In this document: positions 1 to 64,000 of the stretch, one piece after another
How the letters are laid out: every line of letters starts with the position of its first letter
How positions within the stretch are numbered: the stretch's first letter is position 1
DNA from: an uncultured Chloroflexia bacterium
GTDB taxonomy: Bacteria; Chloroflexota; Limnocylindria; Limnocylindrales; CSP1-4
Direction: 5' to 3'
Assembly (NCBI GenBank): GCA_963774695.1
Contig: CAVZFY010000021.1
Location: 148,786 to 212,785, forward strand
Length of the DNA: 64,000 nucleotides
The notes under the pieces: generated by a model
The model's database searches: none
Told to the model about the DNA's origin: nothing
What the model saw: the letters and a program-made list of their open reading frames with translations, nothing else
Made by a program: the position numbers and the translations under genes

Positions 1-1359
1 GGCCACGCGTCCCCACGAAGGCGCCGTCACGGACGACGAACGCGCCCCGGACCAGCGTCGAGCGGACGGCGCCGTGGACCTCGCGACCCTCGTACGGCGT
101 GTAGTCGCTCGTGTGGTGGAGGTCGGCGGCCCGCACCGTGCGCCGCGCCCGAGGATCGAACAGCACGAGGTCCGCGTCGCGCCCGACCTCGATCGCGCCC
201 TTGCGCCGCAGCCCGAACAGCCGCGCCGGCGTCGTCGAGAGCACGTCGACGAGCCGTTCCGCCGGAGATCCGCCCCGCGGCGACGCCGCCGTCCCAGGCC
301 ATCGCCAGCAGCGTCTCGATCCCCGGCCCGCCGTTCGAGATCCGGTCGAACGACTCGCGCCAGCTCTGCTTCTCCACCGCGACCCGGTCGGGGACGTGGT
401 CGGTGGCGACCAGCGCGAGCGACCCGTCCGCGAGCCCGTCCCACAGCGCCTCGGGGTTGCCGGCGGCCCGCAGCGGCGGCGAGATCACGTACTTCGCGGC
501 CTCCTCGGGCGGCAGCGCGTAGCGATCGTCGGTGAGCGTGAGGTAGTGGGGGCAGGTCTCGGCGAACACCGGGCCGGCCTGCCGCGCGGGCTTCGCGCAC
601 CCGTGCCAGCGCCTCGGCGGACGAGAGGTGGACGACGTAGAGCGGGGCGTCGGCGGCGCGGGCGAGCGCGATGGCCCGGCCGGTCGCCTCGGCCTCGACG
701 TACGGCGGCCGCGACGACGCGTGATACGCGGGTCCGGTCTCGCCGGCCGCGAGGTGGCGCGCGGTCAGCGCGTCGAGGATCGTGCGGTTCTCGCAGTGGA
801 CCTCGAGCATCCCGCCGGCGGCCGACGCCGCGCCGAGCAGGCGGAACAGCGTGGCGTCGTCGACGCCGAAGTCGTAGACCATGAACGCCTTGAACGTGGG
901 CACGCCGCCGTCGACGAGGTGCGGCAGGTCGGCCACCGGGTCCTCGTGGGACGCCGACACCACCGCGCTCAGCCCGACGTCGACGGCCGAATCGTTCGAC
1001 GTCGCCGCGAGCCACTCGCGCAGCCCCGTGCGCAGCGAGCGCGCGGCCGCGGGCGATGACCCGGTCCCGGGGTTGTTGAACGAGAGGAACGTCGTGGTGC
1101 CGCCGAACGCGGCCGCGACGGAGTCCTGGAAGAACCGGTCCGGCTCCGCGTCGGACGCGACCCGCGTGTGGGTGTGGACGTCGACGACCCCGGGGAGCAC
1201 CAGCAGGCCCGTCGCGTCGACGACCTCGCCCGCGCCGGCCGCCAGGCCGCCCAGGTCGGGCTCGACGGCCGTGATCCGCCCGCCGTCGACCGCCACGTCG
1301 GCGCGCGACGAGCCCGCGGCCGTGACGACCGTCCCGCCGCGGACGAGCAGATCCGTCAT
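1..1359 (-). CDS. hydA: Dihydropyrimidinase/hydantoinase (cyclic amidohydrolase; possibly allantoinase); 3' end runs off the window; about 2 frameshifts
   Basis: Starts at ATG 1359 (MTDLLVRGGTVVT). Motifs PGVVDVHTH (metal HxH), AAFGGTTT, TFKAFMVY (carboxylated Lys), VHCEN, ETCPHYL, SPPLR and ATDH, reconstructed across frames. Confidence 0.85.
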   Translation of the reverse strand, partial: MTDLLVRGGTVVTAAGSSRADVAVDGGRITAVEPDLGGLAAGAGEVVDATGLLVLPGVVDVHTHTRVASDAEPDRFFQDSVAAAFGGTTTFLSFNNPGTGSSPAAARSLRTGLREWLAATSNDSAVDVGLSAVVSASHEDPVADLPHLVDGGVPTFKAFMVYDFGVDDATLFRLLGAASAAGGMLEVHCENRTILDALTARHLAAGETGPAYHASSRPPYVEAEATGRAIALARAADAPLYVVHLSSAEALARVREARAAGRPGVRRDLPPLPHAHRRSLRAAARGGREVRDLAAAAGRRQPRGAVGRARGRVARAGRHRPRPRPGRGGEAELARVVRPDLERRAGDRDAAGDGLGRRRRRGADLRRNGSSTCSRRRRRGCSGCGARARSRSGATRTSCCSILGRGARCGPPTSTTRATTRRTRVARSTAPSARRWSGARSSSVTAPSWGRVA

Positions 1360-1368
1360 CGGACCGGC

Positions 1369-1791
1369 CTAGCCGAGCTCGACGATCTCGATGTCCTGCG
1401 CGCCCTCCCACAGGCAGCGCCGGCCGACCTCGCGCAGGCGGTCGTCCCAGCCGTCCTCCGGCAGGACCGACGCGAAGTGGTTCGCGGCCAGCTGGCCCAC
1501 CTTCGAGGCCGTCGTGCAGGCGCCGTAGGGGAAGAAGATCTCGCACTCGCTGATCCCGCCCGGGTAGAGCGCGAGCTGCCCCGGGGCCGGGTGCGACGTG
1601 TGGTGCTCCCAGCCGACGTCCGGACGCAGGTCCCCGTACGGGATCCACGTCGACTCGCCGCTCCACCGGCAGTGGATGAGCTTCGCCCGCAGCGGGAGCA
1701 TCGCGCGGATCGCCTCGATCGTCTGGGGCGCATCGGGCTCCCAGCGGGCGCTAAAGTGCAGGTCGCCGACCCGGATCGACAGATCGCTCAT
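1369..1791 (-). CDS. DUF3830 family protein (cyclophilin-like fold)
   Basis: MSDLSIRVGDLHFSARWEPDAPQT...IHCRWSGESTWIP...HTSHPAPGQLALYPGGISECEIFFPYG resembles DUF3830 from recall. The start is placed at the ATG inside ORF 1369..1857. Confidence 0.75.
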   Translation of the reverse strand: MSDLSIRVGDLHFSARWEPDAPQTIEAIRAMLPLRAKLIHCRWSGESTWIPYGDLRPDVGWEHHTSHPAPGQLALYPGGISECEIFFPYGACTTASKVGQLAANHFASVLPEDGWDDRLREVGRRCLWEGAQDIEIVELG

Positions 1792-1807
1792 CAGCGGAGG
1801 ATAGCCG

Positions 1808-2141
1808 GTGGCTCCAGGGCGTCCGACGATCTCCACGCACGTGCTCGACACGGGCACGGGCCTCCCGCGGGCCGGTGCGACCGTCCGCCTGTGGCGCCTC
1901 GCCGCCAGCGACGGGCCGGCGACGCTCGTCCTCGAAGCCGAGACGGACGCCGACGGCCGCGTCGGCGACTTCCTCGGGCCGACGGCGCTCGAGGCCGCCG
2001 CCTACGCCCTCGAGTTCGACCTCGGCGGCGAGTTCTTCTCGTCGATGACCGTCGAGATCCGGGTCGCCGACCCGACGCCGCAGCTACCACGTCCCGCTGC
2101 TGGTCGCGCCGTACGGGCTCTCGACCTACCGGGGCTCGTGA
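1808..2141 (+). CDS. uraH: 5-hydroxyisourate hydrolase (transthyretin-like); frameshift near 3' end
   Basis: ISTHVLDTGTGLP at the N-terminus. The shifted frame gives YHVPLLVAPYGLSTYRGS* (the YRGS signature). GGAGG SD lies before GTG 1808. Confidence 0.88.
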
Positions 2142-2145
2142 CGGC

Positions 2146-2672
2146 GTGACGAGCGCGATCCCGGTCGAGGTCCTCGACGGGCTCGACGACGACGGCCTGC
2201 GCCGCGGCCGCTCGCCCCGCTGTTCGAGGGCGCGCCCCGGTTCCTGGCGCGCCTCGTCGCCGCCCGGCCGTTCGGGGACGCGGCGGGGCTGTTCGCCCGG
2301 GCCCGTGCGATCGCGCACGCGATGCCCGAGGACGAGCAGCTCGAGCTCATCGACGCCCATCCGCGGCTCGGCGCCGCGCCGGACTCGGTGTCCCCGATGT
2401 CGTTCGTGGAGCAGGGCTACGACCTGAACGTCGCCGAGATCGCGGCGGCGGCGCAGCACGCGCGCCTCGCCGAGGAGCTCGAGCGGCTCAACGCCGCGTA
2501 CGAGGCCCACTTCGGGTTCCGCTACTGCGTGTTCGTCGACGGGCGGCCGCGCGAGGCGCTGCTGCCGGACATGGAGGCCTCGCTGGCCGCGGATCGCGCC
2601 GCTGAGATCGCGCGCGCCATCGACGCCGTCGTGGACATCGCCGCCGACCGCTACTCGCGCCTCGGCGCCTGA
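2146..2672 (+). CDS. uraD: OHCU decarboxylase; frameshift in 5' part
   Basis: LIDAHPRLG, S..EQG, LERLNAAYEAHFGFRYCVFVDGR and EIARA..IA..R; adjacent to uraH. Confidence 0.85.
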
Positions 2673-3258
2673 CCCCGCGGTCCCGGCCGAGCAGCCAGCC
2701 AGCGACGACGACGGCGATGCCGAGCGCGGCGATGCCCGCGAGCCATCCCGACGCCGGCCAGGGCGAGCGCGGCGTCCTCCTGCTGCTCCACGACCCGCAG
2801 CGACCGTCCGGCGAGCGCGGTTCCGCCGTGCCAGGCGACGACGACCGTGGCGATCCGCACGCCCGGTCGCGGCTGCCAGGTCACCGCGTCCCGCCCGTTC
2901 GAGGCGGCGGTCGCGAGCACGCCCGGCGGTGGGACCGGCGGCGCGCCGTCGAGCTCGCCGTTGGTCGCGAGGACCGCGCCGCCGGCGTCGTAGATCGCGA
3001 CGAACGGCGCGAGGCTGGTCGCGACGTCGACCGTTCCCGACTCCGGCGAGCCCGGCCGCGGCGCTGCCGGGTCCGACGAGGCTGGCCGGCGTCGCGCCGC
3101 CGTCGAGCGCGCGGGCGGCGTCCTCGGCGAGCTGCTCCTGCGGGGCTGTTCGCCGACGAGCGGAGGACCTGCTGCGTCTCGAGGTAGGCGACGCCGAACG
3201 CGGTCGTCAGCACGACCGCTCCGAGCAGGAACCAGGCGACGAGCCGGCGAACCGACAT
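2651..3258 (-). CDS. Conserved hypothetical membrane protein (N- and C-terminal TM, extracellular sensor-like domain); frameshifted, 3' end uncertain
   Basis: MSVRRLVAWFLLGAVVLTTAFGVAYLETQQVLRSSANSP...SLAPFVAIYD..G..LATNGELDG..PVPP.GV...VTWQPRPGVRIATVVV...LAGRSLR. TGATG overlap with the upstream HAD gene. Confidence 0.6.
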
Positions 3259-3925
3259 CAGCGCGTCCTCTCGCGGCGGCCGACCAGATGGTCCACCCAG
3301 TCGCCAACGCCGGGCCAGATCCGGTCGACCCCGGCCGCGCGGAAGGCCGCGTCGCTGGTCGTGCCGGCGACGGCCGCGAACGCGGTGCCGGCGGCCGACG
3401 CCATCTCGAGGTCGACCGTCGTGTCGCCGACGTAGACCGCGTCCGCCGGGTCGACCCCGAGGTCCGCGAGCGCGCGCAGGAGCCCCTCGGGGTGCGGCTT
3501 GCCGTCGACGACGTCGTCCGAGAAGTACGCGGTCTCGAACACGCCGTCGAGGTTGAGCCGGCCGCAGGTTGGGCTCGACGACCGAGCGCGTCGACGCCGT
3601 CACGAGGCCGAGCCGCACGCCGTGGCCGGCCAGCCGCCGGAGGCCGCCTCGGGCCCACGGGAGCGCCCGCGGCCGGCCGGCCAGCATCTCCTCGGACCAG
3701 CGCGCCGCCACGGCCTCCCAGCGATCCTCGGGCACGCCGAGCTCCCGGTACGAGCTGCGCCAGTCGGGCGTGTACCGCTCGCGGAACCAGGCCCGACTCA
3801 GCGGGATCCCGAGCTCGCCCAGCACGACGACGTTGGCCCGATAGATCAGCGGCAGCGTGTCGACGATCGTGCCGTCCCAGTCGAACACGGCGGCGGCCGG
3901 GAGCCGGCGGGCGCGACCGCGTCAC
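3258..3925 (-). CDS. HAD-family hydrolase (phosphoglycolate phosphatase-like); frameshifted
   Basis: Motif I FDWDGTIVDT, motif II LVTAS, motif III KPHPEG, motif IV YVGDTTVDLEMASAAG. Confidence 0.85.
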
Positions 3926-4554
3926 CCGAGGACCCCGATCAGGATCGCGGCGATGCCGAAGCCGCCGATGATCACGGCCGACGCGACGTTGAGCCAGCGG
4001 ATCACGCGCGGCGTCATGCGGGCACGGAGCCCCGCGACGATGCCCGTGAGGATCGCCCACCAGGCGACGGAGCCCAGGAACACGCCGGCGACGACCGCGG
4101 CCGCGCCGTTCATCCCGCCCGTGCCCGCGCCGATGCTCGCGAACAGGGCCGCGAACGACAGGATCGTCGCGGGGTTGGTGAGCGTCAGGCCCACCATCGA
4201 CGCCCAGCCCACGATCGGGTTGGCCGTCCCGATGGCGTCACGGCGGGCGGTCATCTCGCCGTCGCTCGCCCGGGCGTCACGCAGGGCGCGGGCGGCCAGG
4301 ACGAGCAGCACGCACCCGCCGATGATCCCGAGCCAGCGGTCGATGCCCAGGAGCAGCTCGCTCACGGCGGTCAGCCCGAAGGCCGCGATGGCGCCGTAGG
4401 TCGCGTCGGCCGTCGCGACGCCCGTCCCCGACAGGAAGCCGTACAGCCAGCCCCGGTCGATCGTGCGCTTGATCACGAGCAGCCCGATCGGGCCGAGCGC
4501 GAACGCCACGGCGAACCCGATGGCGAGCCCGCGGAGGAACAGGTCGATGGGCAC
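3922..4554 (-). CDS. LysE/RhtB family amino-acid exporter
   Basis: Intact 210 aa ORF with LGPIGLLVIKRTIDRG, GVATADATY, LTLTNPATIL and VFLGSVAWW. Confidence 0.9.
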   Translation of the reverse strand: MPIDLFLRGLAIGFAVAFALGPIGLLVIKRTIDRGWLYGFLSGTGVATADATYGAIAAFGLTAVSELLLGIDRWLGIIGGCVLLVLAARALRDARASDGEMTARRDAIGTANPIVGWASMVGLTLTNPATILSFAALFASIGAGTGGMNGAAAVVAGVFLGSVAWWAILTGIVAGLRARMTPRVIRWLNVASAVIIGGFGIAAILIGVLG

Positions 4555-4632
4555 GACGGAGCGGCGTGCCGCGGGTCAGCGGGTCAGGCGCGAGGGCCGC
4601 CCCGGCGCGCCGCGCACCCGCGCGTCGCGGCG

Positions 4633-5745
4633 TTACTGCGGGTTTCGCGGCAGCACGACGACGCGGCGGTTCGGCTCGTCGCCGATCGACTGCGTGGACA
4701 CCGAGGCGTTGTCGCGCAGCGCCAGGTGGATCCAGCGGCGCTCGAGCGCCGGCATCGGCTCCAGCTGGAGCATCTTGCCGGTCTGCTCGACGCGCTCGGC
4801 GGCGCGGGTCGCGAGGTCCACGAGCTGGCGCTCGCGCCGCCCGCGGTAGTCCTCGACGTCCACGAGCACGCGCGTCCACTGGCCGGTCCGCCGCGACAGC
4901 ATCAGGTTGACGAGGTGCTGGAGGGCCGACAGCCGCTCGCCCTTGCGCCCGATCAGGGAGCCGAGGGCCTCGCGGTCGGCGCCGTCGCCGACGACGTTGA
5001 GCCGGCTCGTCTCGCCCTCGCGGATCTCGACGCTGATCCCCTCGAAGCCGAGGTGGCCCATGAGCGTCTCGAGGATCTCCTTGCCGGCGGCGAGCGTCTC
5101 GGGGGTCGCCTCGGCGGCCTCGAGCTCGGCGCGCTCCATGGCGAGCGATCCGCGCGCGGTCGCCACCTGGGCGACCTCGGCGGCCGACAGCTCGGAGCCG
5201 CCGCGGGCGGGCGGGCCGGCCGTCGGTGCGGGGGCGGTCGTCGCGACGCGGGCCGCGGTCGGCGCCGCCGCGGTAGCCACCCCGGTCGGAGCCGCGGCCG
5301 CCGGACGGGCGGTCGTCGCGACGCGGCGGGCGATCGGGTGCACGGTCCGGTGCGACGCCCTCGGCGGGGCCTGCCGCCGCGGTGGCAGCGGCGGGGCCGG
5401 TCCGCGGTCGGGCCGGCGCTCGCGGTCGTAGCCGCGCGGGCCGCGGTCGCGGTCGCCGCCGTAGCCGCCGCCTGCGCCGCGGTCGCGGTCGTAGGGCCGG
5501 TCCTCGCGGGGCGCCGCCGGGAGCGGCGTGGCCTCCGCGGCCTCGCGCTTGGGAGCAGCACCGCCGAGGGCGCTGCGCGGCGCGGCGACGATCCGGGCGG
5601 GCTCGGCGCCCATGCCCAGGACGCCGCGGCTGCCGGGCGTGAGGATCTCGAAGTCGAGGTCGCCGAGGCCGACGCCGAACGCTTCGCACGCGCCCTTGAT
5701 GGCCTCCTCGACGGACTTCCCGGTGAACTCCTGGTATTCGCTCAT
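4633..5745 (-). CDS. jag: Jag/EloR (KhpB) RNA-binding protein: Jag_N, long Arg/Gly/Asp-rich linker, KH and R3H domains
   Basis: MSEYQEFTGKSVEEAI...GVLGMGAEPARI; KH motif LIGRKGERLSALQHL; R3H LEPMPALERRWIHLAL...TQSIGDEPNRRVVV. Confidence 0.92.
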   Translation of the reverse strand: MSEYQEFTGKSVEEAIKGACEAFGVGLGDLDFEILTPGSRGVLGMGAEPARIVAAPRSALGGAAPKREAAEATPLPAAPREDRPYDRDRGAGGGYGGDRDRGPRGYDRERRPDRGPAPPLPPRRQAPPRASHRTVHPIARRVATTARPAAAAPTGVATAAAPTAARVATTAPAPTAGPPARGGSELSAAEVAQVATARGSLAMERAELEAAEATPETLAAGKEILETLMGHLGFEGISVEIREGETSRLNVVGDGADREALGSLIGRKGERLSALQHLVNLMLSRRTGQWTRVLVDVEDYRGRRERQLVDLATRAAERVEQTGKMLQLEPMPALERRWIHLALRDNASVSTQSIGDEPNRRVVVLPRNPQ

Positions 5746-6942
5746 GTCAGCGTCGTCTCCCTCGTCGCGCGGTTCGGGTTCGATTGGGCCTGATCGTCGA
5801 GCGCGCGGATAGGTCGCGGTCGACGGTTGTCGAGCGCGCCGGCGGCGCTCGGCGGCTGGCCGGGGGCAGGCGGCTTGGGGGCCGGAATCTGGACCGGATA
5901 GCGCGGCTTGTGGTTGCGCGCGAACTCCGGGAACCAGCCGAACAGCGGGAACATCCCGCCCCAGCCGAGGATGAAGTACTGCTGGATGATCTGGATCAGC
6001 GTCGACGTGATCCAGTAGAGGAACAGGCCCGCCGGCAGCGAGCTGCCCCAGAGGATCGAGATCAGCGGCAGGAAGTAGGCCATCTGCCGCTGCAGCTTGA
6101 CGTTCTGGTCGTCGGCGGTCTTGGGATCGTGCGGCGGCAGCGTCATCCGCGACGCGACCAGCTGGCTCAGCGACGAGATGATCGCGAGGATGCTGATCCC
6201 GAAGCCCGCGATGATCAGGCCGGTCGTGGCCGGCTCGGGGATGCCCCAGTTGACGCCGAACGCGAACGGCGTTGAGGCACGGGTTGATGACGTGCCCGGC
6301 GGCGTTGAACTCGGCGCCGACGGGCACACGATGTTGGGGAACAGGTTGATCCCGAACACGTGCCACATCGCGCTCGGGTCGTAGTTGGTGAGGCCCTGGC
6401 TGAACACCGAGTACATCGGGATCAGCAGGCCCATCGTCAGGACGATCGGCAGGCAGCCACCGGCCGGGTTCACGCCGCGGGCCTTGTAGAACTCCGAGAC
6501 GGCGGTCTGCTGCCTTGACCCGGTCGCCCTTGTACTTGCGCTGGAGCTCCTTGATCTCGGGCTGCAGGAGCTGCATCTGGCGCGAGGACACGAGCTGGCG
6601 CCGGTAGAGCGGGATCACCAGCAGCCGCAGCGCGATCGTGAGCAGGATGATCGCGATCACGATGTTGCCGTCGGGCCAGATGATCTTGGTCGTCTGGTCG
6701 AGGAAGACGAGCCCGATGAACAGGGTCTGGAAGATCGGCGTGAACAGCCACGCCAGCAGGCTGATCGGGTTGGCGCCCGGGGTCGCCGGCTCGAGCGGCG
6801 CCTGGCTCGGAGTCGGGGTGACCCCCGGCGAGCCGCCGCTCGCGGTGCCGCCGAGCGGCGAGCACGCGGCGACGATCAGCGCCAGCGCAACGAGCAGCAG
6901 GATCGGCGCCAGGCGGACGAGGGTCGGTTGGAGGCGGGTCAC
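5742..6942 (-). CDS. yidC: Membrane protein insertase YidC (lipoprotein type); frameshifted
   Basis: Lipobox IVAAC; AIILLTIALRLLVIPL...MQLLQPEIKELQRKYKGD; NPAGGCLP; SLPAGLFLYWITSTLIQIIQQY; conserved locus position. Confidence 0.92.
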
Positions 6943-6957
6943 GCGGTGTTGTCTCGG

Positions 6958-7182
6958 CTAGGTCAGCGGACGGGGTCGTAGCCGCCGGGGTTCCATGGGT
7001 GACAGCGCCCGATGCGCTTCGCGCCCATCCAGCTCCCGCGCAGGAGTCCGTACTTCTGGATGGCCTGTTCGGTGTAGCGGGAGCATGATGGGCTCGAACC
7101 GGCATCCGGACGGCAGCCACGCGAACACGATGCGATACAGGTGGATCAGCCCCACCCCGATCGTCACCCCGACTCGCTTCAC
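6958..7182 (-). CDS. yidD: Membrane protein insertion efficiency factor; frameshifted
   Basis: [19 protein letters not shown]; the shifted frame continues [36 protein letters not shown]. Confidence 0.88.
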
Positions 7183-7514
7183 GACTTGGTCCGACCTCCG
7201 AGGACGCCTCCCGATCGGAGGACCCGGTTCAATGCACCGACCAGCGCGTCGTGGTCGGCCCCGACGAGCGCGGGCCGGGCGATGATGAGGACGTCCCAGC
7301 CGGGCTGGAACGAGGGCGCCATCACCCTGAGCACCTCTCGGATCCGGCGCCGGACGCGGTTCCGGACCACGGCTCCTCCGAGTCGCTTGCCGGTCGCGAG
7401 CCCGAACCTGGTCTGGTCAAGGTCGGTTCGGGCGAACCGCCCGACGAGCAGCGGGTGCGTCCGGGTGACGCTTCCCTCCGCCAGCCTGGCGAAGTCGCCC
7501 GGGCGGGAGAGCAT
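7179..7514 (-). CDS. rnpA: Ribonuclease P protein component
   Basis: MLSRPGDFARL...RFGLATGKRLGGAVVRNRVRRRIRE...DVLIIARP (RNR motif). Confidence 0.93.
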   Translation of the reverse strand: MLSRPGDFARLAEGSVTRTHPLLVGRFARTDLDQTRFGLATGKRLGGAVVRNRVRRRIREVLRVMAPSFQPGWDVLIIARPALVGADHDALVGALNRVLRSGGVLGGRTKS

Positions 7515-7549
7515 GACGAGCCGCAGCGAGTTCTGACTGCGCCCGCCGG

Positions 7550-7687
7550 TCAGGCCGAGAGCTTTTTCCGGCCCCTCGCGCGCCGCGTCGCGAGAACGCG
7601 CCGACCGCCCGCCGTCTTCATGCGGGCGCGGAACCCATGCTCCTTGGCGCGATGTCGCTTCTTGGGCTGAAACGTCGGTTTGCCCAT
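7550..7687 (-). CDS. rpmH: 50S ribosomal protein L34
   Basis: [45 protein letters not shown]. Confidence 0.97.
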
Positions 7688-7801
7688 CGGGACTGTCCGT
7701 GATCCTCTCCGTCCTGCCTTGGACCCGGAAGCTCCGACTCCTGGAGGCACGCAAACGCGCCGAGCGCCCAAAAGCGCGACGGCGCGTGTTCGTCGCGGGG
7801 G

Positions 7802-7831
7802 ATGATATGGCCCGCCAGGAACGAGTGTCAA
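7802..7831 (-). promoter_or_regulatory. Sigma70-type promoter for rpmH-rnpA-yidD-yidC-jag
   Basis: On the minus strand, TTGACA (7831-7826), an 18 nt spacer, then TATCAT (7807-7802). Confidence 0.7.
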
Positions 7832-7930
7832 ACGTGCGACGCCGTCGCCGGGCCTGCGTCCACGTTCGCCGCAGGGCTCGGGCGACCACGCCGGACCAGC
7901 GGCCGGCGGGCGCCGGGCGGCTCCCGCACG

Positions 7931-7947
7931 ATACCCCCTGGGGGTAT
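7931..7947. promoter_or_regulatory. Perfect 17 bp palindrome ATACCCCC-T-GGGGGTAT (CsoR/RcnR-type operator-like)
   Basis: Read directly between the divergent rpmH and dnaA promoters. The function is inferred from resemblance to C-tract/G-tract operators. Confidence 0.5.
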
Positions 7948-7959
7948 GCGCGAATCGCC

Positions 7960-7989
7960 TTGCGACGGCCCCGAGCGCCGGTGTATTGT
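7960..7989 (+). promoter_or_regulatory. Putative dnaA promoter
   Basis: TTGCGA (7960-7965), 18 nt spacer, TATTGT (7984-7989). Confidence 0.55.
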
Positions 7990-8166
7990 TCCCCAGCCTC
8001 AGGCGCCGGGACGCCGCGGGGGACCCTCCGAGAGGAAGCCCGTCGGTCGCCAGCTTGGTGCCGAAGGAATCCCTCGAGCGGGTCAGCCGCGACGTCCAGC
8101 CTCGGTCGGACCCGTGGTCGGCGCTACCCATCGCAGCCCACGCACCTACAGGATCACGATCGTCGG

Positions 8167-9556
8167 ATGGACGCGAAGCAGGTCTGGCGCGCCGCGCTCG
8201 GAGAGCTCCAGGTTTCGCTTTCGCCCGCCAACTACGAGACGTGGCTGCGCGACACGCGCCTCGTCGACGTCGACGACCAGCGGTTCCGGATCGCCGTCCC
8301 CAACGGCTTCGCCAAGGACTGGCTCGAGACCCGCTACCGGTCCCTGATCTCCCAGACGCTCGCCCGCGTGGTCGGCTACAGCGTCCAGGTCGAGTTCGTG
8401 GTGACCGCGGAGGGCGCGGCGAACGGGGCGGCCAACGGCGACGCCGCCGGCAACGGGGCCGAGCCCGCGACCCGCTCCGTCCGCGTCGAGCCGACCCGGG
8501 TCGGGGCGCCCGAGGGCGCGGCCGCCGGTGCGACCTACCTCAACCCGCGCTACACCTTCTCGAACTTCATCGTCGGCTCGGCCAACCGCCTCGCGCACGC
8601 GGCGTCGCTCTCGGTCGCCGAGCGTCCCGGCCACGCCTACAACCCGCTGTTCCTGTACGGCGGCGTCGGGCCTCGGCAAGACCCACCTGATGCACGCGAT
8701 CGGCAACGCGGTCGTCGGCAAGTTCCCGCGCAAGCGCGTCGTCTACGCGACCAGCGAGAAGTTCACCAACGAGTTCATCACCTCGATCCAGCAGGGCAAG
8801 ATCGACGACTTCCGGGCCCGCTACCGCCGGATCGACCTGCTGCTGATCGACGACATCCAGTTCATCGCGGACAAGGAACGGACCCAGGAAGAGTTCTTCC
8901 ACACGTTCAACGCGATCCACGAGGACGGCAAGCAGATCGTGCTGTCGTCCGACCGGCCGCCGAAGGCGATCCTGACGCTCGAGGAGCGGCTCCGGTCGCG
9001 CTTCGAGTGGGGCCTCATCGCCGACCTGACGGCGCCGGACCTCGAGACCCGGATCGCGATCCTGCGCGCGAAGGCCGAGGAGCAGGGCGTCCCGATCACG
9101 TCCGACGTCATCGAGTTCATCGCCCGCAAGGTCGTGTCCAACATCCGCGAGCTCGAGGGCGCGCTCAACCGGATCGTCGCGTACGCGTCGATGGGCGCCA
9201 TGCCCATCTCGATCGAGCTCGCCCAGGCGGTGCTCTCGAACGTGCTCTACAACCCCAAGAAGCGCCAGGTCACGCCGGAGCGGATCGCCCAGGCCGTGTC
9301 CGACTACTACGGCGTCGGGATGGAGCAGCTGCGCGGCCAGAAGCGCGAGAAGAGCATCGTCGTGCCGCGCCAGATCGCGATGTTCCTGATGCGCGAGGAG
9401 ACGGACGTCTCGCTGCTGCGCATCGGCGCCGAGCTTGGCGGCCGGGACCACTCCACGGTCCTCCACGCGTGCGACAAGATCAACCGCGAGATGCAGGTGA
9501 ACGACGAGATGCGGCGCGAGGTCGCGGCCGTCCGGGAGCTGATCTACAGCGAGTAG
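8167..9556 (+). CDS. dnaA: Chromosomal replication initiator DnaA; +1 indel in Walker A region (~8670)
   Basis: [15 protein letters not shown]; [22 protein letters not shown]; [11 protein letters not shown]|[12 protein letters not shown]; [10 protein letters not shown]; [10 protein letters not shown]; [11 protein letters not shown]. Confidence 0.97.
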
Positions 9557-9699
9557 CCGGCCGCCAACCTCGTGGCCCCGCTCAGCCCCGTCTCCGACCC
9601 TTCCAGTCGCGCGACCGCGTGCCATTCGGTCTCCGGCTGCCCCAGCGCCGGGAGCCGTCATGGCGTGACCAGGCCCCTCGGAGCGGCCGTCCAGCGACG

Positions 9700-9996
9700 G
9701 TCGATTGGGGACGGAATCGCGGACAACCCGGGGACAACCGCCCTCCGGCGTGGACGGCGCGCATCGGATCTCGGGGATGGGATCGGGGAGGAATCGGCCA
9801 TCCGGGAGCCGGGTGTGGACAGTCCTGCACGGCACGGACCGGATCGTCCACCGCGGGACCCGTGTCGCGTCCCCGCCGAGCGCCCTCGCGTCCACGGTCC
9901 GGAGCGGGTCGTCCACCGGCGCCGGCCGCACGATCGAGCGTCGCCGTCCACCGAATCCACGGCATGATGACGGTGATGACGGGATGAGAAGATAGG
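9700..9996. other. Putative replication origin oriC (dnaA-dnaN intergenic)
   Basis: About 12 degenerate DnaA-box-like 9-mers, e.g. TGTGGACAG 9814-9822, CGGGGACAA 9729-9737, TCGTCCACC 9844 and 9909, GCGTCCACG 9888, CCGTCCACC 9944, GAATCCACG 9953. They are followed by the 3-periodic tract ATGATGACGGTGATGACGGGATGAGAAGATAG. Confidence 0.8.
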
Positions 9997-10115
9997 CTGA
10001 TCATTCCACCTGCCAGGCGGCTCGCGAAGCCTGGCCCCTCGCCCTCACACCGGGACCCCGTCGAGGAGGCCGCACGAGCCATGCCCGCCCAGACACCTTG
10101 CTGGAGACAACCCAC

Positions 10116-11234
10116 GTGAAACTCTCGGTGATGCAGGAGAACCTGGCGCGCGGTCTCTCGGTGGTGTCGCGCGCCGTCTCCAGCCGGAGCACCCTGCCCG
10201 TGCTCGCGAACGTCCTCCTCCGCACGGAGGACGCCGGCCTCAAGCTCACGGCCACGAACCTCGAGATCGGGATCACGTACTGGGTGCCGGGCAAGATCGA
10301 GACCGACGGCGCCACCACCGTGCCCGCGCGCCTCCTGACGGACCTCGTCAGCTCGCTGCCGGGCTCGGAGCGCGTCGACCTCGAGCTCCAGGGCGCCGAC
10401 ACGCTCCACCTGCGCTGCGGCCGCTTCGCGACCCACGTGAAGGGCATCGACGCGGACGAGTTCCCGACGATCCAGACCGCCGGCGAGCGCCCGACGACCC
10501 GCGTCTCCCAGAAGGTCATGAAGCACGCCCTCGAGGAGGTGATCTTCGCGGCGGCCAGCGACGAGGCACGCCCGATCCTGACCGGCGTGCTCGCCAAGTT
10601 CGAGGGCAGCAAGCTGACGCTCGCGGCCGCGGACAACTACCGGATCGCCGTGCGGACCATCGACATCCTCGATCCCGTCGAGGCCGCCTCGGTCGTGATC
10701 CCGGCCCGGGCGCTCGCCGAGCTCGCGCGGATCCTCACCGACACCGACGACCCGGTCGAGCTCGTCCTCGCCCAGGCCCGCAACCAGGTCCTGTTCCACC
10801 TCGAGGGCGTCGACCTCGTGTCGCGCCTGATCGACGGCCAGTTCCCGAACTACCAGACGGTGCTGCCGGCGACCCACGCGACCCGGGCCGAGCTCGACCG
10901 CGAGGAGCTGCTGCGCGCCGTGCGCCCGGCGGCGCTCATCGCGAGCTCCTCGGCCAACATCGTCAAGCTCCAGGTCGGCGGCGAGGACGGCGTCGGCGTC
11001 ATCGTCACCGCGACGGCCGACGTGGGCGACTACACCGGCGACGTCGAGGCCGCCATCGAGGGCGACGCGACCACCATCGCGTTCAACGCCCGCTACCTCA
11101 ACGACGTGCTGGGCAACGTCCAGGCGGACCGGTTCGCGCTCGAGCTCAACGGCCCGCTGTCGCCGGGCGTCTTCCGGCCGGTGGGCGACGACGGCTACGT
11201 CCACGTCGTGATGCCCGTCCGGACGACCTCCTGA
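10116..11234 (+). CDS. dnaN: DNA polymerase III beta sliding clamp
   Basis: GTG start after GGAG; KLSVMQENLARGL...STLPVLANVLL...ATNLEIGI...RPILTGVL..AADNYRIA...SRLIDGQFPNY...IAFNARYL...HVVMPVR. Confidence 0.97.
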   Translation: MKLSVMQENLARGLSVVSRAVSSRSTLPVLANVLLRTEDAGLKLTATNLEIGITYWVPGKIETDGATTVPARLLTDLVSSLPGSERVDLELQGADTLHLRCGRFATHVKGIDADEFPTIQTAGERPTTRVSQKVMKHALEEVIFAAASDEARPILTGVLAKFEGSKLTLAAADNYRIAVRTIDILDPVEAASVVIPARALAELARILTDTDDPVELVLAQARNQVLFHLEGVDLVSRLIDGQFPNYQTVLPATHATRAELDREELLRAVRPAALIASSSANIVKLQVGGEDGVGVIVTATADVGDYTGDVEAAIEGDATTIAFNARYLNDVLGNVQADRFALELNGPLSPGVFRPVGDDGYVHVVMPVRTTS

Positions 11235-11317
11235 CGGGCGCCCTGGGGGCACCTCCAACGGACGCGCCGGCGACCCCGGTCGAGGCCGGCGAGATCTGGC
11301 CGACACGACCCGCGCCG

Positions 11318-12501
11318 ATGCTGCTCGGGCTCTCGATCCGCGACCTGCGCGGCTACGCGGAGCTCGACGCGGTCTTCCGCCCGGGTCCACAGCTGGTCTG
11401 GGGATCGAACGCCGCCGGCAAGACCAGCCTGCTCGAGGCGATCGTGCTCGCGGCGTGGGGCCGGTCCCACCGCACCGCGGCCGACGGCGAGCTCGTGCGC
11501 TGGGGCCAGGAGCTGGCGCGGGTCGAGGCCCGCGTCGGCGAGCCCGACGCGGCGTTCGGGCCGCGCGACGTCGTCGAGGTCGCCCTGGTGCGCTCGGCGA
11601 CCGGCGGCGCCCGCAAGCGGATCCGCGTCAACGGCGTCGCCCGCCGGGCCGCGTCGCTGGTCGGGGTGCTGCGGACGGTCATGTTCGCGCCCGAGGAGAT
11701 GCTGCTGGTCGCCGGCTCGCCGTCCCTGCGCCGCGAGGCGCTCGACCGCCTCGCCGGCCAGCGCTCGGCCGCCGTACCTGCGCGACCTCGCCACCTACGG
11801 ACGCGCGCTCCAGCAGCGGAACGGCCTGCTGCGGCTGATCCGCGAGGAGCAGGCGACGCGCGGCGGAGCTCGGGTTCTGGGACGCGACGCTCCTCGAGTC
11901 GGGGACCGCCGTGCGGGCCGAGCGGCAGCGCCTGCTCGAGGCGCTCGCCGAGCCGCTGGCCGCCGCCCACGCGGAGATCGCGCCCGACGAGGCCGCCGCG
12001 GGCCGCCTGGCCGTGACCTACGCGACCAACGCGCCGCAGCTCGCCGGGGAGTCGGTCCGGGACGCGCTGGCGCAGGCGCCTCGCCGAGACCGCCGAGAAG
12101 GAGGTCTGGAACGGGTCGACGCTGATCGGTCCGCACCGCGACGACCTGGTGTTCGAGATGGGCGGCCGGCCGCTCGCCTCGTTCGCCTCGCGGGGCCAGC
12201 AGCGGACGGCGATCCTCGCGTTCAAGCTCGCGGAGCTCGACCTCCTGACCGCGCTCGACGGACGGCCGCCGCTGCTCCTGCTCGACGACGTGTTCTCGGA
12301 GCTCGACCCCGAGCGGCGCGCCCACCTCGTCCGGCGGATCGCCGCGCTGCCGCAGGCCTTCGTGACCACGACGACGCTCGAGGACCTCGACCCGGCCCTG
12401 CGCTCGGTCGGGACGACGTGGGCGGTCACGGTCGACGACGCGGGGAGCTCGCGGCTGCGGGCCGACGGGCCCGGACGCCCGTCGACGAGGCGGCGCCGTG
12501 A
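11318..12501 (+). CDS. recF: DNA replication/repair protein RecF; several frameshifts
   Basis: Walker A GSNAAGKTSLLEA; MFAPEEMLLVAGSPSLRR; GPHRDDL; ASRGQQRT; LLLDDVFSELD. Confidence 0.93.
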
Positions 12502-12842
12502 GCAGCCGGCGGCCCGCCAGGATCGGCGACCTGCTCCCCGACGCGGCGCGCCAGCTCGGGCTCGAGGACGAGCTCCGCTTCGCCCGGGCGATGGCGACGT
12601 GGGACGCGATCGTCGCCGAGCGCGTGCCGCCGGCCGTGGGCGCGTGCCGGCTCGAGCGGATCGAGCCGGACGCGATCGTCGTGACCGCCGACGAGCCCAT
12701 CGTGGCGTCGGAGCTGCGGATGCGCGCGATCGAGCTCCTGGCGGCGTTCTCGAGCGCCCCTGGCGGCGTCCGGGCCCACGAATTGCGCCTCCGGGTGGGC
12801 TCGGGCGGGCCGTCCGGGACAGGCCGGAGCCCCCGCGTATAA
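12498..12842 (+). CDS. dciA: DUF721/DciA-family protein (helicase loader-associated)
   Basis: RIGDLL...WDAIV...C.L..I....IVV.A...IVASELRM; occupies the canonical position after recF. Confidence 0.7.
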   Translation: MSSRRPARIGDLLPDAARQLGLEDELRFARAMATWDAIVAERVPPAVGACRLERIEPDAIVVTADEPIVASELRMRAIELLAAFSSAPGGVRAHELRLRVGSGGPSGTGRSPRV

Positions 12843-12843
12843 T
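12838..12843 (+). promoter_or_regulatory. Consensus -10 hexamer TATAAT upstream of the 12930 gene
   Basis: A perfect TATAAT in a ~73% GC context, overlapping the dciA stop codon. Confidence 0.5.
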
Positions 12844-12929
12844 CCGGACTCCCGCGGCCGGGTCGACCGGGTGCACCCCCGTCACCGCCGTGCTCCGAGA
12901 CGCGTCGCTCAACCCGTGAGGCTCCATCC

Positions 12930-15222
12930 TTGGCCGTCCGCCTGCAGCTGAAGCTCGGTGCCGTCACCGAGCAGGACCAGCTCGCCGACTCCCCCGACGC
13001 GATCGTCGTGGTCGAGCCGTCGGTCGGCTCCGTCGCCCGATCGAAGGGGAACCTCTACCTCCTCGTCTCGTCGCGCCTGACGGGCAACCGGGCCAAGGAG
13101 GCGACCCGGATGGTCGCCGACACCATCCGCAACGAGTACTACTACGACGAGTCCGCCGGCATCCGGCAGTGCCTGATCAAGGTCCTCGGCGTGGCCAACA
13201 AGCGGCTCGCCCACCAGAAGGACCGCTACGGCATGGGCCACGCGGCCGACGACGGGGGACCGGTCGGCGTCGCGGTGGCCGTCGTCCGCGGACGCGAGCT
13301 GTACGTGGCGACCGTCGGGCCGGCCGAGGCCTACCTCATCCGCCAGGCCCGGCTGTCCACGCTGCCCGACCCCAACCGCGACCGCGGCCTGCCCGTGGAG
13401 GCCCTCGAGCCCGAGGTCTGGCGCGGCGAGCTCTCGGTCGGCGACTCGCTGTGCCTCGTGTCGGCGAACATCGTCGCCAAGATCGGCACCGACGCCCTCA
13501 AGGACGCGCTGGTCACGCTCCACCCGCAGTCGGCCATCGAGCACCTGCACGCCCGGTTCGTCGCCGCCGACGGCAAGGGCAGCGACGGGGCGCTCGCGTT
13601 CGAGGCGAACGAGGTCGGCGCGACGTACAAGTCCAAGTCGCTGGTCCCGGTCCGGCCCGCCGAGCCGCTCGCCGGTGCGCCCGACAAGTCGCCCATCCCG
13701 CTGGCCGACACCGTGACGTCCAGCGCGGCGGCGATCGGCGCCGGCGCGACCCGGGCCCGGAGCGCCGCCGGCAACGGCTTCCAGCGGGCGATCTGGCGCC
13801 TCCAGGACCTGCTCCCGCACCGCAAGTCCAGCGCGCGCAAGGTGACGGGGGCGGCCTCGCGCATGGAGATGCAGCGCCGGGCCGCCGTGGCGCTGCTGGC
13901 CTTCGTGGTCGTCGCGGGCGCCCTCGGGCTCGGCGTGTACGCGGTCGGCGGCCAGCAACAGAAACAGGAGGCGGTCAAGTCGCTCACGGCGGCGCAGACC
14001 GCGCTCGACGCGGCCAAGGCGGACCTCGCCAGCGTCAGCGGCCCGGGCGTCGACCTCATCAACGACGACCCGAACCGCGCCATGGAGCTCCTCAACGACG
14101 CCTACAAGCAGCTGGCCGCCGCCGAGACCGCGGGCTATCCGCTCGAGCAGATCAGCCCGCTGCGCGAGACGGCCCTCGCCGGGCTCGATCGCCTGTACGG
14201 GGTCACCGCGATCAAGTCGACGCCGCTGTTCACGTTCCCCAAGGACAAGCCGGTCGAGCTGACCGCCCTCGTGCGCGGCTCCGACGGCGCGCCGTACGTG
14301 CTCGACAACGCGAGCAAGACGGTCTTTCGCATCGACCTCGCCAAGAAGACGGCCACCGCCGGTCCTCAAGTCGGGCCAGCGGACGGCGTCGGGGCGCGTC
14401 GCGAACCCGAAGTTCCTCACGGTCGGCGGCCCCGACGTGCTCGTCCTCGACGACAAGAACCAGCTGTGGCGCTGGCGGCCGGCGAACAACTCGGGCCGCG
14501 GCACGCTCGTGCGCATCCCGGTCAAGAACTCCGCGTCGTGGGGCTCGGACGTCAAGGACCTCTCGACCTTCGTGGCCAACTTCGACGCCGCCTTCTACAA
14601 GCTCTACGTCGTCGACCCGTCCGAGCAGAACATCATGGTCCTCGACCCCGCCAACGACGGCTCCGGCTACCCCAGCAAGCCGAGCCGGCGCCTGCCGACG
14701 GACCGGCCGGTCGACGGGATCACGGACCTGATGATCGACGGCGACATCTTCGTCGCGGAGAACGGCCAGGTCGCCCGCGTGATCCCGGCCTCGGGCTGGT
14801 CGCCGCAGCTGCCGGCCGACACCGAGCTCCGCCCCGACAGCACGTACACGATGCTCTCGTCGCCGATCCTCGCCAACGGCAACCCCAGCCGGCGCGTCGG
14901 CGCCCTGTACGCCTTCGACGCCGCCAACCACCGGATCGTCGCGTTCAACAAGTCGGACGGGAAGTACCTCGGCCAGTACCGGCTCCAGGGTGACGACACC
15001 TCGTGGTCCGACCTCAAGGGGATGGACGTCCTGCCGACCGCCCAGGCCGACGCGCCGCCGACCCTGTGGTGGATCTCGGACAAGGGCCTGAACTCCGCGG
15101 TCATGGAGCAGGCGGAGGTCCCGACGCCGTCCGCGTCGCCCGGCGCCAGCCCGTCGGCGAAACCCGCGGTGACGCCGAAGCCCGCGAAGACCCCCAAGCC
15201 GACGAAGAAGCCCAAGCACTGA
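12930..15222 (+). CDS. Membrane protein: degenerate PP2C-like domain, TM helix, helical stalk, extracellular beta-propeller, Pro/Lys/Thr tail; one frameshift (~14370)
   Basis: N-terminus GNLYLLV...AN.RL...VAVAVVRGRELYVATVGPAEAYLIR...GDSLCLVSA follows the PP2C layout. TM is AAVALLAFVVVAGALGLGVYAV. Blade-like repeats are YVLD, VLVLD, LYVVDP, IFVAE, LYAFD. It ends PSASPGASPSAKPAVTPKPAKTPKPTKKPKH. Confidence 0.7.
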
Positions 15223-15270
15223 CCCGGCATCCGGGCGGCCCGCGCCAGCGGGCCATGGGATAATCGGCGC

Positions 15271-15868
15271 ATGGACGGTGACCGCGGCACCGAGATCGAG
15301 ATGATCGTCGAGAGCGTGCGCGTGCACATGCCGACCGGCCGCCACGTCCTCGTCCTCCGCGAGACCGATGCCGGGCGCCTGCTCATGGTCTGGGTGGGCC
15401 CGTGGGAGGCGAGCGCGATCGCGATGAAGCTCCAGGGCCTGACGCCCGAGCGCCCGCTGACCCACGACCTGTTCGCGACGGTGCTCACGACGCTGGACGT
15501 CCGCATCGAGCGGATCGTCATCACGGACCTGGCCGACGAGACGTACCACGCGCGCCTGGTGCTCAACCGGCTCGGCGAGCGGCACGAGATCGACGCCCGC
15601 CCGTCGGACGCGATCGCGCTGGCGGTCCGGCTCGGGGTGCCGGTCTACGCCTCGTCCGACGTCCTCGACCGGGCCGCGACCCTGCCCGACGACGACGACG
15701 ACACCGAGGACGAGCGACGAGGACGCCGCCTCCGCACGACGTCGCAAGGCCGCCGAGCCGGAGACGACGGACGAGGTGCTCGACCAGACGCGGCTCGCGA
15801 TCTTCCGCGAGTTCGTGAACTCGCTCGACGTCGAGGGCGACCAGCGCGGCGGCGGGTCCTCGAGCTAG
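15271..15868 (+). CDS. Bifunctional nuclease family protein (DUF151/BFN); C-terminal frameshift
   Basis: VLVLRE...L.VWVGPWEASAIA...PERPLTHDLF...HEIDARPSDAIALAVR; the shifted frame ends RLAIFREFVNSLD. Apparently leaderless (GATAAT-N6-ATG). Confidence 0.88.
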
Positions 15869-15886
15869 CGGCGGGCGAACGAGCCC

Positions 15887-16688
15887 TCAGTCGCCCAGGA
15901 TCGGCCGGCCCCGCCGGCCCGCGCGCTCGCGGTTCGCCCACATCCGCAGGCGCAGGCCCCAGAAGTCCTTCACCGCGCGCCAGATGACCGACGGCTTCGC
16001 GCCGGTCGGCGAGCCGGCGGTCCGCGGGTAGTGCGGGATCCCCACCTGCGCGACGGACCGTCCGGCGGCCTGGACCTTGATCAGCAGCTCGGCCGAGAAG
16101 AACGCGCCGCCGGACTCGACCCGCACGCCCTCGAGCGCCTCGCGGCGGAACAGCTTGCAGGCGCAGTCGACGTCGCTGGACCTTGAGGCCGAAGAAGATC
16201 CGGTTGGCGAGCCGGTAGGTGCGCGCGTAGACGACGCGGATCACCGGGTCGGCGCGCTTGATCCGGTAGCCGACGACGACGTCCGGGCTGGTCCGCCTCG
16301 GCGAGCCGGGCCGTGAGCCGGCCGAGGTCGGCCACGCGGAACTGGCGGTCGCCGTCGGTGAACGCGAGCAGCTCGTAGCGCGACGGCCTCGAAGCCCGAT
16401 CGCAGCGCGCCGCCGTAGCCGCGGTTCACCGGGTGGTGGACGACCCGCACGACGTCCGGATGCTCGGCCGCGAGCCGGTCGGCGATCTCGGCCGTCCGGT
16501 CCCTCGAGCCGTCGTTCGACGACGATGATCTCGAACCGGTCGGCGATCGCGGGCAGCGCCTCGAGCGCCTCGGCGACCAGGCCCTCGAGGTTGGCCTCCT
16601 CGTTGTGGGCGGGAAAGAAGTAGGACAGCCGCGGGACGCGGTCCGGCGCGACCTGGCCCGTGCTCGCCGGCGCGGGAGCAACGGTCAT
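15887..16688 (-). CDS. GT2 glycosyltransferase, polyprenol-phosphate sugar synthase-like (Ppm1/GtrB/ArnC-like); frameshifted
   Basis: [14 protein letters not shown]; NDGSRDRT; [16 protein letters not shown]; FTDGDRQF (DxD); [11 protein letters not shown]; AELLIK...HYPRTAG. Confidence 0.85.
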
Positions 16689-18272
16689 GCGTGAGCCTCC
16701 TGGCGGCCGGTGACCCGGTACAGGTTGCCGGGTTGACCCACCAGTTCGATGACGTAGCGGCTGCGGAGCGCCTCGATCTCGGCCGGTGAGCCGCGGATGA
16801 GGTAGACCGGGCGCGTGTCGAGGTTAGCCTCGATCACGTCCGTGATGCTGCCCAGGTGCTCGTCGAGGCGCGTCCGGTCGTCGATGATCGAGATGTCCGG
16901 CCGGCGGTGCTCGACCAGCTGGCCGTACCACAGGGGCGTCGAGTACGACCACCACGACACGACGACCCCGTTGGGCTCGATCGAGGTGAAGGCCTCGTCG
17001 AGCCAGTCGTGGATCCAGACGGTCGCCGACTGGTCGACGACCCGCCAGCCGCGTCTGCAGGGCGACGGCGGTCGGCAGCAGCAGCGCCACGGCGACCACG
17101 CTGGCCGCGAGCAGGCCGATCACCCGGCGGCGCTCCGCGGCGGCCCGACCGGGCGCCTCGCCGGCCCGCGAGACCACCCACTCGACGACCGCGCCGCCGA
17201 GGATCGCGATCCAGGTCCAGGCGAAGAACGCGGGGCCGATGTAGTAGCGCTCGATGGCGGCGTTCTCGTACGAGGCGGCGAACACGCACGTGGTGAGCGT
17301 GGCGACGCCGGACAGCAGCGCGTAGCGCGGGTGGCGGACGACGGCGACGAGGAAGCCCGACGGGACGAGGAGCAGCAGGGCGCCGTACTGGGCGAACGCG
17401 AGCGACACGAGGTCGTCGACCCGGCCGGCGACGTCGAGCACCTCGCGGGTCACGGAGCCCTGGAACTGGGTCGCGAGCACCACCTCCAGGAACCCGCTCC
17501 ACGTCTCGGGGTGGCCGTAGACGAGCGGCGCGCGGAACGGCCCGGCGCGCAGCGGGAGCTCGAGGTAGAGCAGCGCCGCGACGCCGATGCAGGCGCCGAG
17601 CGCCGCCGCCACGACCTTCGGGCGGAACACGATCCGCGGCTCGACCGCGAGCACGAACAGGCCGACGGCCGGGATCAGCAGCAGCGTGAGCCCGTGGTTG
17701 GCGACCGAGACGCCGAACACGGCCGCCGCCAGCACGATGGCCCGGTCGGCGCGGCGGCGGAGGCGCGGGTCGTCGGGGTGCTCCGCCGCGTCGCGGGCGA
17801 ACCGCTCCCAGCGCAGCAGGAGGGCCACGATCGCGACCAGCAGGACCGCGTGCAGGGCGTGCACGTCGGCGCCCGTGGCGACCCGCCAGACGATCGGCGA
17901 CAGGCCGAAGCCGACGGCGGCGGCCATCCCGACGGCCAGCGGCACCCGGAGGCTCCGCGCGACGACGACCGTGAGGCCGACGGCGGTGGCGACGAGGATC
18001 GCCGACAGGAGGTTGATCGTGAACGCGGGCGAGCCGAGCGGCGAGAGGACGATCGACGCCAGCCAGCCGATGATCGCGTACGCCGGGAACCCGGTCGGGT
18101 GCATGGTGCCCAGGATCGGGAGGACCGTCTGGGCCTCGCCCGTGTCCCAGGCGGCGAGGCCGGGGAGCAGGGTCGCCCGGTAGACGGCGAACACCCCGAT
18201 CCCGACGACGAGCGCGGCGACCCACGTGAGGTCCCGGCGCCGCGGCTCGACCGGGGCCTCGCTACCAGCCAA
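16685..18272 (-). CDS. DUF2723 / TMEM260-like GT-C glycosyltransferase; frameshift near 17060
   Basis: YRATLLPGLAAWDTGEAQ...MHPTGFPAY; ADVHALHA; NHGLT; LYLELPLRA; GHPETWSGF; C-terminal WWSYSTPLWYGQLVE.RRPD. Confidence 0.78.
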
Positions 18273-19687
18273 GCAGCTGGCCCCAGATCACGCCCCACAG
18301 GTTGACCGTCGCGCCGGCGATGACCAGCAGGACGGCGATGCCGCGCGGGCGGCCGTCGACGCGCGCCGCGCCGAGGGCGACGAGCGGCAGGAGGAACGGG
18401 ATGAAGTCGAGCGAGAACCGGTAGCCCCACTGGACCCAGCCCTGGCTGAAGTGGGCGAGGTTGAACAGCGCGATCAGGATGACCGTGGCGCCCGCGCCGA
18501 TCGTGAGGCGGGCCCGTGGCCGCCGGAAGACGGCGAACAGCGCGAGGAGCAGGCCTGGCGCGCTGAGGATGATGCTGGTGCCGATGTCGATCGGCATGAG
18601 CAGCGGGCACGTCGGGTCGAACAGGGTGCGGCGGGCGTCGGGCGTCGCGCACAGCACCACGGGATCGCCGTAGTTGAGCGTGTTGGGCTTGAGCGCGGGC
18701 GCGATCACCGGCAGGGCCCCGAACATGATCCCGAGGTTCTGGGGGATGTACCGCGGGTCCTCGACGGACCACGACGGGTTGTAGCCGAGCGTGGGGTAGC
18801 CGTTGGCCTCGAGCTGGTACTGGTAGTCGTAGCCCGGGTGCAGGAACGACCCCGTCGTGAGGAACGTGTAGATGAGGAGCGCCGCGACCGGGACCACCCC
18901 GCCGACGGCCGCGGACGCCGTCCGGCGGGCCGTCGAGCCGCCGCCGCCGACGAGCATGAAGAACGGCGCCGCGAACACGAGCGGGAGGCGCGCCGTCGCC
19001 GCGATCCCGAGCAGGAGACCGGCGAGCACCTGCGAGCCGTCGAGCGGCCAGAGCCGGCCCGATCGCCGGTCGTCGTCCGGGAGCATCGGCCGCGATCTCC
19101 GCGGCGTCCGCGCCGGCGGCGGCCCGATCGTGGCGGAGGGCCACCCCGACGGCGAGCAGCGCCGCGATGACCGCGACGAGATGGGCGAGGTACCAGGTGC
19201 TGCCGACCGCCGCCGCCCACCACCAGACGGTGCCGGTCGCGAACAGGATCGTCGTCAGGACCCGCACGGACAGCCGGATCCGCAGGCCGCCGAGCATCCA
19301 CCACGCGACGCCGACGCCGATCGCGGCCAGGGCGACGGCGATCGCCTCCTGGTCGGTGGTCAGCCCGAAGAGCGCGACGAACGGCAGCAGGACCAGCGCC
19401 GGCAGCGGCGGGAACGGCAGGAGCACCTGGCCGGTGGGCTGGCCGTTCGCGTCGAACAGCGGGTAGACGTCCTGGAAGTACCAGTTCGCCGGACGGTCGG
19501 TGCCGTCCGGGACGGGCCAGTCGAAGGAAACCTTGCCGTGCAGGAACGCGTCAGCCTGCCAGACGAAGTGGTTGTACTGGTTGTAGTGCTGGGGGTTGGA
19601 CCACGTGTACAGGACGAGCGCCGCCAACGCCAACAGCAGCCCGACGACGACGGCCGTGGCGCGACCGAAGCGGGGCTGGGGCGGCAC
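18262..19687 (-). CDS. Multi-pass membrane protein, probable GT-C-fold glycosyltransferase; frameshift near 19090
   Basis: YNHFVWQADAFLHG...PFPPLPALVLLPF...WYLAHLVA...LLGIAATARLP...WVQWGYRFSLDF; many TM segments; lies in the glycosyltransferase cluster. Confidence 0.55.
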
Positions 19688-19752
19688 ATGGGGCCCGTCA
19701 GGGGCCTCGGCTATACTCCGCTCCACCTTCAACCCTGCGTGAGAGGCTCCCC

Positions 19753-22700
19753 GTGACCGGTCTGGGTTCCGGCGCGCCCGGCCGGGATAGCACCACGGAC
19801 GAGGCCCCCCGGCGAGGCTTCGGCTGGCAGCTCCTGGCGATCCTGGCGATCGCGCTCGTGTTCCGCCTGATGATGGCATACGGGTTCGATGCGCTCCGGG
19901 GATCCGGGTTCCGCTCCGACCTCGACCTGTTCCGGTTCTGGGCGGACAACCTCGGCAAGCAGGGCCCGTTCGGCTTCTACGACCGCGACTTCTTCGCCGA
20001 CTACACCCCGGGCTACCTCTACGCCCTGTGGCTGGTCGGCGTCGTCGGCCAGCTCCTGGGCGGCGTCGGCGACCTGATCAAGCTGCCGGCGATCATCACG
20101 GACGTCGTCCTCGGGCTGATCGTCTACGTGATGGCCCGCGACCTCGGGGTCGGCGAGCGCCGCTCGACGATCGCCGCGGCCGTCGTCGTCCTCAACCCGA
20201 TCACCTGGTTCGACTCGGTGGTCTGGGGCCAGGTCGACAGCTTCGGCACCGTGTTCCTGCTGCTCTCGGTGCGCGAGCTGTGGAAGGCGCGCAGCGAGCG
20301 CGCCGCGATCTTCGCGGTCGTGGCGGCCCTCGTGAAGCCGCAGCTGGCGATCCTCGTGCCGATCGTCGCGGCCGTCACGATCCGGCGCGCGCTGTGGCCC
20401 GACGGCGGCTTCGGGTCGGAAGGGGCGCCCGCGCCGTCGGGGTTCCGGTGGGAGCGGCGGCACCAGGGCCCGATCCGGATCCTGTCGACGGCCGTGGCGG
20501 GCTTCGCGACGGCGGTCGCGCTGTCGGCGCCGTTCGGGCTGTCGGTCGTGTCGTTCTCGACCACGGCGCCGTTCGTCGACTCGTCGCTGATGCGGCTCAT
20601 CCTGAGCACCGCCTCGACCTACTCGTACGTGTCGGTGAACGCGTACAACCTGTGGGCGCTGTTCCCGGTCGACGGCCAGAGCATGGCGACGAGCCGCGGC
20701 TGGATCTACGACGCGCCGGTCGCCGACGCGACGAGCTGGGCCTCGATCGGGCCGTTCCCGGCGGCGGCCGTCGGTGGCGTGCTGCTCGCCCTGCTGCTGT
20801 TCGTCGTCGTGCCCGTCCTCGTGGCGCGACGGCCGGACCGGCTCACGATCCTCGTCGGCGTGTCGGTGCTCGCGCTCGCCTTCTTCGCCGTCCCGACGCG
20901 CGTCCACGAGCGCTACCTGTTCCCGCTGTTCGCGATCGCGGCGATCCCGTTCGCCTTCTCGTGGCGCTGGCGGATCTTCTACGTCGTCGCGTCGATCGCG
21001 ACGTTCCTCAACATGTACGCCGTCCTGACGACGATCTACCCGGACAACCCGAGCATCTCGGACTGGCTGGGGATCGGCGACGCCATCACGTCGCAGGCGG
21101 GCGTGACGGTGATCGCGCTGATGAACACCGGCGCGTTCCTGTGGGCCTTCGCCCAGCTGCGTCCGCGGCGCCCAACGGACGTTCGCCGCGGAGCTCGAGC
21201 GCGGGCGCGTGCCCGACACCTGGGACGCGCCACCGGCCCTCGAGCCGGCACCCGCCGGCGTGATCGCCTTCGACGCGGAGCCCGAGCCGGTGGCGCCGGC
21301 GTCGCGGGGCACGGGAGCGCCGGGCATCGTCGCGCCGGGTGGCCCGGCCGCCGGGGCCGGCGTCCTCGCCCTCGCGCCCGCGCGCCTCGTGCCGGCGTGG
21401 TTCGACCGCCCCGGCTGGACCGACATCGGCCCGATCGGCTGGATCCGCACCCGGATCAACGAGACGCCGATCCGGCCCGACCGGTCCCGCCTCCTGTCCA
21501 CGGAGGGTCGCGGCCGGCTGGATCGCCTGGACCTGTGGATCCTGATCGTGCTCGTCGTGTCGGCGATGTGCCTGCGGACGTTCCGGCTCGCCGAGCCCGC
21601 CCGGATGCACTTCGACGAGGTCTACCACGCGCGGACCGCGGCCGAGTTCCTCCAGGACTGGCGCTACGGGCTGTCCCACTACATCTACGAGTGGACGCAC
21701 CCGCACCTCGCCAAGTACGCGATGGCGGGCGGCATCGTGCTGTTCGCCGGGCACGACACCTCGGCCACGAGCAACCTCGGCACGCCGGTCCGCGACGCGG
21801 CGATCGAGCCCCGCCGCCCCGACCCCCTCTCGGCCACGGCGAGGGACGGCGACCGGGTGTGGACCGTGACCGGCACCGGCCTCACGGGCTACGACCTCCA
21901 GACGCGCAAGCTCGTCGCCTCCTGGCCGATCGCCGGCGCGAGCGCGGTCGCGTACGACGCCGACGGGCAACAAGCTGTACGTCGGCACCGACGGCGGCGA
22001 GCTGCTGGCGCTCGACACGACGCTGTTCGACAGCGACCCCGGCGGGAGCCCGTACGAGCTCCCGTTCCAGCCCGAGTCGGTGACGACCCTCGACGGGGCC
22101 ATCTCGCACCTGGCGACATTCGACAGCGGCGGGAGCGTGGCCGCGGTCCTGCCCGGCGACACCGTCACGATCGTCGACCCGGGGTCCGGCACGGTGACGG
22201 GCTCGGCCGTCGTGCCGGGCGCCGTCGACATGACCGACGCGGGCTCGGGCGACGCGGTCGTCGCCGCGCCCGCGGACGTCGACGACCCGTCGCTGGTCGC
22301 GGACCGCCTGGCGAGCATCCTCGGCGGTGACGCGGCGTCCTACGAGGCGCTGCTGTCCGCGACGGACCAGGACCAGGTGGTGATCGCCGCGCCGCCGGAC
22401 AGCGACGCCCGCAAGTCGCTCGACACCGCGGTCAGCGACGGCACCCTCGCGGGCGTGAGCGTCCAGCCGGTGCCGGAGCTCGCGGTGGCCGGCTCGGACG
22501 GCGTGACGATCCTCGGCAGCACCGGGGCCGTGACGGCCAAGGTCGCGATCGACGGCGGCGCCCACGGCCTGGCGCTGGTCAGCGGCGTCGACGACGGCAC
22601 CCAGCTCTACGTGTCGAGCCAGGACACCAGCAAGGACCCGCAGCTCTCGATCATCGCCGTGTCCGGGACCGCGGCCAAGGAGGGTCCCGTCGTCACCGAC

Positions 22701-25138
22701 ACGATGCCGATGCCCGGCGCCCTGACGAAGGTCGTGTTCGACGAGGCGTCCGAGATGGTCGAGGTCCTCGGCACGGCGCCCGACGGCTCGGGGAGCACGG
22801 TGTACATCGTCGAGACGCACGGCAAGAGCGTGTTCGCCGACCAGCGCGTCCCGTTCGCGCCGGTGGCCTGGGCGCTCGACCACAACCCGGACTACCCGAC
22901 CGCCAACCGCGGCCAGCTGCTGACCTTCGCCTCGGACGGCGAGACCGGCACGCTCGACATCGGGGACTACCCGTTCGCCTGGCGGCTGCCCGGCGTGATC
23001 ATGGGCGTGATCACCGTCGCGTTCCTGTTCCTGCTGACGCGGATCCTGTTCCGGCGGCGCGAGATCGCGGTGCTGGTCGGCCTGTTCGCCCTGCTCGACG
23101 GGATGTTCTTCGTCCAGAGCCGGATCGCGATGAACGACGTCTACACCGGCGCGTTCATCGTCGCCGCGTACGCCGTGTTCGCGTGGCTGTGGCTCAACCC
23201 GGACAAGCCACGATGGGCGTTCTGGACCCTGATGCCCGTCGTCGGCGTCCTGCTCGGCCTCGCGCTCGCCTCGAAGTGGGTGGCGGCCTACGCCATCGGC
23301 GCCCTCGGGCATCCTCATCCTCGCCCGCTCGGCGCTCGGGCGCTTCGTGCTCATCCTCGGGATGATCGGGCTCACCGGCGTGCTCGGCTGGATGGCGATG
23401 GCGGTCCCGTCGGGCAGCGGGGCGATGGGCAACCTGCTGTTCCCGCTGATCATGATCGCCCTGACCCTCGCGACCGTCGTGGTCACCGTGTACCACCCGA
23501 TCGCGTGGTCGGACGAGGAGATGTGGATCGCGGTCGCCGCGCCGGCCGGCCTCGGCATCCTCGTCGCGGTCGGCTCGATCCTGGTGGGCAAGGCCGGCAA
23601 CACGATCACCGTCGGCCCGGTCAGGTTCACGCCGCTCGAGGTCGCCTTCGCGCTGATCGTGGTGGCCGGCCTCGCCTACCTCGCGTTCCAGGTCGCGGGC
23701 CGGCTCGGGTTCGGTCCCGATGGCCCCGCCGCCGGACGCGGACAGTCCGCGCGCCCTGGTGCCGCCGGCGTCGCCGCCCGCGACCGGCTGGCTGCGCCCG
23801 GGCTGGGCCCTCGGGATCCCGATCGTCTGGATGGTCGGCTCGCTGCTCGCGATCCCGCTCGTGGTGTACGTCCTCCTGTACATCCCATGGGCGCTCATCG
23901 AGGGTCACCAGCTGTTCGCGGGCTGGCCGCCGGGCCACACGGGCCAGACGCTGGTCGACCTCACCGCCGAGATGTACCGCTACCACAACGACCTCACGGC
24001 GCCGCACGCCGCGAGCTCGCCGTGGTGGGCGTGGCCGCTGAACCTCAAGCCGGTCTGGTTCTACCAGGGGAGCTTCGCCAACGACACCGCCGCGTCGATC
24101 TACGACGCCGGCAACGTGGTCCTGTGGTGGATGGGGATCCCGGCGATGGCCTTCGTCGCCTACCAGGCGTTCAAGCGCCAGAGCCTGCCGCTCGCGCTGA
24201 TCCTCGTGGGCTTCCTGTGCCAGTGGATCTCGTGGGCCCGCATCGACCGCGCCGCCTTCCAGTACCACTACTACACGAGCCTGCCGTTCCTGTTCATGGC
24301 GCTCGCGTACTTCATCGGGGAGGTGTGGCACGGACCGTCGCGCCGGACGTGGCTGCTCGCGCGGGTCGCCGCGGTGGGCGCCCTGTTCGCGCCGATCTTC
24401 CTGTGGATCATCCGCAAGCCGGTGCTGTGCAACCTCGCCAACGTCGAGGCGGTCAACCCGGGATCCGCGGCGTGCCACGGCGACCCGGGCAACCTCGTCG
24501 TGACGCCCGCCGCCGCGGCGCTCGTGATCGTGGCGCTGGTCACGCTGATCGTGCTCGTGCGGCTCCTGATGAACCTGGGCCGGCCGCACGGGGACGGCAC
24601 GCCGGTCGGGCCGCGCGACCTCCTGCCGCTCGCGATCACGGCCATCGTCGGTGGCGCGGTCATCGCGCTGACGCGCGCGCTGCCCGCCGACGCCGCGCTG
24701 TTCTCGGTGCCCGGCGTCGTGCCGGAGCTGATCGCCGTGATCGCCGCGATACCGCTGGCGCTCGTCGCCATCCAGATCGTCACCGCCCGCGACGCCAGGC
24801 GGTTCGCGGCCGGGTTCGTGATCGCCGCGGCGGCCTGGTTCGTGATCCTGTACCCGAACATCGCCGCGCTGCCGATGCCGGCCGCCCTCGTCAACGCCTA
24901 CCAGGGGATCCTGCCGACCTACCTGTACGCGTTCCAGTTCTCGGTGAACACCCTCGACCGGAGCGGGGCGATCTCGTTCGCCGACCCGCGGTTCGCGATC
25001 CTGATGGTGTTCCTCGTGATCGCCTGCGCCATGGTCGCGTACTCGACCTGGGTGTGGCGGATGGCGCTGGCCGAGGACGACGAGACCGCCACCACCGGCG
25101 ACACCGGTGGCCCCGAGGGCGCGGCGGGTCCCGCCTGA
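19753..25138 (+). CDS. Giant (~1,800 aa) fusion: GT-C mannosyl/glucosyltransferase-like domain plus protein O-mannosyltransferase (GT39/PMT) with a ~400 aa extracellular insert; about 4 frameshifts
   Basis: Domain 1: SDLDLFRFW, DYTPGY, IKLPAI, NPITWFDSVVWGQVDS, KPQ, HERYLFP. PMT: MHFDEVYHARTA, YEWTHPHLAK, FVQSRIAMND, LALASKW, HAASSPWWAWP, GNVVLWW, FQYHY. Frames join without stop codons or internal starts. Confidence 0.75.
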
Positions 25139-25141
25139 CCG

Positions 25142-26401
25142 TCAGGCAGGCTCCGGGGCGGGCTCCGTGACCGGTGCGGTGTCGAACGCCGGGCCCCCGT
25201 CGCCGTCGCTGCCGATCCCGCCGGGGGCGACGAGCGGGCGCGGCGACGGTGGGACCGACGCCGTGAAGTGCTCCGGCAGGGGCCCGGACGCGGCCAGCCG
25301 GCGGATCGCGAACCCGTAGTACTCCTCGACCTTGGCGGTCACGCGCGGCCAGCTGAACTCGGCCGCGCGCAGGATCCCGGCCGCCGACATCTCGGCCGCG
25401 GTGTCGGGCTCGTTCAGGAGCCGGGCGATCGAGCTCGCGATCGCCTTGGGCTGGCGCGGCGGGACGAGCAGCGCCTCGCGGTCGCGCCGGACGACGCCCT
25501 TGTAGCCGTGGATGTCGGACGCGACGATCGGCGCCCCGGAGGCCATCGCCTCGAGCAGCACGATCCCGAACGACTCGCGGCCGGTCGCCGGGGACACGTA
25601 CACGTCCGCGGTCCGGAAGAGCTGCGCCTTCTCGTCGTCGGAGACCCGCCCCAGGAACTCCACGCCGTGGAGCCGGCGGGTCGCGATGTAGCGGCGGGCC
25701 TCGCGCTCCTGCGGCCCGCCACCGACGAGGAGCAGGCGGCACTCGCAGCCGGTCTTGCGCAGGATCCGGTACGCCTGCAGGAGGTCGAGGACGCCCTTGC
25801 GGGGCTCGAACCGCCCGACGAACAGGATGTTCGCGGTGCCGTCCTGCCAGCGGGCCACCGGCACGGCGCGGCGGAACCGCTCGATGTCGACGCCGTTGGG
25901 GATGACCTTGTAGTCGCCGGGGAAGTAGCGGTCGATGAAGTGGCGCGCGGCCGCCGACACCGCGATCCGGCCGTGGAGCCGGTCCGCGTAGGAGCGCATC
26001 GCGCGGCTGCCGAACTCGTAGGCCGGCGACCAGCCGCCGTAGGCGTGGAAGGTGCCGATGTTCACGCTCTTCGACTCGCGCAGGATGATGAGCGAGAGGA
26101 ACGGCACGAACGGCTCGTGGAAGTGGAGGACGTCGAACCGCTCCCGGTCCAGCATCTCCCGCACCTGCGAGATGAAGCGGGGCGACAGCGTCACCGTCCC
26201 GACGGACCCGTTGGCCGGCATCGAGAAGCCCTTGCCGAGGCGGATGACGTCGCCCTCGGACGCGCGCTGGAGCCCGTGGGACGAGGTCAGGATGCGGACG
26301 TCGTGGCCGCGCAGGCGCAGGTTCTCGTAGAGGTACCGGACGTGCTGGGTCACGCCGCCGGGCAGCGGGTACACGTACGGGGAGACGAGGCCGATCTTCA
26401 T
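25142..26401 (-). CDS. pimA: GT4 glycosyltransferase, phosphatidyl-myo-inositol mannosyltransferase-like
   Basis: MKIGLVSPYVYPLPGGVTQHV; HFHEPFVP; GTFH; IAVS..A; VIPNGVD; FVGRFEPRKG; GRESFGIVLLEAMA. Confidence 0.8.
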   Translation of the reverse strand: MKIGLVSPYVYPLPGGVTQHVRYLYENLRLRGHDVRILTSSHGLQRASEGDVIRLGKGFSMPANGSVGTVTLSPRFISQVREMLDRERFDVLHFHEPFVPFLSLIILRESKSVNIGTFHAYGGWSPAYEFGSRAMRSYADRLHGRIAVSAAARHFIDRYFPGDYKVIPNGVDIERFRRAVPVARWQDGTANILFVGRFEPRKGVLDLLQAYRILRKTGCECRLLLVGGGPQEREARRYIATRRLHGVEFLGRVSDDEKAQLFRTADVYVSPATGRESFGIVLLEAMASGAPIVASDIHGYKGVVRRDREALLVPPRQPKAIASSIARLLNEPDTAAEMSAAGILRAAEFSWPRVTAKVEEYYGFAIRRLAASGPLPEHFTASVPPSPRPLVAPGGIGSDGDGGPAFDTAPVTEPAPEPA

Positions 26402-27225
26402 CCCGCGTCCCGCTCCGCGTCCGCGGGCTCGAAGCGCGGCGGCCGGTGGTGCCCGCCCGGATAGCCGTGGTCGCGGCCCGTGCCGTCGCGGCGCAGCCGG
26501 CCGCCAACCTCGGCGCGCGCGTCGCGGCCGCGCTTGCGCAGCTGCCGACCGAACGTCCCGAGCTGGCCTGCGGTGCCGTGGAAGCCGCCGTGATGGGCCG
26601 TGGTGCCCGCGAGGATCGCGGCGCGGACGTCGCCGTCGGTCCGGCCCGGGAAGCTCGTCCAGCCCGATCCCACGGCGTCGACCGCGTGGGCGTCGCTGTT
26701 GCCGATCTGGGACAGGCCGTGGTCCGCGGCGAAGCGGACGACCCGCTCGTGCCAGTAGCGGCCGAGCGCGGTGGGGTTGAACGTCTCGATCGCGTCCGGC
26801 CGCACGGCCGGGTCGGGGTCGTCGAGCAGCCCGCGGAGCACGAACCCCTGGGCGCACAGCGGGTACGGGACGAGCGGGTGGGCCGGGATCGCGATGCCGC
26901 CCTGCTCGTGGACGGCGGCGACGGACCAGCGCAGGCTCCGCAGCCTGGGCACGGGCCGCTCGAGGAACAGCCCGAGCAGGTGGCCGCCGCGGGTGCTGAT
27001 CTCCTCGCCCACCACCACCCGCACGCGCATGCCACCATCCTCGGCCATGCGGCGGGCCGCCAGGGCGGCGTCGATGCGCTCGTGGTCGGTGATCGCGATC
27101 ACGTCGAGCACGGCCTCGCGCTCCACGCGGTCCAGGATCTCGGCGACCGACGCCGTCCCGTCCGATGCGAGCGTGTGGATGTGGAGGTCGGCCCGGCCAC
27201 GCCGCTCGGTGGGGTCCGCGGTCAC
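26398..27225 (-). CDS. PHP-domain metal-dependent phosphoesterase
   Basis: ADLHIHTLASDG, AITDHE, GEEIST..GHL, IPAHP, GNSDAH; GGAGG SD plus GTGA overlap at the start. Confidence 0.88.
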   Translation of the reverse strand: MTADPTERRGRADLHIHTLASDGTASVAEILDRVEREAVLDVIAITDHERIDAALAARRMAEDGGMRVRVVVGEEISTRGGHLLGLFLERPVPRLRSLRWSVAAVHEQGGIAIPAHPLVPYPLCAQGFVLRGLLDDPDPAVRPDAIETFNPTALGRYWHERVVRFAADHGLSQIGNSDAHAVDAVGSGWTSFPGRTDGDVRAAILAGTTAHHGGFHGTAGQLGTFGRQLRKRGRDARAEVGGRLRRDGTGRDHGYPGGHHRPPRFEPADAERDAG

Positions 27226-28233
27226 GGGGTGGCCTCCGCGCCGGCCGGATCGGCTGCGCCGGCATCCGTCGGACGTCCGAGCGGACTGGTCCAGGTCCGG
27301 CCAGATCGGGTGGAACGCGCCCCACCACTGCTCGGGGCCGTCCGCGAGCAGCGACTCGAAGGCGAGCGCGATCGCCGTGGTGAGGCCGACGATCTTCTCG
27401 CGCCGCGTCCCCGTCTCGGGCGTCGGCACGGGGAACAGGCGGGCACGGTAGCGGCCGTGCGCGATCCGGCGCACCGAGCCGACGTAGATCGGGCGGCCGG
27501 TCTCGACGGCGAGCAGCGCCGGTCCGGCGGGGATCGGCGCGGGGTGGCCGAAGAACGGGACGTCGATGCCGGTGTGCGTGAGGTCCCGGTCCGCGACCAG
27601 TCCGACCGACTCGCCGCCCCGGAGCGCGCGGAGCAGCGAGCGGCGCGAGTCGACGATCGGGACGGCGTTGACGCCGACGCGCCGCCGGGAGGTCACGAAC
27701 CAGTGCTGGAGGCCCGGATCGGGGACGGCCTCCATCGGCGCGGTGACGCTGTGCCCGACGAGGTCGGACACGAGCACCACCGGCAGCTCGATGGCGCCGT
27801 AGTGCATGCCGACGATGATGATCGCGTCGCCCGAGGCCAGCATGGCCCGCACGTCGTCGAGACCCTCGACGTCGATGCGCGCGACCGCGGTCCTGACGTC
27901 GTAGGCCCCGACGCGCGCCACCTCCAGGTAGTACCGGGCGGCGTGGCGGAACGACGCGCGGACGAGGCGCTCGAGGGCGTCGGGATCGGTCGCGGCGCGG
28001 CGGGCGGCGGGCGTCCCGCGCCCGCTCGCGGCCAGGCCCTCGCAGACCCGTGCCAGGTTCGCCCGCGCCTGGTCGCGACGGGCCGGCGCCAGGCGGTACC
28101 AGAGCTCGCCGGCGGACTCGGCCGCGGCGACGAGCGGGCGCTCGGGGAGGTGCGACGCGAGCCACGCGGCGCCGACCACGAGCGAGCCGCGGAGGCCCGG
28201 TCGCCCGGCGATCGCCGCGGCCGCGTCGGTCAC
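27222..28233 (-). CDS. Lysophospholipid/PIM acyltransferase (PatA/HtrB family), copy 2
   Basis: SFRHAARYYLE; IIVGMHYGAIE; VGLVADRDL; VPFFG; PAGPALLA; PEQWWGAFHPIW. The true stop (AEATP*) is hidden by a late frameshift. Confidence 0.82.
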
Positions 28234-29268
28234 GGGGACGCGACCTCCGAGACGGGATCGGACGAGGCCGGCGTCCGATGCCGTGGGCTCCGTGAGCCCA
28301 CCGCTGGCGATCGCCCGCGCCTCCAGCGCGCGCGCCTCGGCCGGGTCGTCGGGCCACATCGGCTTGAAGCTGTACCACTGCTCGGGCGCCGCCGCGATCG
28401 TCGCCTCGAGGGCGTCGGCGATCCGCTGGGTCGCCCGCTGGAGGTCGGCCTCGCTCGACGATGGGACGGTGAACTCGCCGTGGGCCTCGATGGCGTAGCG
28501 GCCGTCCGGGAGGCGGCGGATGGCCAGCGGGGCGATGATCGCGCCGCTCTTGGCCGCCAGCGCGGCGGGACCGGCGGGCAGCGTGGTCCAGGCGCCGAAC
28601 AGCTTCACCGGGATGCCGTCGTCGCGGTAGCCCCAGTCGACGAGCAGCGCGAGGATCTCCTTGCGCTTGAGCACCGCGAACAGCCCGCGCAGGTTCCGCC
28701 ACGGGATGACCTTGACGCCCCAGCTCTCGCGCTGGCGGCTGAGGAGCTCGAACAGCTCCGGGTACGAGGAGTCGTCGGCGATGACGCTCACGGGGTAGCC
28801 GCGGCCCGCGAGCGCGGCCCCGACCGCCTCGTTGCTGCCGACGTGCCCGGCGACCACGATCATCGGCCGCCCGGTGGCCCGCCAGCGCTCGACGAGGCGC
28901 TCGACGCTTTCCGCCTCGACGGCCGCCACCAGCTCCTCGCGGGGCCGCGACGGGATCCGCATCAGCTCGACGACGTAGCGCGCGTACTCGCCGTACGCGC
29001 GGAGCGCGAGGCGCCGGACGCGCGGATGATCGGGCGGCAGGCCCAGCACGTGCCCGAAGTTGGCGTTGGAGAACCGCCGCTTCGCCGGCCAGGCGAGGTA
29101 GCTGCCCTTCACCGCGGTGCCGATCACCGCCTCCGAGAGGCGCGGCGGCACATGCGCGAGGACGGCCGCCGTGCCCTTGTAGGCGACGATGGCCGTCCGT
29201 TCGACGATGCGGGGAGAGGAGGTCTGGAGGCGCCGGTGCGGTGCCTCCAGCTTTCGCCCCTGGCTCAC
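28230..29268 (-). CDS. Lysophospholipid/PIM acyltransferase (PatA/HtrB family), copy 1
   Basis: [11 protein letters not shown]; [10 protein letters not shown]; LALLVDWG; VKLFG; PAGPAALA; [11 protein letters not shown]. The true stop (SEVASP*) is hidden by a late frameshift. Confidence 0.82.
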
Positions 29269-30476
29269 CGGGTGGCGGCGGCCTTCTGCTTCGCCACGCC
29301 GGCCAGCGCCTTGGCGTCCTTCTTGGACACCTCGTTGCCGACGAGCGTCTCGTTGTCCTCGCCCCGGATGAACGCCTCGACGCGGTTGTACGCGATGTCG
29401 TCGTGGATCTGGAGGGGCGGGCTCTTCATGAAGTAGCTCGACGGCGCGACGAGCGTGCCCTTGAGGCCGCGATCGAGCCCGATCCGCAGGCAGCGGATCG
29501 CGTCGATGATCACGCCCGCGCTGTTGGGGCTGTCCCAGACCTCGAGCTTGAGCTCCATGTTGAGCGGCACGTCGCCGAACGTCGTGCCCTCGATCCGGAT
29601 GTGGCACCACTTGCGGTCCTTGAGCCACGGCACGTAGTCCGACGGGCCGACGTGGATGTCGCCCTCGGAGATGTCGTAGTCGAGCATCGAGGTGACCGCG
29701 TTGGTCTTGCTGATCTTCTTGGACTCGAGGCGCTCGCGCTCGAGCATGTTCAGGAAGTCGGTGTTGCCGCCGAAGTTCAGCTGGTACGTGCGGTCGATGC
29801 GGACGCCGCGGTCCATGAACAGGCGGGTCAGGACGCGGTGCGTGATCGTCGCGCCGACCTGGCTCTTGATGTCGTCACCGATGACCGGCAGGCCCTCCTC
29901 GGCGAACCGGCGCTGCCAGTAGGGCTCGCGGCCGATGAACACCGGGATGGCGTTGACGAAGCCGACGCCGGCCTTGAGGGCCTGCTCGACGTACCACTTG
30001 GTCGCCTCCTCGCTCCCGACCGGGAGGTAGGAGACGACGACGTCGACCTCGCGCTCCCGCAGGATCCCGACGACGTCGGCCGTGGGTCCGGGCGCCTTCT
30101 CGATGATCTGCGAGAGGTACTTGCCCAGGCCGTCGTGGGTCATGCCGCGGTCGACCTTGACGCCGAGGTGGGGCACGTCCATGAACTTGTACGTGTTGTT
30201 CTGGCCCGAGAAGATCGCCTCGGACAGGTCCTTGCCGACCTTCTCCTTGTCGACGTCGAACGCCGCCACGAACTCCACGTCGCTGATGTGGTAGTCGCCC
30301 AGCTGGACGTGCATCAGCCCCGGGACGAAGTCGCCGGCCTTGGCGTTCTCGTAGTAGTAGCGGCCCTGCACGAGGCTGCTCGCGCAGTTGCCGACGCCGA
30401 CGATGGCGACGCGGATCTTCTTGCCCCGCGCCTTGGGCTCCCCGTGGCCGTTGTGGCCGTTGCCGTTCTTGCTCAC
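29265..30476 (-). CDS. ino1: myo-Inositol-1-phosphate synthase
   Basis: [18 protein letters not shown]; [10 protein letters not shown]; FVNAIPVFI; [11 protein letters not shown]; [13 protein letters not shown]; [10 protein letters not shown]; DSPNSAG; YFMKSPP. Confidence 0.96.
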
Positions 30477-30500
30477 GTGCTCCTGCTCCATGTGCTGCGA

Positions 30501-31185
30501 TTACCCCTGTTCCTGGTTCGATGCCTGGTTGATGGTGGCGACGATGCGCTGGATGACGGTGATGGTGGCGAGGACCGCGATCAGCCCGAGGGCCGCGTCG
30601 AGGATCAGCACGCCGAGCGGCGAGTCGATCAGCCCCGACGCCGTGGTGGCCGCCGGGGTGCCGGCGATGCCGGCACCGATCAACCCGAGGGTGAGGATGA
30701 CGATACGGATCTCGCGCGGGGCGAGCCCGACGTTGGCCATGCCCGTCCCCGGCGCGAAGCCGAGGCTCTCGGACTTGGCCCGCGCGTAGCTGACCATGAA
30801 CGCGGACGACCATCGCCGCGCCGGTCAGGAGCACGGGCAGCTCGTAGCCGAGCTGCAGGGCGCCCCAGAGGATGCCGATGTAGACGACGCCCTCGCCCCA
30901 GCGGTCGAAGGTCGAGTCCATGAACGCGCCGAGCTTGCTGACCTGGTTCGTCGCGCGCGCCAGGGCGCCGTCGAACAGGTCGAACACCCCGCCGAACACG
31001 ACGAGGATGCCGGCGCCGATCCACGCCTGGGCGCCGGCGGCCACGGCGGCGACGCAGGCGATGAGGAAGCCGATGACCGTCAGGGCGTTGGGCGACAGGC
31101 CCAGCCTGCCGAGGCCGACGGCGATGGGGGTCATCAGCCCGCGGACCCGCGCCCGGGTCTCCGGGGAGACGAGCGAGCCGCTCAC
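30501..31185 (-). CDS. pgsA: CDP-alcohol phosphatidyltransferase, phosphatidylinositol-phosphate synthase-like; frameshift near 30800
   Basis: GLSPNALTVIG; DLFDGALAR...GAFMDSTFDRWGE; MVSYARAKSESLG...VGLAPREIR. Confidence 0.88.
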
Positions 31186-31550
31186 GAGACCGCCTGCCCC
31201 GCGCCGGCGCCCGTGGTCTCGTCGAGGCCGAGCGCGCGCGCCTGGCGGCTCGCGAACGACGCGAACGCCTCGGGGACGATGGTGTGGACGGTCTCGCGGC
31301 CCTGGCGGCGGGCCGTCACGAGCCCGACCTCGCGGAGCTTGCCCAGGTGCCACGACACGAGCGGCTGCGACAGCCCGACGTGGGCGATGAGCTCGCTCAC
31401 GGTCGCCGGCCCGTCCGCGAGGCGGCGGACGATCCGCAGCCGGTTGGCGTCCGCGAGCACCTTGTGGACGCGCCGGATCTCGCGCAGGTCGTCGGGGACC
31501 TCGACGACGGACGCGATGGTGGTGCGGATGTGGGCAGGGGACGGGGACAC
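31182..31550 (-). CDS. ArsR/SmtB-family transcriptional regulator (no Cys)
   Basis: LADANRLRIVRRL...TVSEL...GLSQPLVSWHLGKLREVGLV.ARRQGRE. Confidence 0.88.
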   Translation of the reverse strand: MSPSPAHIRTTIASVVEVPDDLREIRRVHKVLADANRLRIVRRLADGPATVSELIAHVGLSQPLVSWHLGKLREVGLVTARRQGRETVHTIVPEAFASFASRQARALGLDETTGAGAGQAVS

Positions 31551-31584
31551 GATGGGAGGGCGACCCGCTGGCTCTGGGGACCAG

Positions 31585-31605
31585 CCGCCGTTGGATCAAC
31601 GGCGG
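31585..31605. promoter_or_regulatory. Perfect 9 bp stem-loop in the 5' UTR of the ArsR-pgsA-ino1 operon
   Basis: CCGCCGTTG-GAT-CAACGGCGG. Confidence 0.5.
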
Positions 31606-31609
31606 TTTA

Positions 31610-31654
31610 TATCAATCGGCGTTGATACTAGGGTGGCCCGGTGGCGGTTGTCAA
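31610..31654 (-). promoter_or_regulatory. Sigma70 promoter with overlapping inverted-repeat operator
   Basis: On the minus strand, TTGACA (31654-31649), N18, TAGTAT (31630-31625). The inverted repeat TATCAA-N6-TTGATA (31610-31627) overlaps the -10/+1 region. Confidence 0.7.
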
Positions 31655-31664
31655 CGCGAGCCGT

Positions 31665-32600
31665 TCAGGCGAGGATCTCGACGACGTCGCCGTCCTCGAC
31701 CAGGTGCTCGCGGCCGACGCGCTGCCCCTCGAACCTCGCCGACGGGCCCCAGACCCGCGCACCGACACACGCCGCCGCGAGGTCGTGGTGGACGGCATCC
31801 GCAACGTCGACGACCGTCGCCGGCGGGTGGAGGGCGAGCGGCTCGTCGTCGGTCGACCCGTTGGTCCGAAGCCGGACCCGGATCAGCCCGGTGAGCCGCC
31901 AGGCGGCGTCGCGGAACGCGTCCAGGGACGCCTCGTCGAGGATGGACACGGGGAGCACGGCCAGGCCCGGGACGGCGTCGGTCAGGCGCCGGACGGCGTC
32001 CGGTGGCGCCTCGTCGGCGCGGGTGGCCGCGACGAACGCGGGCTTCTCGATCCCGGCGAGGGCGACCTCGTCCAGGACGACGCGAAGGTCGCGCGGGTCG
32101 CCGTCGGCCCGTGCGCAGTAGACGATCGCGTCGGCGGAACGGAGCACGCCGAGCAGCGCCCGCCCACCGCCGCGATCCTCGTTCGCACCCTCGATGAGCC
32201 CGGGGATCTCGACCAGCTGGACGAGCACGCCGCCGATCCGGGTCAGGGCGGGCACCGGCCGGAGCGTCGTGAAGGCGTAGTCGCCGGTCCGGATCTGGAT
32301 CTCGGACAGCGCCTGGAGCAGCGACGACTTGCCGACGTTGGGCGGCCCGACCAGCGCGATCTGCGCCGCCCCCTCGCGGCGGACGGCGATCGAGTCGCGA
32401 TGGACGGCGGACGACCGCGTCCGCGTGTCCTCGATCTCGGCGAGCAGCGACTTGCGCAGGTCCGCGTACGGCCCGTTGCGGTAGTCGGGGAGCTCGTCGA
32501 GCAGGGCCCGGACCTCGCGGATCCGCTCCCGCCCTTCCTTGCCGATCAACCGGCGCTTCGCGACCTGTGCGAACGTGCGATGCGGCATGGGCATCGCCAT
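31665..32600 (-). CDS. DRG/RBG-like OBG-family GTPase with C-terminal TGS domain
   Basis: G1 GPPNVGKS, G2 DYAFTT, G3 EIPGLIEGA, GGGRALLGVLRSAD, G4 TRAD; TGS ...VHHDL...ARVWGPSARFEGQRVGREHLVEDGDVVEI. Confidence 0.85.
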   Translation of the reverse strand: MAMPMPHRTFAQVAKRRLIGKEGRERIREVRALLDELPDYRNGPYADLRKSLLAEIEDTRTRSSAVHRDSIAVRREGAAQIALVGPPNVGKSSLLQALSEIQIRTGDYAFTTLRPVPALTRIGGVLVQLVEIPGLIEGANEDRGGGRALLGVLRSADAIVYCARADGDPRDLRVVLDEVALAGIEKPAFVAATRADEAPPDAVRRLTDAVPGLAVLPVSILDEASLDAFRDAAWRLTGLIRVRLRTNGSTDDEPLALHPPATVVDVADAVHHDLAAACVGARVWGPSARFEGQRVGREHLVEDGDVVEILA

Positions 32601-32825
32601 CTCCCTTCGAGCTGTGCGGGCGACACGGCATCGCGCCGCGGGCTCGTGGCCCCGGCGACGGCAGCACGCGTCTGTCCCGCCCCTTCCTCCGACGCTGGGT
32701 GAGGAAGGGGCCGATCAGCCTGTCTGGCAGGAGATGGTCGCGAACCAGGCGCTCATGGGCGGAGCGTAGCGCAGGCGCCGGGGTCCGGGAACCCCCAAGG
32801 CCTGATCGCGCCTACACTCCCGGGC

Positions 32826-34535
32826 GTGCAGGCCCAGACCGACCCTCACGCGCCGCGAGTCGTACGTGCTCCTCGCCGTGCTCGGCACCGGCGTGTTCCT
32901 CGCGGGCCTCGAGCTCATGGTCACGGCCGTCGCGCTGCCGGCGATCGTCGCCGACCTCGCCGGCTGGACGCGCCTGCGCGAGGCGTCCTGGATCATCAAC
33001 GGCTACCTGCTGGTCTCGGTCGTCACGATGCCGCTCGCCGGGCGGATGGCCGACCTGTACGGCACGCGTCGGCTGTTCCTGTGGGCGCTGGTCGTGTTCA
33101 CGGCCGGGAGCCTGCTCGCGGGGATGGCGCCGACGCTCGAGCTGCTGATCGCGGCCCGCCTGGTCCAGGCCGTCGGCGGCGGGGCGCTGGTCCCGGTCGC
33201 GACCGCGGCCGCGTCGCACCTGTTCAGCGGCCCGGCGCCGGCCGCGCGCCCTCGGCGTCATCGGCGCGCTGACGTTCCTCGGCATGGCCGCGGGGCCGTT
33301 CCTGGGCGCGGCGATCCTCGGGGCCGTCCACCCGGTCGCGGCGCTGTCGCGGCTGGGCGTCGAGGCCGGCACGTTCCCGGCCACGATCCTCGCCCCGGCC
33401 TGGCGGTGGGTCTTCTACGTCAACGTCCCGATCGGGATCATCGCCCTCGTCGTCGCCTGGGCGGCGAGCAGCGGCTGGGAGACGCCCCGCCGACCGGGCC
33501 GCCTCGACTTCGTCGGCGCGATCCTGTTCTCCGGGCTCCTCGTCGGCGCCCTCGGGGCCCTGACGCTGCTCGGCAGCCGGTCGGAGCCCGACACCGGCGG
33601 CCCCGACCCGACGCTGGTCGCGGTGGTGCTCGCGCGTGGTCGCGATCGCCTGCGGCGTCCTGACGGTCGTCCGCGGCCTCCGGGTGAGCGACCCGTTCAT
33701 CGACCCCCGGCTGTTCCGCCACGCGGGGTTCGCCTCGGCGACGCTCGTCTCGGCGCTGACCGGGTACGCGCCTCGCGACGGCGATCGTCGGCGGCGCGGT
33801 GTTCGTCGACCGGGTGCTCTACGGCGGGCCCGACGAGCAGCGCCTCGCGCTCGGGTCGCTCGCGGGCGCGATGGCGATCGGCGCCCTGGCGTCCGGGTTC
33901 ATCGTCCGGGTCGTCTCGCTGCGGCTGGTCACGCTGCTCGGGCTCGCCGCGTCGGTCGTCGCCCTCGTCGCCATGTCGCGCTGGACCACCGACACCCCGA
34001 TCGGCGCCGCCTCGATCGCGCTCGCCGTCTTCGGTCTCGGCTTCGGGGCGACGGTCACGCCGCGCTCGACGGCCGCCGTGGCGGCCGTCGCCGCGAGCGG
34101 TACGGCATGGCGGCCTCGACGGTCACCGTGGCCCGGATGGTCGGCATGGGCGTCGGCCTCGCGATCCTCACCGCCTACGGCTCGACCACCATCGACCACC
34201 TCTACGACCAGGTCTACGCGACGCCCGACGCGTACAAGCTCTACATCCCCGCGAGCCTGCAGGACCGCCCGCTGCGGGACGGGCTCGTCATCGAGGCGCT
34301 GGAGACCTGGGCCGCGGGCGAGGCCGCCCAGATCATGGTCGGGGTGTTCCTCGTCGCGGCGGTCGTGACGGCCGTCGCCATCCCGCCCGCGCTGCTCCTC
34401 GATCGGCGGCGTATGCTCGGCTCGGCCGTGCCCGTTCCGAACCCGGACGGTGGCAACCCGGCGACGGACGGAGCAGCCGATCCCGATGCAGGCATCGACC
34501 CCGACCTCGAGCTCCCCGTCATCGGCGGCGCCTGA
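32826..34535 (+). CDS. MFS transporter (DHA2/EmrB-QacA type); multiple frameshifts
   Basis: GVFLAGLELMVTAVALP; WIINGYLL; GRMADLYGTRR; ARLVQAVGGG; GPFLG; WRWVFYVNVPIG; PFIDPRLF. Confidence 0.85.
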
Positions 34536-34560
34536 CGCCGCGCGTCGACGCCAGGCGTCG

Positions 34561-35522
34561 ATGGTCATCCGCGGCTGCTCGTACGCGAACGGCGAGAGCC
34601 ACGGGTTCGAGGGGATGGACGCGCTGAAGGCGATCCTCGCCGACCCCGAGGCCATCGTCTGGGTCGACGTCGCCGCCGCCTCGGACGTCCCCGTGGACCC
34701 GATCACGCAGCTGCTCGAGCTCCATCCGCTGATCGCCGCGGACATCGCCGAGCGCAACCAGCGCGCGAAGGTCGCCGAGGTCGAGGGCACGATCCACATC
34801 GTCATGTTCTCGATCTCGTTCGACGGGCGCGGTCGCGGCGCTCGAGATCGACATCGTGCTCGGCAAGCGGTTGCTGCTCACCGTCCACGAGCCCGCCTGG
34901 GACCCGTTCGCGCTGCCGCAGCTGCGGGGCGACGGGACCGCGATGCTCAAGCGGGGGCCCGACTTCCTCCTGTACGCGATCACCGACGGGATCGTGGACG
35001 GCTACTTCCCCGTGCTCGACGCGATCGAGGACGAGATCGACGAGATCCAGGACGCGGTGATCGCGCGGCCGACGACGTGGACGCTGGAGCGGCTGTTCAC
35101 GCTCAAGCGCGAGCTGATCAGCCTGCGCCGGGCGATCTCACCGTCGCGCGAGATCTTCAACCAGCTGACCAACCGCGACCAGGGGCTGATCGCCGCCGAC
35201 CACATCGTCTACTTCCGCGACGTGTACGACCACCTGATCCGCGTGACCGACGAGCTCGACACCGACCGCGAGCTCGTCGGCGGGCACGCTCGAGGTCTAC
35301 CTCTCGACCGTCAACAACAACCTGTCGACGATCATGAAGCGCCTGACCGGCGTCACCGTGATCCTCGCCGGGATCGGCGCGGTCGCCGGGATCTTCGGGA
35401 TGAGCGAGGCCGCGACGGCGCTCAACAACGGCGAGGGCAGCGGGTTCTGGGTCATCACGATGTTCGTCGTGATCGGCGCGGCGCTGACCGCGGTCCTGCT
35501 GCGCCGGATCGACTGGATCTAG
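34561..35522 (+). CDS. corA: CorA-family Mg2+/Co2+ transporter; frameshifted
   Basis: VWVD; LHPL; QRAKV; DGIVDGYFPVL; LFTLKREL..LRR; YFRDVYDHL; NNNLS.IMKRLT; signature GMS in place of GMN (AGIFGMSE). Confidence 0.85.
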
Positions 35523-35533
35523 CCGCGCCGGCG

Positions 35534-36291
35534 CTAGCCGCAGTTGACCGGCTTCGGCTTGGGGTGGGCGTCGGCCGGGTCCGCGTCGCCGACCGAGAGC
35601 AGGGTCGCCTTGAGCTGCGTCTTGCCGGGCGTCCCCTTGGGGCCCTCCGACGTCTGGAGCCAGAGCTGCTCGCTGTTGGCGCCGAACGCCGCGTCGAGGG
35701 TCAGCTGGTGGAGCAGCACCTTCTTGACCTCGTACAGGTAGAGCTTGTTGTCGCTCGTGTAGACCTGGACGATCATCCCGAGCAGCTTGTCGGGCTTGTG
35801 CTTCTGGATCGCGTACTCGTAGATCGGCCCGAACATCCCGTCGCGCGCGTGGGCGAACAGGTAGGTCGCGATGCCGCGTCCCGGCTGTCCCAGGTCCTGC
35901 GAGCGGCTTGCCGAGTCCGTCGATGTACATCGCGACGTTGCAGTACGGGTAGCCGTTCGGGCCCCGGCACGACCGGGAGGTCGATGTCGAGGGCCGGGAT
36001 CACGACGCGCGTGGCATGTGCCGGCCCGGCGGCCTGCGTCGGATCGGCGCTCGCGCCCGGCGACCCGCTCGGGGCGTCGCTGGCCGACGGCGACGGGGCG
36101 TCGATCGACGCCGAGGGGTCCGGCGACAGCTCGATGGCGGTCGGCGACTGGTCGGGGACGGTCCCGGCCGTGGTCGGGTCGGCGTACGACAGGAGGCCCG
36201 CGGTGATCAGCAGGACGCCCAGCGCCGTGAGGAGCGCGGGCAGCAGGCGCGTTCGGATGGCCGACAGCGCCGAGGAGGGAAGACCGGACAT
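35534..36291 (-). CDS. Sortase-fold protein with Ser at the catalytic Cys position; frameshifts near 35900-35970
   Basis: N-terminal TM, Ser/Pro linker, TRVVIPALDIDLPVV, YLFAHAR (His), VYTSDNKLYLYEV, LWLQTSEGP in place of L.L.TC. Confidence 0.7.
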
Positions 36292-36361
36292 GGCCGCCGA
36301 ATGGTAGTCGACGGTCGCCGCTCACGCCTCCGACCGGGTCGTACTGGTACGCTCGCGACCG

Positions 36362-36684
36362 ATGGGCGGCAAGTTGGCGATTGCGGCGGGCCTCGTCATG
36401 GGCGTCGCCGTTGGGGCGGGCGTCCTGGGCGGCGTCGTGCTGCTGGCACCCGGCGTGGACCCGCTGGCGACGCCGACGCCGGCACCCGCGGCGTCACCGT
36501 CGGCGCCGGCCTCGCCGTCCGCGTCGCCATCGACCGCCCCGTCCCCGTCCGCACCCTCGGCCACGCCGGGCACGTCCCCCGGCTCACCCGACCCGTCCGC
36601 CTCGGCTGGGGCCGCGTTGTCCGGGTGGGCCGTCCGGCCGGGCGAGCGGCCGCCGTTGGCGGGCTCGCGTCCCGCTTCGCCTAG
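36362..36684 (+). CDS. Small membrane-anchored Ser/Pro/Ala/Thr-rich protein; 3' end uncertain
   Basis: Hydrophobic N-terminus MGGKLAIAAGLVMGVAVGAGVLGGVVLLA followed by TPTPAPAASPSAPASPSASPST; TACGCT lies 8 nt before the ATG. Confidence 0.45.
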
Positions 36685-38163
36685 CCGCCGACCTGCCCGA
36701 CCGACGCGGCGGCCCGCGCGACGATGTCGAGCATCGTCGTCGGGAACAGCCCGAGCGCGATCGTCATGACGGTCGCCACGGCCAGGCCGGTCCAGACGAG
36801 GCGGCCGTGGCGGAGGCCCGCCTGCTCGGTCGTGGGCTCGCGCATGAACATGTAGACGACGACGCGCAGGTAGTAGAAGGCGGCGATGGCCGCGTTGAGG
36901 ACCGCGAGCACGGCGAGGACGTTGAGCCAGCCGCCCGCCTCGACGGCGGCCAGGATCACGTAGAACTTGCCGAAGAACCCGGCGGTGGGCGGGATCCCGG
37001 TCAGCGACAGCAGGAACAGGGTCATCAGCAGGGCGAGCGTCGGCTCCCGGCGGATCAGGCCCGAGAACGTCGACAGGTTGCTGGTCACGCCCTGGCGCTT
37101 CTGGATCGCGGCGATGACCGCGAACGCGCCGAGGTTCATGAACGCGTACGCCGCGCCGTAGTAGAGCAGGCCGGACATCCCGTCCTGCTCGCCCGCGCCG
37201 AAGGCGGCGAACCCGACCAGCATGTAGCCGGTGTGCGCGATCGACGAGTACGCCAGCATCCGCTTGACGTTGTCCTGGGCGAGCGCGACGAGGTTGCCGA
37301 GGGTCATCGTGAGCGCCGCCAGGATCATGATCACGGCGTTCCAGTCGGCCGCGAGCGGGCCCGAGCGCGTCGGCGAACAGCCGGATGATCAGCGCGAACG
37401 CCCCGATCTTCGGCCCGACCGACAGGTAGCCGGTCACCGGCGTCGGGGAGCCCTGGTACGCGTCGGGCGTCCAGTAGTGGAACGGCACCGCCGCGATCTT
37501 GAACGCGACGCCCGTGGTCATGAACGCGAGCCCGAGGCCGAGCGCCGGGGCGAGCGGCGCGCCGCCGCTGACGATGTTGGCGAGCGCTTCGGAGACGCCG
37601 GCGATCCGCGTGGTGCCGGTCATGCCCCACACGAACGCGAGCCCGAACAGCAGGATCGCGCTCGAGAACGAGCCGAGCAGGAAGTACTTGATCGCGCCCT
37701 CGGTCGAGTAGCCGTCCGACTTGTGGTAGCCGGCCATCACGTAGCCGGGCAGGACCATGAGCTCGAGGCCGAGGAACATCAGCAGCAGGTCCGCCGACCC
37801 GGCGATGAGCATCGCGCCCGACATCGCGAAGATCAGGACCGCGGCGAACTCCGCGACCGGCAGGTCCCGCTCCTCGAGGTAGTCCGGGGCGAACGCGATC
37901 GTCAGCGCGACGATCGAGATGAACAGGATGTCGAGGAAGGTCGTCAGCGCGTCGACGACGTAGGCGCCGTTGAACGCGAGCTTGGGCAGCGGGTCCTGGC
38001 CGACCAGCGCGGTCAGCAGCGCGACGATCCCGAGACCCAGGAAGGCGACGGCCAGCGCCGGGCCCTTGCGTCCCGGGAAGATGAAGTCGGTGATGAGGAT
38101 CGCCGCCGCGACGAGGATCGTCGCGATGAACGGCGAGAAGGCGACGAGGTCTTCGGTCGTCAT
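36681..38163 (-). CDS. nuoN: NADH-quinone oxidoreductase subunit N; frameshift near 37360
   Basis: MFLGLELMVLPGY; EGAIKYFLLGSFSS; FKIAAVPFHYWTPDAYQGSP; NVKRMLAYSSIAHTGY; GIPPTAGFFGKF. Confidence 0.95.
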
Positions 38164-39724
38164 CGCAGCCCTACCGCCACGGTCCGTAGGCGATGGGCGC
38201 CGCGTGCTGGACGGCCTGGAGCGTGCTAGTCCACGGAGCCGTTGATGATGCCGAGGACGAGCCCCGGGAACAGGCCGAGGATCACGACCAGCGCCCCGAG
38301 CGGGACCAGCGTCATCGCCTCGACGGGGCGCATGTCGGTCAGGTGGCTGCCGAGGCCGCTCGAGGAACTCGCTCAGCTCGCCGAACACCACCCGCTGGAA
38401 CATCCACAGCAGGTAGCCGGCCGCGAGGATCATCACGAACGTCGCGATCGCCGCGGCCGACGGGATCATCACGAACGTCCCGACGAGCGTCAGGAACTCG
38501 CCGACGAACCCGGACAGGCCCGGCAGGCCGACGGACGCGAACACGAAGAACCCGAACGCGGCGGCGTAGACCGGCGTCTTCGACGCCAGCCCGCCCATCT
38601 TCGCGATCGTCCGGTCGTGGGTCCGCTCGTAGATCACGCCGACGAGCAGGAACAGGCCGCCGGTGATCAGGCCGTGGTTGACCATCTGCAGGATCGCGCC
38701 CTGCAGCGCCTGCTGCTGGAACACGAAGATGCCGAGCGTGACGAAGCCCATGTGGCTGACCGACGAGTAGGCGACCAGCTTCTTGAGGTCGGGCTGCACG
38801 AGGGCGACGATCGCGCCGTAGATGATCGCGATCAGGCTGAGCACGATGATCGCCGGCGCCCACGTGTGGGCGGCGTCGGGGAACAGCGGCAGGGCGAAGC
38901 GGATGAACCCGTAGCCGCCGAGCTTGAGCAGGACGCCGGCCAGGATCACCGAGCCCGCCGTCGGCGCCTCGACGTGCGCGTCGGGCAGCCAGGTGTGGAA
39001 CGGGAACATCGGCACCTTGATCGCGAAGGCGAGGAAGAAGGCGCCGAACGCGAAGAACTGGAAGGTCGGGTTGAAGCCGCCGGTGCCGGCGAACGCCGTC
39101 AGCACCTGGACGTCGAAGGCGCCGGCCCACGTCTGCGTCGCCGCCTGGTAGGTGAACGCCGTCGCCAGGATCGCGACCAGCATCAGCAGCGAGCCGACGA
39201 GCGTGTACAGGACGAACTTGATCGTCGCGTAGATCCGGTTCGCGCCGCCCCAGATCCCGATGATCAGGTACATCGGGACGAGGACCAGCTCCCAGAAGAT
39301 GTAGAACAGGAACAGGTCCATCGCGACGAACACGCCGATCATGCCGACCTCGAGGATCAGGAAGGAGACCATGTACTCCTTGACCCGGTTCTGGATCGGC
39401 TTGAACGAGGCGAGGATGCTGATCCACGAGAGCGTGGTCGTCAGCACGACGAGGACGAGCGACAGGCCGTCGACGCCCACGTGGTACTGGATGCCGAACA
39501 GCGGGATCCAGTCGTAGACGTCCTGGAACTGGAAGCCGGCCGAGCCCGGTCGCGTAGGCGGCGAGCAGCCCGAGCGACACGACCCACGCGCCGAGGGCGA
39601 ACAGCAGCGCGACCCAGCGGACCGCGTTCGGTCGGCCCGAGGGCACGAGGGCCACGACGATCGCGCCCAGCAGCGGCAGGAACGTGACCAGCGTCACCGG
39701 GTGGATGTCGGCGAACCAGCTCAT
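38160..39724 (-). CDS. nuoM: NADH-quinone oxidoreductase subunit M; frameshifted
   Basis: GVDGLS; DLFLFYIFWELVLVPMY; IKVPMFPFHTWLPDAHVEAPT; LKKLVAYSSVSHMG; MVNHG; PGLSGFVGEF. Confidence 0.95.
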
Positions 39725-41797
39725 CGCGGCTGCGACACGATCACGAGGAACGACCCGGCCATGACGAGCAGGCCGATCGCGATGCCGAGGGCGTAGTTCT
39801 GGACGCGGCCCGTCTGGATCCGGCGCAGGCTGCCGCCGACGCCGCGCGTGGCGCCGCCGATGCCGTTCACGGTGCCGTCGATGACGACCCGGTCGAACCA
39901 CCACAGCGCCCGCGGCGACCCTGCCGCCGAGCACGATGAACAGCAGGTGGTTGAGGTCGTCGAACCACCACTTGTTGAGCGACGCGCGGTAGAGGAACTG
40001 CGTCCCGCGGTTGGCGGACGCGATGCGCTCGACCATCCGCGGATGGCCGCCGTTGCGGAAGACGCCGAACAGCCAGATGCCGAACACGAGGCCGGTGGTC
40101 GCCGCGGCGACGCTGATCAGGATCAGGGCGCCGTCGATGCCGGCGATCTGGAACGTCTCGTCGGTCTGGCCGAGGTAGGCGTTCGAGGCGGCGAAGACCG
40201 GCTCGAGCCACGTCGTCAGCAGGCCCGGCTGCACCGGCAGCCCGAACAGCGGCCCGAGCGGCGGCCCCGGCCAGGTGAGGATGATGCCGAGGAACAGCGA
40301 CGGGATCGCGAGCAGGATCAGCGGCACCGTCATCTGCCACGCCGACTCGTGGATCTTGGGCTCGACCGCCGGGTCGACGTGCGACGGGCCGTAGAACGTC
40401 TTGCCCATCAGGCGCCACATGTAGAACGCGGTCATCACGGCGACCGTCAGGCCGATCGCCCAGATCCAGTAGCTGCCGTTCTTGTAGGCGTCGGCGAGGA
40501 TCTCGTCCTTCGAGAAGAAGCCGGCCAGCGGCGGGATGCCGGCGATCGCGATCGCGCCGATCAGCATCGTCCAGTGGGTGATCGGGATCTTCCGCCACAG
40601 CGCGCCCATGCGGTTCATGTCCTGCTCCTCGTGGACCGCGTGGATCACCGATCCCGAGCCGAGGAACAGCAGGCCCTTGAAGAAGCCGTGGGTCATGAGG
40701 TGGAAGATCGCCGCGGTCCACGCGCCGACGCCGAGCGCGGCGAACATGTAGCCGAGCTGGGACAGCGTCGAGAACGCGAGCACGCGCTTGATGTCGGTCT
40801 GGGTGAACGCGATCGAGGCCGCGAGGATGGCCGTGAAGATGCCGATGGCCCCGACGACGACCATCGTCTCCTGGGCGTGCGCGAACAGGATGTTCGAGCG
40901 CGCGACGAGGTAGACGCCGGCGTTGACCATGGTCGCCGCGTGGATCAGGGCCGAGACCGGGGTCGGGCCCTCCATCGCGTCCGGCAGCCAGACGTGGAGC
41001 GGGAACTGGGCGCTCTTGCCCATGGCGCCCGCGAACACGAGCAGCGCGATGAGCCCGATCGGGATCGGCAGCTGGACACCGGGCGCCGTGAGCTTGGCCA
41101 GCGAGTCCTGGATGTTGAGCGTGCCCGTGCAGTAGAAGATCGCCATGATCCCGAGCGCGAACCCGACGTCGCCGACGCGGTTGACGATGAACGCCTTCTT
41201 GGCGGCGAGGGCCGCCGAGCGCTTCGAGTACCAGAAGCCGATCAGCGAGTAGCTCGACAGCCCGACCAGCTCCCAGCCGGCGAACACGAGCAGCCACGTG
41301 TTCGCGAGCACCAGCAGGAGCATCGAGAACATGAACAGGTTGAGGTAGGCGAAGAAGCGCCACGTCCCGTTGTCGTGGGCCATGTACCCGATCGAGTAGA
41401 TGTGCACGAGCATGCCGATCGTGGTCACGACGATCAGGAGGCAGGCCGTCAGCGCGTCGACGTGGAAGCCGATGTCGACGTTGAATCCGCCGGCCGGGAT
41501 CCAGTCCCAGAGCTTGATGTCCAGGCCTTCTTCACCGAACGGCGCGGCGTGCTGGAGGGCGGGCGCGATGATCGCGAGGGCGATCAGCCAGACGGCGATG
41601 ATGCCGACGACCGGGACGATCTCCGCGGCCCACCGGCCGAAGCGCAGCTGGAGCCGACGGCCGAACAGCGCGTTGAACGAGAAGCCGGCGATCGGGATCA
41701 GGAGGAGCAGCGGGATCAGCGTCGCGTAGATGCCGGGGTCGGCCGATCCCGCGGGATCGACGGCCGCGAACGCCGTGACGGGCAGGAGGTGGATCAC
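39721..41797 (-). CDS. nuoL: NADH-quinone oxidoreductase subunit L; frameshift near 39915
   Basis: RFFAYLNLF; GWELVGLSSY; FIVNRVGD; GKSAQFPLHVWLPDAMEGPTPVSALIHAATMV; DIKRVLAFSTLSQLG; HGFFKGLLFLGSG; AGFFSKD. Confidence 0.96.
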
Positions 41798-41799
41798 CG

Positions 41800-42132
41800 C
41801 TACTGCCGCATCGCGTCGTACTCGTCGACGAGCGGCGTCTTCTTGTTGCGGTAGATCGCGATCACGATCGCGAGGCCGATGGTCGCCTCGGCCGCCGCGG
41901 CGGCGATGACGACCAGCGCGATGACCGACGCGTTCGCCTGGAGCGACGTGGTGAACGCCCCGAACGCGATGATCGAGAGGTTGACGCCGTTGAGCATCAG
42001 CTCGATCGACATCAGCATGCTGATCGCGTTGCGCCGGGCGAGGAAGCCGAACGTGCCGATCGCGAACAGGATCCCCGACAGCACGAGGTAGGCGTCGAGG
42101 GACTGCGAGATGCCGTTGAGCGCGCTGAGCAT
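41800..42132 (-). CDS. nuoK: NADH-quinone oxidoreductase subunit K
   Basis: LFAIGTFG..RRNAISMLMSIELMLNGVNL...AAAEATIGLAIVIAIYR. Confidence 0.95.
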   Translation of the reverse strand: MLSALNGISQSLDAYLVLSGILFAIGTFGFLARRNAISMLMSIELMLNGVNLSIIAFGAFTTSLQANASVIALVVIAAAAAEATIGLAIVIAIYRNKKTPLVDEYDAMRQ

Positions 42133-42668
42133 CAGTCGACGCCCCCGTGCTCGCGCTTGGCGAGGAACACGCCGCCGATGACGGCCGCCAGCAGGAGCAC
42201 GCTGACGATCTCGAACGGGAGGACGAACGAGCCGAACAGCGTCTCGGCGACGGTCGTCGTGTCGGTCTGGTAGACGGTGCCGGTGATCGGCCAGGTGGTC
42301 GAGAGGACGCCGAGCGCGATGACGATCGCGAGCAGCACGCCGGCGACCGCCGCGGGCCCGGCCTGCGTCTGGAACACCAGGCGGCTGGGCGCGGCCTTCG
42401 TCTCGGTGAGCATGATCGCGAACAGCACGAGCACGCTGATCGCGCCGATGTAGACGAGGACCTGCGTCGCGGCGACGAGCGGGGCGGCGGCGATCACGTA
42501 GATCCCGGCGAGGGCCGCGAAGCACACGATCATCGCGAGGGCGCAGCGGATGATGTCGCGCATCGTCACGACCAGCAGCCCGGCGATCAGCATGATCGCG
42601 GCGAGCGTCATGAACAGGAGGTCGTCCCAGCCGATCCCGAGGAACGGGATGGTCTCAGGCAGCGTCAC
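42132..42668 (-). CDS. nuoJ: NADH-quinone oxidoreductase subunit J
   Basis: QVLVYIGAISVLVLFAIML; LPFEIVSVLLLAAVIGGVFL. Confidence 0.95.
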   Translation of the reverse strand: MTLPETIPFLGIGWDDLLFMTLAAIMLIAGLLVVTMRDIIRCALAMIVCFAALAGIYVIAAAPLVAATQVLVYIGAISVLVLFAIMLTETKAAPSRLVFQTQAGPAAVAGVLLAIVIALGVLSTTWPITGTVYQTDTTTVAETLFGSFVLPFEIVSVLLLAAVIGGVFLAKREHGGVD

Positions 42669-42677
42669 GTGTCGCTC

Positions 42678-45367
42678 TCAATGGTCGTGCGCGTGGCCCG
42701 TCGAGGCGGTCGCGGGCAGGGCCGCGGGCCCATGGCCGTTCCCGTTCGCGTGGCCGTGGCCATTGCCGTTGCCGTGCCCGTTCCCGCCGCCCGCGATCGA
42801 GGCCGGCAGCACCGGCAGCAGGCGCGCCGGGTCGAGGAACCGGCCCTCCGCGCGCGCCCGGTCGGCCCAGTCGCGCTCCTTGCGGATGTAGCTCATCTCC
42901 GTCTCGCGCTCGACCGCCGCCAGCGCGAGGAGGTCGATCATCGGCTCCTCGCGGGACGTGTGGCTGAGCTCGAACTGGTCGCTGTCGCGCACGGCGTCGT
43001 ACGGGCACGCGTCGACGCAGATGCCGCACAGGATGCAGCGGCTCTCGTCGACCTCGTACTTCTCGAGCACGCGCGGCTTGGGCATCAGCGCGCCGGTCGG
43101 GCACGTCTCGGCGCACCGGCCGCAGGACACGCACGGCGTGTCGTTGAGGCTCATGTCGAGCGGCGTCGTGACCAGGGTGTCGAACCCGATCCGCATGAAG
43201 TCGTAGCAGGCGGCGCCCACGACCTCGGCGCACACGTTGGCGCAGCGGCCGCAGTCGATGCAGCGCGACGGCTCGCGGAGGATGAACGCGTGGCTGTCGT
43301 CGCGGACGTAGTCGTGGTTGATGCCGGTGAACCGGTTCTCGGTCACGCTGCGGTAGCCGGCGCCCTGGTGGAACGCGGGCTCGAGCGTCTTGAGCGTCGT
43401 CCCGTACTCGATGCCGAGGCGGCGCAGGTCGCAGAACCCGATCGCCTCGCACGTGCACTGGAGGCAGCGCGTCGACTCGGCCATCGCGTCGGCCGGCGTG
43501 TACGGGATCTCGTACTCGATGTAGTTGCTGTTGCGGGCCTCGGCCTCGAGCGCCGTCATGCGGTAGCGCGGCTCCTTGATCTCGCCGGTGAACGGCACGA
43601 TCGAGAGGAACTCGGGCTGCGGCTCGGCGAGCGTCTGGCGGGCGCGGATCGTCGACGAGGTCGTTGCCCTTGAGGTAGGCGTCGACCGCGTAGGCGGCGC
43701 GCCGGCCCTCGGCGATCGCCTGGACCACGGTCGCCGCGCCGATCCGCACGTCGCCGGTGCCGAACACGCCGGGCCGCGCGGTCTCGAAGGTCACGGCGTC
43801 CGCGCCGAGGCGGCGCTGCTTGGTGGCGACCGGGCCCTCGGAGCCGGGCCGGATCCAGTCGAGCTCCGGGCCCTGGCCGATGGCCAGCAGCACGCGGTCG
43901 CACGGGATCGTGAACTCGGTGCCCGGCGCGGGCTCGGGGCGGCGGCGGCCGGAGGCGTCGGGCGCGCCCGGCTGCATCCGGATGAACTCGATGCCGGTGA
44001 GCTTGCCGGTCTTCTCGTCGGTGATGACGCGCGTCGGGCCCGCCTGGAAGATGGCGGTGACGCCCTCCTCGATGGCCTCGTGGACCTCGTTGCTCGCCGG
44101 CATGTCCTTCATGTCGCGGCGGTAGACGAGCGTGACCTCGCTGGCGCCCTGGCGGATCGACGTCCGCGAGCAGTCCATCGAGGTGAACCCGCCGCCGACG
44201 ACGACGACCCGGGAGCCCTCGTGGCCCGGGTACGGCAGGCCGAGCGTCGCGGTCCGCAGGTACTCGAGGCCGTCGATGACCCCGTCGGCGTCCTCGCCCG
44301 GGATCCCCAGCTTGTTGGTGTCGTAGCAGCCGATGGCGACGACGACGGCGTCGAAGCCCTGGTTCTGCAGGTCGTCGAGCGTGAAGTCGCGCCCGAGGCC
44401 CATGTTGCAGCGCATCTTGCCGCCGAGCCGGATCACCGACTCGTACTCGGCCTCGAGGACCTCGACCTTCGGCAGGCGGTACTGCGGGATGCCGTAGCGG
44501 AGCATGCCGCCGGGCGACGGGTCGCGCTCGAACACCGTCACGTCGTGGCCGGACAGCAGCAGGTAGTAGGCGGCGGCCATGCCGGCGGGCCCGGAGCCGA
44601 TGACCGCGGCGCGACGCCCGGACGCGGCCTGCTGCTCGAACGGCAGCGGCGGGTCGACGTCCTCGTCGAGCATCGCGCGGATGACCTGGTCGCCGGCGTA
44701 GCGGTGGCTGTCGCGGATCGCGATCGCCTCGTCCACCTCGTCGCGGCGGCAGTGCTCCTCGCACGGCGCCGGGCACACGCGGCCGAGCACGCTGGGGAAC
44801 GGGATCGTGCGCTTGAAGATCCGGGTGCGACTCGCGCCAGTTGGCCTCGGCGTTGGCCTTGAGGAAGCCCGGGATGTCGATGTGGCTCGGGCACTTGTTC
44901 TGGCACGGCGGCAGGCAGTACGCGTTGTGGTCCGAGAAGATCAGCTCGAGGTTCGTGCGGCGCAGGCGGCGGACCTCCTCGGTCTGCGTCTGGACCTTCA
45001 TCCCGTCCTCGCACGTCCGCGAGCACGAGATCGGCGGCGTGTCCTCGCCCTCGACCTCGACCACGCACATGCGGCAGGCGCCGAAGCCCGGCAGCTTGGG
45101 CTCGTAGCACAGGGTCGGGATCTCGATGCCGTTGTCGCGGCAGACCTCGAGGATCGTCTGGCCCTCGAGGCCCTCGACCACGCGCCCGTCGACCTCGATC
45201 CGGATCGCCGGCGTGCTCTGCGGCCGCTGCGGCGACTGGGTCGTGATCAGCCGCTCGGCGAGGCCGTCGTTCTGGGGCGTGACGGTGTCGAGGACCGCGG
45301 GGTTGTCGGGGCGCGACTGGACACGGCGCTCGGGCGGGCGTTCGGGGCGGATGATCAGGTCGGCCAT
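42678..45367 (-). CDS. NuoG-position fusion protein: 2Fe-2S, GltD-type FAD/NAD(P)H oxidoreductase, 4Fe-4S, 2x4Fe-4S, and the C-terminal half of NuoI; 2 frameshifts (~44810, ~43650)
   Basis: CYEPKL..FGACRMCVVEVEG..ISC; HNAYCLPPCQNKCP; GRVCPAPCEEHCRR; VIGSGPAG; GGMLRYGIP; VVGGGFTSMD..VYRR; GTGDV; RCLQCTCEAIGFC; CIDCGRCANVC; CVSCGRCAETCP; then KYEVDESRCILCGICVDACPYDAV..SDQFELS..REE. Confidence 0.9.
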
Positions 45368-45375
45368 GTCGCGTC

Positions 45376-46704
45376 CTAGCTCGCCGCGCCCGCCGCCACC
45401 GCGATCGGCTGACAGACGCCGGCGGGGCACGAGCTGCGCAGGATGTGGTCGTCGATCTCGGAGCGGAAGTATCGCATCCCGCTGGTGAACGCCAGGGTCG
45501 CCAGGCGCTCGTGGTCGCACAGGCCGCTGGCGGCGATGTCGTGCGCGAGGTCGCCCAGGAGGTCGGCGTCGGTGGGCTTCGGACGGCCGGTCGAGATCCG
45601 GTCGCCGATCTCGTACAGCCGCCGCAGCCCGATCCGGCAGGGGATCGTCTTGCCGCAGGCCTCGTCGGCGGAGAACTTGGTCAGCAGCCGGGCGAGGTCC
45701 ACGACGCACGCGCGGTCGTCGGCGAACACGACGGAGCCGGAGCCGATGTGGGCGCCGGCTTCGCGGAGCGGCCCGTAGGCGTACGGCATGTCGATCGCGT
45801 CGGCCGGCAGCAGCCCGCCGGTCGGCCCGCCGATCAGGATCGCCTTGAGCGCGCGGTCGCCGCGCCCGCCCGCGAGGTTGACCAGGGTCCGCAGCGGCGT
45901 CCCGAACGGCACCTCGGCGATGCCGCCGCCCGCGGGGCCGCGGAGCTGGACGAGCACCGTGCCCGGGCTGTCCTCGACGCCGGTCGCCGCGAACGCCGCG
46001 CCGCCCTGGCGGACGATCCACGGGACGGTGGCCAGCGTCTGGACGTTGTTGACGACGGTGGGCTTGCCGAACAGGCCCGTCTCGGTCGGATAGGGCGGCT
46101 TCTGCTCGGGCTGCCCGCGCTTGCCCTCGAGCGCCTTGAGCAGGACGGTCTCCTCGCCCAGCATGAACGCGCCCTGGACCGGCCGGATCGTGACCGTCAC
46201 CCGCTGGCCGCTGTTGAGCACGTTGTCCCCGAGGAAGCCGGCCTCCTCGGCGGCGAGCGCGGCGCCCTCGAGCTTCGTCACGAGCGCGGGGTCATCCGCC
46301 CGGACCGCGAGGATCGCCTCCGTGGCGCCGACGGCGAACGCGGCGATCGCGAGGCCCTCGAGCACGAGGTAGGGGTCCGCGGCGAGCAGCGCGGCGTCGG
46401 TGTGCGAGCCCGGGTCCGCGCCGTAGCCGTTGGCGACGACGTAGCGCTGGGTGGCCGACTGGGACGCGGCCGCGCGCCACTTCTCGCCGGTCGGGTAGCC
46501 CGCGCCGCCCCGGCCGCGCAGCCCGGAGGCGGCGATCGTGGCGATCGTCCCCGTCGCGCCGAGGTCGCGGACCGCGATCCGCAGCCCGTCGAAGGCGCCG
46601 GCCTTCACGGCGGCGTCGAGGTCGCCGGGATCCTTCTCGAGCGCGGCGACGCGTCCGGTGAGGATCGACGGGAAGTCCCGCTGGGTCGAGATGAACGCGC
46701 TCAT
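45376..46704 (-). CDS. nuoF: NuoF/HydB-like flavoprotein with divergent NADH/FMN and N3 motifs
   Basis: Intact 442 aa ORF: SGLRGRGGAGYPTGEKW; NGYGADPG; GEETVL; PPYP; NNVQT; GGPTGG; EACGKTIPCRIG; GLCD; HI..SSCPAGVC. Confidence 0.9.
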   Translation of the reverse strand: MSAFISTQRDFPSILTGRVAALEKDPGDLDAAVKAGAFDGLRIAVRDLGATGTIATIAASGLRGRGGAGYPTGEKWRAAASQSATQRYVVANGYGADPGSHTDAALLAADPYLVLEGLAIAAFAVGATEAILAVRADDPALVTKLEGAALAAEEAGFLGDNVLNSGQRVTVTIRPVQGAFMLGEETVLLKALEGKRGQPEQKPPYPTETGLFGKPTVVNNVQTLATVPWIVRQGGAAFAATGVEDSPGTVLVQLRGPAGGGIAEVPFGTPLRTLVNLAGGRGDRALKAILIGGPTGGLLPADAIDMPYAYGPLREAGAHIGSGSVVFADDRACVVDLARLLTKFSADEACGKTIPCRIGLRRLYEIGDRISTGRPKPTDADLLGDLAHDIAASGLCDHERLATLAFTSGMRYFRSEIDDHILRSSCPAGVCQPIAVAAGAAS

Positions 46705-47386
46705 GCGCCGCCCGCCGCGCCGGCGCCCCGGTCGCGCCGCCGAAGCCGAGCGACGCCTCCAGCGCCGACCGGTAGTCCGACTCGATCGCCCGGTGCGCCT
46801 CGCCCGCGGGCGCCCCGGCGTCGATCGTCGGTGGCTCGAAGCGCAGGTGGCGGTAGTAGGTCGCGGTCCCGTAGATCATCGCGTACCAGGTGCCGGTGAT
46901 CCGCGAGATGTGCTTGAGCGCGCCGACCGGCAGGTAGCCGTACTCGGCCTGCGTCTCCTCGAGGATGGCCAGCAGGTCCTTGGGGTCGTAGTCGTGGCGC
47001 TCGAGGATCTCGTCGAGGGCGGCCGTGTCGACGGGGTCGAACCGCGCGTAGGCCGCGTCCGGCACGGTCCGGCCGGACCGGCGCAGCGCCGACTCCTCGC
47101 GCCGCTCGCCGAAGGTCTCGGCGGGGCCCCAGTGGACGTGGAAGCGGCCCTTGGTGTCCATGCCGCCCATGTCGATGCACTCGATCGGGCAGGCCTGCGC
47201 GCACTGGAAGCACGTCTCGCACTTGAGCGTGCCCCACTCGTCGTACAGCAGCTGGAGCCGGCCGCGGAACTTGGGCGGGACGTCGGCCGGCTGCTCGGGC
47301 CAGTGGACGGTCGCCTTGGGGGCGAAGAACCGGCGCAGGGTGAACCCCATGCCCCGGACCATGCCCATGCCCGGCACGGTGCTCAC
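46701..47386 (-). CDS. Fusion of the N-terminal half of NuoI (one CxxCxxCxxxCP) and the N-terminal helical domain of NuoE (no 2Fe-2S domain)
   Basis: GMGFTLRRFF..KATVHWPEQ...KFRGRLQL.YDE.G.LKCETCFQCAQACPIECI, then LDEILERH...LLAILEETQAEYGYLP...IYGTATYY, all in one frame. GTGA overlap with nuoH and ATGA overlap with nuoF (stop reached via a late frameshift). Confidence 0.88.
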
Positions 47387-48726
47387 AGGTGCAGCGTCCC
47401 GGCCACGGCGGCCCCGGCGATCACGACCGCGGCGGCGGTCAGGAACAGGTTGAGCAGGGACGCGGGCAGCAGCCACTTCCAGGCGAAGTTCATCAGCTGG
47501 TCGAGGCGCACGCGCGGGAGCGTGCCGCGCATCCACACGAAGATGAACACGAAGATGAACGCCTTGAGCAGGAACCACAGCAGGCCGGCGACCCAGTCGA
47601 GCCCGAGGTAGGTCACGCCGAAGATCGCGCCGACCGCGACCACGTTGAACGTGATGAACCCGAGCACGAGCGCCTGCCACGCGGGCCGGTCGCTGCGGAT
47701 CAGGTAGAACGGCGCCGCGAGCAGCAGCGTGATCACGAGCGGCGCGGTCGCGAGGATGATCAGCAGCCCGTTGCCCAGCGAGCCCGGGTCGAGGCCCAGC
47801 ACGACGTGCGGGAAGTCGAACGGCGCGTTCCAGGCCCCGAAGTACAGGGTCGTCATGAGCGCCGAGATGATGAACACGTTCACGTACTCGGCGAAGAACA
47901 GGAACCCGAACCGCATGCCCGAGTACTCGGTGGCGAACCCGGCCACGATCTCCGAGTCGGCCTCGGTCAGGTCGAACGGCGTCCGGTTGGCCTCCGCGGT
48001 GGCGGCGATGAAGAAGATCAGCGCGCCCAGCGGCTGGCGGAACACGAACCAGTCGGTGAACCAGCCGGACTGCTGCTGGCCGATCTGGTAGACGCTCATC
48101 GTCCCGGCGAGGAGGATCAGGCCGACGACCGAGAGCGTGAGCGGGATCTCGTAGCTCACGACCTGGGCCGCGGACCGCAGCCCGCCGAGCAGCGAGTACT
48201 TGTTGAAGCTCGACCAGCCGGCCATCAGCAGGCCGACGACGGTCATGCCGCCGATCGCGAACAGGTACAGCAGGCCGATGTTCAGGTCGGCACCGACGAG
48301 CCCGGGCCCGAACGGGATGACGAGGAACGTCATCACCGCCGTCAGGAACACGATGACGGGCGCCCAGGTGAACACGATGCTGTCGGCGCCGGTCGGGGTG
48401 AAGTCCTCCTTCATGAGGACCTTGAGCCCGTGGACCACCGACAGGAGGGAGCCGGCCGGCCCGACCCGGTCCGGGCCGACGCGAAGGTTCATCAGCGCGA
48501 TGACCTTCATCTCCATGTAGATGATGATGAAGGCGGCCGGGATGCTGAACAGCAGGATCGCCGTGACGGCGACGAGGAACCGGACGATCTCGATGTTGGC
48601 GCTGAGGATCGCGATCAGCCACGGCGCCACGAGGTTGGCGAACAGGATCGTCACGATCGGCCCGACCACGAGGACCAGGATCAGCAGCGGCAGCAGGATC
48701 CGCCCGGTCAGCGTCAGGCTGCTCAT
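47383..48726 (-). CDS. nuoH: NADH-quinone oxidoreductase subunit H (extended, ~447 aa)
   Basis: EMKVIA.MNLRVGPDRVGP; GLKVLMKED; YSLLGGLRSAAQVVSYE; AEANRTPFDLTEADSE; GFATEYSG; WMRGTLPRVRLDQLM. Confidence 0.95.
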   Translation of the reverse strand: MSSLTLTGRILLPLLILVLVVGPIVTILFANLVAPWLIAILSANIEIVRFLVAVTAILLFSIPAAFIIIYMEMKVIALMNLRVGPDRVGPAGSLLSVVHGLKVLMKEDFTPTGADSIVFTWAPVIVFLTAVMTFLVIPFGPGLVGADLNIGLLYLFAIGGMTVVGLLMAGWSSFNKYSLLGGLRSAAQVVSYEIPLTLSVVGLILLAGTMSVYQIGQQQSGWFTDWFVFRQPLGALIFFIAATAEANRTPFDLTEADSEIVAGFATEYSGMRFGFLFFAEYVNVFIISALMTTLYFGAWNAPFDFPHVVLGLDPGSLGNGLLIILATAPLVITLLLAAPFYLIRSDRPAWQALVLGFITFNVVAVGAIFGVTYLGLDWVAGLLWFLLKAFIFVFIFVWMRGTLPRVRLDQLMNFAWKWLLPASLLNLFLTAAAVVIAGAAVAGTLHL

Positions 48727-48743
48727 CGACCGTCGAACGGCGG

Positions 48744-49987
48744 TCACTTGTCGACTCCGCCCATGATCGGGTCGAGCGAGGCCATGACGGCCATGGTGTC
48801 CGCGATCAGGTTGTCCTTCATCATCATCCCCACCAGCTGGAGATGGACGAAGGACGGGTCGTGGATCTTCATCCGGAACGGCTGGTCGGTGCCGTCCGAG
48901 ATCGCGTAGGTCCCGTACAGCCCGCGCGGCCCCTCGATCCCCGCCCAGGCGCGGCCGGGCCGCGGCCGCAGCAGGCGCGGCAGCTTCGCCATCACCGGCC
49001 CGTCGGGCATGTTGTGCAGGCACTGGTCGATGATCCGGAGGCTCTGCTTGACCTCCTCGACGCGCAGCAGGTAGCGGTCCAGCGCGTCGCCGCCGGCCGG
49101 CCCGTGGCCGCGCGTCGGGACGTCGAACTCGATCTCGGGGTAGACGCGAGTACGGGATGCGCCCGGCGGATGTCGAACGGCATGCCCGTCGCCCGCAGGT
49201 TCGGGCCCGTCACGGCCATCCGCATCGCGGTCGCGTTGTCGAGCCGGCCGATGTCGCGCATCCGGCGGACGAAGATCTCGTTCTCGTTGAGCAGCTTGGT
49301 GTTCGCGTCGTGCTGGTTGGCCGCGCGGCTCATCCAGTCGCCGAGGCGGGACATGAACTCGTGGTTCAGGTCGCCGTTGACGCCGCCGATCCGGAAGTAG
49401 TTGAACAGCATCTTCTGGCCGGTGATCGAGGCCAGCAGGTCGCAGATCTCGTCGCGCTCGATGAAGCTGTACAGGATCGGGGTCAGGCCGCCGAGGTCGA
49501 GCGCCATCCAGCCCATGAACAGGGCGTGGCTCGCGATCCGGTTGAGCTCGCCGGTGAGCACCCGGATGTACTCGGCGCGCCGCGGCACCTCGACGTCGAG
49601 CAGCTTCTCGAACGCCATCACCGGCGACCACTCGCAGAACAGCGAGCTCACGTACTCGAGCGGGTCGACCTGGCTGATGACCTGGTGGTAGTCCGCGTTC
49701 TCGCACAGCTTCTCGACGCCGCGGTGGAGGTAGCCGAGGACGGGGTCGAGGTCGACGACGCGCTCGCCGCTGATCTTGAGCACGACGCGCAGCACCCCGT
49801 GGGTCGACGGGTGCTGGGGGCCCATGTTGAGGAACATCTCGCCGTCGCCGAGCGTGTAGAACTCGGCCTCGCGCTCGGTGCGCGGCGGGTACGGCGGGAC
49901 GGGCTCGAAGTGCCCGATCTGGTCGTCGAGCATCACCCGCGGGTCGTCCGCGGACGCGTGCTGGTGGGGCGCGGCGGGGGCGGTCAT
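48744..49987 (-). CDS. nuoD: NADH-quinone oxidoreductase subunit D; frameshift near 49150
   Basis: LNMGPQHPSTHGVLR; GYLHRGVEKL; DPLEYVSS; ELNRIASH; IEGPRG; DTMAVMASLDPIMGGVDK. Confidence 0.96.
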
Positions 49988-49989
49988 CG

Positions 49990-50540
49990 TCAGGCCTTCA
50001 CCGTGCGCCGGACCGTGGACGGGGTCGCCTGCGCCGGCACGTGCGTCTGCTCCATGTGGCGGACGCCGCCACCGGGCGAGCGCGACGGCGTCGTCGGCCA
50101 GGTAGAAGTCCTTGCGCAGCGGGAAGCTCGTGTAGTCGGGCGGCATGTAGATGCGCCGCAGGTCGCGGTTGCCCTCGAAGATGATCCCGAACATGTCGTA
50201 GGCCTCGCGCTCCATCCACTCCGCGCCGGGCCACAGGCCGGTGATCGAGGGGACGCGCGGGTCGTCGCGGGGCATGCCGTCCGCGACCACCCGCAGCCAG
50301 TCCGGGGACTGCGCGGACCAGAGGTGGTAGACGACCTGCATGTGGTCGCCGGTGTCGACGCCGGCGAGGTCGGCGAGGATCTCGAAGCCGAGCTGCGGGT
50401 CGTCGTGGACCACGCGCATGACGTCGACCAGGTCCGCCGGTGCCGATCCGGATCTCGGTCTGGTCGTGGCGCTGGCGGAGCGGCCCCGTGAACCGGTCTC
50501 CGAGCTTGGACTCGAGCCGGGCGCGCAGCTGGCGGTCCAT
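49990..50540 (-). CDS. nuoC: NADH-quinone oxidoreductase subunit C; frameshift near 50440
   Basis: LAGVD; VVYHL; VPSIT.LWPGAEWMEREAYDMFGI.FEGN.DLRRI; FPLRKDF. Confidence 0.94.
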
Positions 50541-50542
50541 GG

Positions 50543-51295
50543 CTAGATGTCCTGCGGCACGGTCGGCCCGATCGGGCGCTCGTGCCACTCCCCGCGCCGG
50601 TCCTTGACCAGCTGCTGGAGCTTCATCATCCCGTAGATCAGGCCCTCGGGACGGGGCGGGCAGCCCGGGACGTAGACGTCGACCGGCATGACGCGGTCGA
50701 TGCCCTCGATCGTCGAGTAGCTGCGCTTGTACCGCCCGCCCGAGCACGTGCAGTCGCCCATCGCGACGCACCACTTGGGCTCCGGCATCTGCTCCCAGAG
50801 GCGGACGAGCGGCCCCGCCATCTTCGTCGTCAGCGTGCCCGCGACGATCAGGACGTCGGCCTGGCGCGGGCTGGCGCGGAACGGGAACATGCCCCAGCGG
50901 TCCATGTCGTTCTTCGACGTCGCCGCCGACATCATCTCGATGGCGCAGCAGGCGAGGCCCGAGAGCAGCGGCCACAGGCTGTTCATCCGGATCAGGTCGA
51001 GCACGAGGTCGGCCTTGGTCGGGATGACCTCGAGCGCGCCCCAGCGCGCGTCGTCGCGGCGCACGAGGTCCGAGTGCTCGAGCCGCGTCAGGTGCGTGTG
51101 CTCGGTTCCCTCCTCGCCGCCGTAGGCGTCGGGCCGGATCGACCCCCAGAGCGTGTTGGGGACGACGATCGGCTGGGCGAGGTCATGGGGGTTGGCCGTG
51201 ACCAGGCCGCTCGCCGCGGCGCCGGCGTCGTCGGCGGGCGCCACGGCACCCGCCGCACCGCCGGCCGGGACGGGATCCTCGCGCGTCAGCGCCAT
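50543..51295 (-). CDS. nuoB: NADH-quinone oxidoreductase subunit B (with N-terminal extension)
   Basis: LWPLLSGLACCAIEMM; RASPRQADVLIVAGT; QMPEPKW; GDCTCSGG; VYVPGCPPRPE. Confidence 0.96.
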   Translation of the reverse strand: MALTREDPVPAGGAAGAVAPADDAGAAASGLVTANPHDLAQPIVVPNTLWGSIRPDAYGGEEGTEHTHLTRLEHSDLVRRDDARWGALEVIPTKADLVLDLIRMNSLWPLLSGLACCAIEMMSAATSKNDMDRWGMFPFRASPRQADVLIVAGTLTTKMAGPLVRLWEQMPEPKWCVAMGDCTCSGGRYKRSYSTIEGIDRVMPVDVYVPGCPPRPEGLIYGMMKLQQLVKDRRGEWHERPIGPTVPQDI

Positions 51296-51652
51296 GTCAG
51301 GACGCCCTTGCGCCAGGCGTAGGCGAGGCCGAGCAGGAGGATGCCGACGAACACGAGCATGCTCAGGAACAGCAGGCCCTGGTTCGAGGTTCGGATCGCG
51401 GAACACCACCGCCCACAGGTAGATGAACACGATCTCGATGTCGAACGCCACGAACAGCAGCGCGTAGATGTAGAACGAGATCCCGAACCGGGCGTGGGTG
51501 TCGCCGTACGTGTCGATGCCCGACTCGTAGGGATATCCCTTGTGCTCGTCGCCCTTCGTGCGATGCGAGATCGCCCAGGCGAGTCCGATCGTCAGGAAGA
51601 CGAACGTCACGCCGGCGAAGGCGAACCCGACGACGTACCAGAGTTCGGTCAC
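51286..51652 (-). CDS. nuoA: NADH-quinone oxidoreductase subunit A; frameshift near 51375
   Basis: PYESG; FYIYALLFVAFDIEIVFIYLWA; the shifted frame ends LAYAWRKGVLTWR*. Confidence 0.93.
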
Positions 51653-51753
51653 GTGGTCCTCGGTGTCGGGCGGGCCGTGTACGCAGACGGGCCGCGCTCG
51701 AGGGTGATGACACTGGGCGTGTCCGTGCGGCACACGAGCAGCACGGCTCTCGC

Positions 51754-51762
51754 ATTCTAGCA
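51754..51762 (-). promoter_or_regulatory. Extended -10 promoter upstream of nuoA
   Basis: Minus strand TG-C-TAGAAT, about 100 nt upstream of the nuoA GTG. Confidence 0.55.
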
Positions 51763-51807
51763 GCGGTGCCGTGCTCGCCGGGCCGATCGGGAGGCGCCGC
51801 GCGGGCC

Positions 51808-53010
51808 CTAGCGATCGATGCGGCGGAGGGCGGGGAGCGCGGCGTCCGGCGGCATCCCGCGACCGAAGACGAGCACGCGGAACCCGCCCATGCCGCGTGG
51901 GTCGAGGAGCCGCTGGAGCGCCGAGCGCAGGAGCAGCGCGTCCTCGATCGTCGCGCCGGGCCGGCTCAGCCACGCCGAGGCGAGGTCCCCCGATGCCGCC
52001 AGCAGCTCCGCCTGTGTCGTCTCGCCCACCGGGTCGAGGCCGGCGCGGGCCGCGGCGGCGCGGACGGCCGCGAGGTCGACGGTCGCGGTCAGGTCCTGGC
52101 GGCCGACGTGGCGGAGCGCGTCGCCGCCGACCGCGTGGCGCGCGAACGCCCGCAGCGTGCCGTCCGGTCGCGCGATCGAGTGGAGGGCCGCAGGCTCGTC
52201 GGCGTAGTCCACGAGCACCACCGGCCCGCGGGCGAGGTGGGCCGTCGTCGCGGCCAGCCAGCCGTCGACGGCGAGGCAGACCTCCGTGACCTGGCCGTCG
52301 GCGAGCTCGACGCCCTCGGCCTCGAGGCGCGCCGCCAGCTCGGGCGTGCTCGGCTCGGCCTCGACCCAGGCGAAGCGGTCGCCGTCGACGCCGACGAAGC
52401 GCTCGCGGAGGCCGTCCGGCCGCCCGACGACGCGGTGGACCGGCAGCGCGTCGAGGACCTCGTTCGCGACGACGGCGCCCGTCTCGATCGCGTCACCTCG
52501 GCGGCGTGTCGTCGACGAGGTGACCCGCCAGGCCGTCGGTCGCGAGGCGGTCCCGGAGCGCGGCGATGCGCGCTTCCTCGCGTTCCACCGGGCGGTAGCG
52601 GATCGCGGGGAGGAGCGGCGAGCCCGCGTCCCGCAGCCCGCCGAGCAGGCCGGCGGCGAGGGCGCCCGTTCCGGCGCCGGCCTCGGTGACGATGAACGGG
52701 TCCGGACGGTCCATCGCCGTCCCAGGCCTGCTCGAGCAACCGCCCGATCGCGGTGCCGAAGATCGGGTGCAGCTCCGGGGCCGTGACGAAGTCGCCCGCG
52801 AACCCCGGACCCGCGGTCGGGCCGGCGGTAGTAGCCGTGGCCCGGCTCGTACAGCGCGCGCTCCATGAACCGGGCGAACGTGATCGGACCCTCGGCCGCG
52901 ATCTCGGCGCGGAGGCGCTCGACGAGCTCGGCGTCCTCACCGACCGCCTCGGGGTCCGGATGGGGATCGCGGACCAGGCCGGGGATCGCGTCGCTGCCGC
53001 CGCCGGTCAT
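51808..53010 (-). CDS. NDUFAF7/MidA-family SAM-dependent methyltransferase; frameshifted
   Basis: GPITFARFMERALYEPGHGYY; GDFVTAPELHPIFG; EAGAGTG; ANEVLDALPVH; LVDY; DLTATVD; F.VLV. Confidence 0.88.
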   Translation of the reverse strand: MTGGGSDAIPGLVRDPHPDPEAVGEDAELVERLRAEIAAEGPITFARFMERALYEPGHGYYRRPDRGSGVRGRLRHGPGAAPDLRHRDRAVARAGLGRRWTVRTRSSSPRPAPERAPSPPACSAGCGTRARRSSPRSATARWNARKRASPRSGTASRPTAWRVTSSTTRRRGDAIETGAVVANEVLDALPVHRVVGRPDGLRERFVGVDGDRFAWVEAEPSTPELAARLEAEGVELADGQVTEVCLAVDGWLAATTAHLARGPVVLVDYADEPAALHSIARPDGTLRAFARHAVGGDALRHVGRQDLTATVDLAAVRAAAARAGLDPVGETTQAELLAASGDLASAWLSRPGATIEDALLLRSALQRLLDPRGMGGFRVLVFGRGMPPDAALPALRRIDR

Positions 53011-54088
53011 CGCCGCGCCCGCAGCGCGAAGCGCACGCCCGGCCCGACCAGGCTGTGGCCGCCGAGGAGGATCGGGACGTCGGCGCCCGCGGCCGACGCC
53101 GTCAGGTCGCGCAGCCACGGGTCGCGGACGCGATCGGCGAGGAGCAGGTCGCTCGCGAACCGGTCCTCCGGCGGCGGCCATCCCCGCTCGTCGGCGCCCA
53201 GGCGATGGGCGAGGAGCACGCGGGTGTCGATGAGGGCGCCGTCCGCGAGGCGCGCGACGTGGCGGCCGAGCGATCCCGGCCCGTCGCGGTCGAGCAGCTC
53301 GCCGAGCACGCTGCGGGGCGGCCGGCGGTTCGGGCGCCCGAGCGCCGTCCCGATGGCGGCGGTCCGCAGGCCCCGCTCCTCGACCAGCGCCCGCGTCCGC
53401 GACCGGGTGTGCGTCTCGAGCCAGCGGAGGTCGGCGGCGGACGTGCGGCCGGCGACGAGCAGCTCCATGCCCGGGTCGGCGCGCCAGTGCCCGGATCGCG
53501 CGGAGCCGCTCGCGGACGGGCTCGGCATCGGCATCGGCAGGCCCCGGGAGTCGGGGGGCGCCGGCGACGCCGTCGAGCAGCAGCAGGTCCAGCGGCGAGT
53601 CGAGGTCCATCGCCAGCCGGCGCCGCGTGCGCAGGTCGCGAACCGGCACGCCGGCGACCTCCGCGAGCCAGCGCGGCAGCGCGTTGTCGGAGGCCAGGTC
53701 CGGCAGGTCGCGCAGGGCCTGCGTCGCGCAGGCGATCGCCAGGACGTCGGCCGAGGCCCGGTGGTTGGCGAGCGCGCCCGGCTCCCCGGCCGCCGCGGCC
53801 AGCACGAACGCCGCCCGATCGGCGGCCGTCGCCAGCGGGATGGAGCCCGCCCCCAGCACGACCAGGCCGTCGGGACGGAGCTCCGAGACCAGCCGGCGGA
53901 GACGCGACCCGAACGGCGTCTCGTCCGGCGGCTCGCGTCGGACGACCACACGCGCGGCGCCGGCGGCGAGGAACCCCGTCCGGTGGACCTCGGCCAGCGC
54001 GGTCCTGGCGCGCGTCGAGCGCGCGTTCGAGCGGGCCCGCGTCGGGGGCGAGCTCGGGGGCGAGGACGAGGACCGTGACCGCGGGCAT
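53007..54088 (-). CDS. Conserved hypothetical protein (possible GT-A/CofC-like N-terminal domain); frameshifted
   Basis: Coding-like sequence with PFG.RL, GAGSIPL, NHRASAD, DNALPRWL, DLDSPLD, EERGLR, IDTRVLLAH, EDRFASD, LGGHSLVG. The fold assignment is from recall only. Confidence 0.6.
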
Positions 54089-54133
54089 GTGTGACACTCG
54101 GGCCCGAGTCTAGCGACGGGAGGGCGACGGGCC

Positions 54134-54737
54134 GTGGGCCGCGTGCGGGCGTACATCGGGCTGGGAGCGAACGTCGGCGACGCCGCCGCGACGCTGGCCG
54201 CCGCCGTCCACGCCCTCGGGGCGCTGCCGGACGCCGAGGTCGTCGCGGTCTCGCGGCTCTATGCGACCGAGCCCGTCGGCGTCGTCGACCAGCCCGAGTT
54301 CCGCAACGCGGTCGTCGCGATGGACGTGCCGGCCGGGCCCGACCCGGCGACCGGTGCCTCGGCGCTGCTGGTGGCCCTCAAGGGCATCGAGCGCGCCTTC
54401 GGCCGCCAGGAGCGCGAGCGTTGGGGGCCGCGCGAGGTCGACCTCGACATCCTCCTGTTCGGGGACGCCACGATCGAGGTCGATCGGCCGGCGGCCGGCC
54501 GGAGCGACGACCCCGCGAAGGCCGACCTTCCGCTGGTCGTGCCGCACGCTCGAGGCCCGGAACCGGCTGTTCGTCCTCGCCCCGCTCTCGGACCTGGCCC
54601 CGGACCTCGTGCCGCCGGGCTGGGACGAGACCGTCGCCGTCGCCGCGCGCCGCCGCCTCGAGGTGGAGGGCCCGGACGCCGTCCGGCCGATCGCGTCCTG
54701 GGACGGCGAGGGCTGGCGCCCGATCGCCGAGGGCTAG
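54134..54737 (+). CDS. folK: 2-amino-4-hydroxy-6-hydroxymethyldihydropteridine diphosphokinase; frameshift near 54550
   Basis: [11 protein letters not shown]; [10 protein letters not shown]; FRNAV; [19 protein letters not shown]; [13 protein letters not shown]. Confidence 0.93.
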
Positions 54738-55723
54738 AGGCGGACGGCGGGCGGCCGGTCCCGGTCGAACATGTGGACCGTGTCGACGAACCGGACCTGC
54801 TTGCTCTGGTAGGCCATCACCAGCGAGTGGGTGCGCGCGCCGCCGCCGAAGAAGCGGACGCCCTGGAGCAGCTCGCCGGGCGTGACGCCGGTCGCCGCGA
54901 ACACGAGCTGGTCGCCGGACGCGAGGTCCTCGGTGCGGTAGACGCGGTCCTCGTCGGCGTGGCCGAGCATCTTCGACGCGGCCGCGCGCTCGCGCTCCTC
55001 GTCGTTGCGGAACCGGAACCGGGCCTGGATCTCGCCGCCGAGGCAGCGCAGCGCGGCCGCGGTGATGACGCCCTCGGGCGCGCCGCCGATGCCCATCACC
55101 GCGTGGACGCCCGTGCCCTGGACCGCGCACGAGATCGCGGCCGACAGGTCGCCGTCGCTGATGAGCTTGATCCGGGCGCCGGTCGAGCGGACCTCGGCGA
55201 TCAGCGCCTCGTGGCGCGGCCGCTCGAGGATGATCACCGTGATGTCCTGGACGCGCCGGCGCAGCGCCTCGGCGATCCGGTGGCAGTTCTCCGCGGCGGG
55301 GCGCGTGATGTCGACGCAGCCCGCGGCCACCGGCCCGACGCACAGCTTCTCCATGTACGTGTCCGGCGCGTGCGTCAGGCCGCCCTTCTCGGACGCCGCG
55401 AGCACCGTGATCGCGTCACCCGAGCCGGTGGCGACGAGGTTCGTGCCCTCGAGCGGATCGACCGCGATGTCGACCGCCTCGACCTCGCCGTCGGCGTCCT
55501 TCCGGCCGACCTGCTCGCCGATGTACAGCATCGGCGCCTCGTCGCGCTCGCCCTCGCCGATGACGATGGTGCCGGCGATGTCCGTCTCGTCCATCGTGTG
55601 GCGCATGGCCTCGGTCGCGGCGCGATCCGCCTCGACGCGATCGCCCCGGCCCATGAACCGCGCGGACGCGATGGCCGCGGCCTCGGTCACCCGAACCATC
55701 TCGAGCGCGAGCAGTTGCTCCAT
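54734..55723 (-). CDS. glpX: Class II fructose-1,6-bisphosphatase
   Basis: [10 protein letters not shown]; [18 protein letters not shown]; [10 protein letters not shown]; APDTYMEKL; LERPRH; ISDGD; [10 protein letters not shown]; FAATGVT. Confidence 0.96.
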
Positions 55724-55854
55724 CAGATTCCTCCGGCCCGTCAGCCGGCCCGAATGCAAGGCGCACTCCGAGGACGTAAGCGAGCGCACTTCGGCGTGCG
55801 TGAGCGTCGCCCGGAGGGGTGCAACGCCGCAGGCGGGCTGGATCACGGGCCGGG

Positions 55855-57407
55855 CTAATGCCGGAAGTGGCGGCGGCCGGTGAAGACCATCGCCAGGTGG
55901 TGGCGGTCCGCGACCTCGATGGCCATCTCGTCGCGGATGGAGCCGCCCGGCTGGATGATCGCCGTGACGCCGGCGTTGGCCGCGATCTGGATGCCGTCGG
56001 GGAACGGGAAGTAGGCGTCCGAGGCCATCACCGCGAGCTTCGCGCGGTCGCCGGCCCGGCGCAGGGCGATGTCCACCGACACGTTCCGGCTGGACTGCGC
56101 CGCCCCGATGCCGACCGTGGAGGCGTTCCGGGCGAGCACGATCGCGTTCGAGCGGATGTGGCGCACCGCTCGCCAGGCGAACAGGAGGTCCGTCAGCTCG
56201 CCGAGCGTCGGATGGCGACGGGTCACGACCTGGAGCTGGCCGCGATCGAGGTCGACGGCGTCGAGCGCCTCCACCAGCAGGCCGCCGCCGACCCGCTTGA
56301 AGTCGAGGTTGGCGATGCCGTAGTCGCGCATGCCGTCGACCGGCGAGGCGGGAACCGAGAGGAGCTCCAGGCCGCCCTTCGACTCGAGGATCCCGCGCGC
56401 GGCCTGCGAGTAGCCCGGGCGCGATCACCGCCTCGTACGAGTTGGCCGCGATCTCGCGCGCCGTCGCGCCGTCGAGCTCGCGGTTGACGCCCACGATCCC
56501 GCCGAACGACGCGACCGGGTCCGTGTCGAGCGCGTGCCGGTAGGCCTCGACCAGCTCCTCGCTCGACGCGACGCCGACCGGGTCCGTGTGCTTGGCGATC
56601 ACGACCGTCGGCGCGGTGTAGTCCGCCGCGATCCGGTAGGCGACGTCGAGGTCGAGGAGGTTGTTGAAGGTCGGCTGCGAACCCTGCAGCTGGGTGGCGT
56701 CGGCGATGCGTCCCCGAGCGGTGCGTCGTCTCGCGGTAGAAGGCCGCCCGCTGGTGCGGGTTCTCGCCGTACGGGAGGTCGGCGACCTTCTCGAGCACCA
56801 TCGCGAGCCGCTTCGGGTAGGCGTTGCCGCCGATCTGGTTGAGGTAGGCGGCGATCTCCGCGTAGTACGCGGCGACCGTGCTGAAGGCGTCCGCGGCGAG
56901 CTTGTAGCGCGTGTCGGCCGACACCTGGCCGAGGGTCTTGCATCTCGTCGAGCACGAGGCCGTAGTGGCCGGGGTCGCAGACGGCGACGACGCCCGCCGC
57001 GTTGCGCGCGCCCGCTCCGAGGAGCGCCGCGCCGGCCGACGTCGATCATCTCGATGGCCTCGTCGATGGCGATGTGGCCGCGGCCGACCTCGGGCGCGAA
57101 CGGCTTGACGTTGACGACGACGAGGTCGAGCAGCTCGAGCCCCTGCTCGGCGAGCTGCTGGAGGTGCTCGGGGATGTCGCGGCGAGCGAGGATCCCGGCG
57201 TAGATGGCCGGGTGGAAGGTGCGGACCTGGCCGCCGACGAGCGGCGGCACCGCCGTCAGGTCGGAGACGGACCCGACCTCGATCCCGTCGGCCGCGAGGT
57301 GGTCACGCGTCCCGTCCGTCGCAAACAGCTGCGACGTCGAGGCGCTGCAGCTCACGCGCGAACGCGGAGATGCCCTCGCGGTTGGCCACCGAGAGCAGCG
57401 CACGCAC
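55855..57407 (-). CDS. purH: Bifunctional AICAR transformylase/IMP cyclohydrolase; frameshifted
   Basis: [12 protein letters not shown]; GQVRTFHP; VVNVKPF; EMIDVG; [12 protein letters not shown]; NNLLD; KHTDPVG; DPVASFGG; SNAIV; [11 protein letters not shown]; [10 protein letters not shown]; FTGRRHFRH. Confidence 0.95.
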
Positions 57408-57500
57408 CTGCTCGGTTCCTCCTCGGGCGTTCGGTCGGGCGCTCCGTTCGCGCCGGATCGGTCATGGATCCGGGCCGCGCCGGGCGGGCACGTCAGGCGG

Positions 57501-57530
57501 CGAGTATACCGTGGCGCCGTGGCATACTCG
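57501..57530. promoter_or_regulatory. Inverted repeat containing back-to-back -10-like hexamers (purH / downstream membrane protein)
   Basis: CGAGTATACC-N10-GGCATACTCG (9 of 10 arm match). The minus strand reads TATACT and the plus strand reads CATACT. Confidence 0.45.
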
Positions 57531-57607
57531 GCTCGCCCAACTCGCCGGCCGGGGCGTCCCGGTCGTCACGGCCGCCAGCCACGCGGCCGCCTCGGAGACC
57601 TGCGCAC

Positions 57608-58039
57608 GTGCGACTTTGGCCCTGGGAATACCTGTTCAAGCCGTACAACGGGTTCTCGTTCCCCGACCTGTACATCCCGCTGACGGTCGCCTCGCTCGTC
57701 GCCCTGATCGCGACCGTGATCTTCTACAACATCCGCACGCGCCAGCTCCACCGGCACAGCGTGTACCTGCAGATGTACGAGTGGATCCTGTGGACGGCGG
57801 TGATCACCTTCGGGCTGATGCTCGTCTACTTCATCTTCCAGTTCGACATGATCATCGTGCTCTCGACGCTGCTGGTCGGCCTCGGCACGCTGGTCTGGAT
57901 CCGCTTCGTCCGCTTCCCGCCGTACTTCCGCGCGTACGAGCGCCAGCTCGCGAAGCAGCGCTACTTCTCGCGCCAGCGGTTCGACCGCCCCGAGACCACG
58001 ATCCGCTCCCGCTCCTCGCGCCGCCGCCGGCGACGCTGA
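57608..58039 (+). CDS. Hypothetical small membrane protein (3 TM, basic C-terminal tail)
   Basis: WEYLFKPYNGFSFPDLYIPLTVASLVALIATVIFY...WILWTAVITFG...IRFVRFPPY; strong codon bias. Confidence 0.7.
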   Translation: MRLWPWEYLFKPYNGFSFPDLYIPLTVASLVALIATVIFYNIRTRQLHRHSVYLQMYEWILWTAVITFGLMLVYFIFQFDMIIVLSTLLVGLGTLVWIRFVRFPPYFRAYERQLAKQRYFSRQRFDRPETTIRSRSSRRRRRR

Positions 58040-58049
58040 CCGCGCGTCG

Positions 58050-58526
58050 ATGCCGATCGACGTCCGCCGGTTCGGGGTCGGCCACCGGCGTCCCGATGGG
58101 CCACCCGGGACGACGGGCATCGAGGGCCAGGTCATCGAGAGCGGGCGCTCCGGCGTCATCGCCGAGCTCGCGTTCGGCCGGCGGGCGCGGATCACGCCCC
58201 ACACCAACCCGAACTGGACGTACTTCGTCGTGATCGAGGGCGGCGGCTGGGTCGGCGTCGGTGACGAGCGCACGCGGGTGACCGCGGGCGAGGCCGTCGT
58301 CTGGCCGCCGGACGTCCTCCACGGGGCGTGGACCGACGGGGCGCCGATGCGGGCGATCGTGGTGGAGTTCGCGTCACCGGTGCTCGCGCTGCCGGGCGTG
58401 ACCGAGGGCGAGGCGATCGAGATCGGGCCGGGTGACGCCCATGTCCCCCGCGGCGAGGGCCGGCTCGCGCCGCGGCGCGCGGTCCGGGCCGTCGATGTCG
58501 AGGACGCCGAGGGGGAGCCGCTCTAG
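58050..58526 (+). CDS. Cupin-domain protein
   Basis: ITPHTNPNWTYFVVIEGGGWV..GDERTRVTAGEAVVWPPDVLHGAW. Confidence 0.8.
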   Translation: MPIDVRRFGVGHRRPDGPPGTTGIEGQVIESGRSGVIAELAFGRRARITPHTNPNWTYFVVIEGGGWVGVGDERTRVTAGEAVVWPPDVLHGAWTDGAPMRAIVVEFASPVLALPGVTEGEAIEIGPGDAHVPRGEGRLAPRRAVRAVDVEDAEGEPL

Positions 58527-58739
58527 CCCGGTCAGGCCGCCGGCCGCTCGGCCTCGAACCGGTCGATCGGACGCTCGCGCCTTCAGGATGGGCAGCGTCG
58601 ACCGCCGCGGTCGACGCCGGGCGGTCCGCCGTCTCGGGGACGGCACGCGGCTCCAGCTGGAACCAGCGAAGGGCCGTACCCGCCCGCGACGAGCGTCGGG
58701 GCGTGGGGGCGCCGGCGTCCCGCAGGTGCGGCATCGCGG

Positions 58740-58991
58740 TCAGGCGGCCTTGCCGGCGGGGTGACGGCGCGAGGCGACGGCCGTCGCGACGGCCGCCAGG
58801 CGCCGGACGGGCGACAGGACGAGGGTCACGACCGAGCCGCGCGAGCCGGAGGCGCCGTGGCCGCGATGGCCACGGTCCGTCCTGCTCGAACGGACGGTGC
58901 GACGCGCCAGCCGCTCGCTCGCGGCGTCGGCCTGCGCCTGCGCCATGCGGGTGTTGGCCATCAGGAGCTGGATGTTGGGGTCGTGCGTCAT
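58740..58991 (-). CDS. Small hypothetical protein
   Basis: MTHDPNIQLLMANTRMAQAQADAASERLARR; AAAGGA SD-like sequence upstream. Confidence 0.5.
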   Translation of the reverse strand: MTHDPNIQLLMANTRMAQAQADAASERLARRTVRSSRTDRGHRGHGASGSRGSVVTLVLSPVRRLAAVATAVASRRHPAGKAA

Positions 58992-59162
58992 GGCGCGTGT
59001 CCTTTGGTGTGCGGTCGTCGGTCCGTCGGGATCGATCGACGCTGTCCACGCTAGGCGCCCGAAGCCCGCGCGCCATCGGGGAGGCTTGGTATTTCGCCGG
59101 CCGCGGACCCCTTAGTTCCGGCGCCGCGGCGCGAGACGCGGCCTAAAGACGCGCCGCGGCGC

Positions 59163-59823
59163 CTAAAGGTCCGCTTCGTCCGGGGCCCCGAGATGGGCGC
59201 CCAGGCCGCCCAGCACCATCGCCGTCATGCCCCACACGGCGAGGCCGTCGACGGGGTAGGCGGCGTACCGGATCCGCCAGCCGCGGACCTCGCGCTCGAC
59301 CTCGATCGTCGCCGCGTCGGGGAGGAACGCGGCCACCGGCGGCTCGAGGATCGCCGCCACCTCGGACGGCTGCGCGACGAGCGTCGGCCGCCGGCGCGCC
59401 GACCGCGACCACCGGCGTCACCGCGAAGTTCGACACCGGGATCCAGCGCACCCCGAGGGAGCCGAGCACGCGCACGCCCTCGGCATCGGCGTCCAGGCCG
59501 ACCTCCTCCTGCGCCTCGCGCAGGGCGGTCGCGACCAGGTCGGCGTCGCCGGGCTCGGCGCTGCCGCCCGGGAACGAGACCTCGCCCGAGTGGTGGCCGC
59601 CGCGGTCGACGCGCTCGGTGAGGATCACCCGCGCCTCGCCGTCGGCGTCGGGATAGAACAGGACGAGGACCGCCGCCGGGCGGCTCGTGGTCGACGCCGC
59701 GTCCCAGGGCGGACGGGCGCGCGGGACGCCGGTGTCGGTCAGGACCGGGACGAGCGCCGCCGGCGCGTCGGGCATCTCGGCCGGCAGCGGCTCGAGGCGC
59801 CGGACGACGTCCTCGAAGCGCAT
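59163..59823 (-). CDS. Nudix hydrolase, CoA pyrophosphatase (NudL-like); frameshift near 59390
   Basis: PAAVLVL; ILTER...[14 protein letters not shown]...[12 protein letters not shown]; SNFAVTPVV; VWGMTA. Confidence 0.9.
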
Positions 59824-59846
59824 GGGCGGCGACGCCGGCTCGGCGG

Positions 59847-62609
<2,763 letters not shown>

Positions 62610-62646
62610 GGTTCGGGTCTCGCGCTCGGTGGGTCTGCTCGATGCT

Positions 62647-63740
62647 CTAGCTGGTGGCTCGTGGATCGGGTTGGTCGACGTGGTCGAGGAAGGTCCGGGC
62701 CGCGTCCCGCGCCTCGTCGCTCAGCGACGCCGGCAGGACCACCCGCACCTTGAGGTACAGGTCGCCGGTCCCGTCGCCCTTGAGGCGCGGCATCCCCTGG
62801 CCCGTGAGCCGGAACGTGCGCCCGGGCTGCGTGCCGGCCGGGATCGTCAGCAGGATCCGGCCCTTGAGGGTGGTCACCGGGATCTCGGCGCCCAGCAGCG
62901 CCTCGCCCAGCGTCACGGGCAGCTCCCGCTCGAGGTCCGCGCCGCGCCGGGTGTAGACAGGATGCGGCTTGACCTTGACCGTGACGACGAGGTCGAGCCC
63001 GCTCGGGCCCTTGCCCTTGAGCCGGACCCGGCTGCCGGTGTCGGCGCCGCGCGGGATCTGGACCTCGTAGCGCTTGCCCTCGACCTCGACGGTCCGCTTG
63101 GTGCCGTGGAACGCCTCTTCGAGCGTCAGCTCCGCGGGGGCCTCGATCTCGCTCGCCCGCGGTGCCGCGCCGCGCGCCGACGGTCGGAGCCCGGCCGCGC
63201 CGGACGCGGCGCCGTCGAGCCCCATCTCGCCGAGGATGTCCGTCGAAGCTCGGCCCCCCGGTCCGGCGTCGTGCCGCCCGGTCGCCCGCGAAGTCGCGCT
63301 TGCCCGTCGCCGCGCCGGCGCCGGCCGCCGCGCCCGAGAAGAACATGCGGAAGAAGTCGGAGAACCCGGGATCACCGGGGCCCGCCGTCCGGAACTCGTA
63401 GCGGACGTTGCCCGCCTGGCCGGCCTGGCCGCCCGCGCCGCCGAACCCGGCGAAGCCCGCGAACGGGCTGCCGGGACCGAACGGGTCGGCGCCGCCCCCG
63501 CCCGCCCGCTGGAACTGGTCCCAGTTGGCACCGAGGGTGTCGTACTGCTTGCGCTTCTCGGGGTCCGAGAGGACCGCGTTCGCCTCGTTCACGTCCTTGA
63601 ACCGCTTCTCGGCGGCCTTGTCGCCCGCGTTGCGGTCCGGATGGTGCTCGCGGGCGAGCTTCCGGAAGGCCTTCTTGATGTCGGCCTGGGACGCGCGTCC
63701 GCGGCACGCCGAGGATCTCGTAGTAGTCCCGGTATTCCAT
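62647..63740 (-). CDS. dnaJ: J-domain chaperone, type II DnaJ/CbpA (no zinc finger); frameshifted
   Basis: [12 protein letters not shown]; [11 protein letters not shown]; [21 protein letters not shown]; G/F-rich region; FSDFFRMFF; LTLEEAFHG; GDLY. Confidence 0.9.
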
Positions 63741-64000
63741 CGATGGTCGCCGCTGGGACGCCCGATGCGTGCGTTGCCGGCTGCGGTCCTCGCTCGCGCA
63801 CGTCCGAGTGCGCTCGCTCCGGTCCTCGACCGGCGCCTTCGCCTCGAACGTCCGAGCGGCGACGTGCAGTCAGACTCGCCGCGGTGCGGTCGTCCCAGTG
63901 GCGTCCTCCGTTACCGGTTCGGCTGAACGACGACCGGAGGCTGCTCGGCGGGCGGGAACGGGGCGCGGACCCGGGACGTCGGGCTCGGCCTTGCGCTGGC

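Follow-up and report, generated by a model that had tools for sequence, protein, structure and literature searches.

A probable single-chain protein O-mannosyltransferase of Limnocylindria with a second GT-C module and a predicted beta-propeller in loop 1

Does the interval 19753-25138 of a 64,000-nucleotide stretch of Limnocylindria DNA (the window) encode one membrane protein, or only the fragments into which its deposited sequence falls? A sequence-only reading had proposed a single dual glycosyltransferase of about 1,800 aa, in which a soluble domain is inserted in loop 1 of a protein O-mannosyltransferase (PMT). As deposited, the gene consists of five frame pieces (19753-21165, 21170-21964, 21969-23309, 23308-23718 and 23720-25138, all on the forward strand), and the ORFs listed in the window (19753-22083, 22080-24041, 23347-25170 and 23720-25138) lie in differing frames, with no single ORF. 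The true reading shifts frame at ~21166, 21966, 23307 and 23715, which coincides with the four junctions flagged by the sequence-only reading.

Comparison with relatives answers the first part of the question. Intact orthologues carry the gene as one ORF of 1,780-1,793 aa that begins at a conserved GTG, placed by this comparison at 19753 in the window, where the stop codon is found at 25136-25138. Congeners have stop-free open frames of 1,831-2,203 aa, and more than 100 database homologues measure 1,760-1,830 aa. Relatives occur in at least 584 species genomes, the best 80 being nearly all from Limnocylindrales. Both transferase modules were found in one ORF at 69 of the 76 testable loci; at the remaining seven the N-terminal module (N-module) is encoded directly upstream of the PMT module. 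A sister family with streamlined 1.1-Mb genomes has a 1,394-aa version in which the domain order is unchanged. The proposal of two GT-C modules in one chain of ~1,800 aa is hence borne out by the family, and a single ORF runs across the junctions in intact orthologues but not in the window as deposited.

The first 471 aa (19753..21165, frame 1) form the N-terminal GT-C module, as indicated by AF2, Foldseek and invariant columns. Its AF2 model (pLDDT 91.4, pTM 0.91) predicts an ALG6/PimE/PIG-M-like GT-C fold of GT-C class B. The top catalytic match in Foldseek is ALG6 (6snh, TM 0.67, E 1e-5); GPI mannosyltransferase I (E 9e-5), PimE (9dm5, E 2e-4), ALG3 (E 5e-4) and 9wno were matched as well, and PIG-U, a non-catalytic subunit, is among the closest folds. 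With Pfam, the module scored 18.6-20.2 bits for GT87 (PF09594) and 23.2 bits for ALG6_ALG8, both under the 25-bit cut-off, and a precomputed PF09594 match is present in a few homologues. The first outer loop holds two invariant acids, D56 (19918) and D83, the latter within DYTPGY (19999-20016). WGQVDS (20224-20241), KPQ (20335-20343) and HERYLFP (20905-20925) follow. Together with HFDEVYH and THPHLAK of the PMT core, these motifs show little or no variation among 96-99 homologues, and every motif of the sequence-only reading was found where it had been placed.

An Ala/Pro/Gly-rich linker (21170..21520), probably cytoplasmic, leads to the PMT core. It is poorly conserved (tblastn; its consensus is mostly 'x') until a conserved stretch, RLVPAWFDRP...ETPIRPDRS, and positive charges precede the first PMT helix. 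The PMT module starts (21527..21745) with TM1 (LDLWILIVLVV), the catalytic HFDEVYH (21608-21628) and the loop-1 helix THPHLAKYAMAGG (from 21695), with THPHLAK at 21695-21715, and this start aligns with Pmt4 residues 52-94. In the model the loop-1 helix (H48-60) has 13 residues, too short for a membrane span. The PMT helices from TM2 onwards (FAWRLPG with an invariant Arg, SRIAMNDVY, ASKWVAAY) occupy 22974..23306 and align with Pmt4 residues 140-253. Pfam PMT (PF02366) scores 52.5-53.3 bits against a 22.7 cut-off; since the domain is split by the insert, the match covers only profile positions 82-198 (83-193 in the window piece). Between the Pfam PMT and PMT_4TMC regions come ~135 aa of extra TM helices (23308-23718; model helices 589-712), and Pfam gave no match on this piece (23307..23718). 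The last frame piece (23720..25138) contains PMT_4TMC, MYRYHNDLTAPHAASSPWWAWP (23948-24424; Pmt4 residues 547-608; PF16192, 51.8-53 bits where the cut-off is 32.4). It is followed by ~235 aa of conserved C-terminal extension with more helices and an invariant Cys pair (24425-25135). The sequence-only reading had noticed extra TM helices in the C-terminal part, and both segments contain them. The PMT catalytic motifs are intact: D17, E18 and R473 (P0098 numbering) are invariant in 99 sequences, the D17/E18 and R473 regions align with FDEVHF and AYRSF of Pmt4, and an HxxSSPWWxWP motif is invariant in the homologue alignment. The NCBIfam equivalog model of bacterial Pmt (NF058602) yielded 25-41 bits against an 800-bit cut-off, and the protein is therefore not an orthologue of the characterised Pmt.

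The family profile aligns with fungal Pmt4 in three pieces, with ~440 extra positions against 46 loop-1 residues in Pmt4, which agrees with the proposed location of the insert in PMT loop 1 (~21746-22965). This insert of ~400 aa (21746..22965) follows the THPHLAK helix and precedes the FAWRLPG TM helix at 22974. In the AF2 model of the PMT with its insert (pLDDT 85, pTM 0.84; insert mostly 85-97) it is a folded, all-beta domain whose ~30 strands fall within residues 65-464. Foldseek returned a probability of 1.0 to propellers with 7 and 8 blades, among the matches WD40/Gbeta/Cdh1 (TMt up to 0.74), BamB and the YVTN S-layer propeller. The domain previously read as a probable beta-propeller is, as modelled, a closed ring of 7 or 8 four-stranded blades. 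Between the blades an alpha/beta subdomain (22245..22529; model helices 241-290) weakly resembles the N-terminal pedestal of a class-B penicillin-binding protein (profile A1 positions 818-912 vs 4ovd_A residues 70-164, E 1.3e-5). PQQ_2 is listed in two homologues (P0029, P0041). Homologues with the same insert were searched for and found: the loop-1 propeller is shared within this Chloroflexota family, the only one in which phmmer detected it. The phmmer search with the propeller gave just 290 representatives among 1.84 billion, with no large family in the match list, which argues against a close relation to Rv3212, the propeller of the mycobacterial system.

The reading that we favour, with moderate confidence, is that the locus encodes one protein of ~1,790 aa in which GT-C module, PMT and propeller form a single-chain counterpart of mycobacterial Pmt, Rv0051 and Rv3212, and that the organism itself has an intact copy, the four breaks being single-base insertion errors of a long-read-type assembly. 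This three-part protein would be placed in the cytoplasmic membrane, at whose outer face the GT39-type PMT core would attach a hexose to Ser/Thr of exported proteins. The hexose would most likely be mannose and would come from a polyprenyl-phosphate carrier. The adjacent GT2 would supply the carrier-linked sugar. Indeed, genes for a GT2 polyprenyl-phosphate-sugar synthase-like protein, a TMEM260-like GT-C and a ~500-aa membrane protein lie divergently upstream (15888..19729, reverse strand; Pfam on the window and on intact L069 orthologues), all frame-broken in the source assembly. These divergent neighbours, GT2 included, are found upstream in 47 of 49 loci. The sister family has GT2 within ~0.5 kb upstream of the fused gene at the one locus with both placed (L022), and also within the loci L023 and L024. 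The propeller is spliced in ~40 residues past the catalytic Asp-Glu. From this insertion point we deduce a position over the active site, where the domain would let acceptor proteins in or hold them. The sequence-only reading had the insert select substrates; a 2026 preprint proposes the same role for Rv3212 (bioRxiv 10.64898/2026.07.15.738315), and for the insert itself we infer it. The N-module would serve as partner subunit of the PMT core and may also have transferase activity of its own and lengthen the glycan.

This last point separates our reading from that of the sequence-only reading, in which the PMT core adds the first mannose and an active N-module elongates the same O-glycan. We regard this division of labour as a serious possibility, if short of probable. 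No variation was seen at D56, D83, K195, H385, E386 or R387 across 33-96 sequences, among them those of the sister family and of a stand-alone paralogue, a conservation that would permit activity of the N-module without proving it. Active mannosyl- and glucosyltransferases share the predicted fold, and PimE-type GT87 enzymes make alpha-1,2-mannose links, as found in actinobacterial O-glycans. However, PIG-U, which has the same fold and is non-catalytic, is among the top structural matches. Furthermore, the N-module gave no sequence-level match to solved GT-C structures and no residue-level alignment that would map the catalytic Asp of PimE (D58) or ALG6 (D69) onto it. Finally, the mycobacterial protein Rv0051 is described as lacking catalytic residues and as having a scaffold role (bioRxiv 10.64898/2026.07.15.738315).

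The other side of the locus could point to a glycolipid acceptor instead, the product being an envelope glycolipid or a lipoglycan. A phosphatidylinositol-mannoside (PIM)-type operon (PimA-like GT4, PHP_C, two Lip_A_acyltrans, inositol-1-P synthase and CDP-alcohol phosphatidyltransferase; 25151..31185, reverse strand; L026 gene table and Pfam) lies convergent and immediately downstream, an arrangement seen in 48 of 49 loci. On such a reading both GT-C modules would add polyprenyl-phosphate-linked mannose to PIMs from this operon, giving a lipomannan-like product with the propeller holding the growing glycan. The catalytic nearest folds of the N-module (ALG6, GPI mannosyltransferase I, PimE and ALG3) use lipid-linked acceptors, and at least seven further GT87 matches in the source genome fit a rich mannolipid chemistry. 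We nevertheless think this unlikely, since the second module has both Pfam domains specific to protein O-mannosyltransferases and likewise carries the DE motif and the Arg of TM2. The two operons are convergent, without co-transcription, and in the sister family the PIM genes are ~20 kb away while GT2 stays adjacent. In addition, ~8 kb separate the region from dnaA/dnaN, and this close to the replication origin conserved gene order may say less about function.

Our preferred reading takes the frame breaks to be errors. Junction 1 is one extra G at 21166..21167, which moves the reading from frame 1 into frame 2 (the HMM puts the switch at 21158); this G is missing from the independent contig L026 and four congeners. 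At junction 2 one extra G at ~21962-21968, within the propeller insert, moves it from frame 2 into frame 3. The surplus base is a G at 23307 at junction 3 (frame 3 into frame 1) and a T at 23715 at junction 4 (frame 1 into frame 2). All four extra bases are missing from L026, which is 94.6% identical, and from every intact congener among the 4-9 compared. Five contigs of the source genome show 0.44-0.58 stop-less frame switches per kb, ~85% of them of the +1-base type, as against 0.03-0.04 per kb in the clean congeners G006 and G010. This rate, 13-15 times that of the clean congeners, predicts ~2.7 breaks in 5.4 kb. Moreover, dN/dS is 0.03-0.12 in every frame piece, and 0.25 in the linker (21170..21520). 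The absence of the extra bases in relatives, the genome-wide switch rate and the low dN/dS together point to assembly errors and not decay, and the window copy appears broken only because of four one-base errors. That four independent insertions truly inactivated the gene in the source genome is highly improbable: the deposited window sequence does carry the four breaks, but like breaks recur at ~0.5 per kb on each of the five contigs examined, dN/dS is low in each piece, the 94.6%-identical contig has none of the extra bases, and the genome is itself only 72% complete, in 29 contigs. As a false frame break falls in roughly every 2 kb, each 'split' or 'fused' gene of this assembly needs checking against relatives.

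To our knowledge, bacterial protein O-mannosylation has been studied almost exclusively in Actinomycetota, whose Pmt was long regarded as a lone enzyme, and Limnocylindria, abundant in soil and freshwater, are without cultured model strains. The fused protein indicates that Limnocylindria probably glycosylate envelope proteins. The fusion of the three parts in at least 584 species genomes of a second phylum, even in 1.1-Mb genomes, is independent evolutionary evidence that they act as one unit. It also offers a single-chain object of fixed stoichiometry for structural and biochemical work on how a PMT chooses its acceptors. A bolder version, which we hold only tentatively and consider rather doubtful, is that the protein is a Rosetta-stone fusion, and that GT39, GT87-like and propeller components would be an ancient, obligatory O-mannosylation machine common to Actinomycetota and Chloroflexota. 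In the Limnocylindria lineage an active N-module would then let a single polypeptide both initiate and elongate protein O-mannose glycans, and the propeller in the catalytic loop would gate the choice of exported proteins.

Among known systems, PimE (GT87, 9DM5) and ALG6 (6SNH) match the N-module in its predicted fold (TM-score 0.49-0.67) and, like it, have conserved acids in the first outer loop. In contrast, the N-module lacks a sequence-level match to them, its Pfam scores being under cut-off, and those enzymes are stand-alone and use lipid-linked acceptors. The eukaryotic Pmt1-Pmt2 and Pmt4 dimers (6P25, 9E61, 9I5K) resemble the Limnocylindria protein in their GT39 core, loop-1 DE, TM2 Arg and C-terminal four-helix domain, as well as in pairing GT-C modules and in carrying near the active site a soluble outer domain thought to engage acceptors. 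However, that domain is a beta-trefoil MIR in loop 5 and not a beta-propeller in loop 1, and their partner is a second GT39, whereas the Limnocylindria partner is a GT-C of another class, covalently fused. A translational GT39-GT87 fusion of Paenibacillus (UniProt V9WAU2) likewise has GT87-like and GT39 modules in one chain, as compared by description (bioRxiv 10.64898/2026.07.15.738315).

The nearest parallel is the mycobacterial complex, in which Pmt (Rv1002c, GT39) is joined by the GT87-like Rv0051, the propeller Rv3212 and the DivIVA-like Rv1209, on the basis of one pull-down and an AF3 model; Rv3212 is an eight-bladed periplasmic propeller above the Pmt active site (bioRxiv 10.64898/2026.07.15.738315). 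Both systems appear to combine a GT39 core that bears the DE motif with another GT-C, of the GT87/ALG6 structural class, and an extracytoplasmic propeller by the PMT active site, and both are without a MIR domain; the likeness, as compared, is one of kinds of parts and of their placement. In Limnocylindria the propeller is inside PMT loop 1 and not a separate anchored protein like Rv3212, a DivIVA-like bridge is not apparent, the GT-C partner retains the invariant acidic and basic residues whereas Rv0051 reportedly lacks catalytic ones, and extra TM helices and a C-terminal extension are present. Parts of these three kinds had already been reported as separate, interacting mycobacterial proteins; what is new is their conserved fusion into one polypeptide, with the propeller in loop 1.

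An ORF listing of window 19753-25138 (+ strand) showed overlapping ORFs in three frames instead of a single one; because GC content is 70-75%, spurious long ORFs are abundant. Translated alignment with an intact orthologue (1,780 aa, L013:4904-10243 of congener G015) revealed one colinear gene in five frame pieces, all on the + strand and 67-84% identical to the orthologue: 19753-21165 (frame 1), 21170-21964 (frame 2), 21969-23309 (frame 3), 23308-23718 (frame 1) and 23720-25138 (frame 2). The window changes frame at the same four junctions that the sequence-only reading had flagged, and all the motifs it quoted lie where it placed them. Its observation is confirmed, with the caveat that the sequence as given is not one reading frame.

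When aligned as DNA with four to nine congeners, the window has one surplus base at each junction. At these junctions, exactly four window bases (G 21167, G ~21962, G 23307 and T 23715) are missing from L026, an independent JGI metagenome contig of 10.6 kb that shares 94.6% identity with window 19900-30557. A hidden Markov model of codon usage, trained on the long ORFs of the genome itself, found the four junctions again, plus ~33 other stop-less frame switches across the 64-kb window, for example at 8666 (dnaA), 12077 and 12486 (recF), 17040, 19085, 33245 and 37360. Such switches occur at 0.44-0.58 per kb of coding sequence in contigs C1, C3, C7, C10 and C21 of the source genome, where ~85% are in the '+1 base' direction (one-base insertions), compared with 0.03-0.04 per kb in G006 and G010, which are clean congeners, and 0.16 in G015. 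The source genome comprises only 29 contigs and is rated 72% complete, as expected if indels break marker genes. Together, these sequence comparisons indicate that the four frame breaks are assembly errors. The four breaks observed in this 5.4-kb gene compare with ~2.7 expected, and comparison of the window with L026, each of the five pieces being translated in its proper frame, gave dN/dS values of 0.03-0.12 for every piece (linker 0.25; dS ~0.09-0.2); that the fused gene is a true pseudogene in the source genome appears very improbable to us. Programmed frameshifting was rejected, since the breaks are missing in relatives and belong to the genome-wide pattern. It follows that split or fused gene calls in the source assembly each need to be checked against relatives.

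The fused gene is present in 30 of the 31 related genomes. Most congeners carry it in stop-free open frames of 1,831-2,203 aa, giving proteins of 1,780-1,793 aa when counted from a conserved GTG start, and a sister family with 1.1-Mb genomes (64% GC) has a 1,394-aa version with its parts in the same order. In a large protein collection, 1,178 of the candidates scored were relatives, and over 100 of these are 1,760-1,830 aa long; database relatives belong to Candidatus Limnocylindrales and further Chloroflexota, and go by no other names than 'phospholipid carrier-dependent glycosyltransferase' or 'Gpi18-like mannosyltransferase'. A scan of species-representative genomes gave at least 584 loci, and nearly all of the 80 best lie in MAGs of Limnocylindrales or Chloroflexota. 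Both GT-C modules share one ORF in 69 of the 76 loci that could be judged, while in the remaining seven the N-module lies directly upstream in a different frame. The single ORF proposed for this protein is hence borne out in relatives, both by these 69 loci and by the open frames of most congeners.

A search among the relatives for unfused, PMT-only forms found no convincing natural split, the N-module being always adjacent. Four apparent stand-alone PMT-propeller proteins (P0098, P0126, P0133 and P0192) were discarded as artefacts of contigs damaged just upstream, the damage being a 10-nt deletion in L026, a run of N within a PSGPT repeat in L127 and long-read-type frame shifts in L128. The L026 deletion (CCGATCCGGC, at L026:1567, equivalent to window 21467-21476) is flanked by CCGA microhomology shortly before PMT TM1, and breaks the gene in two, with products of 544+ aa and, lacking TM1, 1,189 aa; it may be a real strain variant, a pseudogene or an assembly artefact. 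In one Chloroflexota lineage, the fused gene has directly upstream of it a stand-alone N-module paralogue of 471 aa (L127:2938-4353, ENA contig NODE_11228), with 36% identity to orthologue P0001 by tblastn and the invariant loop-1 Asp residues kept.

The insert in PMT loop 1 (window ~21746-22965) had been described as a probable beta-propeller. The model of the near-identical protein P0098 (pLDDT 85, pTM 0.84) contains a 13-residue helix (THPHLAKY...), not long enough for a membrane span, followed by ~30 beta strands, and Foldseek matched the insert with probability 1.0 to seven- and eight-bladed propellers (Gbeta, Cdh1 with TMt 0.73, BamB and an archaeal S-layer YVTN propeller), supporting a folded propeller. 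Between blades, at window 22245-22529, lies an alpha/beta subdomain of ~65-95 aa. With the family profile it aligns to residues 70-164 of 4ovd_A (E 1.3e-5), the N-terminal pedestal region of a class-B penicillin-binding protein; this likeness may point to a connection with the peptidoglycan machinery or its interaction surfaces. Searching 1.84 billion representatives with the insert as query returned only 290 proteins; among the 150 matches listed, the full-length ones (~1,670-1,830 aa) carry it at residue ~700-1,090, and the rest are mostly fragments.

In the PMT core, Pfam PMT and PMT_4TMC both score over cut-off. A profile of 99 homologues aligns to fungal Pmt4 as three blocks, namely TM1 with the DE motif (Pmt4 residues 52-94), TM2 onward (140-253) and the 4TMC domain (547-608), and loop 1 therefore spans ~440 profile positions against 46 residues of Pmt4. 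The DE motif, the TM2 Arg and an HxxSSPWWxWP motif are invariant in this profile. The extra helices lie at 23308-23718, and beyond the 4TMC domain comes a conserved extension of ~235 aa that contains a Cys pair. The fused protein reaches just 41 bits in the NCBI Pmt equivalog model, whose cut-off is 800 bits; it is a distant GT39 relative and not an orthologue of characterised Pmt.

AlphaFold2, given 96 homologues, predicts the N-module (residues 1-471) with pLDDT 91.4 and pTM 0.91. The predicted structure matches yeast ALG6 (TM 0.67, E 1e-5), GPI mannosyltransferase I, PIG-U, PimE and ALG3 in Foldseek, placing the modelled N-module in the GT-C class to which GT87 belongs. Its scores for Pfam GT87 and ALG6_ALG8 are slightly under cut-off, and its profile matched no solved structure among PDB sequences at E up to 10. 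The Ala/Pro/Gly-rich linker of ~100 aa is weakly conserved, and is presumably cytoplasmic because positive charges stand before the next transmembrane helix.

We favour, with some confidence, a model in which the fused protein O-glycosylates proteins with hexose from polyprenyl-phosphate-hexose, and is probably an O-mannosyltransferase. Catalysis would fall to the GT39 core, the propeller would cap the active site and engage acceptor proteins, and the N-module would serve as an obligatory partner subunit. Residues D56, D83, K195, H385, E386 and R387 of the N-module are invariant, sister family and stand-alone paralogue included. That the N-module, too, works as a transferase and elongates the glycan, so that one chain would both initiate and extend, is conceivable and rather doubtful; it would refine the main model, not exclude it. 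The interpretation first drawn from the sequence is supported in part: alignments, models and homologues uphold two GT-C modules in one chain, a folded propeller in PMT loop 1 and a single ORF in relatives, and substrate selection is a putative role of the insert.

Upstream of the fused gene and divergent from it lies a GT2 gene most like polyprenyl-phosphate-sugar synthases (ArnC, PgfS, PpgS and dolichyl-phosphate hexose transferase), and beside it, also divergent, a TMEM260-like GT-C with a membrane protein (window 16691-19729, - strand). Intact copies at L069:3064-4821 and L069:4712-6235 encode a TMEM260-like GT-C of 585 aa and a family-less membrane protein of 507 aa. The TMEM260 family in animals is a protein-specific O-mannosyltransferase. 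The locus therefore holds at least two candidate protein O-glycosylation GT-Cs. Downstream and convergent is a phosphatidylinositol-mannoside-type (PIM) operon. The upstream arrangement is conserved in 47 of 49 loci and the PIM operon in 48; dnaA-dnaN-recF is a few kb distant, and in such a region we would anticipate a conserved gene order regardless. Of these neighbours, the sister family has only the GT2 beside the fused gene (in L022, at most ~0.5 kb upstream of it), and the PIM genes are retained ~20 kb away. The main true rival to protein glycosylation, a glycolipid or lipoglycan as acceptor, seems to us unlikely.

After the dnaA-dnaN-recF cluster, a gene of ~730 aa (window 12933-15120, +) has no Pfam match and is frame-broken at 14359. 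Elsewhere in the genome, at least seven further GT87 (PimE-type) matches score over the Pfam threshold, with a cluster of four on C13 (G000 C13:60-11739; C4:8984-9454; C2:150002-150550; C14:17355-17486), which suggests extensive polyprenyl-phosphate-mannose-dependent glycan building.

In the full texts accessible on fused or tandem GT-C proteins and on Limnocylindria glycosyltransferases, this architecture is not described, except for one sentence in a 2026 preprint mentioning Paenibacillus GT39 enzymes with a fused GT87 module (bioRxiv 10.64898/2026.07.15.738315). According to that preprint, pull-down of M. smegmatis Pmt recovered homologues of Rv0051, a GT87-family-like protein reportedly without catalytic residues, Rv3212, an eight-bladed periplasmic propeller, and Rv1209, a small DivIVA-like protein; an AF3 model sets the propeller right over the Pmt active site, and the authors propose substrate gating (bioRxiv 10.64898/2026.07.15.738315). 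Our GT87 family search of control genomes gave no loci in Corynebacterium. The propeller search, with few matches and no large family among those listed, argues against close kinship of the insert to Rv3212. Public databases already contained family members, with generic names, and the logic of the architecture agrees with this recently proposed complex. The same three kinds of parts appear in both systems; in the fused protein they form one chain, with the propeller entering the catalytic loop 40 residues past the DE motif, and the parallel, as we read it, is architectural, by kinds of parts only.

What the first reader, a model, noticed from the sequence alone, without database searches (positions are those of the whole stretch)
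42678..47386. Complex I with nuoI split in two by an inserted E/F/G-like module: candidate new respiratory-complex architecture
Seen: the order is nuoA-B-C-D-H-[NuoI(N)+NuoE(N)]-nuoF-[NuoG-like+NuoI(C)]-J-K-L-M-N, with no intact nuoI. The first ferredoxin motif CETCFQCAQACP (47221-47189) follows a typical NuoI start. The second, CILCGICVDACP (43037-43005), with the NuoI-like tail FELS..REE..ID, ends the NuoG-like protein. Each fusion is in one continuous frame, so it is not a product of the indel noise. Established: in NuoI each of N6a and N6b takes three Cys from one motif and one from the other. Inference: the input module was inserted into nuoI of an 11-subunit nuoABCDHIJKLMN operon, and both clusters must be ligated across two polypeptides, tying the input module to the quinone module.
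Basis: partly seen in the sequence, partly recalled or inferred. Interest (0 to 1): 0.95.

Follow-up and report, generated by a model that had tools for sequence, protein, structure and literature searches.

The report
Complex I with a split NuoI
This soil Chloroflexota bacterium, its whole class and two other lineages encode a respiratory complex I whose NuoI iron-sulfur subunit is cut in two, with each half fused to a subunit of an inserted NAD(P)H-oxidising flavoprotein module; I found no description of this design.

Summary
The operon is nuoA-B-C-D-H-[NuoI N half + NuoE N domain]-nuoF-[2Fe-2S + GltD-type FAD/NADPH domain + HydA/NuoG-type Fe-S clusters + NuoI C half]-J-K-L-M-N. No intact nuoI is found in this genome or in 8 of 9 near-complete relatives.

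It is not an assembly artefact. The same genes are intact in Illumina MAGs. They occur in all 33 sampled genomes of the class (Limnocylindria), and in Thermoleophilia (Actinomycetota) and Ktedonobacteria, including cultured strains. All eight NuoI cysteines are invariant in the sequences aligned from Limnocylindria and Thermoleophilia (133 for the N half, 113 for the C half).

Thermoleophilia keep the complete bifurcating-type core. The window's lineage has a reduced version: no N1a, a NuoF without its extra domains, and a 3-Cys N3.

Most likely function (inferred): a proton-pumping NAD(P)H:quinone oxidoreductase, with the two NuoI halves re-forming N6a/N6b across two polypeptides.

The closest published idea is the predicted "Nuo-Bfu" complex, which has an intact NuoI and no GltD domain. 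I rate this a new variant of a known kind, of high interest.

The parts
46701..47386 (-). Fusion 1: the NuoI N-terminal half (N-terminal NuoI-specific segment plus the first CxxCxxCxxxCP motif at 47221-47186), a linker of about 35 aa, and the NuoE/HydC/StnA N-terminal helical domain (about 47017-46829). The thioredoxin-like 2Fe-2S (N1a) domain is absent. The true stop is probably the TGA at 46703-46701, overlapping the nuoF ATG; an indel in the G-rich tail hides it in this assembly.
   Evidence: TIGR01971 positions 1-65; PF01257 positions 2-62 only; PDB: TYKY 22-87; 9bov_C, StnA 8oh5_A, NfnC; four Cys invariant in 133 sequences.
45376..46704 (-). nuoF-like flavoprotein, 442 aa (BfuB core). The FMN/NADH fold and the N3 region are present. 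The NADESEPG loop reads NGYGADPG, the N3 motif is CGKTIPC (second Cys lost), and LCDHER replaces LCALGG. The H..CPAG.C motif is retained; I read it from memory as the Bfu zinc site. There is no N-terminal 2Fe-2S domain and no C-terminal 2x[4Fe-4S] domain.
   Evidence: TIGR01959 at 330 bits, below the cut-off of 559; motif conservation across 74 Limnocylindria and 47 Thermoleophilia sequences.
42678..45367 (-). Big subunit (about 890 aa in intact orthologues), a StnC/NfnA-like BfuA. In order:
- 2Fe-2S domain (about 45109-45065)
- GltD-type domain with 2x[4Fe-4S] (44917-44749), FAD site (44604-44563), NADPH site and VYRR (44205-44098)
- CxxCxCx5C cluster (43466-43431)
- HydA/HoxU-type 2x[4Fe-4S] domain (43262-43098)
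- NuoI C-terminal half (second CxxCxxCxxxCP at 43037-43002; tail FELSHTSREEPMIDLL at 42974-42927)
- Gly/Asn/His-rich tail

Broken in this assembly by +1 nt at about 44827 and about 43656.
   Evidence: (all Fe-S Cys invariant in 113 sequences).
47383..51652 (-). nuoA (from 51652), nuoB (to 50546, with an N-terminal extension; CC...C...CP ligands of N2 present), nuoC (from 50540), nuoD (49987-48747, one frameshift near 49150; QHPSTHG and the (L)EY Q-site residues present), and nuoH (48726-47386).
36322..42668 (-). Membrane arm: nuoJ (42668-42135), nuoK (42132-41803), nuoL (41797 to about 39733, one frameshift), nuoM (from 39724), nuoN (from 38163).

Best explanation
The operon encodes a functional, non-canonical complex I.

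Architecture. The Q-module (NuoB, C, D) and the membrane arm (NuoA, H, J-N) are ordinary. The 2x[4Fe-4S] subunit NuoI exists only as two half-domains.
- The N half, with its NuoI-specific N-terminal segment, is fused to the N-terminal domain of a NuoE/BfuC-like subunit.
- The C half, with the NuoI-specific tail, is fused to the C-terminus of a StnC/NfnA-like subunit. That subunit carries a 2Fe-2S cluster, a GltD-type FAD/NADPH dehydrogenase domain with two [4Fe-4S] clusters, and three further [4Fe-4S] clusters.
- A NuoF/BfuB-like flavoprotein lies between them.

Inferred mechanism.
- The two halves associate to rebuild the NuoI ferredoxin fold. Each of N6a and N6b is then ligated by three Cys from one chain and one Cys from the other. 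This staples the input module to the Q-module.
- Electrons enter as hydride from NADPH at the FAD. They possibly also enter from NADH at the FMN of the divergent NuoF.
- They run along the BfuA cluster chain into N6a/N6b, then to N2 in NuoB, then to quinone. This drives proton pumping.
- In Stn, the cluster branch towards the dead FdhF-like domain is non-functional. Here the corresponding branch is the productive outlet.

Evolution. The module was once a complete Bfu/Stn-type unit of the bifurcating kind, and still is in Thermoleophilia. In the window's class it has lost N1a, the extra BfuB domains and one N3 Cys, so it probably does not bifurcate.

Shown versus inferred. Shown: architecture, homology, conservation and distribution. 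Inferred: fold complementation, electron path, substrates and pumping.
For: Architecture and homology:
- Searches give the gene order and domains.
- The NuoI halves are complementary on the same solved chain (7ar7_I 22-87 and 99-147).
- The big subunit matches solved chains at E = 6e-161 (9bov_A), 1.6e-142 (StnC, 8oh5_C) and 1.1e-141 (NfnA, 9n5u_A).
- It has the same 2Fe-2S / GltD / cluster order as described for StnC (PMC10482914).

Selection:
- The four NuoI-N Cys are invariant in 133 sequences. All 31 cluster Cys of the big subunit, including the four NuoI-C Cys, are invariant in 113 sequences from two phyla at 27-47% identity.
- The big subunit is the best-conserved of the three: 82-92% identity, against 52-81% for NuoF.
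- The VYRR NADPH motif is shared with Nfn-Bfu.

Necessity:
- No intact NuoI is found in the window's genome or in 8 of 9 near-complete relatives.
- Streamlined 1.1-1.4 Mb relatives have this as their only NuoI-like and NuoF-like genes.

Distribution:
- 40 of 41 relatives; all 33 sampled genomes of the class; 212 loci.
- 178 Thermoleophilia loci with the same operon.
- 181 Ktedonobacteria loci, including isolates.
- All half-ferredoxin-bearing proteins form one clade: ((Ktedono, Limno) 94, Thermoleo) 93, POR-type) 93, apart from 130 StnC/NfnA/Fdh-like proteins.

Linkage to the Q-module: in Ktedonobacteria the cassette carries nuoB, and a separate nuoA-C-D-H cluster lacks nuoB and nuoI.
Against: - There is no structural or biochemical test. 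No multimer prediction is on offer, and the AlphaFold2 monomer of the big subunit was unusable in the Fe-S C-terminus (pLDDT below 50 for residues 636-833).
- NuoF's flavin-site loop and N3 ligands are altered, so whether FMN or NADH is used is open.
- NADPH versus NADH specificity rests on one motif.
- Streamlined relatives also have PntAB, and I could not settle whether NDH-2 is present (weak marker). The physiological donor is therefore not pinned down.
- The window's own copy carries frameshifts that I attribute to assembly noise.
- The third CxxCxxCxxxCP motif follows the second ferredoxin motif by only 21 residues. A pairing other than the one I infer from homology cannot be excluded by sequence alone.
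Confidence: 0.65

Rival explanations
1. Artefact: the split and the fusions come from misassembly or from the indel noise of a long-read MAG.
For: The window has single-base frameshifts in the big gene, nuoD, nuoL and the fusion 1 tail.
Against: The same three genes, with the same junctions, are intact in Illumina MAGs (for example RBG_16_72_14). They are present in more than 500 loci from three lineages, including finished isolate genomes. Both junctions lie inside single frames in the window.
Confidence: 0.01
2. The halves are relics or adaptors that do not rebuild a NuoI fold. Instead, one half-motif pairs within the big subunit (motifs at 745-755 and 777-787 forming a ferredoxin domain), and the NuoI-N half binds no complete cluster or only anchors NuoE. 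Electrons would reach N2 by another route, or the module would work as a soluble enzyme.
For: The NuoI model can align across the second HydA-type motif and the NuoI-C motif as if they were one domain. In Ktedonobacteria the cassette lies away from the membrane genes. A paralogue serves a soluble POR.
Against: - Motifs 702-712 and 745-755 are the homologous FS4A/B pair in every StnC, NfnA, HydA and HoxU relative that lacks the third motif. That leaves exactly one orphan motif in each fusion protein.
- All four N-half Cys are invariant in 133 sequences.
- The NuoI-specific N-terminal segment and C-terminal tail are retained.
- No other NuoI exists to serve NuoB/D/H.
- The Ktedonobacteria cassette includes nuoB, while the nuoACDH cluster lacks it.
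Confidence: 0.12
3. The complex is still an electron-bifurcating or confurcating machine. It would couple NADH, NADPH, ferredoxin and quinone, for example quinone-driven NADPH formation or NADH plus reduced ferredoxin to menaquinone, as proposed for Nuo-Bfu. It would not be a simple NAD(P)H:quinone oxidoreductase.
For: - Thermoleophilia relatives have every Bfu hallmark: BfuC 2Fe-2S Cys in 51 of 51 sequences, a BfuB N-terminal 2Fe-2S domain, a full N3, and a C-terminal 2x[4Fe-4S] domain.
- Schut et al. 2022 predict such chemistry for Nuo-Bfu (PMC9304861).
Against: In the window's class the clusters that Schut et al. list as present in all true bifurcating Bfu enzymes (B2-B5) are absent, as is the BfuC cluster, and N3 has lost a ligand. 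This reading may hold for Thermoleophilia but is unlikely for this organism.
Confidence: 0.15
4. History rival: the cassette was not inserted into an existing nuoI. A pre-existing mobile cassette (half-ferredoxin + BfuC, BfuB, BfuA + half-ferredoxin) replaced nuoI, or the halves arose from a nuoI duplication flanking the module.
For: The POR-linked paralogue carries the same two NuoI-like half-domains and branches outside the Nuo-linked clade. Ktedonobacteria keep the cassette as a separate 4-gene unit.
Against: The Nuo-linked halves keep NuoI-specific ends that the POR-linked N half has largely lost (27 bits against about 50 bits to TIGR01971, covering model positions 22-63 only). This fits a NuoI origin. 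The gene order H-[I-N...I-C]-J is exactly that of nuoI.
Confidence: 0.3

Closest known systems
Predicted 'Nuo-Bfu' complex I (Schut et al. 2022, Front Microbiol, PMC9304861; Geobacter, Deferribacteres, Planctomycetes, Nitrospirae)
   Same: A BfuABC-type module sits in the middle of a nuo operon and replaces the canonical NuoEFG as electron input to a quinone-reducing, proton-pumping complex.
   Different: - Nuo-Bfu is described as a 14-subunit complex (A-N).
- Its BfuA has no GltD/NADPH domain.
- It is reported from other phyla. The text has no mention of Actinobacteria, and Chloroflexi appear only for Mbh-Bfu and Por-Bfu.
- Here NuoI is split and each half is covalently fused to BfuC and BfuA.
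- In the window's class the Bfu core is reduced.
StnABC / NfnABC (Nfn-Bfu) electron-bifurcating transhydrogenases (PDB 8OH5, 9N5U, 9BOV; PMC10482914)
   Same: A three-gene module: a NuoE-like subunit, a NuoF-like subunit, and a BfuA with a 2Fe-2S cluster, an inserted GltD FAD/NADPH domain and HydA/NuoG-type clusters. Identity is 38-46% over residues 55-790.
   Different: - Stn and Nfn are soluble, and their BfuA ends in a dead FdhF-like domain.
- Here that domain is replaced by the NuoI C half, and NuoE carries the NuoI N half.
- The genes lie inside a nuo operon.
- The window's version lacks the BfuC cluster and the BfuB extra domains.
Canonical 14-subunit complex I and the 11-subunit 'ancestral' complex I (Moparthi and Hagerhall 2011, PMC3144371)
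   Same: Same Q-module and membrane arm, and the same gene order A-B-C-D-H-(I)-J-K-L-M-N as 11-subunit operons.
   Different: - There is no single-chain NuoI.
- The input module is of the Stn type and placed inside nuoI, not between nuoD and nuoH.
- NuoG's molybdopterin-like domain is absent.
- An extra flavin (FAD) site is present.
Mbx-like gene clusters with a gltD-related flavoprotein in place of NuoI (Degli Esposti 2015, PMC4758237)
   Same: A GltD-type NAD(P)H flavoprotein associated with a complex-I-like membrane complex at the NuoI position.
   Different: There NuoI is said to be substituted by the flavoprotein, in Mbx-type sulfur- or ferredoxin-linked complexes. Here both NuoI halves persist and bracket a three-subunit module in a true nuo operon.

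Membership tests
Respiratory complex I (Nuo / NDH-1) | Q-module subunits NuoB (N2 ligands CC...C...CP), NuoC, and NuoD (Q-site His and Tyr) | tested here: met
   Sequences read show ACCAIEM, GDCTCSGG and PGCPP in NuoB, and QHPSTHG and DPLEY in NuoD. tblastn.
Respiratory complex I (Nuo / NDH-1) | Membrane subunits NuoA, H, J, K, L, M, N in the operon | tested here: met
Respiratory complex I (Nuo / NDH-1) | A single NuoI polypeptide with two CxxCxxCxxxCP motifs | tested here: not met
   TIGR01971 positions 1-65 and 71-116 lie on two different proteins. Nothing in the genome is above the cut-off.
Respiratory complex I (Nuo / NDH-1) | Canonical N-module: NuoE with N1a, NuoF with a 4-Cys N3, NuoG with a molybdopterin-like domain | tested here: not met
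   NuoE is truncated (PF01257 positions 2-62 only), N3 reads CGKTIPC, and the big subunit has a GltD insertion and no molybdopterin-like domain.
Bfu family (BfuABC electron-bifurcating enzymes, Schut 2022) | BfuB with FMN plus the extra clusters B2-B5 (N-terminal 2Fe-2S, C-terminal 2x[4Fe-4S]), and BfuC with 2Fe-2S | tested here: not met
   Absent in the window and in 74 of 74 Limnocylindria NuoF sequences. Present in 46-47 of 47 Thermoleophilia BfuB and 51 of 51 BfuC orthologues. The window's enzyme descends from a Bfu module but is not a member by this definition.
Stn / Nfn-Bfu transhydrogenase | BfuA with an N-terminal 2Fe-2S cluster, an inserted GltD-type FAD/NADPH domain with two [4Fe-4S], then HydA/NuoG-type clusters | tested here: met
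   (PRK12814 hit across all three pieces). Cys invariance.
Stn / Nfn-Bfu transhydrogenase | Soluble enzyme whose BfuA ends in an FdhF-like domain; catalyses NADH- and ferredoxin-dependent NADP reduction | tested here: not met
   The FdhF-like domain is replaced by the NuoI C half and the genes are embedded in nuo. Catalysis is not testable with these tools.
Split (heterodimeric) 2x[4Fe-4S] ferredoxin fold | The two half-domains on separate chains associate and share ligation of both clusters | not testable with these tools
   Supported indirectly by complementary alignment ranges, eight invariant Cys and the absence of any other NuoI. No multimer modelling is available, and the monomer model has low confidence.

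The most novel reading that the evidence does not exclude
A natural two-chain 2x[4Fe-4S] ferredoxin domain (a split NuoI) acts as a covalent staple. It wires a Stn/Nfn-type flavoprotein module directly into the complex I Q-module. The result would be a proton-pumping respiratory complex that oxidises NADPH (alone or alongside NADH). In its complete Thermoleophilia form it would be a membrane-bound, quinone-linked electron-bifurcating transhydrogenase with four substrate sites: NADH, NADPH, ferredoxin and quinone. The same split-ferredoxin cassette is reused to plug the module into pyruvate:ferredoxin oxidoreductase, so it would be a portable connector.
Probability: 0.45. Interest if true: 0.92.

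Novelty: new variant of a known kind. Interest (0 to 1): 0.82.

Why it matters
Complex I input modules are a classic example of modular evolution, yet NuoI has been treated as an invariant single subunit of the Q-module. Four points make this case worth pursuing.

1. A 2x[4Fe-4S] ferredoxin fold appears to tolerate, and even exploit, being split between two polypeptides. That bears on the old idea that ferredoxins arose from half-domains.
2. A respiratory complex may take electrons from NADPH through a GltD-type FAD. That would change how the redox balance of some of the most abundant soil bacteria (Limnocylindria, Thermoleophilia, Ktedonobacteria) is modelled.
3. Thermoleophilia offer a candidate membrane-bound, quinone-coupled member of the Bfu family in aerobes, linking bifurcating transhydrogenases to respiration.
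4. The three lineages form a series of stepwise reduction, from complete Bfu, to core only, to core with a 3-Cys N3.

Automatic annotation calls these proteins "FAD-dependent oxidoreductase" or "formate dehydrogenase major subunit", so metabolic reconstructions probably score these genomes as lacking nuoI, nuoE and nuoG.

Cultured carriers exist (Thermogemmatispora, Ktedonobacter, Dictyobacter, Tengunoibacter). The hypothesis is therefore directly testable.

Tried and rejected
- **Raw-read check of junctions and frameshifts:** I replaced it with cross-assembly comparison.
- **AlphaFold2 of the 888-aa subunit with a 38-sequence alignment:** mean pLDDT 58.8. The GltD domain was confident, but the Fe-S C-terminus (636-833) was below 50. 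I therefore made no fold search and drew no geometric conclusion. A concatenated two-half construct is not accepted by the tool, and no multimer mode exists.
- **NDH-2 presence in streamlined relatives via PF22366:** the marker missed most control genomes, so the result is inconclusive.
- **Literature searches and readings:** these found Nuo-Bfu, Stn and gltD/Mbx-like clusters. None described a split NuoI, or this module in Chloroflexota or Thermoleophilia complex I. Absence from the held library is not proof of absence.
- **Pseudogenisation of the window's operon, considered and rejected:** frameshifts hit several essential nuo genes at about one per 2-3 kb. The encoded protein segments stay 75-89% identical to L045 orthologues (64% for nuoJ) and show no in-frame stops within the aligned segments.
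- **The 137-aa NuoI-like ORF in relative G019 (53.7 bits against a cut-off of 113; that genome has 8% contamination):** I do not take it as a canonical NuoI. It was not followed further.

Full report
**What is in the window**

The window is 72% G+C. It belongs to a 3.75 Mb, 72%-complete MAG. Its closest public relatives are labelled Candidatus Limnocylindrales or uncultured Chloroflexia, many of them from long-read soil MAGs.

On the minus strand between about 51650 and 36320 lies a nuo operon. In order it holds:
- nuoA, nuoB, nuoC, nuoD, nuoH;
- a 220-aa-class protein starting at 47386 (GTGA overlap with the nuoH stop);
- nuoF (46704-45376);
- a gene of about 890 codons (45367-42678);
- nuoJ, K, L, M, N.

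The assembly is noisy. Relative to an 89%-identical orthologue, the large gene carries two single-base insertions, at about 44827 and 43656. The G-rich tail of the 220-aa protein has an indel that removes its stop. nuoD and nuoL are frameshifted as well.

In an Illumina MAG (RBG_16_72_14, locus L045) every one of these genes is intact:
- fusion 1 is 220 aa, with a stop overlapping the nuoF start;
- nuoF is 446 aa;
- the large protein is a single 888-aa ORF.

Profile searches place NuoI model positions 1-65 at the N-terminus of fusion 1. Positions 71-116 fall at the C-terminus of the large protein. No other hit in the genome approaches the family cut-off.

Against solved structures:
- fusion 1 residues 8-73 align to residues 22-87 of plant TYKY, and to 6-68 of Thermus Nqo9;
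- the C-terminal 50 residues of the large protein align to TYKY 99-147.

The cut therefore falls in the loop between the two ferredoxin motifs, and only about 11 residues are unaccounted for. Each protein carries exactly one orphan CxxCxxCxxxCP motif.

The large protein's two preceding motifs (702-712 and 745-755 in L045 numbering) are the homologous FS4A/B pair. That pair is present in every StnC, NfnA, HydA and HoxU relative that lacks the third motif.

It is established ferredoxin chemistry that each cluster of such a domain takes three Cys from one motif and the fourth from the other. If the clusters exist, they must therefore be ligated across the two chains.

**What the inserted genes are**

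*Fusion 1.* The second part of fusion 1 is the N-terminal helical domain of NuoE/HydC. Its best solved matches are the small subunits of Nfn/Stn-type enzymes: 9bov_C, StnA (8oh5_A) and NfnC (9n5u_C). The thioredoxin-like 2Fe-2S domain is missing.

*The large protein.* It is not NuoG. It matches solved BfuA subunits of Nfn-Bfu/Stn transhydrogenases over residues 55-790, at E = 6e-161 (9bov_A) and 1.6e-142 (StnC, 8oh5_C). It has their characteristic order:
- a 2Fe-2S domain;
- an inserted GltD-type domain with two [4Fe-4S], FAD and NADPH sites, including the VYRR motif;
- a CxxCxCx5C cluster;
- a HydA-type 2x[4Fe-4S] domain.

In a library of 1.8 billion representatives, the nearest relatives outside the family are 1000-1270-aa StnC/NfnA/GltD-formate-dehydrogenase-like proteins at 37-46% identity. 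Where those proteins continue into an FdhF-like domain, this one carries the NuoI C half.

The Stn structure paper describes a path FAD-C7-C6-C5-C4-C3-B1-FMN, and a non-functional C1/C2 branch towards the dead FdhF domain (PMC10482914). In the present protein that branch is where NuoI begins.

*nuoF.* The gene is a divergent NuoF/BfuB core. It scores 330 bits on TIGR01959, against a cut-off of 559.

**Conservation and distribution**

| Lineage | Evidence |
|---|---|
| Close relatives of the window's genome | Fusion 1 found in 40 of 41, including 1.0-1.4 Mb streamlined genomes of a sister family |
| The class (three families sampled) | Fusion 1 found in all 33 sampled genomes |
| Species-representative contigs | 212 loci |
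| Fetched loci | The order fusion 1-nuoF-big is kept wherever the contig reaches |
| Thermoleophilia (Actinomycetota) | 178 loci; the five examined have the same operon B..D-H-fusion 1-F-big-J-L-M-N |
| Ktedonobacteria | 181 loci, including isolates (below) |

The Ktedonobacteria isolates include Thermogemmatispora tikiterensis T81, T. carboxidivorans PM5, Ktedonobacter robiniae, Tengunoibacter tsumagoiensis and several Dictyobacter species.

In Ktedonobacteria the cassette is a four-gene unit that begins with nuoB. A separate nuoA-C-D-H cluster lacks both nuoB and nuoI. A canonical 14-gene operon with an intact nuoI is also present.

On a tree of the large protein, all half-ferredoxin-bearing sequences form one clade: ((Ktedonobacteria, Limnocylindria) 94, Thermoleophilia) 93, POR-linked paralogue) 93. 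They stand apart from 130 other homologues. This is a FastTree analysis with local supports only.

The four NuoI-N cysteines are invariant in 133 sequences. All cluster cysteines of the large protein, including the four of NuoI-C, are invariant in 113 sequences.

In eight of nine near-complete relatives the only NuoI-like signal is the two halves. The streamlined genomes have a single NuoF-like gene, the one in this operon. These organisms thus depend on the split version.

**A reduction series**

| Lineage | NuoE / BfuC part | NuoF / BfuB part |
|---|---|---|
| Thermoleophilia | Complete NuoE, four 2Fe-2S Cys in 51 of 51 | Full BfuB: N-terminal 2Fe-2S domain, canonical NADEGDPGAF loop, CGKCVPC N3 motif, C-terminal 2x[4Fe-4S] domain |
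| Ktedonobacteria | N domain only | Core only; N3 intact; loop NAYDADP |
| Limnocylindria | Thioredoxin-like domain Cys-depleted (two families) or deleted (the window's family) | Second N3 Cys replaced by Thr, Ser or Ala |

The Thermoleophilia features are the hallmarks that Schut et al. (PMC9304861) use to separate bifurcating Bfu enzymes from non-bifurcating relatives.

In Limnocylindria the NuoF loop reads NGYGADP and is at least 90% conserved within the class. LCDHER replaces LCALGG. The H..CPAG.C motif is kept in all three lineages; I read it, from memory of HydB/StnB structures, as the Bfu zinc site.

The derived motifs are conserved rather than decaying, so NuoF is under selection. It is nevertheless the least conserved of the three proteins (52-81% identity), and the GltD-bearing subunit is the most conserved (82-92%).

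**How it most likely works**

*Shown:* the parts list, their homologies, their conservation and their genomic linkage to the Q-module.

*Inferred:*
- The two NuoI halves associate into one 2x[4Fe-4S] domain next to NuoB. This both anchors the flavoprotein module and forms the N6a/N6b relay.
- NADPH reduces the FAD of the GltD domain. Electrons pass through its two clusters into the BfuA chain, out through the HydA-type distal cluster to N6a/N6b, then N2, then quinone, with proton pumping by the ordinary membrane arm.
- NuoF may add an NADH entry, or allow NADH/NADPH exchange through the shared wire.
- Lacking the Bfu-specific clusters, the window's enzyme probably does not bifurcate.
- The Thermoleophilia enzyme may bifurcate. 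It would then have NADH, NADPH, ferredoxin and quinone sites.

My probabilities are:
- about 0.97 that the architecture is real;
- about 0.8 that the halves re-form the fold;
- about 0.55-0.6 that NADPH at the FAD is a physiological donor to quinone.

**Comparison with what is known**

The closest published concept is the predicted Nuo-Bfu complex of Geobacter and others, in which BfuABC sits inside a 14-gene nuo operon. It has no GltD domain and no split is described for it.

The module itself is closest to StnABC/NfnABC, which are soluble. Degli Esposti (2015) notes Mbx-like clusters in which a gltD-type flavoprotein replaces NuoI.

Six full-text searches and several readings found no description of a split NuoI, or of this module in complex I of these phyla. 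Public annotations call the large protein "FAD-dependent oxidoreductase" or "formate dehydrogenase major subunit".

I therefore class this as a new variant of a known kind: complex I with an alternative input module. The split, inter-subunit ferredoxin domain is the novel element.

**Limits**

- There was no access to reads.
- There is no multimer modelling, and the monomer model is low-confidence where it matters.
- There is no biochemistry.
- Donor specificity rests on motif conservation.
- The evolutionary direction (insertion into nuoI, or a portable split-ferredoxin cassette replacing nuoI) is open. A paralogous cassette with the same half-domains is fused to PorB in Thermoleophilia POR operons.

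Noticed in passing
L190:2982-11207 (Thermoleophilia MAG DASRZL010000079.1); also P0258 and loci L182-L200: A paralogous operon: porG-porD(intact)-porA-[half-ferredoxin + full NuoE]-BfuB-[2Fe-2S + GltD + Fe-S clusters + half-ferredoxin + PorB]. The same split-ferredoxin cassette is wired to pyruvate:ferredoxin oxidoreductase. This may be an NADPH-linked Por-Bfu enzyme with a two-chain connector domain.
   Followed up: partly
L232, L233, L234 (cassette); L238, L240 (nuoA-C-D-H); L237 (canonical operon), all Ktedonobacteria: Ktedonobacteria, including cultured strains, carry nuoB-[NuoI-N+NuoE-N]-nuoF-[big+NuoI-C] as a separate 4-gene unit. A nuoA-C-D-H cluster lacks nuoB and nuoI, and a normal 14-gene nuo operon is also present. 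I did not find where the J-N genes for the second complex are, or whether they are shared.
   Followed up: partly
window:51808-54156 (-); L045:3191-4540: An NDUFAF7/MidA-type SAM methyltransferase (PF02636) lies directly upstream of nuoA, here and in the Illumina orthologue. In mitochondria this family methylates an Arg of the NuoD homologue (from memory).
   Followed up: partly
window: about 51295-50546 (-), nuoB: NuoB has an N-terminal extension of about 70-90 aa before the usual start of the fold, conserved in L045. It may be a docking surface for the new module.
   Followed up: no
window:42678-42780 (-), C-terminal tail of the big subunit: A Gly/Asn/His-rich repeat tail (GNGHGNGNGHGHANGNGHG...HAHDH) follows the NuoI C half. 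Its length varies between relatives and it is absent in the streamlined family. It might bind metal or be a spacer.
   Followed up: no
P0126, P0153, P0160, P0195, P0215, P0229 (representative library): Many GltD-bearing BfuA/formate-dehydrogenase homologues are called as about 810-850-aa proteins ending in ...NNIDHCARL. That is exactly where the selenocysteine codon of formate dehydrogenases lies, so gene callers probably truncated them at TGA (Sec).
   Followed up: no
G019:C7:69027-69314 (relative, 98% complete, 8% contamination): One relative has an additional 137-aa NuoI-like ORF covering model positions 9-118, at 53.7 bits (cut-off 113). It could be a hydrogenase-type ferredoxin subunit or contamination.
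   Followed up: no
window-wide, e.g. 49150, 44827, 43656, 39906, 46740-46703: Single-base indels interrupt several conserved genes, about one per 2-3 kb within the nuo operon. This is consistent with uncorrected long-read consensus errors, so ORF calls in this window need orthologue guidance.
   Followed up: partly

Follow-up and report, generated by a model that had tools for sequence, protein, structure and literature searches.

Complex I is generally considered to have acquired its NADH module a single time, and the known alternative electron inputs are few: FpoF, ferredoxin/NdhS, the form of Campylobacter linked to flavodoxin, and Nuo-Bfu, which is a prediction. In the NfnABC, StnABC, and NsoABC enzymes, a NuoE-like and a NuoF-like protein are combined with a large subunit, in which a 2Fe-2S domain, the motif HxxxCxxxCxxxCP, a GltD body bearing FAD and NADPH sites, the motif CxxCxCxxxxxC, and a 2x[4Fe-4S] domain follow one another. 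The known enzymes of this kind are soluble and bifurcate electrons to ferredoxin. They have an NfnB complete with clusters B1–B5, an NfnC with cluster C1, and, in the large subunit, a C-terminal Fdh-like domain bearing cluster A5 and a lysine that ligates cluster A7. This ligand is Lys170 in soluble NfnA (PMC11829005). The subunits NsoC and StnC were named by Kremp 2020, and recombinant StnC binds FAD and oxidizes NADPH (PMC7483475). Members of the Bfu family share an invariant BfuBC core of FMN and six Fe-S clusters, of which five are in BfuB and one is in BfuC (PMC9304861). A Bfu-type module has also been predicted to feed electrons into a proton-pumping complex I, designated Nuo-Bfu, in Geobacter, Deferribacteres, Planctomycetes, and Nitrospirae (Schut 2022, PMC9304861).

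Here we analyzed a window of 64,000 nucleotides, the whole stretch of DNA considered, from an uncultured Chloroflexia bacterium (Chloroflexota, Limnocylindria) of soil or freshwater. A preliminary description had proposed that NuoG is replaced there by a GltD-type FAD/NADPH oxidoreductase, encoded by the gene referred to below as A'. This protein was compared with NfnABC/StnABC of C. saccharolyticus (9BOV), S. ovata (8OH5), and T. sibiricus (9N5U) and with NsoABC of Thermococcus litoralis. The combination of a NuoE-like protein (C'), a NuoF-like protein (F'), and a large subunit (A') recurs in the window, with the parts of A' in the same order and 38–44% identity between the large subunits.

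Operon organization and the large subunit

The operon has the order nuoABCDH-[I(N)+E']-[F']-[NfnA'+I(C)]-JKLMN (Table 1). Between nuoH and nuoJ, nuoI is split by an NfnCBA-like cassette of three genes. The same arrangement, likewise without a separate nuoI, is found on a 2.98-Mb contig of a relative (L001; precomputed Pfam). The eleven core subunits NuoA–D and NuoH–N are encoded together in both loci, NuoA–D, NuoH, and NuoJ–N being recognized by Pfam and NuoI being present as two halves. NuoB carries the N2 ligand motif CC...C...CP (LACCAIEMM...GDCTCSGG...PGCPP by sequence reading). The single NuoD of the source genome is that of this operon, and the split-NuoI complex is the sole respiratory complex I of this organism.

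Table 1 Features of the split-NuoI operon, with positions in the window
Feature	Position	Strand	Basis or remark
nuoJ, nuoK, nuoL, nuoM, nuoN	36681..42668	minus	downstream operon part; L, M, and N broken in frame
A' gene, NfnA/StnC-type subunit + C-terminal NuoI half	42678..45367	minus	ATG 45367, stop 42680-42678
Parts of A': 2Fe-2S, GltD-type FAD/NADPH domain, Fe-S clusters A7, A6, A3, A2, A4, NuoI C-half		minus	
C-terminal NuoI half in A' (second CxxCxxCxxxCP, CILCGICVDACP, then DQFELSH)	42936..43073	minus	TIGR01971 positions 71-116
CILCGICVDACP motif of A', second CxxCxxCxxxCP of NuoI	43037-43002	minus	
CVSCGRCAETCP motif of A'	43133-43098	minus	
CIDCGRCANVC motif of A'	43262-43230	minus	
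CLQCTCEAIGFC motif of A'	43466-43431	minus	
NADPH-binding Rossmann VVVGGGFTSMDCSRTS, then LVYRRD	44113..44205	minus	GGGFTSMD 44205-44158, VYRR 44130-44113
FAD-binding Rossmann, GSGPAG, VIGSGPAGMAAAYY	44563..44604	minus	Pfam and sequence reading
IRDSHRY, His where soluble NfnA has the A7-ligating Lys	44698..44718	minus	alignment
GRVCPAPCEEHC motif of A'	44784-44749	minus	
HNAYCLPPCQNKCP motif of A'	44929-44888	minus	
2Fe-2S Cys of A'	45109-45023	minus	sequence reading
F' gene, NuoF/NfnB-like, 442 aa	45376..46704	minus	Pfam Complex1_51K + NADH_4Fe-4S
C' gene, N-terminal NuoI half + NuoE N-terminal helical domain	46701..47386	minus	helical domain 47014-46832
N-terminal NuoI half in C', CETCFQCAQACP	47353-47156	minus	TIGR01971 positions 1-65
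nuoA, nuoB, nuoC, nuoD, nuoH	47383..51700	minus	upstream operon part; A, C, and D with one frame break each

The product of A' has approximately 895 aa after two extra bases are skipped. This read-through protein was matched by the Pfam families Fer2_4 (residues 54–129), Fer4_20 (151–228), Pyr_redox_2 (253–554), and Fer4 (771–793), and by Fer4_Nqo3 (696–761) with a score under the cut-off. Sequence reading and this domain scan located all motifs named in the preliminary description. The reported lack of a molybdopterin-like C-terminal NuoG body was borne out, as the read-through protein had no Pfam match to Molybdopterin or Molydop_binding. The NuoG profile TIGR01973 matched A' only at 1–101 and 116–202, with 100 bits versus a cut-off of 470, and the GltD profile TIGR01318 reached 305 bits, a strong match at the level of the domain that is still under its cut-off of 483. 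Because the neighboring genes are those of a nuo operon and not gltB, the GltD-fold domain is not assigned to a glutamate synthase. The suspected relationship to the 2Fe-2S+GltD+Fe-S subunits of the soluble enzymes of the Nso/NfnABC (Bfu) group was confirmed by the nearest solved structures, namely StnC (8oh5_C), NfnA of T. sibiricus (9n5u_A), and NfnA of NfnABC (9bov_A, with an E-value of 2e-162 over A' residues 47–778). Judged by its sequence, A' is an NfnA/StnC-type subunit and not a modified NuoG. The preliminary reading was partly supported: A' was not swapped in for NuoG at the usual place, a whole cassette of three genes being located inside nuoI instead.

The NADPH-type Rossmann fold with its YRR signature, which had been taken to mark the nucleotide preference, proved to be a constant feature. 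The motif GGGFT..DC..TS...VYRR was invariant in all four Limnocylindria families examined, across more than one substitution per site, and the NADPH-type Rossmann with YRR is also kept in soluble NfnA representatives. The histidine at the A7 position (H213) was invariant in an alignment of 24 A' sequences from Limnocylindria and Thermoleophilia, and the 2Fe-2S cluster A1, which links B1 to A2, was fully conserved in the alignments. An AlphaFold2 model based on the 24-sequence alignment had a mean pLDDT of 56.7, with values below 30 for residues 624–828 (the Fe-S and NuoI part). Its sole reliable part was the GltD body (pLDDT 80–92), which matches NfnA, NfnI-L (5jca_L, TM 0.76), and GltD.

The reading frame of A' shifts twice in the window, at one extra base each near 44827 and 43652, as seen against its closest intact orthologue (L003, at 89% nucleotide identity). 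Approximately ten more frame breaks occur in the operon, hitting nuoA, nuoC, nuoD, nuoL, nuoM, and nuoN as well as the 3' end of the upstream gene; in C', the 3' tail probably carries a further indel. Taken as real, these breaks would make the window copy of A' a decaying pseudogene. This is hardly credible: dN/dS values of 0.16–0.25 versus the nearest relative indicate purifying selection on C', F', and A' alike, A' is free of in-frame stops when the two extra bases are left out, and the organism would be left without any other complex I. As relatives carry intact A' orthologues (875–930 aa, 82–93% identity), the breaks are very probably assembly errors, and since further breaks hit other genes of the operon, they resemble assembly indels rather than biology. 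Throughout the window, unrelated genes contain single-base indels as well, and completeness is estimated at 72% for the source genome versus 82–99% (mostly ≥90%) in relatives, a combination typical of an unpolished long-read assembly. Programmed frameshifting was rejected, because the sites are not conserved, relatives have one uninterrupted frame, and the same kind of break affects unrelated genes of the window.

The divided NuoI subunit

The proposed connection of A' to the proton-pumping arm turned out to be stronger than claimed: A' ends in the C-terminal half of NuoI, and the N-terminal half is fused to the NuoE-like protein C'. The halves cover complementary parts of the TIGR01971 profile (1–65 and 71–116 of 121), and the match of the A' end had an E-value of 4.7e-11 in the source genome and 2.6e-12 in the L001 orthologue. 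Both halves also match a canonical NuoI of the same class, to which the A' end is 37% identical (BLASTP, E = 9e-14). All eight cysteines of the two NuoI motifs were retained in every sequence examined. In place of a single NuoI polypeptide with both CxxCxxCxxxCP motifs, the halves reside on separate proteins encoded 4.1–4.8 kb apart, a gene anatomy observed in 61 of 61 sampled Limnocylindria genomes from 26 genera. The half at the end of A' sits at the column of the A5 cluster motif, where NfnA has its Fdh-like domain.

A separate soluble enzyme, merely located in the nuo operon and ending in ordinary ferredoxin motifs, would offer another account of these ends, given that the third motif and the preceding CVSCGRCAETCP can be read as a dicluster (Fer4_7 at 746–792, Pfam). 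We consider it very unlikely. The profile search detected no additional whole nuoI in the source genome or in 60 of the 61 class genomes, and the motifs are flanked by NuoI-specific residues (N-terminal GMxxTLRxxF..YPE and C-terminal DxFEL). Moreover, four clusters need four CxxCxxCxxxC motifs, and the preceding motif already serves A2/A4 in NfnA. Pairing in cis of the third ferredoxin motif with the preceding one was rejected on the same three grounds, that is, the flanks, the need for four motifs, and the missing second nuoI.

These observations suggest that an NfnABC/StnABC-type (Bfu-lineage) flavoprotein module became the electron-input module of complex I. An nfnC-nfnB-nfnA-like cassette lies inside nuoI: its NuoE-like gene is fused to the 5' half of nuoI, and its NfnA-like gene continues into the 3' half. 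Because the NuoI halves lie on C' and A', the [4Fe-4S] clusters N6a and N6b would be built from cysteines of two polypeptides, which would staple the module to the Q-module.

Partner subunits and possible electron routes

The NuoE- and NuoF-like partners of A', namely C' and F', are stripped of the bifurcation cofactors. C' of the window has no 2Fe-2S domain; across Limnocylindria, C' lacks the second cysteine pair or the entire thioredoxin-like domain. Among solved chains, HydB and NfnB are closest to F'. F' has no cluster domain at either terminus, its NADE loop reads NGYGADPG, and its N3/B1 motif reads CGKTIPC. Clusters B2–B5 and C1 were absent and the NADE loop was altered in all Limnocylindria families examined. 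The BfuBC core with its six Fe-S clusters is incomplete in the Limnocylindria F' and C' sequences.

On balance, the data lean toward a non-bifurcating, proton-pumping NADPH:quinone oxidoreductase, for which the loss of the ferredoxin parts, the degenerate NADH/FMN loop, and the invariant FAD/NADPH site argue. The parts lost in Limnocylindria are those of ferredoxin and bifurcation (C1 of the NuoE 2Fe-2S domain and the clusters or sites B2–B5 of NfnB). An FAD-bound A' that would prefer NADPH over NADH is suggested by the motifs GxGxxS/A and YRR and by the biochemistry of its homologue StnC. With cluster names and path taken from PMC11829005, electrons would pass from NADPH via FAD, A7, A6, A3, and A2 (and on to A4) to N6a/N6b, N2, and the quinone, which is probably menaquinone. 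The main role of F' would be that of a scaffold or side relay, perhaps also that of a second entry for NADH. Gene anatomy, homology, conservation, and distribution are what the sequences show, whereas the bound cofactors, the route of the electrons, the preferred substrate, and proton pumping are inferred.

A greater role of F' is assumed in a dual-input NAD(P)H dehydrogenase, in which F' would oxidize NADH via FMN-B1-A1-A2 and the GltD domain would add an entry for NADPH, with slow NADPH/NADH transhydrogenation as a possible side activity. F' keeps the GRGGAG(F/Y)P loop, the Lys, GEET, LEGxRGxP..PP.P, and a B1 site with three cysteines (perhaps plus a Glu) or four, and its dN/dS is 0.20. Given the retained GRGGAG loop, GEET, and B1 site together with purifying selection, F' may still bind FMN and oxidize NADH, and the conserved A1 would join B1 to A2. 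An NDH-2 homologue was found in only 26 of 41 class genomes, so that NADH in the other 15 must enter this complex directly or via PntAB. However, in the class alignment, the NADH/FMN loop has GYG, LMG, or AYD where (A/G)DE is invariant elsewhere. The Tyr before GEE and the NNVET asparagines also differ between families, as do aromatic residues that presumably stack on adenine. F' (38–78% identity) diverges faster than A' (46–88%), the reverse of the pattern of NuoF and NuoG in canonical complex I, and PntB is nearly universal in the class (40 of 41 genomes). We therefore regard two nucleotide inputs as possible but rather unlikely.

The complex could also work mainly in the direction of NADPH formation, either by pmf-driven electron transfer from quinol to NADP+ or by exergonic quinone reduction driving transfer from NADH to NADP+. 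Complex I is reversible in principle, and the two nucleotide-type sites share one cluster chain. Yet 40 of 41 genomes already have PntAB as a source of NADPH, and the complex is the sole complex I of organisms that we take to be aerobic heterotrophs. The parent Nfn/Stn enzymes do run in both directions (PMC7483475), but the bifurcation core (B1-FMN-C1 and B2–B5), a defining requirement (PMC9304861, PMC11829005), is lost, and we find such a coupling machine improbable.

Distribution and comparison with known systems

Limnocylindria and Thermoleophilia are abundant, largely uncultured lineages of soil and freshwater. The integrated A' subunits form one clade in the phylogenetic tree (support 100), separate from soluble NfnA. 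Among the 61 sampled Limnocylindria genomes, one contained an ordinary complex I besides the split form; G022 was the sole genome in the class in which a canonical nuo operon was found, and it has no pntB. In Thermoleophilia, a sister form occurs whose bifurcating-type core is complete; this form lies inside a split NuoI and conforms in sequence to the Bfu core definition. In the screen of Thermoleophilia loci, only rows with GGGFTAMD...LYRR or GDGFAA were used, as other regex hits could be the FAD Rossmann motif. P0249 (1214 aa) apparently aligned through the NuoI-like end, but sequence reading showed it to be a soluble NfnA of the usual kind, Fdh-like domain included; P0251 and P0273 (844–853 aa) were NfnA fragments ending at contig ends.

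Taken further, and only tentatively, the preferred reading would describe a proton pump that is naturally driven by NADPH, with two different polypeptides providing the ligands of N6a and likewise of N6b, and with the split ferredoxin subunit serving as a docking staple for a new input module. In series with the nearly universal PntAB, one proton would be spent on lifting NADH electrons to the pool of NADPH, which is more reducing and could give a low-potential (probably menaquinone-linked) pump enough driving force, and the complete bifurcating core of the Thermoleophilia form could link NADPH, NADH, ferredoxin, and quinone to pmf in one machine. Insertion of a transhydrogenase-type operon in the NuoI loop would be a second, independent way to plug an input module into the pump, in a design that is fixed in Limnocylindria and Thermoleophilia and provides the sole complex I of Limnocylindria except in one of the 61 sampled genomes. 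If NADPH is oxidized, assumptions of metabolic models would change with regard to the nucleotide that feeds respiration and the H+/e- yield with the probable menaquinone, and a natural template for NADPH-coupled bioenergetics would be available. The range from full to stripped bifurcating cores offers a natural series for testing which cofactors Bfu bifurcation needs.

We found no published description of a split NuoI with an Nfn-type input in the open-access literature. Compared with soluble NfnABC, the Limnocylindria A' has half a NuoI instead of the Fdh-like domain and a histidine at A7, and B2–B5 and C1 are lost. Canonical 14-subunit complex I shares the homologous scaffold of FMN-subunit, 2Fe-2S, and 4Fe-4S clusters leading to NuoI, NuoB, and quinone. 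It differs in its molybdopterin-like NuoG body, the lack of a GltD domain, a single NuoI protein, and the gene order nuoA..N instead of A-B-C-D-H-[I(N)E']-[F']-[A'I(C)]-J..N, a contrast illustrated by G022. Nuo-Bfu likewise has the normal nuoA-N order, an intact NuoI, and a BfuA of the NuoG type that has no GltD/NADPH domain, and was proposed to confurcate NADH and ferredoxin. The Thermoleophilia form is nearer to this idea, but is of the Nfn type and inside a split NuoI. In Mbx-like operons of Thermotoga and proteobacteria, a GltD-related NAD(P)H flavoprotein is likewise associated with a complex-I-like membrane module, where it reportedly substitutes for NuoI (Degli Esposti 2015, PMC4758237). 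Those systems are reported to be of the Mbx/Mrp type and to reduce NAD(P)+, whereas here NuoI is kept, although split, in a true Nuo complex, whose flavoprotein belongs to the NfnA type and has NuoE/F-like partners. E. coli complex I has reportedly been engineered for NADPH by NuoF Glu183 variants, a point mutation at the FMN site. The concept of an NADPH:quinone pump would be shared with the complex described here, which has a separate FAD/NADPH domain instead.

The frame-corrected large subunit

Single-base frame changes occur throughout the window (G+C content 72%), with about one break per ~1.5 kb of coding sequence, and gene-level readings therefore require frame correction. The gene of the large subunit (A′) spans three frames, and compared with its closest intact orthologue (locus L003, 89% nucleotide identity) the window carries one extra base exactly at each junction. 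When both extra bases are skipped, A′ encodes 895 aa with zero internal stops, and the junction residues NWRESTRIFKRT and DLVAIRARQTLAEPQPEF are nearly the same in relatives. In a search of 5.8 billion proteins, the best 120 of thousands of matches were full-length orthologues of 861-929 aa with 82-93% identity, whose source names, where given, were Chloroflexota or Candidatus Limnocylindrales. About ten comparable breaks were found in nuoA, C, D, L, M and N and in the tail of the upstream gene. The estimated completeness of the window's genome is 72% (relatives mostly 90-99%), and dN/dS against L003 was 0.16-0.25 for the three module genes. The intact orthologues, the similar breaks elsewhere, the completeness estimate and the dN/dS values argue strongly that the frame breaks in A′ are assembly indels.

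Positions of the genes, domains and loci discussed in the text
Feature	Location	Strand	Remarks
A′, large subunit	window 42678-45367	(-)	ATG 45367 to stop 42680-42678; three frames, joins ~44827 and ~43652
Fer2_4	A′ residues 54-129		Pfam
Fer4_20	A′ residues 151-228		Pfam
Pyr_redox_2	A′ residues 253-554		Pfam
Fer4_Nqo3	A′ residues 696-761		Pfam, weak match
Fer4	A′ residues 771-793		Pfam
C-terminal tail of A′	window 42729-42785	(-)	Gly/Asn/His-rich (GNGHGNGNGHGHANGNGHG...HAHDH)
F′, NuoF-like	window 45376-46704	(-)	
C′, N-terminal NuoI half and NuoE-like part	window 46701-47386	(-)	
NuoH	window 47383-48750	(-)	long, ~450 aa; 298-position Pfam model stretched across 377 residues
NuoB	window 50546-51298	(-)	N-terminal extension of ~100 residues
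PF02636 gene	window 51811-53020	(-)	frame-broken
PF02636 gene, relative	L001 1795-3003		
Type II NADH dehydrogenase	G000:C22 (L115 3884-5275)		window's genome
NuoE/NuoF/FdhA set	G000:C29 (L114 6129-10032)		window's genome
Second nuo operon of G022	G022:C21:80500-100400 (L112)		

The preliminary description had listed a 2Fe-2S domain, GltD-type and further Fe-S motifs and two Rossmann motifs for this gene, all of which are present in the frame-corrected protein; as also stated there, no molybdopterin domain was matched in a Pfam search of the read-through protein. The closest solved relatives by sequence are large subunits of soluble electron-bifurcating transhydrogenases, namely 9bov_A (NfnA of Caldicellulosiruptor NfnABC; E = 1.9e-162, query 47-778, chain 4-699), 8oh5_C (StnC of Sporomusa StnABC) and 9n5u_A (Thermococcus sibiricus NfnA). 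The top NCBIfam model is PRK12814 (residues 46-705). [quoted passage not shown] Both are found in A′, the CxxCxC-type motif reading CLQCTCEAIGFC. The kinship with Nso/NfnABC-type subunits proposed earlier is thus borne out by the three structures and both motifs, but the label of a NuoG with GltD is better replaced by NfnA/StnC-like. The C-terminal tail of A′ varies in length among genera of the Limnocylindria family f1 and is lacking in families f2, f3 and f4.

Operon structure and the divided NuoI

The minus-strand order in the window is nuoA-B-C-D-H, a gene for 221-228 aa, a 442-aa NuoF-like gene, A′ and nuoJ-K-L-M-N, with no nuoI gene in the operon, and precomputed Pfam calls gave the identical order on a relative's 2.98-Mb contig (L001). 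In NCBIfam searches, the small upstream protein matched NuoI profile positions 1-65 of 121 and then NuoE positions 2-65 of 148, i.e. its N-terminal helical part only, and the final ~120 residues of the large protein matched NuoI positions 71-116 (E = 2.6e-12, best of all families). The two halves also aligned with a canonical NuoI encoded by a single genome of this class, the N-terminal half matching its residues 9-96 at 38% identity (E = 1e-14) and the C-terminal half its residues 58-133 at 37% identity (E = 9e-14). The break point is the loop separating the two CxxCxxCxxxCP motifs of NuoI, and in the multiple alignment the second motif begins at the column of the A5 motif of soluble NfnA, the start of the Fdh-like domain. 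The NuoI half of A′ substitutes for this domain, ~20 residues past the A2/A4 dicluster domain. No second NuoI was found in the window's own genome, in which NuoD was counted once.

A gene of PF02636 (Methyltransf_28) directly precedes nuoA in the same orientation, both in the window and in L001. NDUFAF7/MidA, a mitochondrial assembly factor for complex I that methylates the homologue of NuoD, belongs to this family. At locus L029 (G053:C15), from the window's genus, the NuoF-like and NfnA-like genes form one open frame with no intervening stop (...AAGAAHRDIAEMADLITRP...), which reflects either a real F′-A′ fusion or a sequencing error.

Distribution and origin of the fused subunit

In an even sampling of the class, comprising 61 Limnocylindria genomes from 5 families and 26 genera, both NuoI halves were detected in every genome but G058, which had the C-terminal half only. 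Where located on one contig, the halves were on the same strand and 4.1-4.8 kb apart. A whole NuoI in addition was present only in G022 (1/61), ~18 kb from whose split-NuoI operon lies a textbook 14-subunit nuoA-N operon with a full NuoE, a NuoF with NADESEPG/ESCGKCVPC and a NuoG with the molybdopterin domain.

Through P0257, which is distantly related to the large subunit (43% identity), the same operon was traced in MAGs of Thermoleophilia (Actinomycetota), with 76 loci recovered from named MAGs. The order there is nuoABCDH, NuoI-N+NuoE/BfuC, BfuB, NfnA-like+NuoI-C and nuoJ onward; NuoE/BfuC is complete (4/4 2Fe-2S cysteines), as is BfuB (638 aa, both N-terminal and C-terminal cluster domains). 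Most of these loci retain GGGFTAMD...LYRR, and a subset is degenerate (GDGFAA). In L014, L036, L039, L074 and L083 the NADPH Rossmann motif reads VGDGFAA without YRR and the full BfuBC core is kept, a loss pattern opposite to that of Limnocylindria; P0257 (L014) has also lost the GxPDxSGRRRP loop.

In a maximum-likelihood tree, the integrated large subunits formed one clade (SH-aLRT 100) separate from 14 soluble NfnA representatives, with Thermoleophilia (support 100) and Limnocylindria (88) each monophyletic. Where soluble NfnA has the Lys that ligates A7, both lineages have a His. Together, the single clade and this His point to a single origin of the NfnA-NuoI fusion.

Cofactor sites and predicted electron route

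In the Limnocylindria alignment, the large subunit shows no variation in the cysteines of A1, A7/A6, A3, A2/A4 and the NuoI motif, in the FAD motif or in the NADPH motif and its YRR. The N-terminal (B5) and C-terminal (B3/B4) domains of the NuoF-like subunit are present in zero members. In its FMN/NADH loop, GYG, LMG, AYD or GYE replaces the otherwise invariant (A/G)DE, and the Tyr preceding GEE and the NNVET asparagines are variable. The subunit retains the GRGGAG loop, GEET and LEGxRGxP..PP.P. Since the NADPH site is invariant, the ferredoxin branch lost and the NADH/FMN loop eroded, we consider, with moderate confidence, a non-bifurcating NADPH:quinone oxidoreductase the likeliest function. 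A dual enzyme using NADH and NADPH ranks second among our readings and is considered less likely.

Families f1, f2 and f4 have Thr, Ser or Ala in place of the middle Cys of B1 (N3), but f3 and one f1 genus retain this Cys. Across F′ and the class loci L016-L035 and L116-L135, its loss coincides with a Glu three residues past the fourth B1 Cys in 29/29 NuoF-like sequences, a count underlain by just two or three independent changes, and sequences retaining the Cys have Gly at that position (f3, L035). This hints that the site may hold a Cys3-Glu ligated cluster. The NuoE-like part lacks its second Cys pair in all Limnocylindria examined. Families f2 and f4 and some f1 genera keep a remnant of the thioredoxin-like domain, which is deleted in f3 and the window's lineage. 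Bfu enzymes are defined by a six-cluster BfuBC core, with B1-FMN-C1 as the minimal bifurcation site (PMC9304861, PMC11829005). By sequence, the Limnocylindria complexes fall outside this definition and the Thermoleophilia form within it.

In C. saccharolyticus NfnABC, electrons follow the route FAD-A7-A6-A3-A2-A1-[B1-FMN-C1]-B3-B4, and A2-A4-A5 is a dead-end branch within the Fdh-like domain (PMC11829005). With a NuoI half in place of that domain, the former A2-A4 side branch would be the obvious exit, via N6a/N6b and N2 to quinone; alternatively, electrons might leave from A3, like N5 in canonical complex I.

PntB was present in 40/41 class genomes, the sole exception being G022 with its additional canonical complex I (91% complete, a single case), and NDH-2 homologues were not found in 15/41, near-complete genomes among them. 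This distribution fits a route from NADH via PntAB and NADPH to complex I, but falls short of proof. Outside the operon, the window's genome encodes an NDH-2 and, adjoining fdhD, a soluble FdsGBA-like NuoE/NuoF/FdhA set. This set has the canonical motifs NADESEPG and CxxCxxC and is probably a formate dehydrogenase linked to NAD. One possible rationale for the route via PntAB is that a more reducing NADPH pool would increase the driving force available with menaquinone of low potential, which parallels the argument made for Nuo-Bfu (PMC9304861).

Full-text searches of the open-access literature yielded no account of complex I with a split NuoI or an Nfn-type module. Two published ideas come closest: the predicted Nuo-Bfu complexes differ in their normal gene order, NuoG-type BfuA and intact NuoI (PMC9304861), and in Mbx-like operons a GltD-like flavoprotein is said to stand in for NuoI (PMC4758237).

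Follow-up and report, generated by a model that had tools for sequence, protein, structure and literature searches.

The window, the whole 64,000-nucleotide stretch of DNA that was analysed, carries a complex I operon whose genes run in the order nuoA-B-C-D-H, NuoI-N::NuoE-N, F', [2Fe-2S]::GltD::NuoG/NuoI-C, and then J-K-L-M-N. The subject of this study is the protein F', which is encoded between the two fusion genes. These three genes, and the parts of F' on which the argument turns, are as follows (residues are numbered in F').

46701..47368 (-): upstream gene, the N-terminal half of NuoI fused to a NuoE/NfnC N-terminal domain
45376..46704 (-): F' gene, NfnB/BfuB-type protein with the NuoF fold, 442 amino acids
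46498..46515 (-): glycine-rich loop G64-R-G-G-A-G69, followed by Tyr70 and Lys75-Trp76; nucleotide-binding loop 1, kept
46408..46431 (-): NGYGADPG, residues 92-99, canonically N-A-D-E-G/S-D/E-P-G; Asp94 replaced by Tyr and Glu95 by Gly
46393..46407 (-): S100-H-T-D-A104, canonically A-F-M-D-R; the Bfu 'AFM' signature and Arg104 are gone (residues 99-104 read GSHTDA in the translation)
46147..46179 (-): V176-Q-G-A-F-M-L-G-E-E-T186, canonically G-A-G-A-F/Y-V/I-C-G-E-E-T; FMLGEE is residues 180-185
46036..46050 (-): N219-N-V-Q-T223, canonically NNVET
45706..45708 (-): Cys333, predicted first ligand of the Bfu B2 zinc site
45637..45657 (-): C350-G-K-T353-I-P-C356, loop of the N3/B1 cluster, with Thr in the place of the middle Cys
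45505..45519 (-): C396-D-H-E-R400, the fourth (helix) Cys of N3/B1, then clade-specific D-H-E-R where canonical proteins have G-L-G-Q
45412..45447 (-): H420-x5-C426-P-A-G-V-C431, the remaining three predicted zinc ligands
42678..45367 (-): downstream gene, NfnA-like, which joins a [2Fe-2S] N-terminal domain to a GltD/NfnL-type FAD domain, a NuoG-like Fe-S part and the C-terminal half of NuoI

The F' reading frame is clean, while neighbouring genes in the window carry frameshifts: two break the downstream fusion gene (near 44827 and near 43650), one lies in nuoA (near 51390) and one in nuoD (near 49150), and the 3' end of the NuoI/E gene is probably affected as well. The frame of this last gene misses the ATGA overlap in the window, probably through an indel error between 46829 and 46704. 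Such interruptions look like long-read indel errors and are absent from the short-read relative L013. F' itself is full length and aligns end to end and without gaps with the 442-amino-acid homologue of L004 at 89% identity, in agreement with the sequence-only reading, which had described the frame as free of indels. The motif changes listed there were all found again in the translation, and the codon for Thr353 is indeed ACG (45648-45646), unlike TGC or TGT at three of three bases. As had also been claimed, the substituted residues are flavin, nicotinamide and N3/B1 contacts in solved structures of NuoF and NfnB (PMC9299107, PMC12018979, PMC11829005).

We compared F' with 108 canonical representatives, chosen for Asp or Glu at position 94, and with a clade set of 76 species-level homologues that are 63-90% identical. 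The canonical pattern is strongly conserved, with Asp in 98 and Glu in 10 sequences at position 94 (108/108, as the selection of this set dictates), Glu95 in 107/108, Gly96 in 94/108, Phe/Tyr101 in 102/108, Arg104 in 99/108, Cys182 in 88/108, Glu222 in 94/108, Cys353 in 108/108 and Gly399 in 106/108, and the deviations of F' are therefore real departures. F' departs at 10 of the 70 near-invariant canonical positions, and nine of these departures lie near the flavin/NADH pocket or N3/B1: 70, 94, 95, 96, 104 and 108 within the FMN/NADH loops or next to them, and 349, 353 and 399 at N3.

The variant residues recur throughout the clade. Tyr94, Asp97, Pro98, Cys350, Cys356, Cys396 and His398 are invariant in the 76 homologues, as are Glu399 and Arg400; at position 353, 55 of them have Thr, 21 have Ser and none has Cys; Val176, Gln177 and Leu182 are fixed in place of Gly, Ala and Cys; and Gln222 occurs in 71/76. 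Phe180 is kept in F' and is Tyr in most clade members. Elements that hold NADH on its ADP side are retained, namely the glycine-rich loop (Gly64, Arg65, Gly67 and Gly69 invariant, Gly66 in 75/76), the invariant Lys75, followed by an equally invariant Trp76, Glu184/Glu185, which follow a retained Gly183, and Arg/Lys202; the GGP(S/T)GG motif and the 318-323 loop are retained as well. Other positions (70, 99, 101, 104, 108, 219 and 353) are more variable among these 63-90% identical homologues than in the canonical set, whose members are only 35-45% identical. Both adenine-stacking positions belong with the relaxed sites (position 70, canonically Phe, is F55/Y16/M3/I2; position 205 is the second), as does Asn219 (N38/Q30/H5); the ligand-contacting side chains are relaxed. 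At the same time, mean entropy within the clade is 0.40 at pocket positions vs 0.84 in the rest of the protein, and Tyr94, Gly95, Ala96, Gln177 and Leu182 are essentially fixed; that the new pocket residues are fixed could mean that a ligand is still bound.

The gene is under purifying selection, with pairwise dN/dS of 0.12-0.26. The sequence-only reading had called the subunit possibly vestigial, and in the sense of decay this does not hold, given these ratios, the variants that are invariant in 76 species and a pocket more conserved than its surroundings. F' nevertheless evolves faster than its neighbours: between L013 and L083 it is 53% identical, vs 74% for the G-GltD fusion and 69% for NuoD.

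F' is not a decayed NuoF. It scores above the Pfam gathering thresholds for PF01512 (Complex1_51K; 125.5 bits, cut-off 31.2) and PF10589 (NADH_4Fe-4S; 65.8, cut-off 23.5), and below those of the NuoF equivalog TIGR01959 (329.8 bits vs 558.65) and of NF010120 (249.6 vs 389). Where NuoF has the FMN/NADH motifs N-A-D-E-x-E/D-P-G-x-F/Y-K/M-D-R, G-A-G-A-Y/F-I/V-C-G-E-E and N-N-V-E-T, it reads NGYGADPGSHTDA, VQGAFMLGEE and NNVQT, and where NuoF has the four N3 cysteines (C-x2-C-x2-C ... C) it has Cys350, Thr353, Cys356 and Cys396. Its best match among PDB sequences is 9bov_B (363 bits, the sequence alignment ending at 526 of 584), followed by 8oh5_B (342) and HydB (318-332), with complex I NuoF at about 240 or less, and the identity given in the sequence-only reading has to be revised accordingly. 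The AF2 model (pLDDT 93.7) superposes on 9bov_B with a Foldseek TMq of 0.93 and an rmsd of 1.4 Å. [quoted passage not shown] The short F' proteins all group in a single clade (SH-aLRT 92), placed among longer homologues outside complex I in a tree whose deep nodes are poorly supported.

[quoted passage not shown] The latter is the ferredoxin-like domain with which BfuB reduces ferredoxin (two [4Fe-4S], B3/B4); it is missing, as the sequence-only reading had said, because the C-terminus of F' comes 11 residues after Cys431. The flavobicluster, made up of an FMN-side Asp, A-F-M, Phe281, a four-Cys B1 and a C1 [2Fe-2S] in the partner, is likewise incomplete, with Tyr94 for the Asp, SHT for AFM, three cysteines in B1 and a partner without the thioredoxin-like domain; of its signatures F' retains the Phe, as Phe180. 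F' is a trimmed, transhydrogenase-type (NfnB-like) relative of NuoF.

Two of the lost acids have defined places in homologous structures: Asp195 of Tsi NfnB, equivalent to position 94, adjoins FMN, as part of a protein in which AFM is a Bfu motif (PMC12018979), and Glu95 of Aquifex NuoF touches the nicotinamide site (PMC9299107). In E. coli RsxC the two motifs read NAAECEP and QNVGT, with Ala at position 94 and Gly at position 222. Asp94 and Glu222 are thus not universal across the PF01512 superfamily, to which the FMN-binding subunits of the RnfC/RsxC type belong, and of the changes in F' only Glu95 to Gly is foreign to the canonical set and to RsxC alike.

The C-terminal H...CPAGVC element, correctly reported before as kept, appears to belong to a zinc site. 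Together with Cys333, the residues His420, Cys426 and Cys431 (each 76/76 in the clade) align with the B2 zinc ligands C437/H524/C529/C534 of Tsi NfnB (PMC12018979), and we predict from this alignment that the 3Cys-1His site is kept. This match led us to reject the CPAGVC cysteines as a spare ligand for N3, and Cys345 was rejected as a general fourth ligand because just 42/76 clade members have it and F' has Ser there. A loop without its middle Cys plus one helix Cys is the [3Fe-4S] arrangement of E. coli FrdB (C-x2-X-x2-C with C204/C210 and C158; PMC1459171); the three-Cys pattern of F' fits this, with the qualification that the N3 site is not a ferredoxin fold. Alternatively, a fourth ligand could come from Thr/Ser353, Asp397, His398 or Glu399.

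The partners of F' have changed with it. The thioredoxin-like [2Fe-2S] (N1a/C1) domain is absent from the upstream protein, judging by the intact 220-amino-acid homologue of L013, which has no Cys past the NuoI motif; with F' lacking its terminal cluster domains as well, the bifurcation site has been dismantled. By contrast with this loss, each of the four cysteines of N1b/A1, the [2Fe-2S] next to F', is found in 82-85 of 85 loci. The completeness of the assembly is put at 72%, despite its 29 contigs. A second, canonical complex I was looked for in this 72% complete genome and only one NuoD locus was found; the second PF01512 gene of the genome (L001, contig C29) adjoins an FdhA-like gene. The transhydrogenase PntB is encoded in 21/21 relatives, 1-Mb genomes included, which fits an NADPH-fed complex I. 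Among the papers searched, on complex I in Limnocylindria and on complex I with GltD and NuoF in Chloroflexi, none describes an F'-type subunit; the nearest case there is that of mbx-like operons, in which a GltD-type flavoprotein takes the place of NuoI (PMC4758237).

Among sister lineages that share this operon the losses are step-wise: Asp94 is gone in all, the Cys in some, the zinc site in some, and the glycine-rich loop in one. The five short F' proteins whose gene context we looked up all lie in this operon type. Lineage P0123 has Ile94 and keeps Glu95, F-x-D-R, NNVET and four Cys, whereas P0128 has Met94 and Ala in place of Cys353. In eight streamlined genomes of the same order, F' is the only PF01512 gene, with Tyr94, NNVAT and Thr353, and all four zinc ligands are lost; one of the eight also lacks the glycine-rich loop, Lys75, Asn92 and Glu185, with its open reading frame intact.

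We favour, with moderate confidence, the reading that F' is a flavin-less, non-catalytic scaffold whose three-Cys cluster, probably [3Fe-4S], marks the blind end of a side branch. The sequence-only reading had proposed a structural role or an altered cluster, with electrons entering via the GltD domain, and this part stands as the most likely account. The substitutions and their conservation, the purifying selection, the affinity to Bfu and the graded losses in sister lineages are observations, whereas the absence of FMN, which sequence alone does not prove, the type of cluster and a place off the electron path are what we infer. F' is the B subunit of an NfnABC/StnABC-like module built into the complex I operon of Limnocylindria-type Chloroflexota. 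Relative to a working NfnB/HydB or NuoF, it has lost both accessory cluster domains, its partner's [2Fe-2S] and the flavin-side acidic pair, and further the A-F-M signature, Glu222 and the second Cys of N3/B1; it retains the fold with its glycine-rich loop, the ligands of the zinc site and three of four cluster cysteines. NADH oxidation and bifurcation by F' would both have ended. F' and the NuoE-type N-terminal domain would then be a rigid base keeping the NfnA-like subunit attached to the complex; in NfnABC, the N-terminal domain of NfnC and the core of NfnB are called a 'stable platform' (PMC11829005). The cluster, either [3Fe-4S] or a [4Fe-4S] with a Thr/Ser oxygen or a His/Asp ligand, would be the blind terminus of what used to be the input branch (N3 - N1b - N4). 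Electrons would come in through the FAD of the GltD-type domain and pass to NuoI/NuoB, bypassing F'.

Several features speak against a scaffold: the wire to F' has been kept (the N1b [2Fe-2S] and three invariant B1 cysteines), which is unexpected for a pure dead end, the pocket is more conserved than the rest of the protein, with its ADP-side residues in place, and Asp94 and Glu222, as RsxC shows, are not universal. The same features would suit an F' whose remodelled pocket continues to bind FMN and NAD(H), Tyr94 standing in for the flavin-tuning Asp and a modified N3 wiring F' to N1b. The complex would then have one input for NADH, at F', and another for NADPH, at GltD, or act as a membrane-coupled transhydrogenase. 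We regard this as unlikely, yet deserving of serious consideration. It draws on the retention of the glycine-rich loop, Lys75, Glu184/185, Arg202, GGP(S/T)GG and the 318-323 loop, on RsxC, which also does without Asp94 and Glu222, and on sister P0123 with its Glu95, F-x-D-R, NNVET and four Cys. It has to contend with the Gly in place of Glu95, a residue present in 107/108 canonical sequences and in RsxC; with the relaxation of AFM, Arg104, Glu108, Asn219 and both adenine-stacking aromatics; with the loss of the partner's [2Fe-2S] and of one cluster Cys; with an evolutionary rate above that of G-GltD and NuoD; and with the complete loss of the glycine-rich loop in one related lineage.

A pocket that is conserved and altered could also have acquired a new function. 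By alignment, Tyr94 occupies the position of the flavin-side Asp of NfnB, close to the cluster site, and together with a three-Cys cluster of higher potential it might constitute a new redox or sensing site, not an inert one: F' might, for instance, bind NAD(H) without a flavin and as a regulator gate an NADPH-fed complex I by the NADH/NAD+ ratio, or a Tyr/[3Fe-4S] pair could buffer electrons against over-reduction. We consider this improbable, and a shade more doubtful still is a flavin-free pocket with a structural or regulatory nucleotide ligand (NAD(P)H, NAD+ or ADP-ribose). The 39-kDa subunit of mitochondrial complex I, with its non-catalytic NADPH, offers a comparison for a structural nucleotide, and the division within the F' pocket is of the right kind, the ADP-binding elements (glycine-rich loop, Lys75, Glu185, Arg/Lys202) being conserved and the residues on the flavin/nicotinamide side changed. 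However, in canonical enzymes the pyrophosphate of NADH hydrogen-bonds to FMN (PMC9299107, PMC11829005), so that binding of a nucleotide in the absence of FMN would be weak; moreover, the adenine-stacking positions 70 and 205 are relaxed and the loop is lost in one lineage. Finally, the frameshifts in several neighbours and an assembly 72% complete with 29 contigs might be taken to mean that the deviations are sequencing errors or that F' is a decaying pseudogene. We rejected this as very improbable, and on the comparative data it is refuted: the frame is full length and gapless, the variant residues are shared by 76 species-level genomes and 120 database clusters (independent assemblies), ACG differs from TGC at all three bases, dN/dS is 0.12-0.26, and the neighbours are intact in the short-read L013.

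Complex I normally has NuoF as its invariant gate of entry. In an abundant group of soil and freshwater bacteria, the 'NuoF' of complex I is instead a stripped-down transhydrogenase subunit without the hallmark acids of the flavin site and one cluster ligand, and some members, with genomes of 1 Mb, have no other protein of the NuoF family. If F' is flavin-free, as the scaffold reading holds, it would be a natural case of a bifurcating Bfu core turned scaffold, and electron entry into complex I would be pinned on the GltD FAD, probably fed by NADPH, which would change how respiration and NAD(P)H balance are modelled in these organisms. The sister series, from four Cys with NNVET through three Cys to loss of the zinc site and then of the glycine-rich loop, is a natural mutagenesis set for separating the parts of the NuoF fold needed for catalysis from those needed for assembly.

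Among known systems, F' most resembles NfnB/BfuB of NfnABC/StnABC (C. saccharolyticus 9BOV/9BP5, T. sibiricus 9N5U/9N5V, S. ovata 8OH5), at 363 bits and about 41% identity. It shares with NfnB the Rossmann, ubiquitin-like and four-helix-bundle core and, by alignment, the 3Cys-1His zinc ligands, and it shares with NfnABC the nature of its partners, a NuoE-type N-terminal domain and an A subunit with [2Fe-2S], GltD/NfnL FAD and NuoG-like Fe-S parts. Unlike NfnB, which is encoded in a soluble three-gene operon, F' is encoded within a nuo operon, has neither the thioredoxin-like B5 domain nor the B3/B4 ferredoxin domain, has a partner without the C1 [2Fe-2S], and has lost the FMN-side Asp (Tyr), Glu95 (Gly), AFM and one B1 ligand (three Cys plus Thr/Ser). 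With NuoF/Nqo1/NDUFV1 (51-kDa) it has in common the Pfam domains, the fold, a place in the nuo operon between NuoE-like and NuoG-like genes, and a homologous N3 beside N1b; it differs in scoring 330 bits against a cut-off of 559, in an identity of only about 33-36%, in reading NGYG for NADE, NNVQT for NNVET and CxxTxxC for CxxCxxC, and in carrying the His/Cys zinc motif specific to Bfu enzymes and missing from complex I NuoF. The HydB/HoxF/FdsB-type subunits of NAD-linked hydrogenases and formate dehydrogenases belong to the same superfamily. They keep all flavin, NADH and four-Cys motifs, unlike F', and adjoin a catalytic Mo or hydrogenase subunit outside the nuo operon; the formate dehydrogenase-linked copy of this same genome (L001) is canonical, reading CNADESEPGTFKDR, GAGAYIAGEET and NNVET.

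The five unusual motifs of F', a NuoF-like protein of the NfnB (BfuB) type whose residue numbers are used here, read in translation as the sequence-only reading had given them, and its description of an indel-free ORF was correct, since F' pairs from residue 1 to 442 with the 442-residue homologue of a relative (L004), with no gaps and 89% identity.

Features of F' (from translation of the ORF)
46704..45376, minus strand: F' gene, 442 residues
Residues 92-99: NGYGADPG
Residues 99-104: GSHTDA
Residues 180-185: FMLGEE
Residues 219-223: NNVQT
Residues 350-356: CGKTIPC, with the Thr353 codon ACG at 45648-45646

The C-terminus reads H420-x5-C426-PAGV-C431, followed by 11 residues. Several neighbouring genes are frameshifted relative to the intact operon of L013, a short-read relative; in each, the protein resumes in another frame, and L013 has an intact ORF.

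Frameshifts in the window
Near 51390: nuoA; conserved protein resumes, single ORF in L013
Near 49150: nuoD; conserved protein resumes, single ORF in L013
Near 44827 and near 43650: nuoG-gltD fusion, frameshifted twice; single ORF in L013
46704-46829: 3' end of the NuoI/E gene, probable frameshift

The most likely cause is indel error in long reads, not decay. Such errors would explain why the window's genome has an estimated completeness of only 72% despite comprising just 29 contigs; many of the relatives are long-read MAGs.

Three sets of sequences were compared. The first held 108 canonical superfamily representatives, obtained by scanning 1.84 billion proteins in full and chosen because position 94 is Asp or Glu; the second, 76 homologues of F' at species level (63-90% identity), fetched with their loci; and the third, five short relatives at greater distance. 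In the canonical set, position 94 is Asp in 98 and Glu in 10 of the 108, as selected, and Glu95 (107), Gly96 (94), Gly99 (105), Phe/Tyr101 (102), Arg104 (99), Cys182 (88), Glu222 (94) and Cys353 (all 108) are nearly invariant. F' departs at 10 of 70 near-invariant positions, six of them (70, 94, 95, 96, 104 and 108) in or beside the flavin/NADH loops and three (349, 353 and 399) at the N3 site, so that the changes cluster at the sites to which the earlier reading had pointed. Within the F' clade, Asn92, Tyr94, Asp97, Pro98, Cys350, Cys356, Cys396, His398, His420, Cys426 and Cys431 are present in 76/76, and either Thr (55) or Ser (21) stands at position 353. The same pattern recurs in the best 120 database clusters, from independent assemblies.

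Pfam detects Complex1_51K and NADH_4Fe-4S domains in F', and at 330 bits the protein falls far short of the 559-bit cut-off for the NuoF equivalog. The best match of solved structure is Csac NfnB (9bov_B, 363 bits), followed by S. ovata StnB (8oh5_B, 342); the HydB proteins of T. kivui, A. woodii and T. maritima score 318-332 bits, Tsi NfnB 330, FdsB about 250-266 and true complex I NuoF about 200-245. An AlphaFold model (pLDDT 93.7, pTM 0.92) superposes on 9bov_B over 430 columns (TMq 0.93, rmsd 1.4 Å), with FdsB and NuoF lower. F' pairs with only residues 114-526 of the 584-residue NfnB, and therefore lacks the N-terminal thioredoxin-like domain and, as had been noticed, the C-terminal two-cluster ferredoxin domain. 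The B2 zinc of T. sibiricus NfnB is held by Cys437, His524, Cys529 and Cys534 (PMC12018979). Cys333, His420, Cys426 and Cys431 of F', present in 76/76 of the clade, align with these ligands; by alignment, then, the H...CPAGVC motif, rightly read as kept from Bfu-type (electron-bifurcating) subunits, is the putative zinc site. The same alignment rules it out as a stand-in for the missing N3 ligand. In T. sibiricus NfnB, Asp195 adjoins the FMN and A201-F202-M203 is a Bfu signature (PMC12018979); their counterparts in F' are Tyr94 and S100-H101-T102.

By maximum likelihood, the short F' proteins all group in a single clade (SH-aLRT 92), none with Asp94. Gene context was looked up for five of these proteins: four belong to the full operon type, and in the other (L088:6746-11774) the I/E-F'-G::GltD module adjoins nuoB alone, with no membrane-arm genes nearby. 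At another locus (L086:12073-12822), a HAD-family hydrolase gene stands between G::GltD and nuoJ. Loss is graded across these proteins. P0123 (53% identity) has Ile94, yet retains Glu95, F-x-D-R, NNVET and all four Cys, and its NuoI/E partner (L083:7156-8001; 281 residues) still has part of a thioredoxin-like domain (CRCPAC ... DCHG) and may be an intermediate on the way to losing the N1a/C1 cluster. P0129, P0130 and P0180 combine Tyr94 with four Cys, and P0128 has Met94 and Ala for Cys353. In eight streamlined genomes of the same order (L102, L104-L110; G013-G020; 1.0-1.4 Mb), the sole PF01512 gene encodes an F' of about 50% identity with NGYESDP or NAYESDP, LQGSSMIGEET, NNVAT and CGKTIPC, and none of the four zinc ligands. 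In one of these (L110), QLHCHRDGGASVASSW replaces the glycine-rich loop and Lys75, His replaces Asn92 and Ser replaces Glu185; its ORF is intact, and no other frame brings the loop back. The only redox feature common to all F' lineages is the three-Cys set 350/356/396. Variation at Asp94 is not unique to F', because longer NuoF-family lineages that fall outside this type of operon (P0227, P0244, P0260; P0186, P0194, P0242, P0247) also lack it, reading N-x-H-E or N-A-A/S-E.

Pairwise dN/dS among the six closest F' sequences is 0.12-0.26 (Nei-Gojobori), which indicates purifying selection. Mean entropy in the clade is 0.40 at 56 pocket positions versus 0.84 at the 348 others, and of 5,000 position sets drawn at random, none reached so low a value. 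Twenty-three positions, among them 70, 99, 101, 104, 108, 219, 348 and 353, nevertheless vary more in the clade than in the canonical set, although the clade is shallow (mean entropy 0.78) and the canonical set much deeper (1.86); the side chains in contact with adenine, flavin and nicotinamide have relaxed, with the backbone loops retained. F' ranks with the fastest-evolving subunits of its operon: its identity between L013 and L083 is 53%, versus 74% for G-GltD, 69% for NuoD and 70% for NuoC. In canonical complex I the order is reversed, NuoF belonging to the most conserved subunits.

The operon runs nuoA-B-C-D-H, a fusion of the NuoI N-terminal half with a NuoE/NfnC N-terminal domain that lacks the [2Fe-2S] domain, F', an NfnA-like fusion ([2Fe-2S] domain, GltD/NfnL FAD domain, NuoG-like Fe-S part, NuoI C-terminal half) and nuoJ-K-L-M-N, and holds the only NuoD locus of this 72%-complete assembly. 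The genome's second PF01512 gene (L001:700-3516; G000:C29:25975-26490) has fully canonical motifs, so the odd motifs are specific to F' rather than a genome-wide habit. This second gene carries a frameshift. A NuoE-like gene before it and an FdhA/NuoG-like gene (ICPYCGVGCT) after it suggest an NAD-linked formate dehydrogenase or similar enzyme. PntB, of the proton-translocating transhydrogenase, occurs in 21/21 genomes searched, those of 1 Mb included (in the window's genome at G000:C1:18762-20147, plus copies in 20 relatives), versus 4/14 control genomes, which fits a need to shift NADH electrons to NADPH. We did not find F' described in the literature searched on Limnocylindria complex I or on Chloroflexi complex I with GltD/NuoF; the nearest published remark concerns GltD-type flavoproteins in place of NuoI in mbx-like operons (PMC4758237).

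The earlier reading had proposed a vestigial or structural subunit, or an altered cluster, with electrons entering via GltD. Decay is contradicted by the dN/dS values; a structural role with an altered cluster is somewhat favoured. On the residues and domains present, F' is slightly more likely than not to be mainly a flavin-less scaffold with a three-Cys cluster at the blind end of a side branch, because C1, B3, B4 and B5 are lost, B1 (the N3 equivalent) is down to three Cys, other residues stand in for the flavin-side acids, and a stable platform is left. From the GltD FAD, electrons would reach the NuoI and NuoB clusters, bypassing the F' cluster, at which the former input branch N3-N1b-N4 would end. 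Sites for [3Fe-4S] clusters combine a C-x2-X-x2-C loop with a single Cys from a helix (PMC1459171), and F' could hold such a cluster; the strict alternation of Thr and Ser at 353, and the D-H-E-R that follows Cys396 in this clade only, would also be compatible with a [4Fe-4S] bearing an O or N ligand.

Several observations keep the scaffold role only narrowly favoured. The pocket is remodelled, not abandoned, and its ADP-binding elements are retained; in Aquifex NuoEF, Phe71, Tyr205, Lys76, Lys202 and Glu185 contact the ADP part, and the nicotinamide site has Glu95 and Asp103 (PMC9299107). The wire is also retained, as each of the four Cys of the [2Fe-2S] domain predicted to adjoin F' (N1b/A1) is kept in 82-85 of 85 loci. 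RnfC-type subunits bind FMN, and the PF01512 protein RsxC of E. coli carries Ala at position 94 and Gly at position 222, so that only the change of Glu95 to Gly sets F' apart from the canonical set and RsxC alike. A remodelled, working FMN/NADH site is a rather unlikely but serious alternative, and a nucleotide site free of flavin appears improbable.

Compared with known systems, F' differs from NuoF in everything tested (equivalog score, motifs, four-Cys N3). With BfuB/NfnB it shares ancestry, fold and zinc-site ligands, but unlike the bifurcating members it lacks the ferredoxin domain and flavobicluster residues, and its partner lacks the C1 cluster. In NfnABC, mid-potential electrons follow FAD-A7-A6-A3-A2-A1-B1-FMN, the flavobicluster B1-FMN-C1 bifurcates, and B3/B4 pass electrons to ferredoxin (PMC12018979, PMC11829005); the F' module, in contrast, has no C1, B3, B4 or B5, only three Cys at B1, and substitutions for the flavin-side acids. 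[quoted passage not shown]
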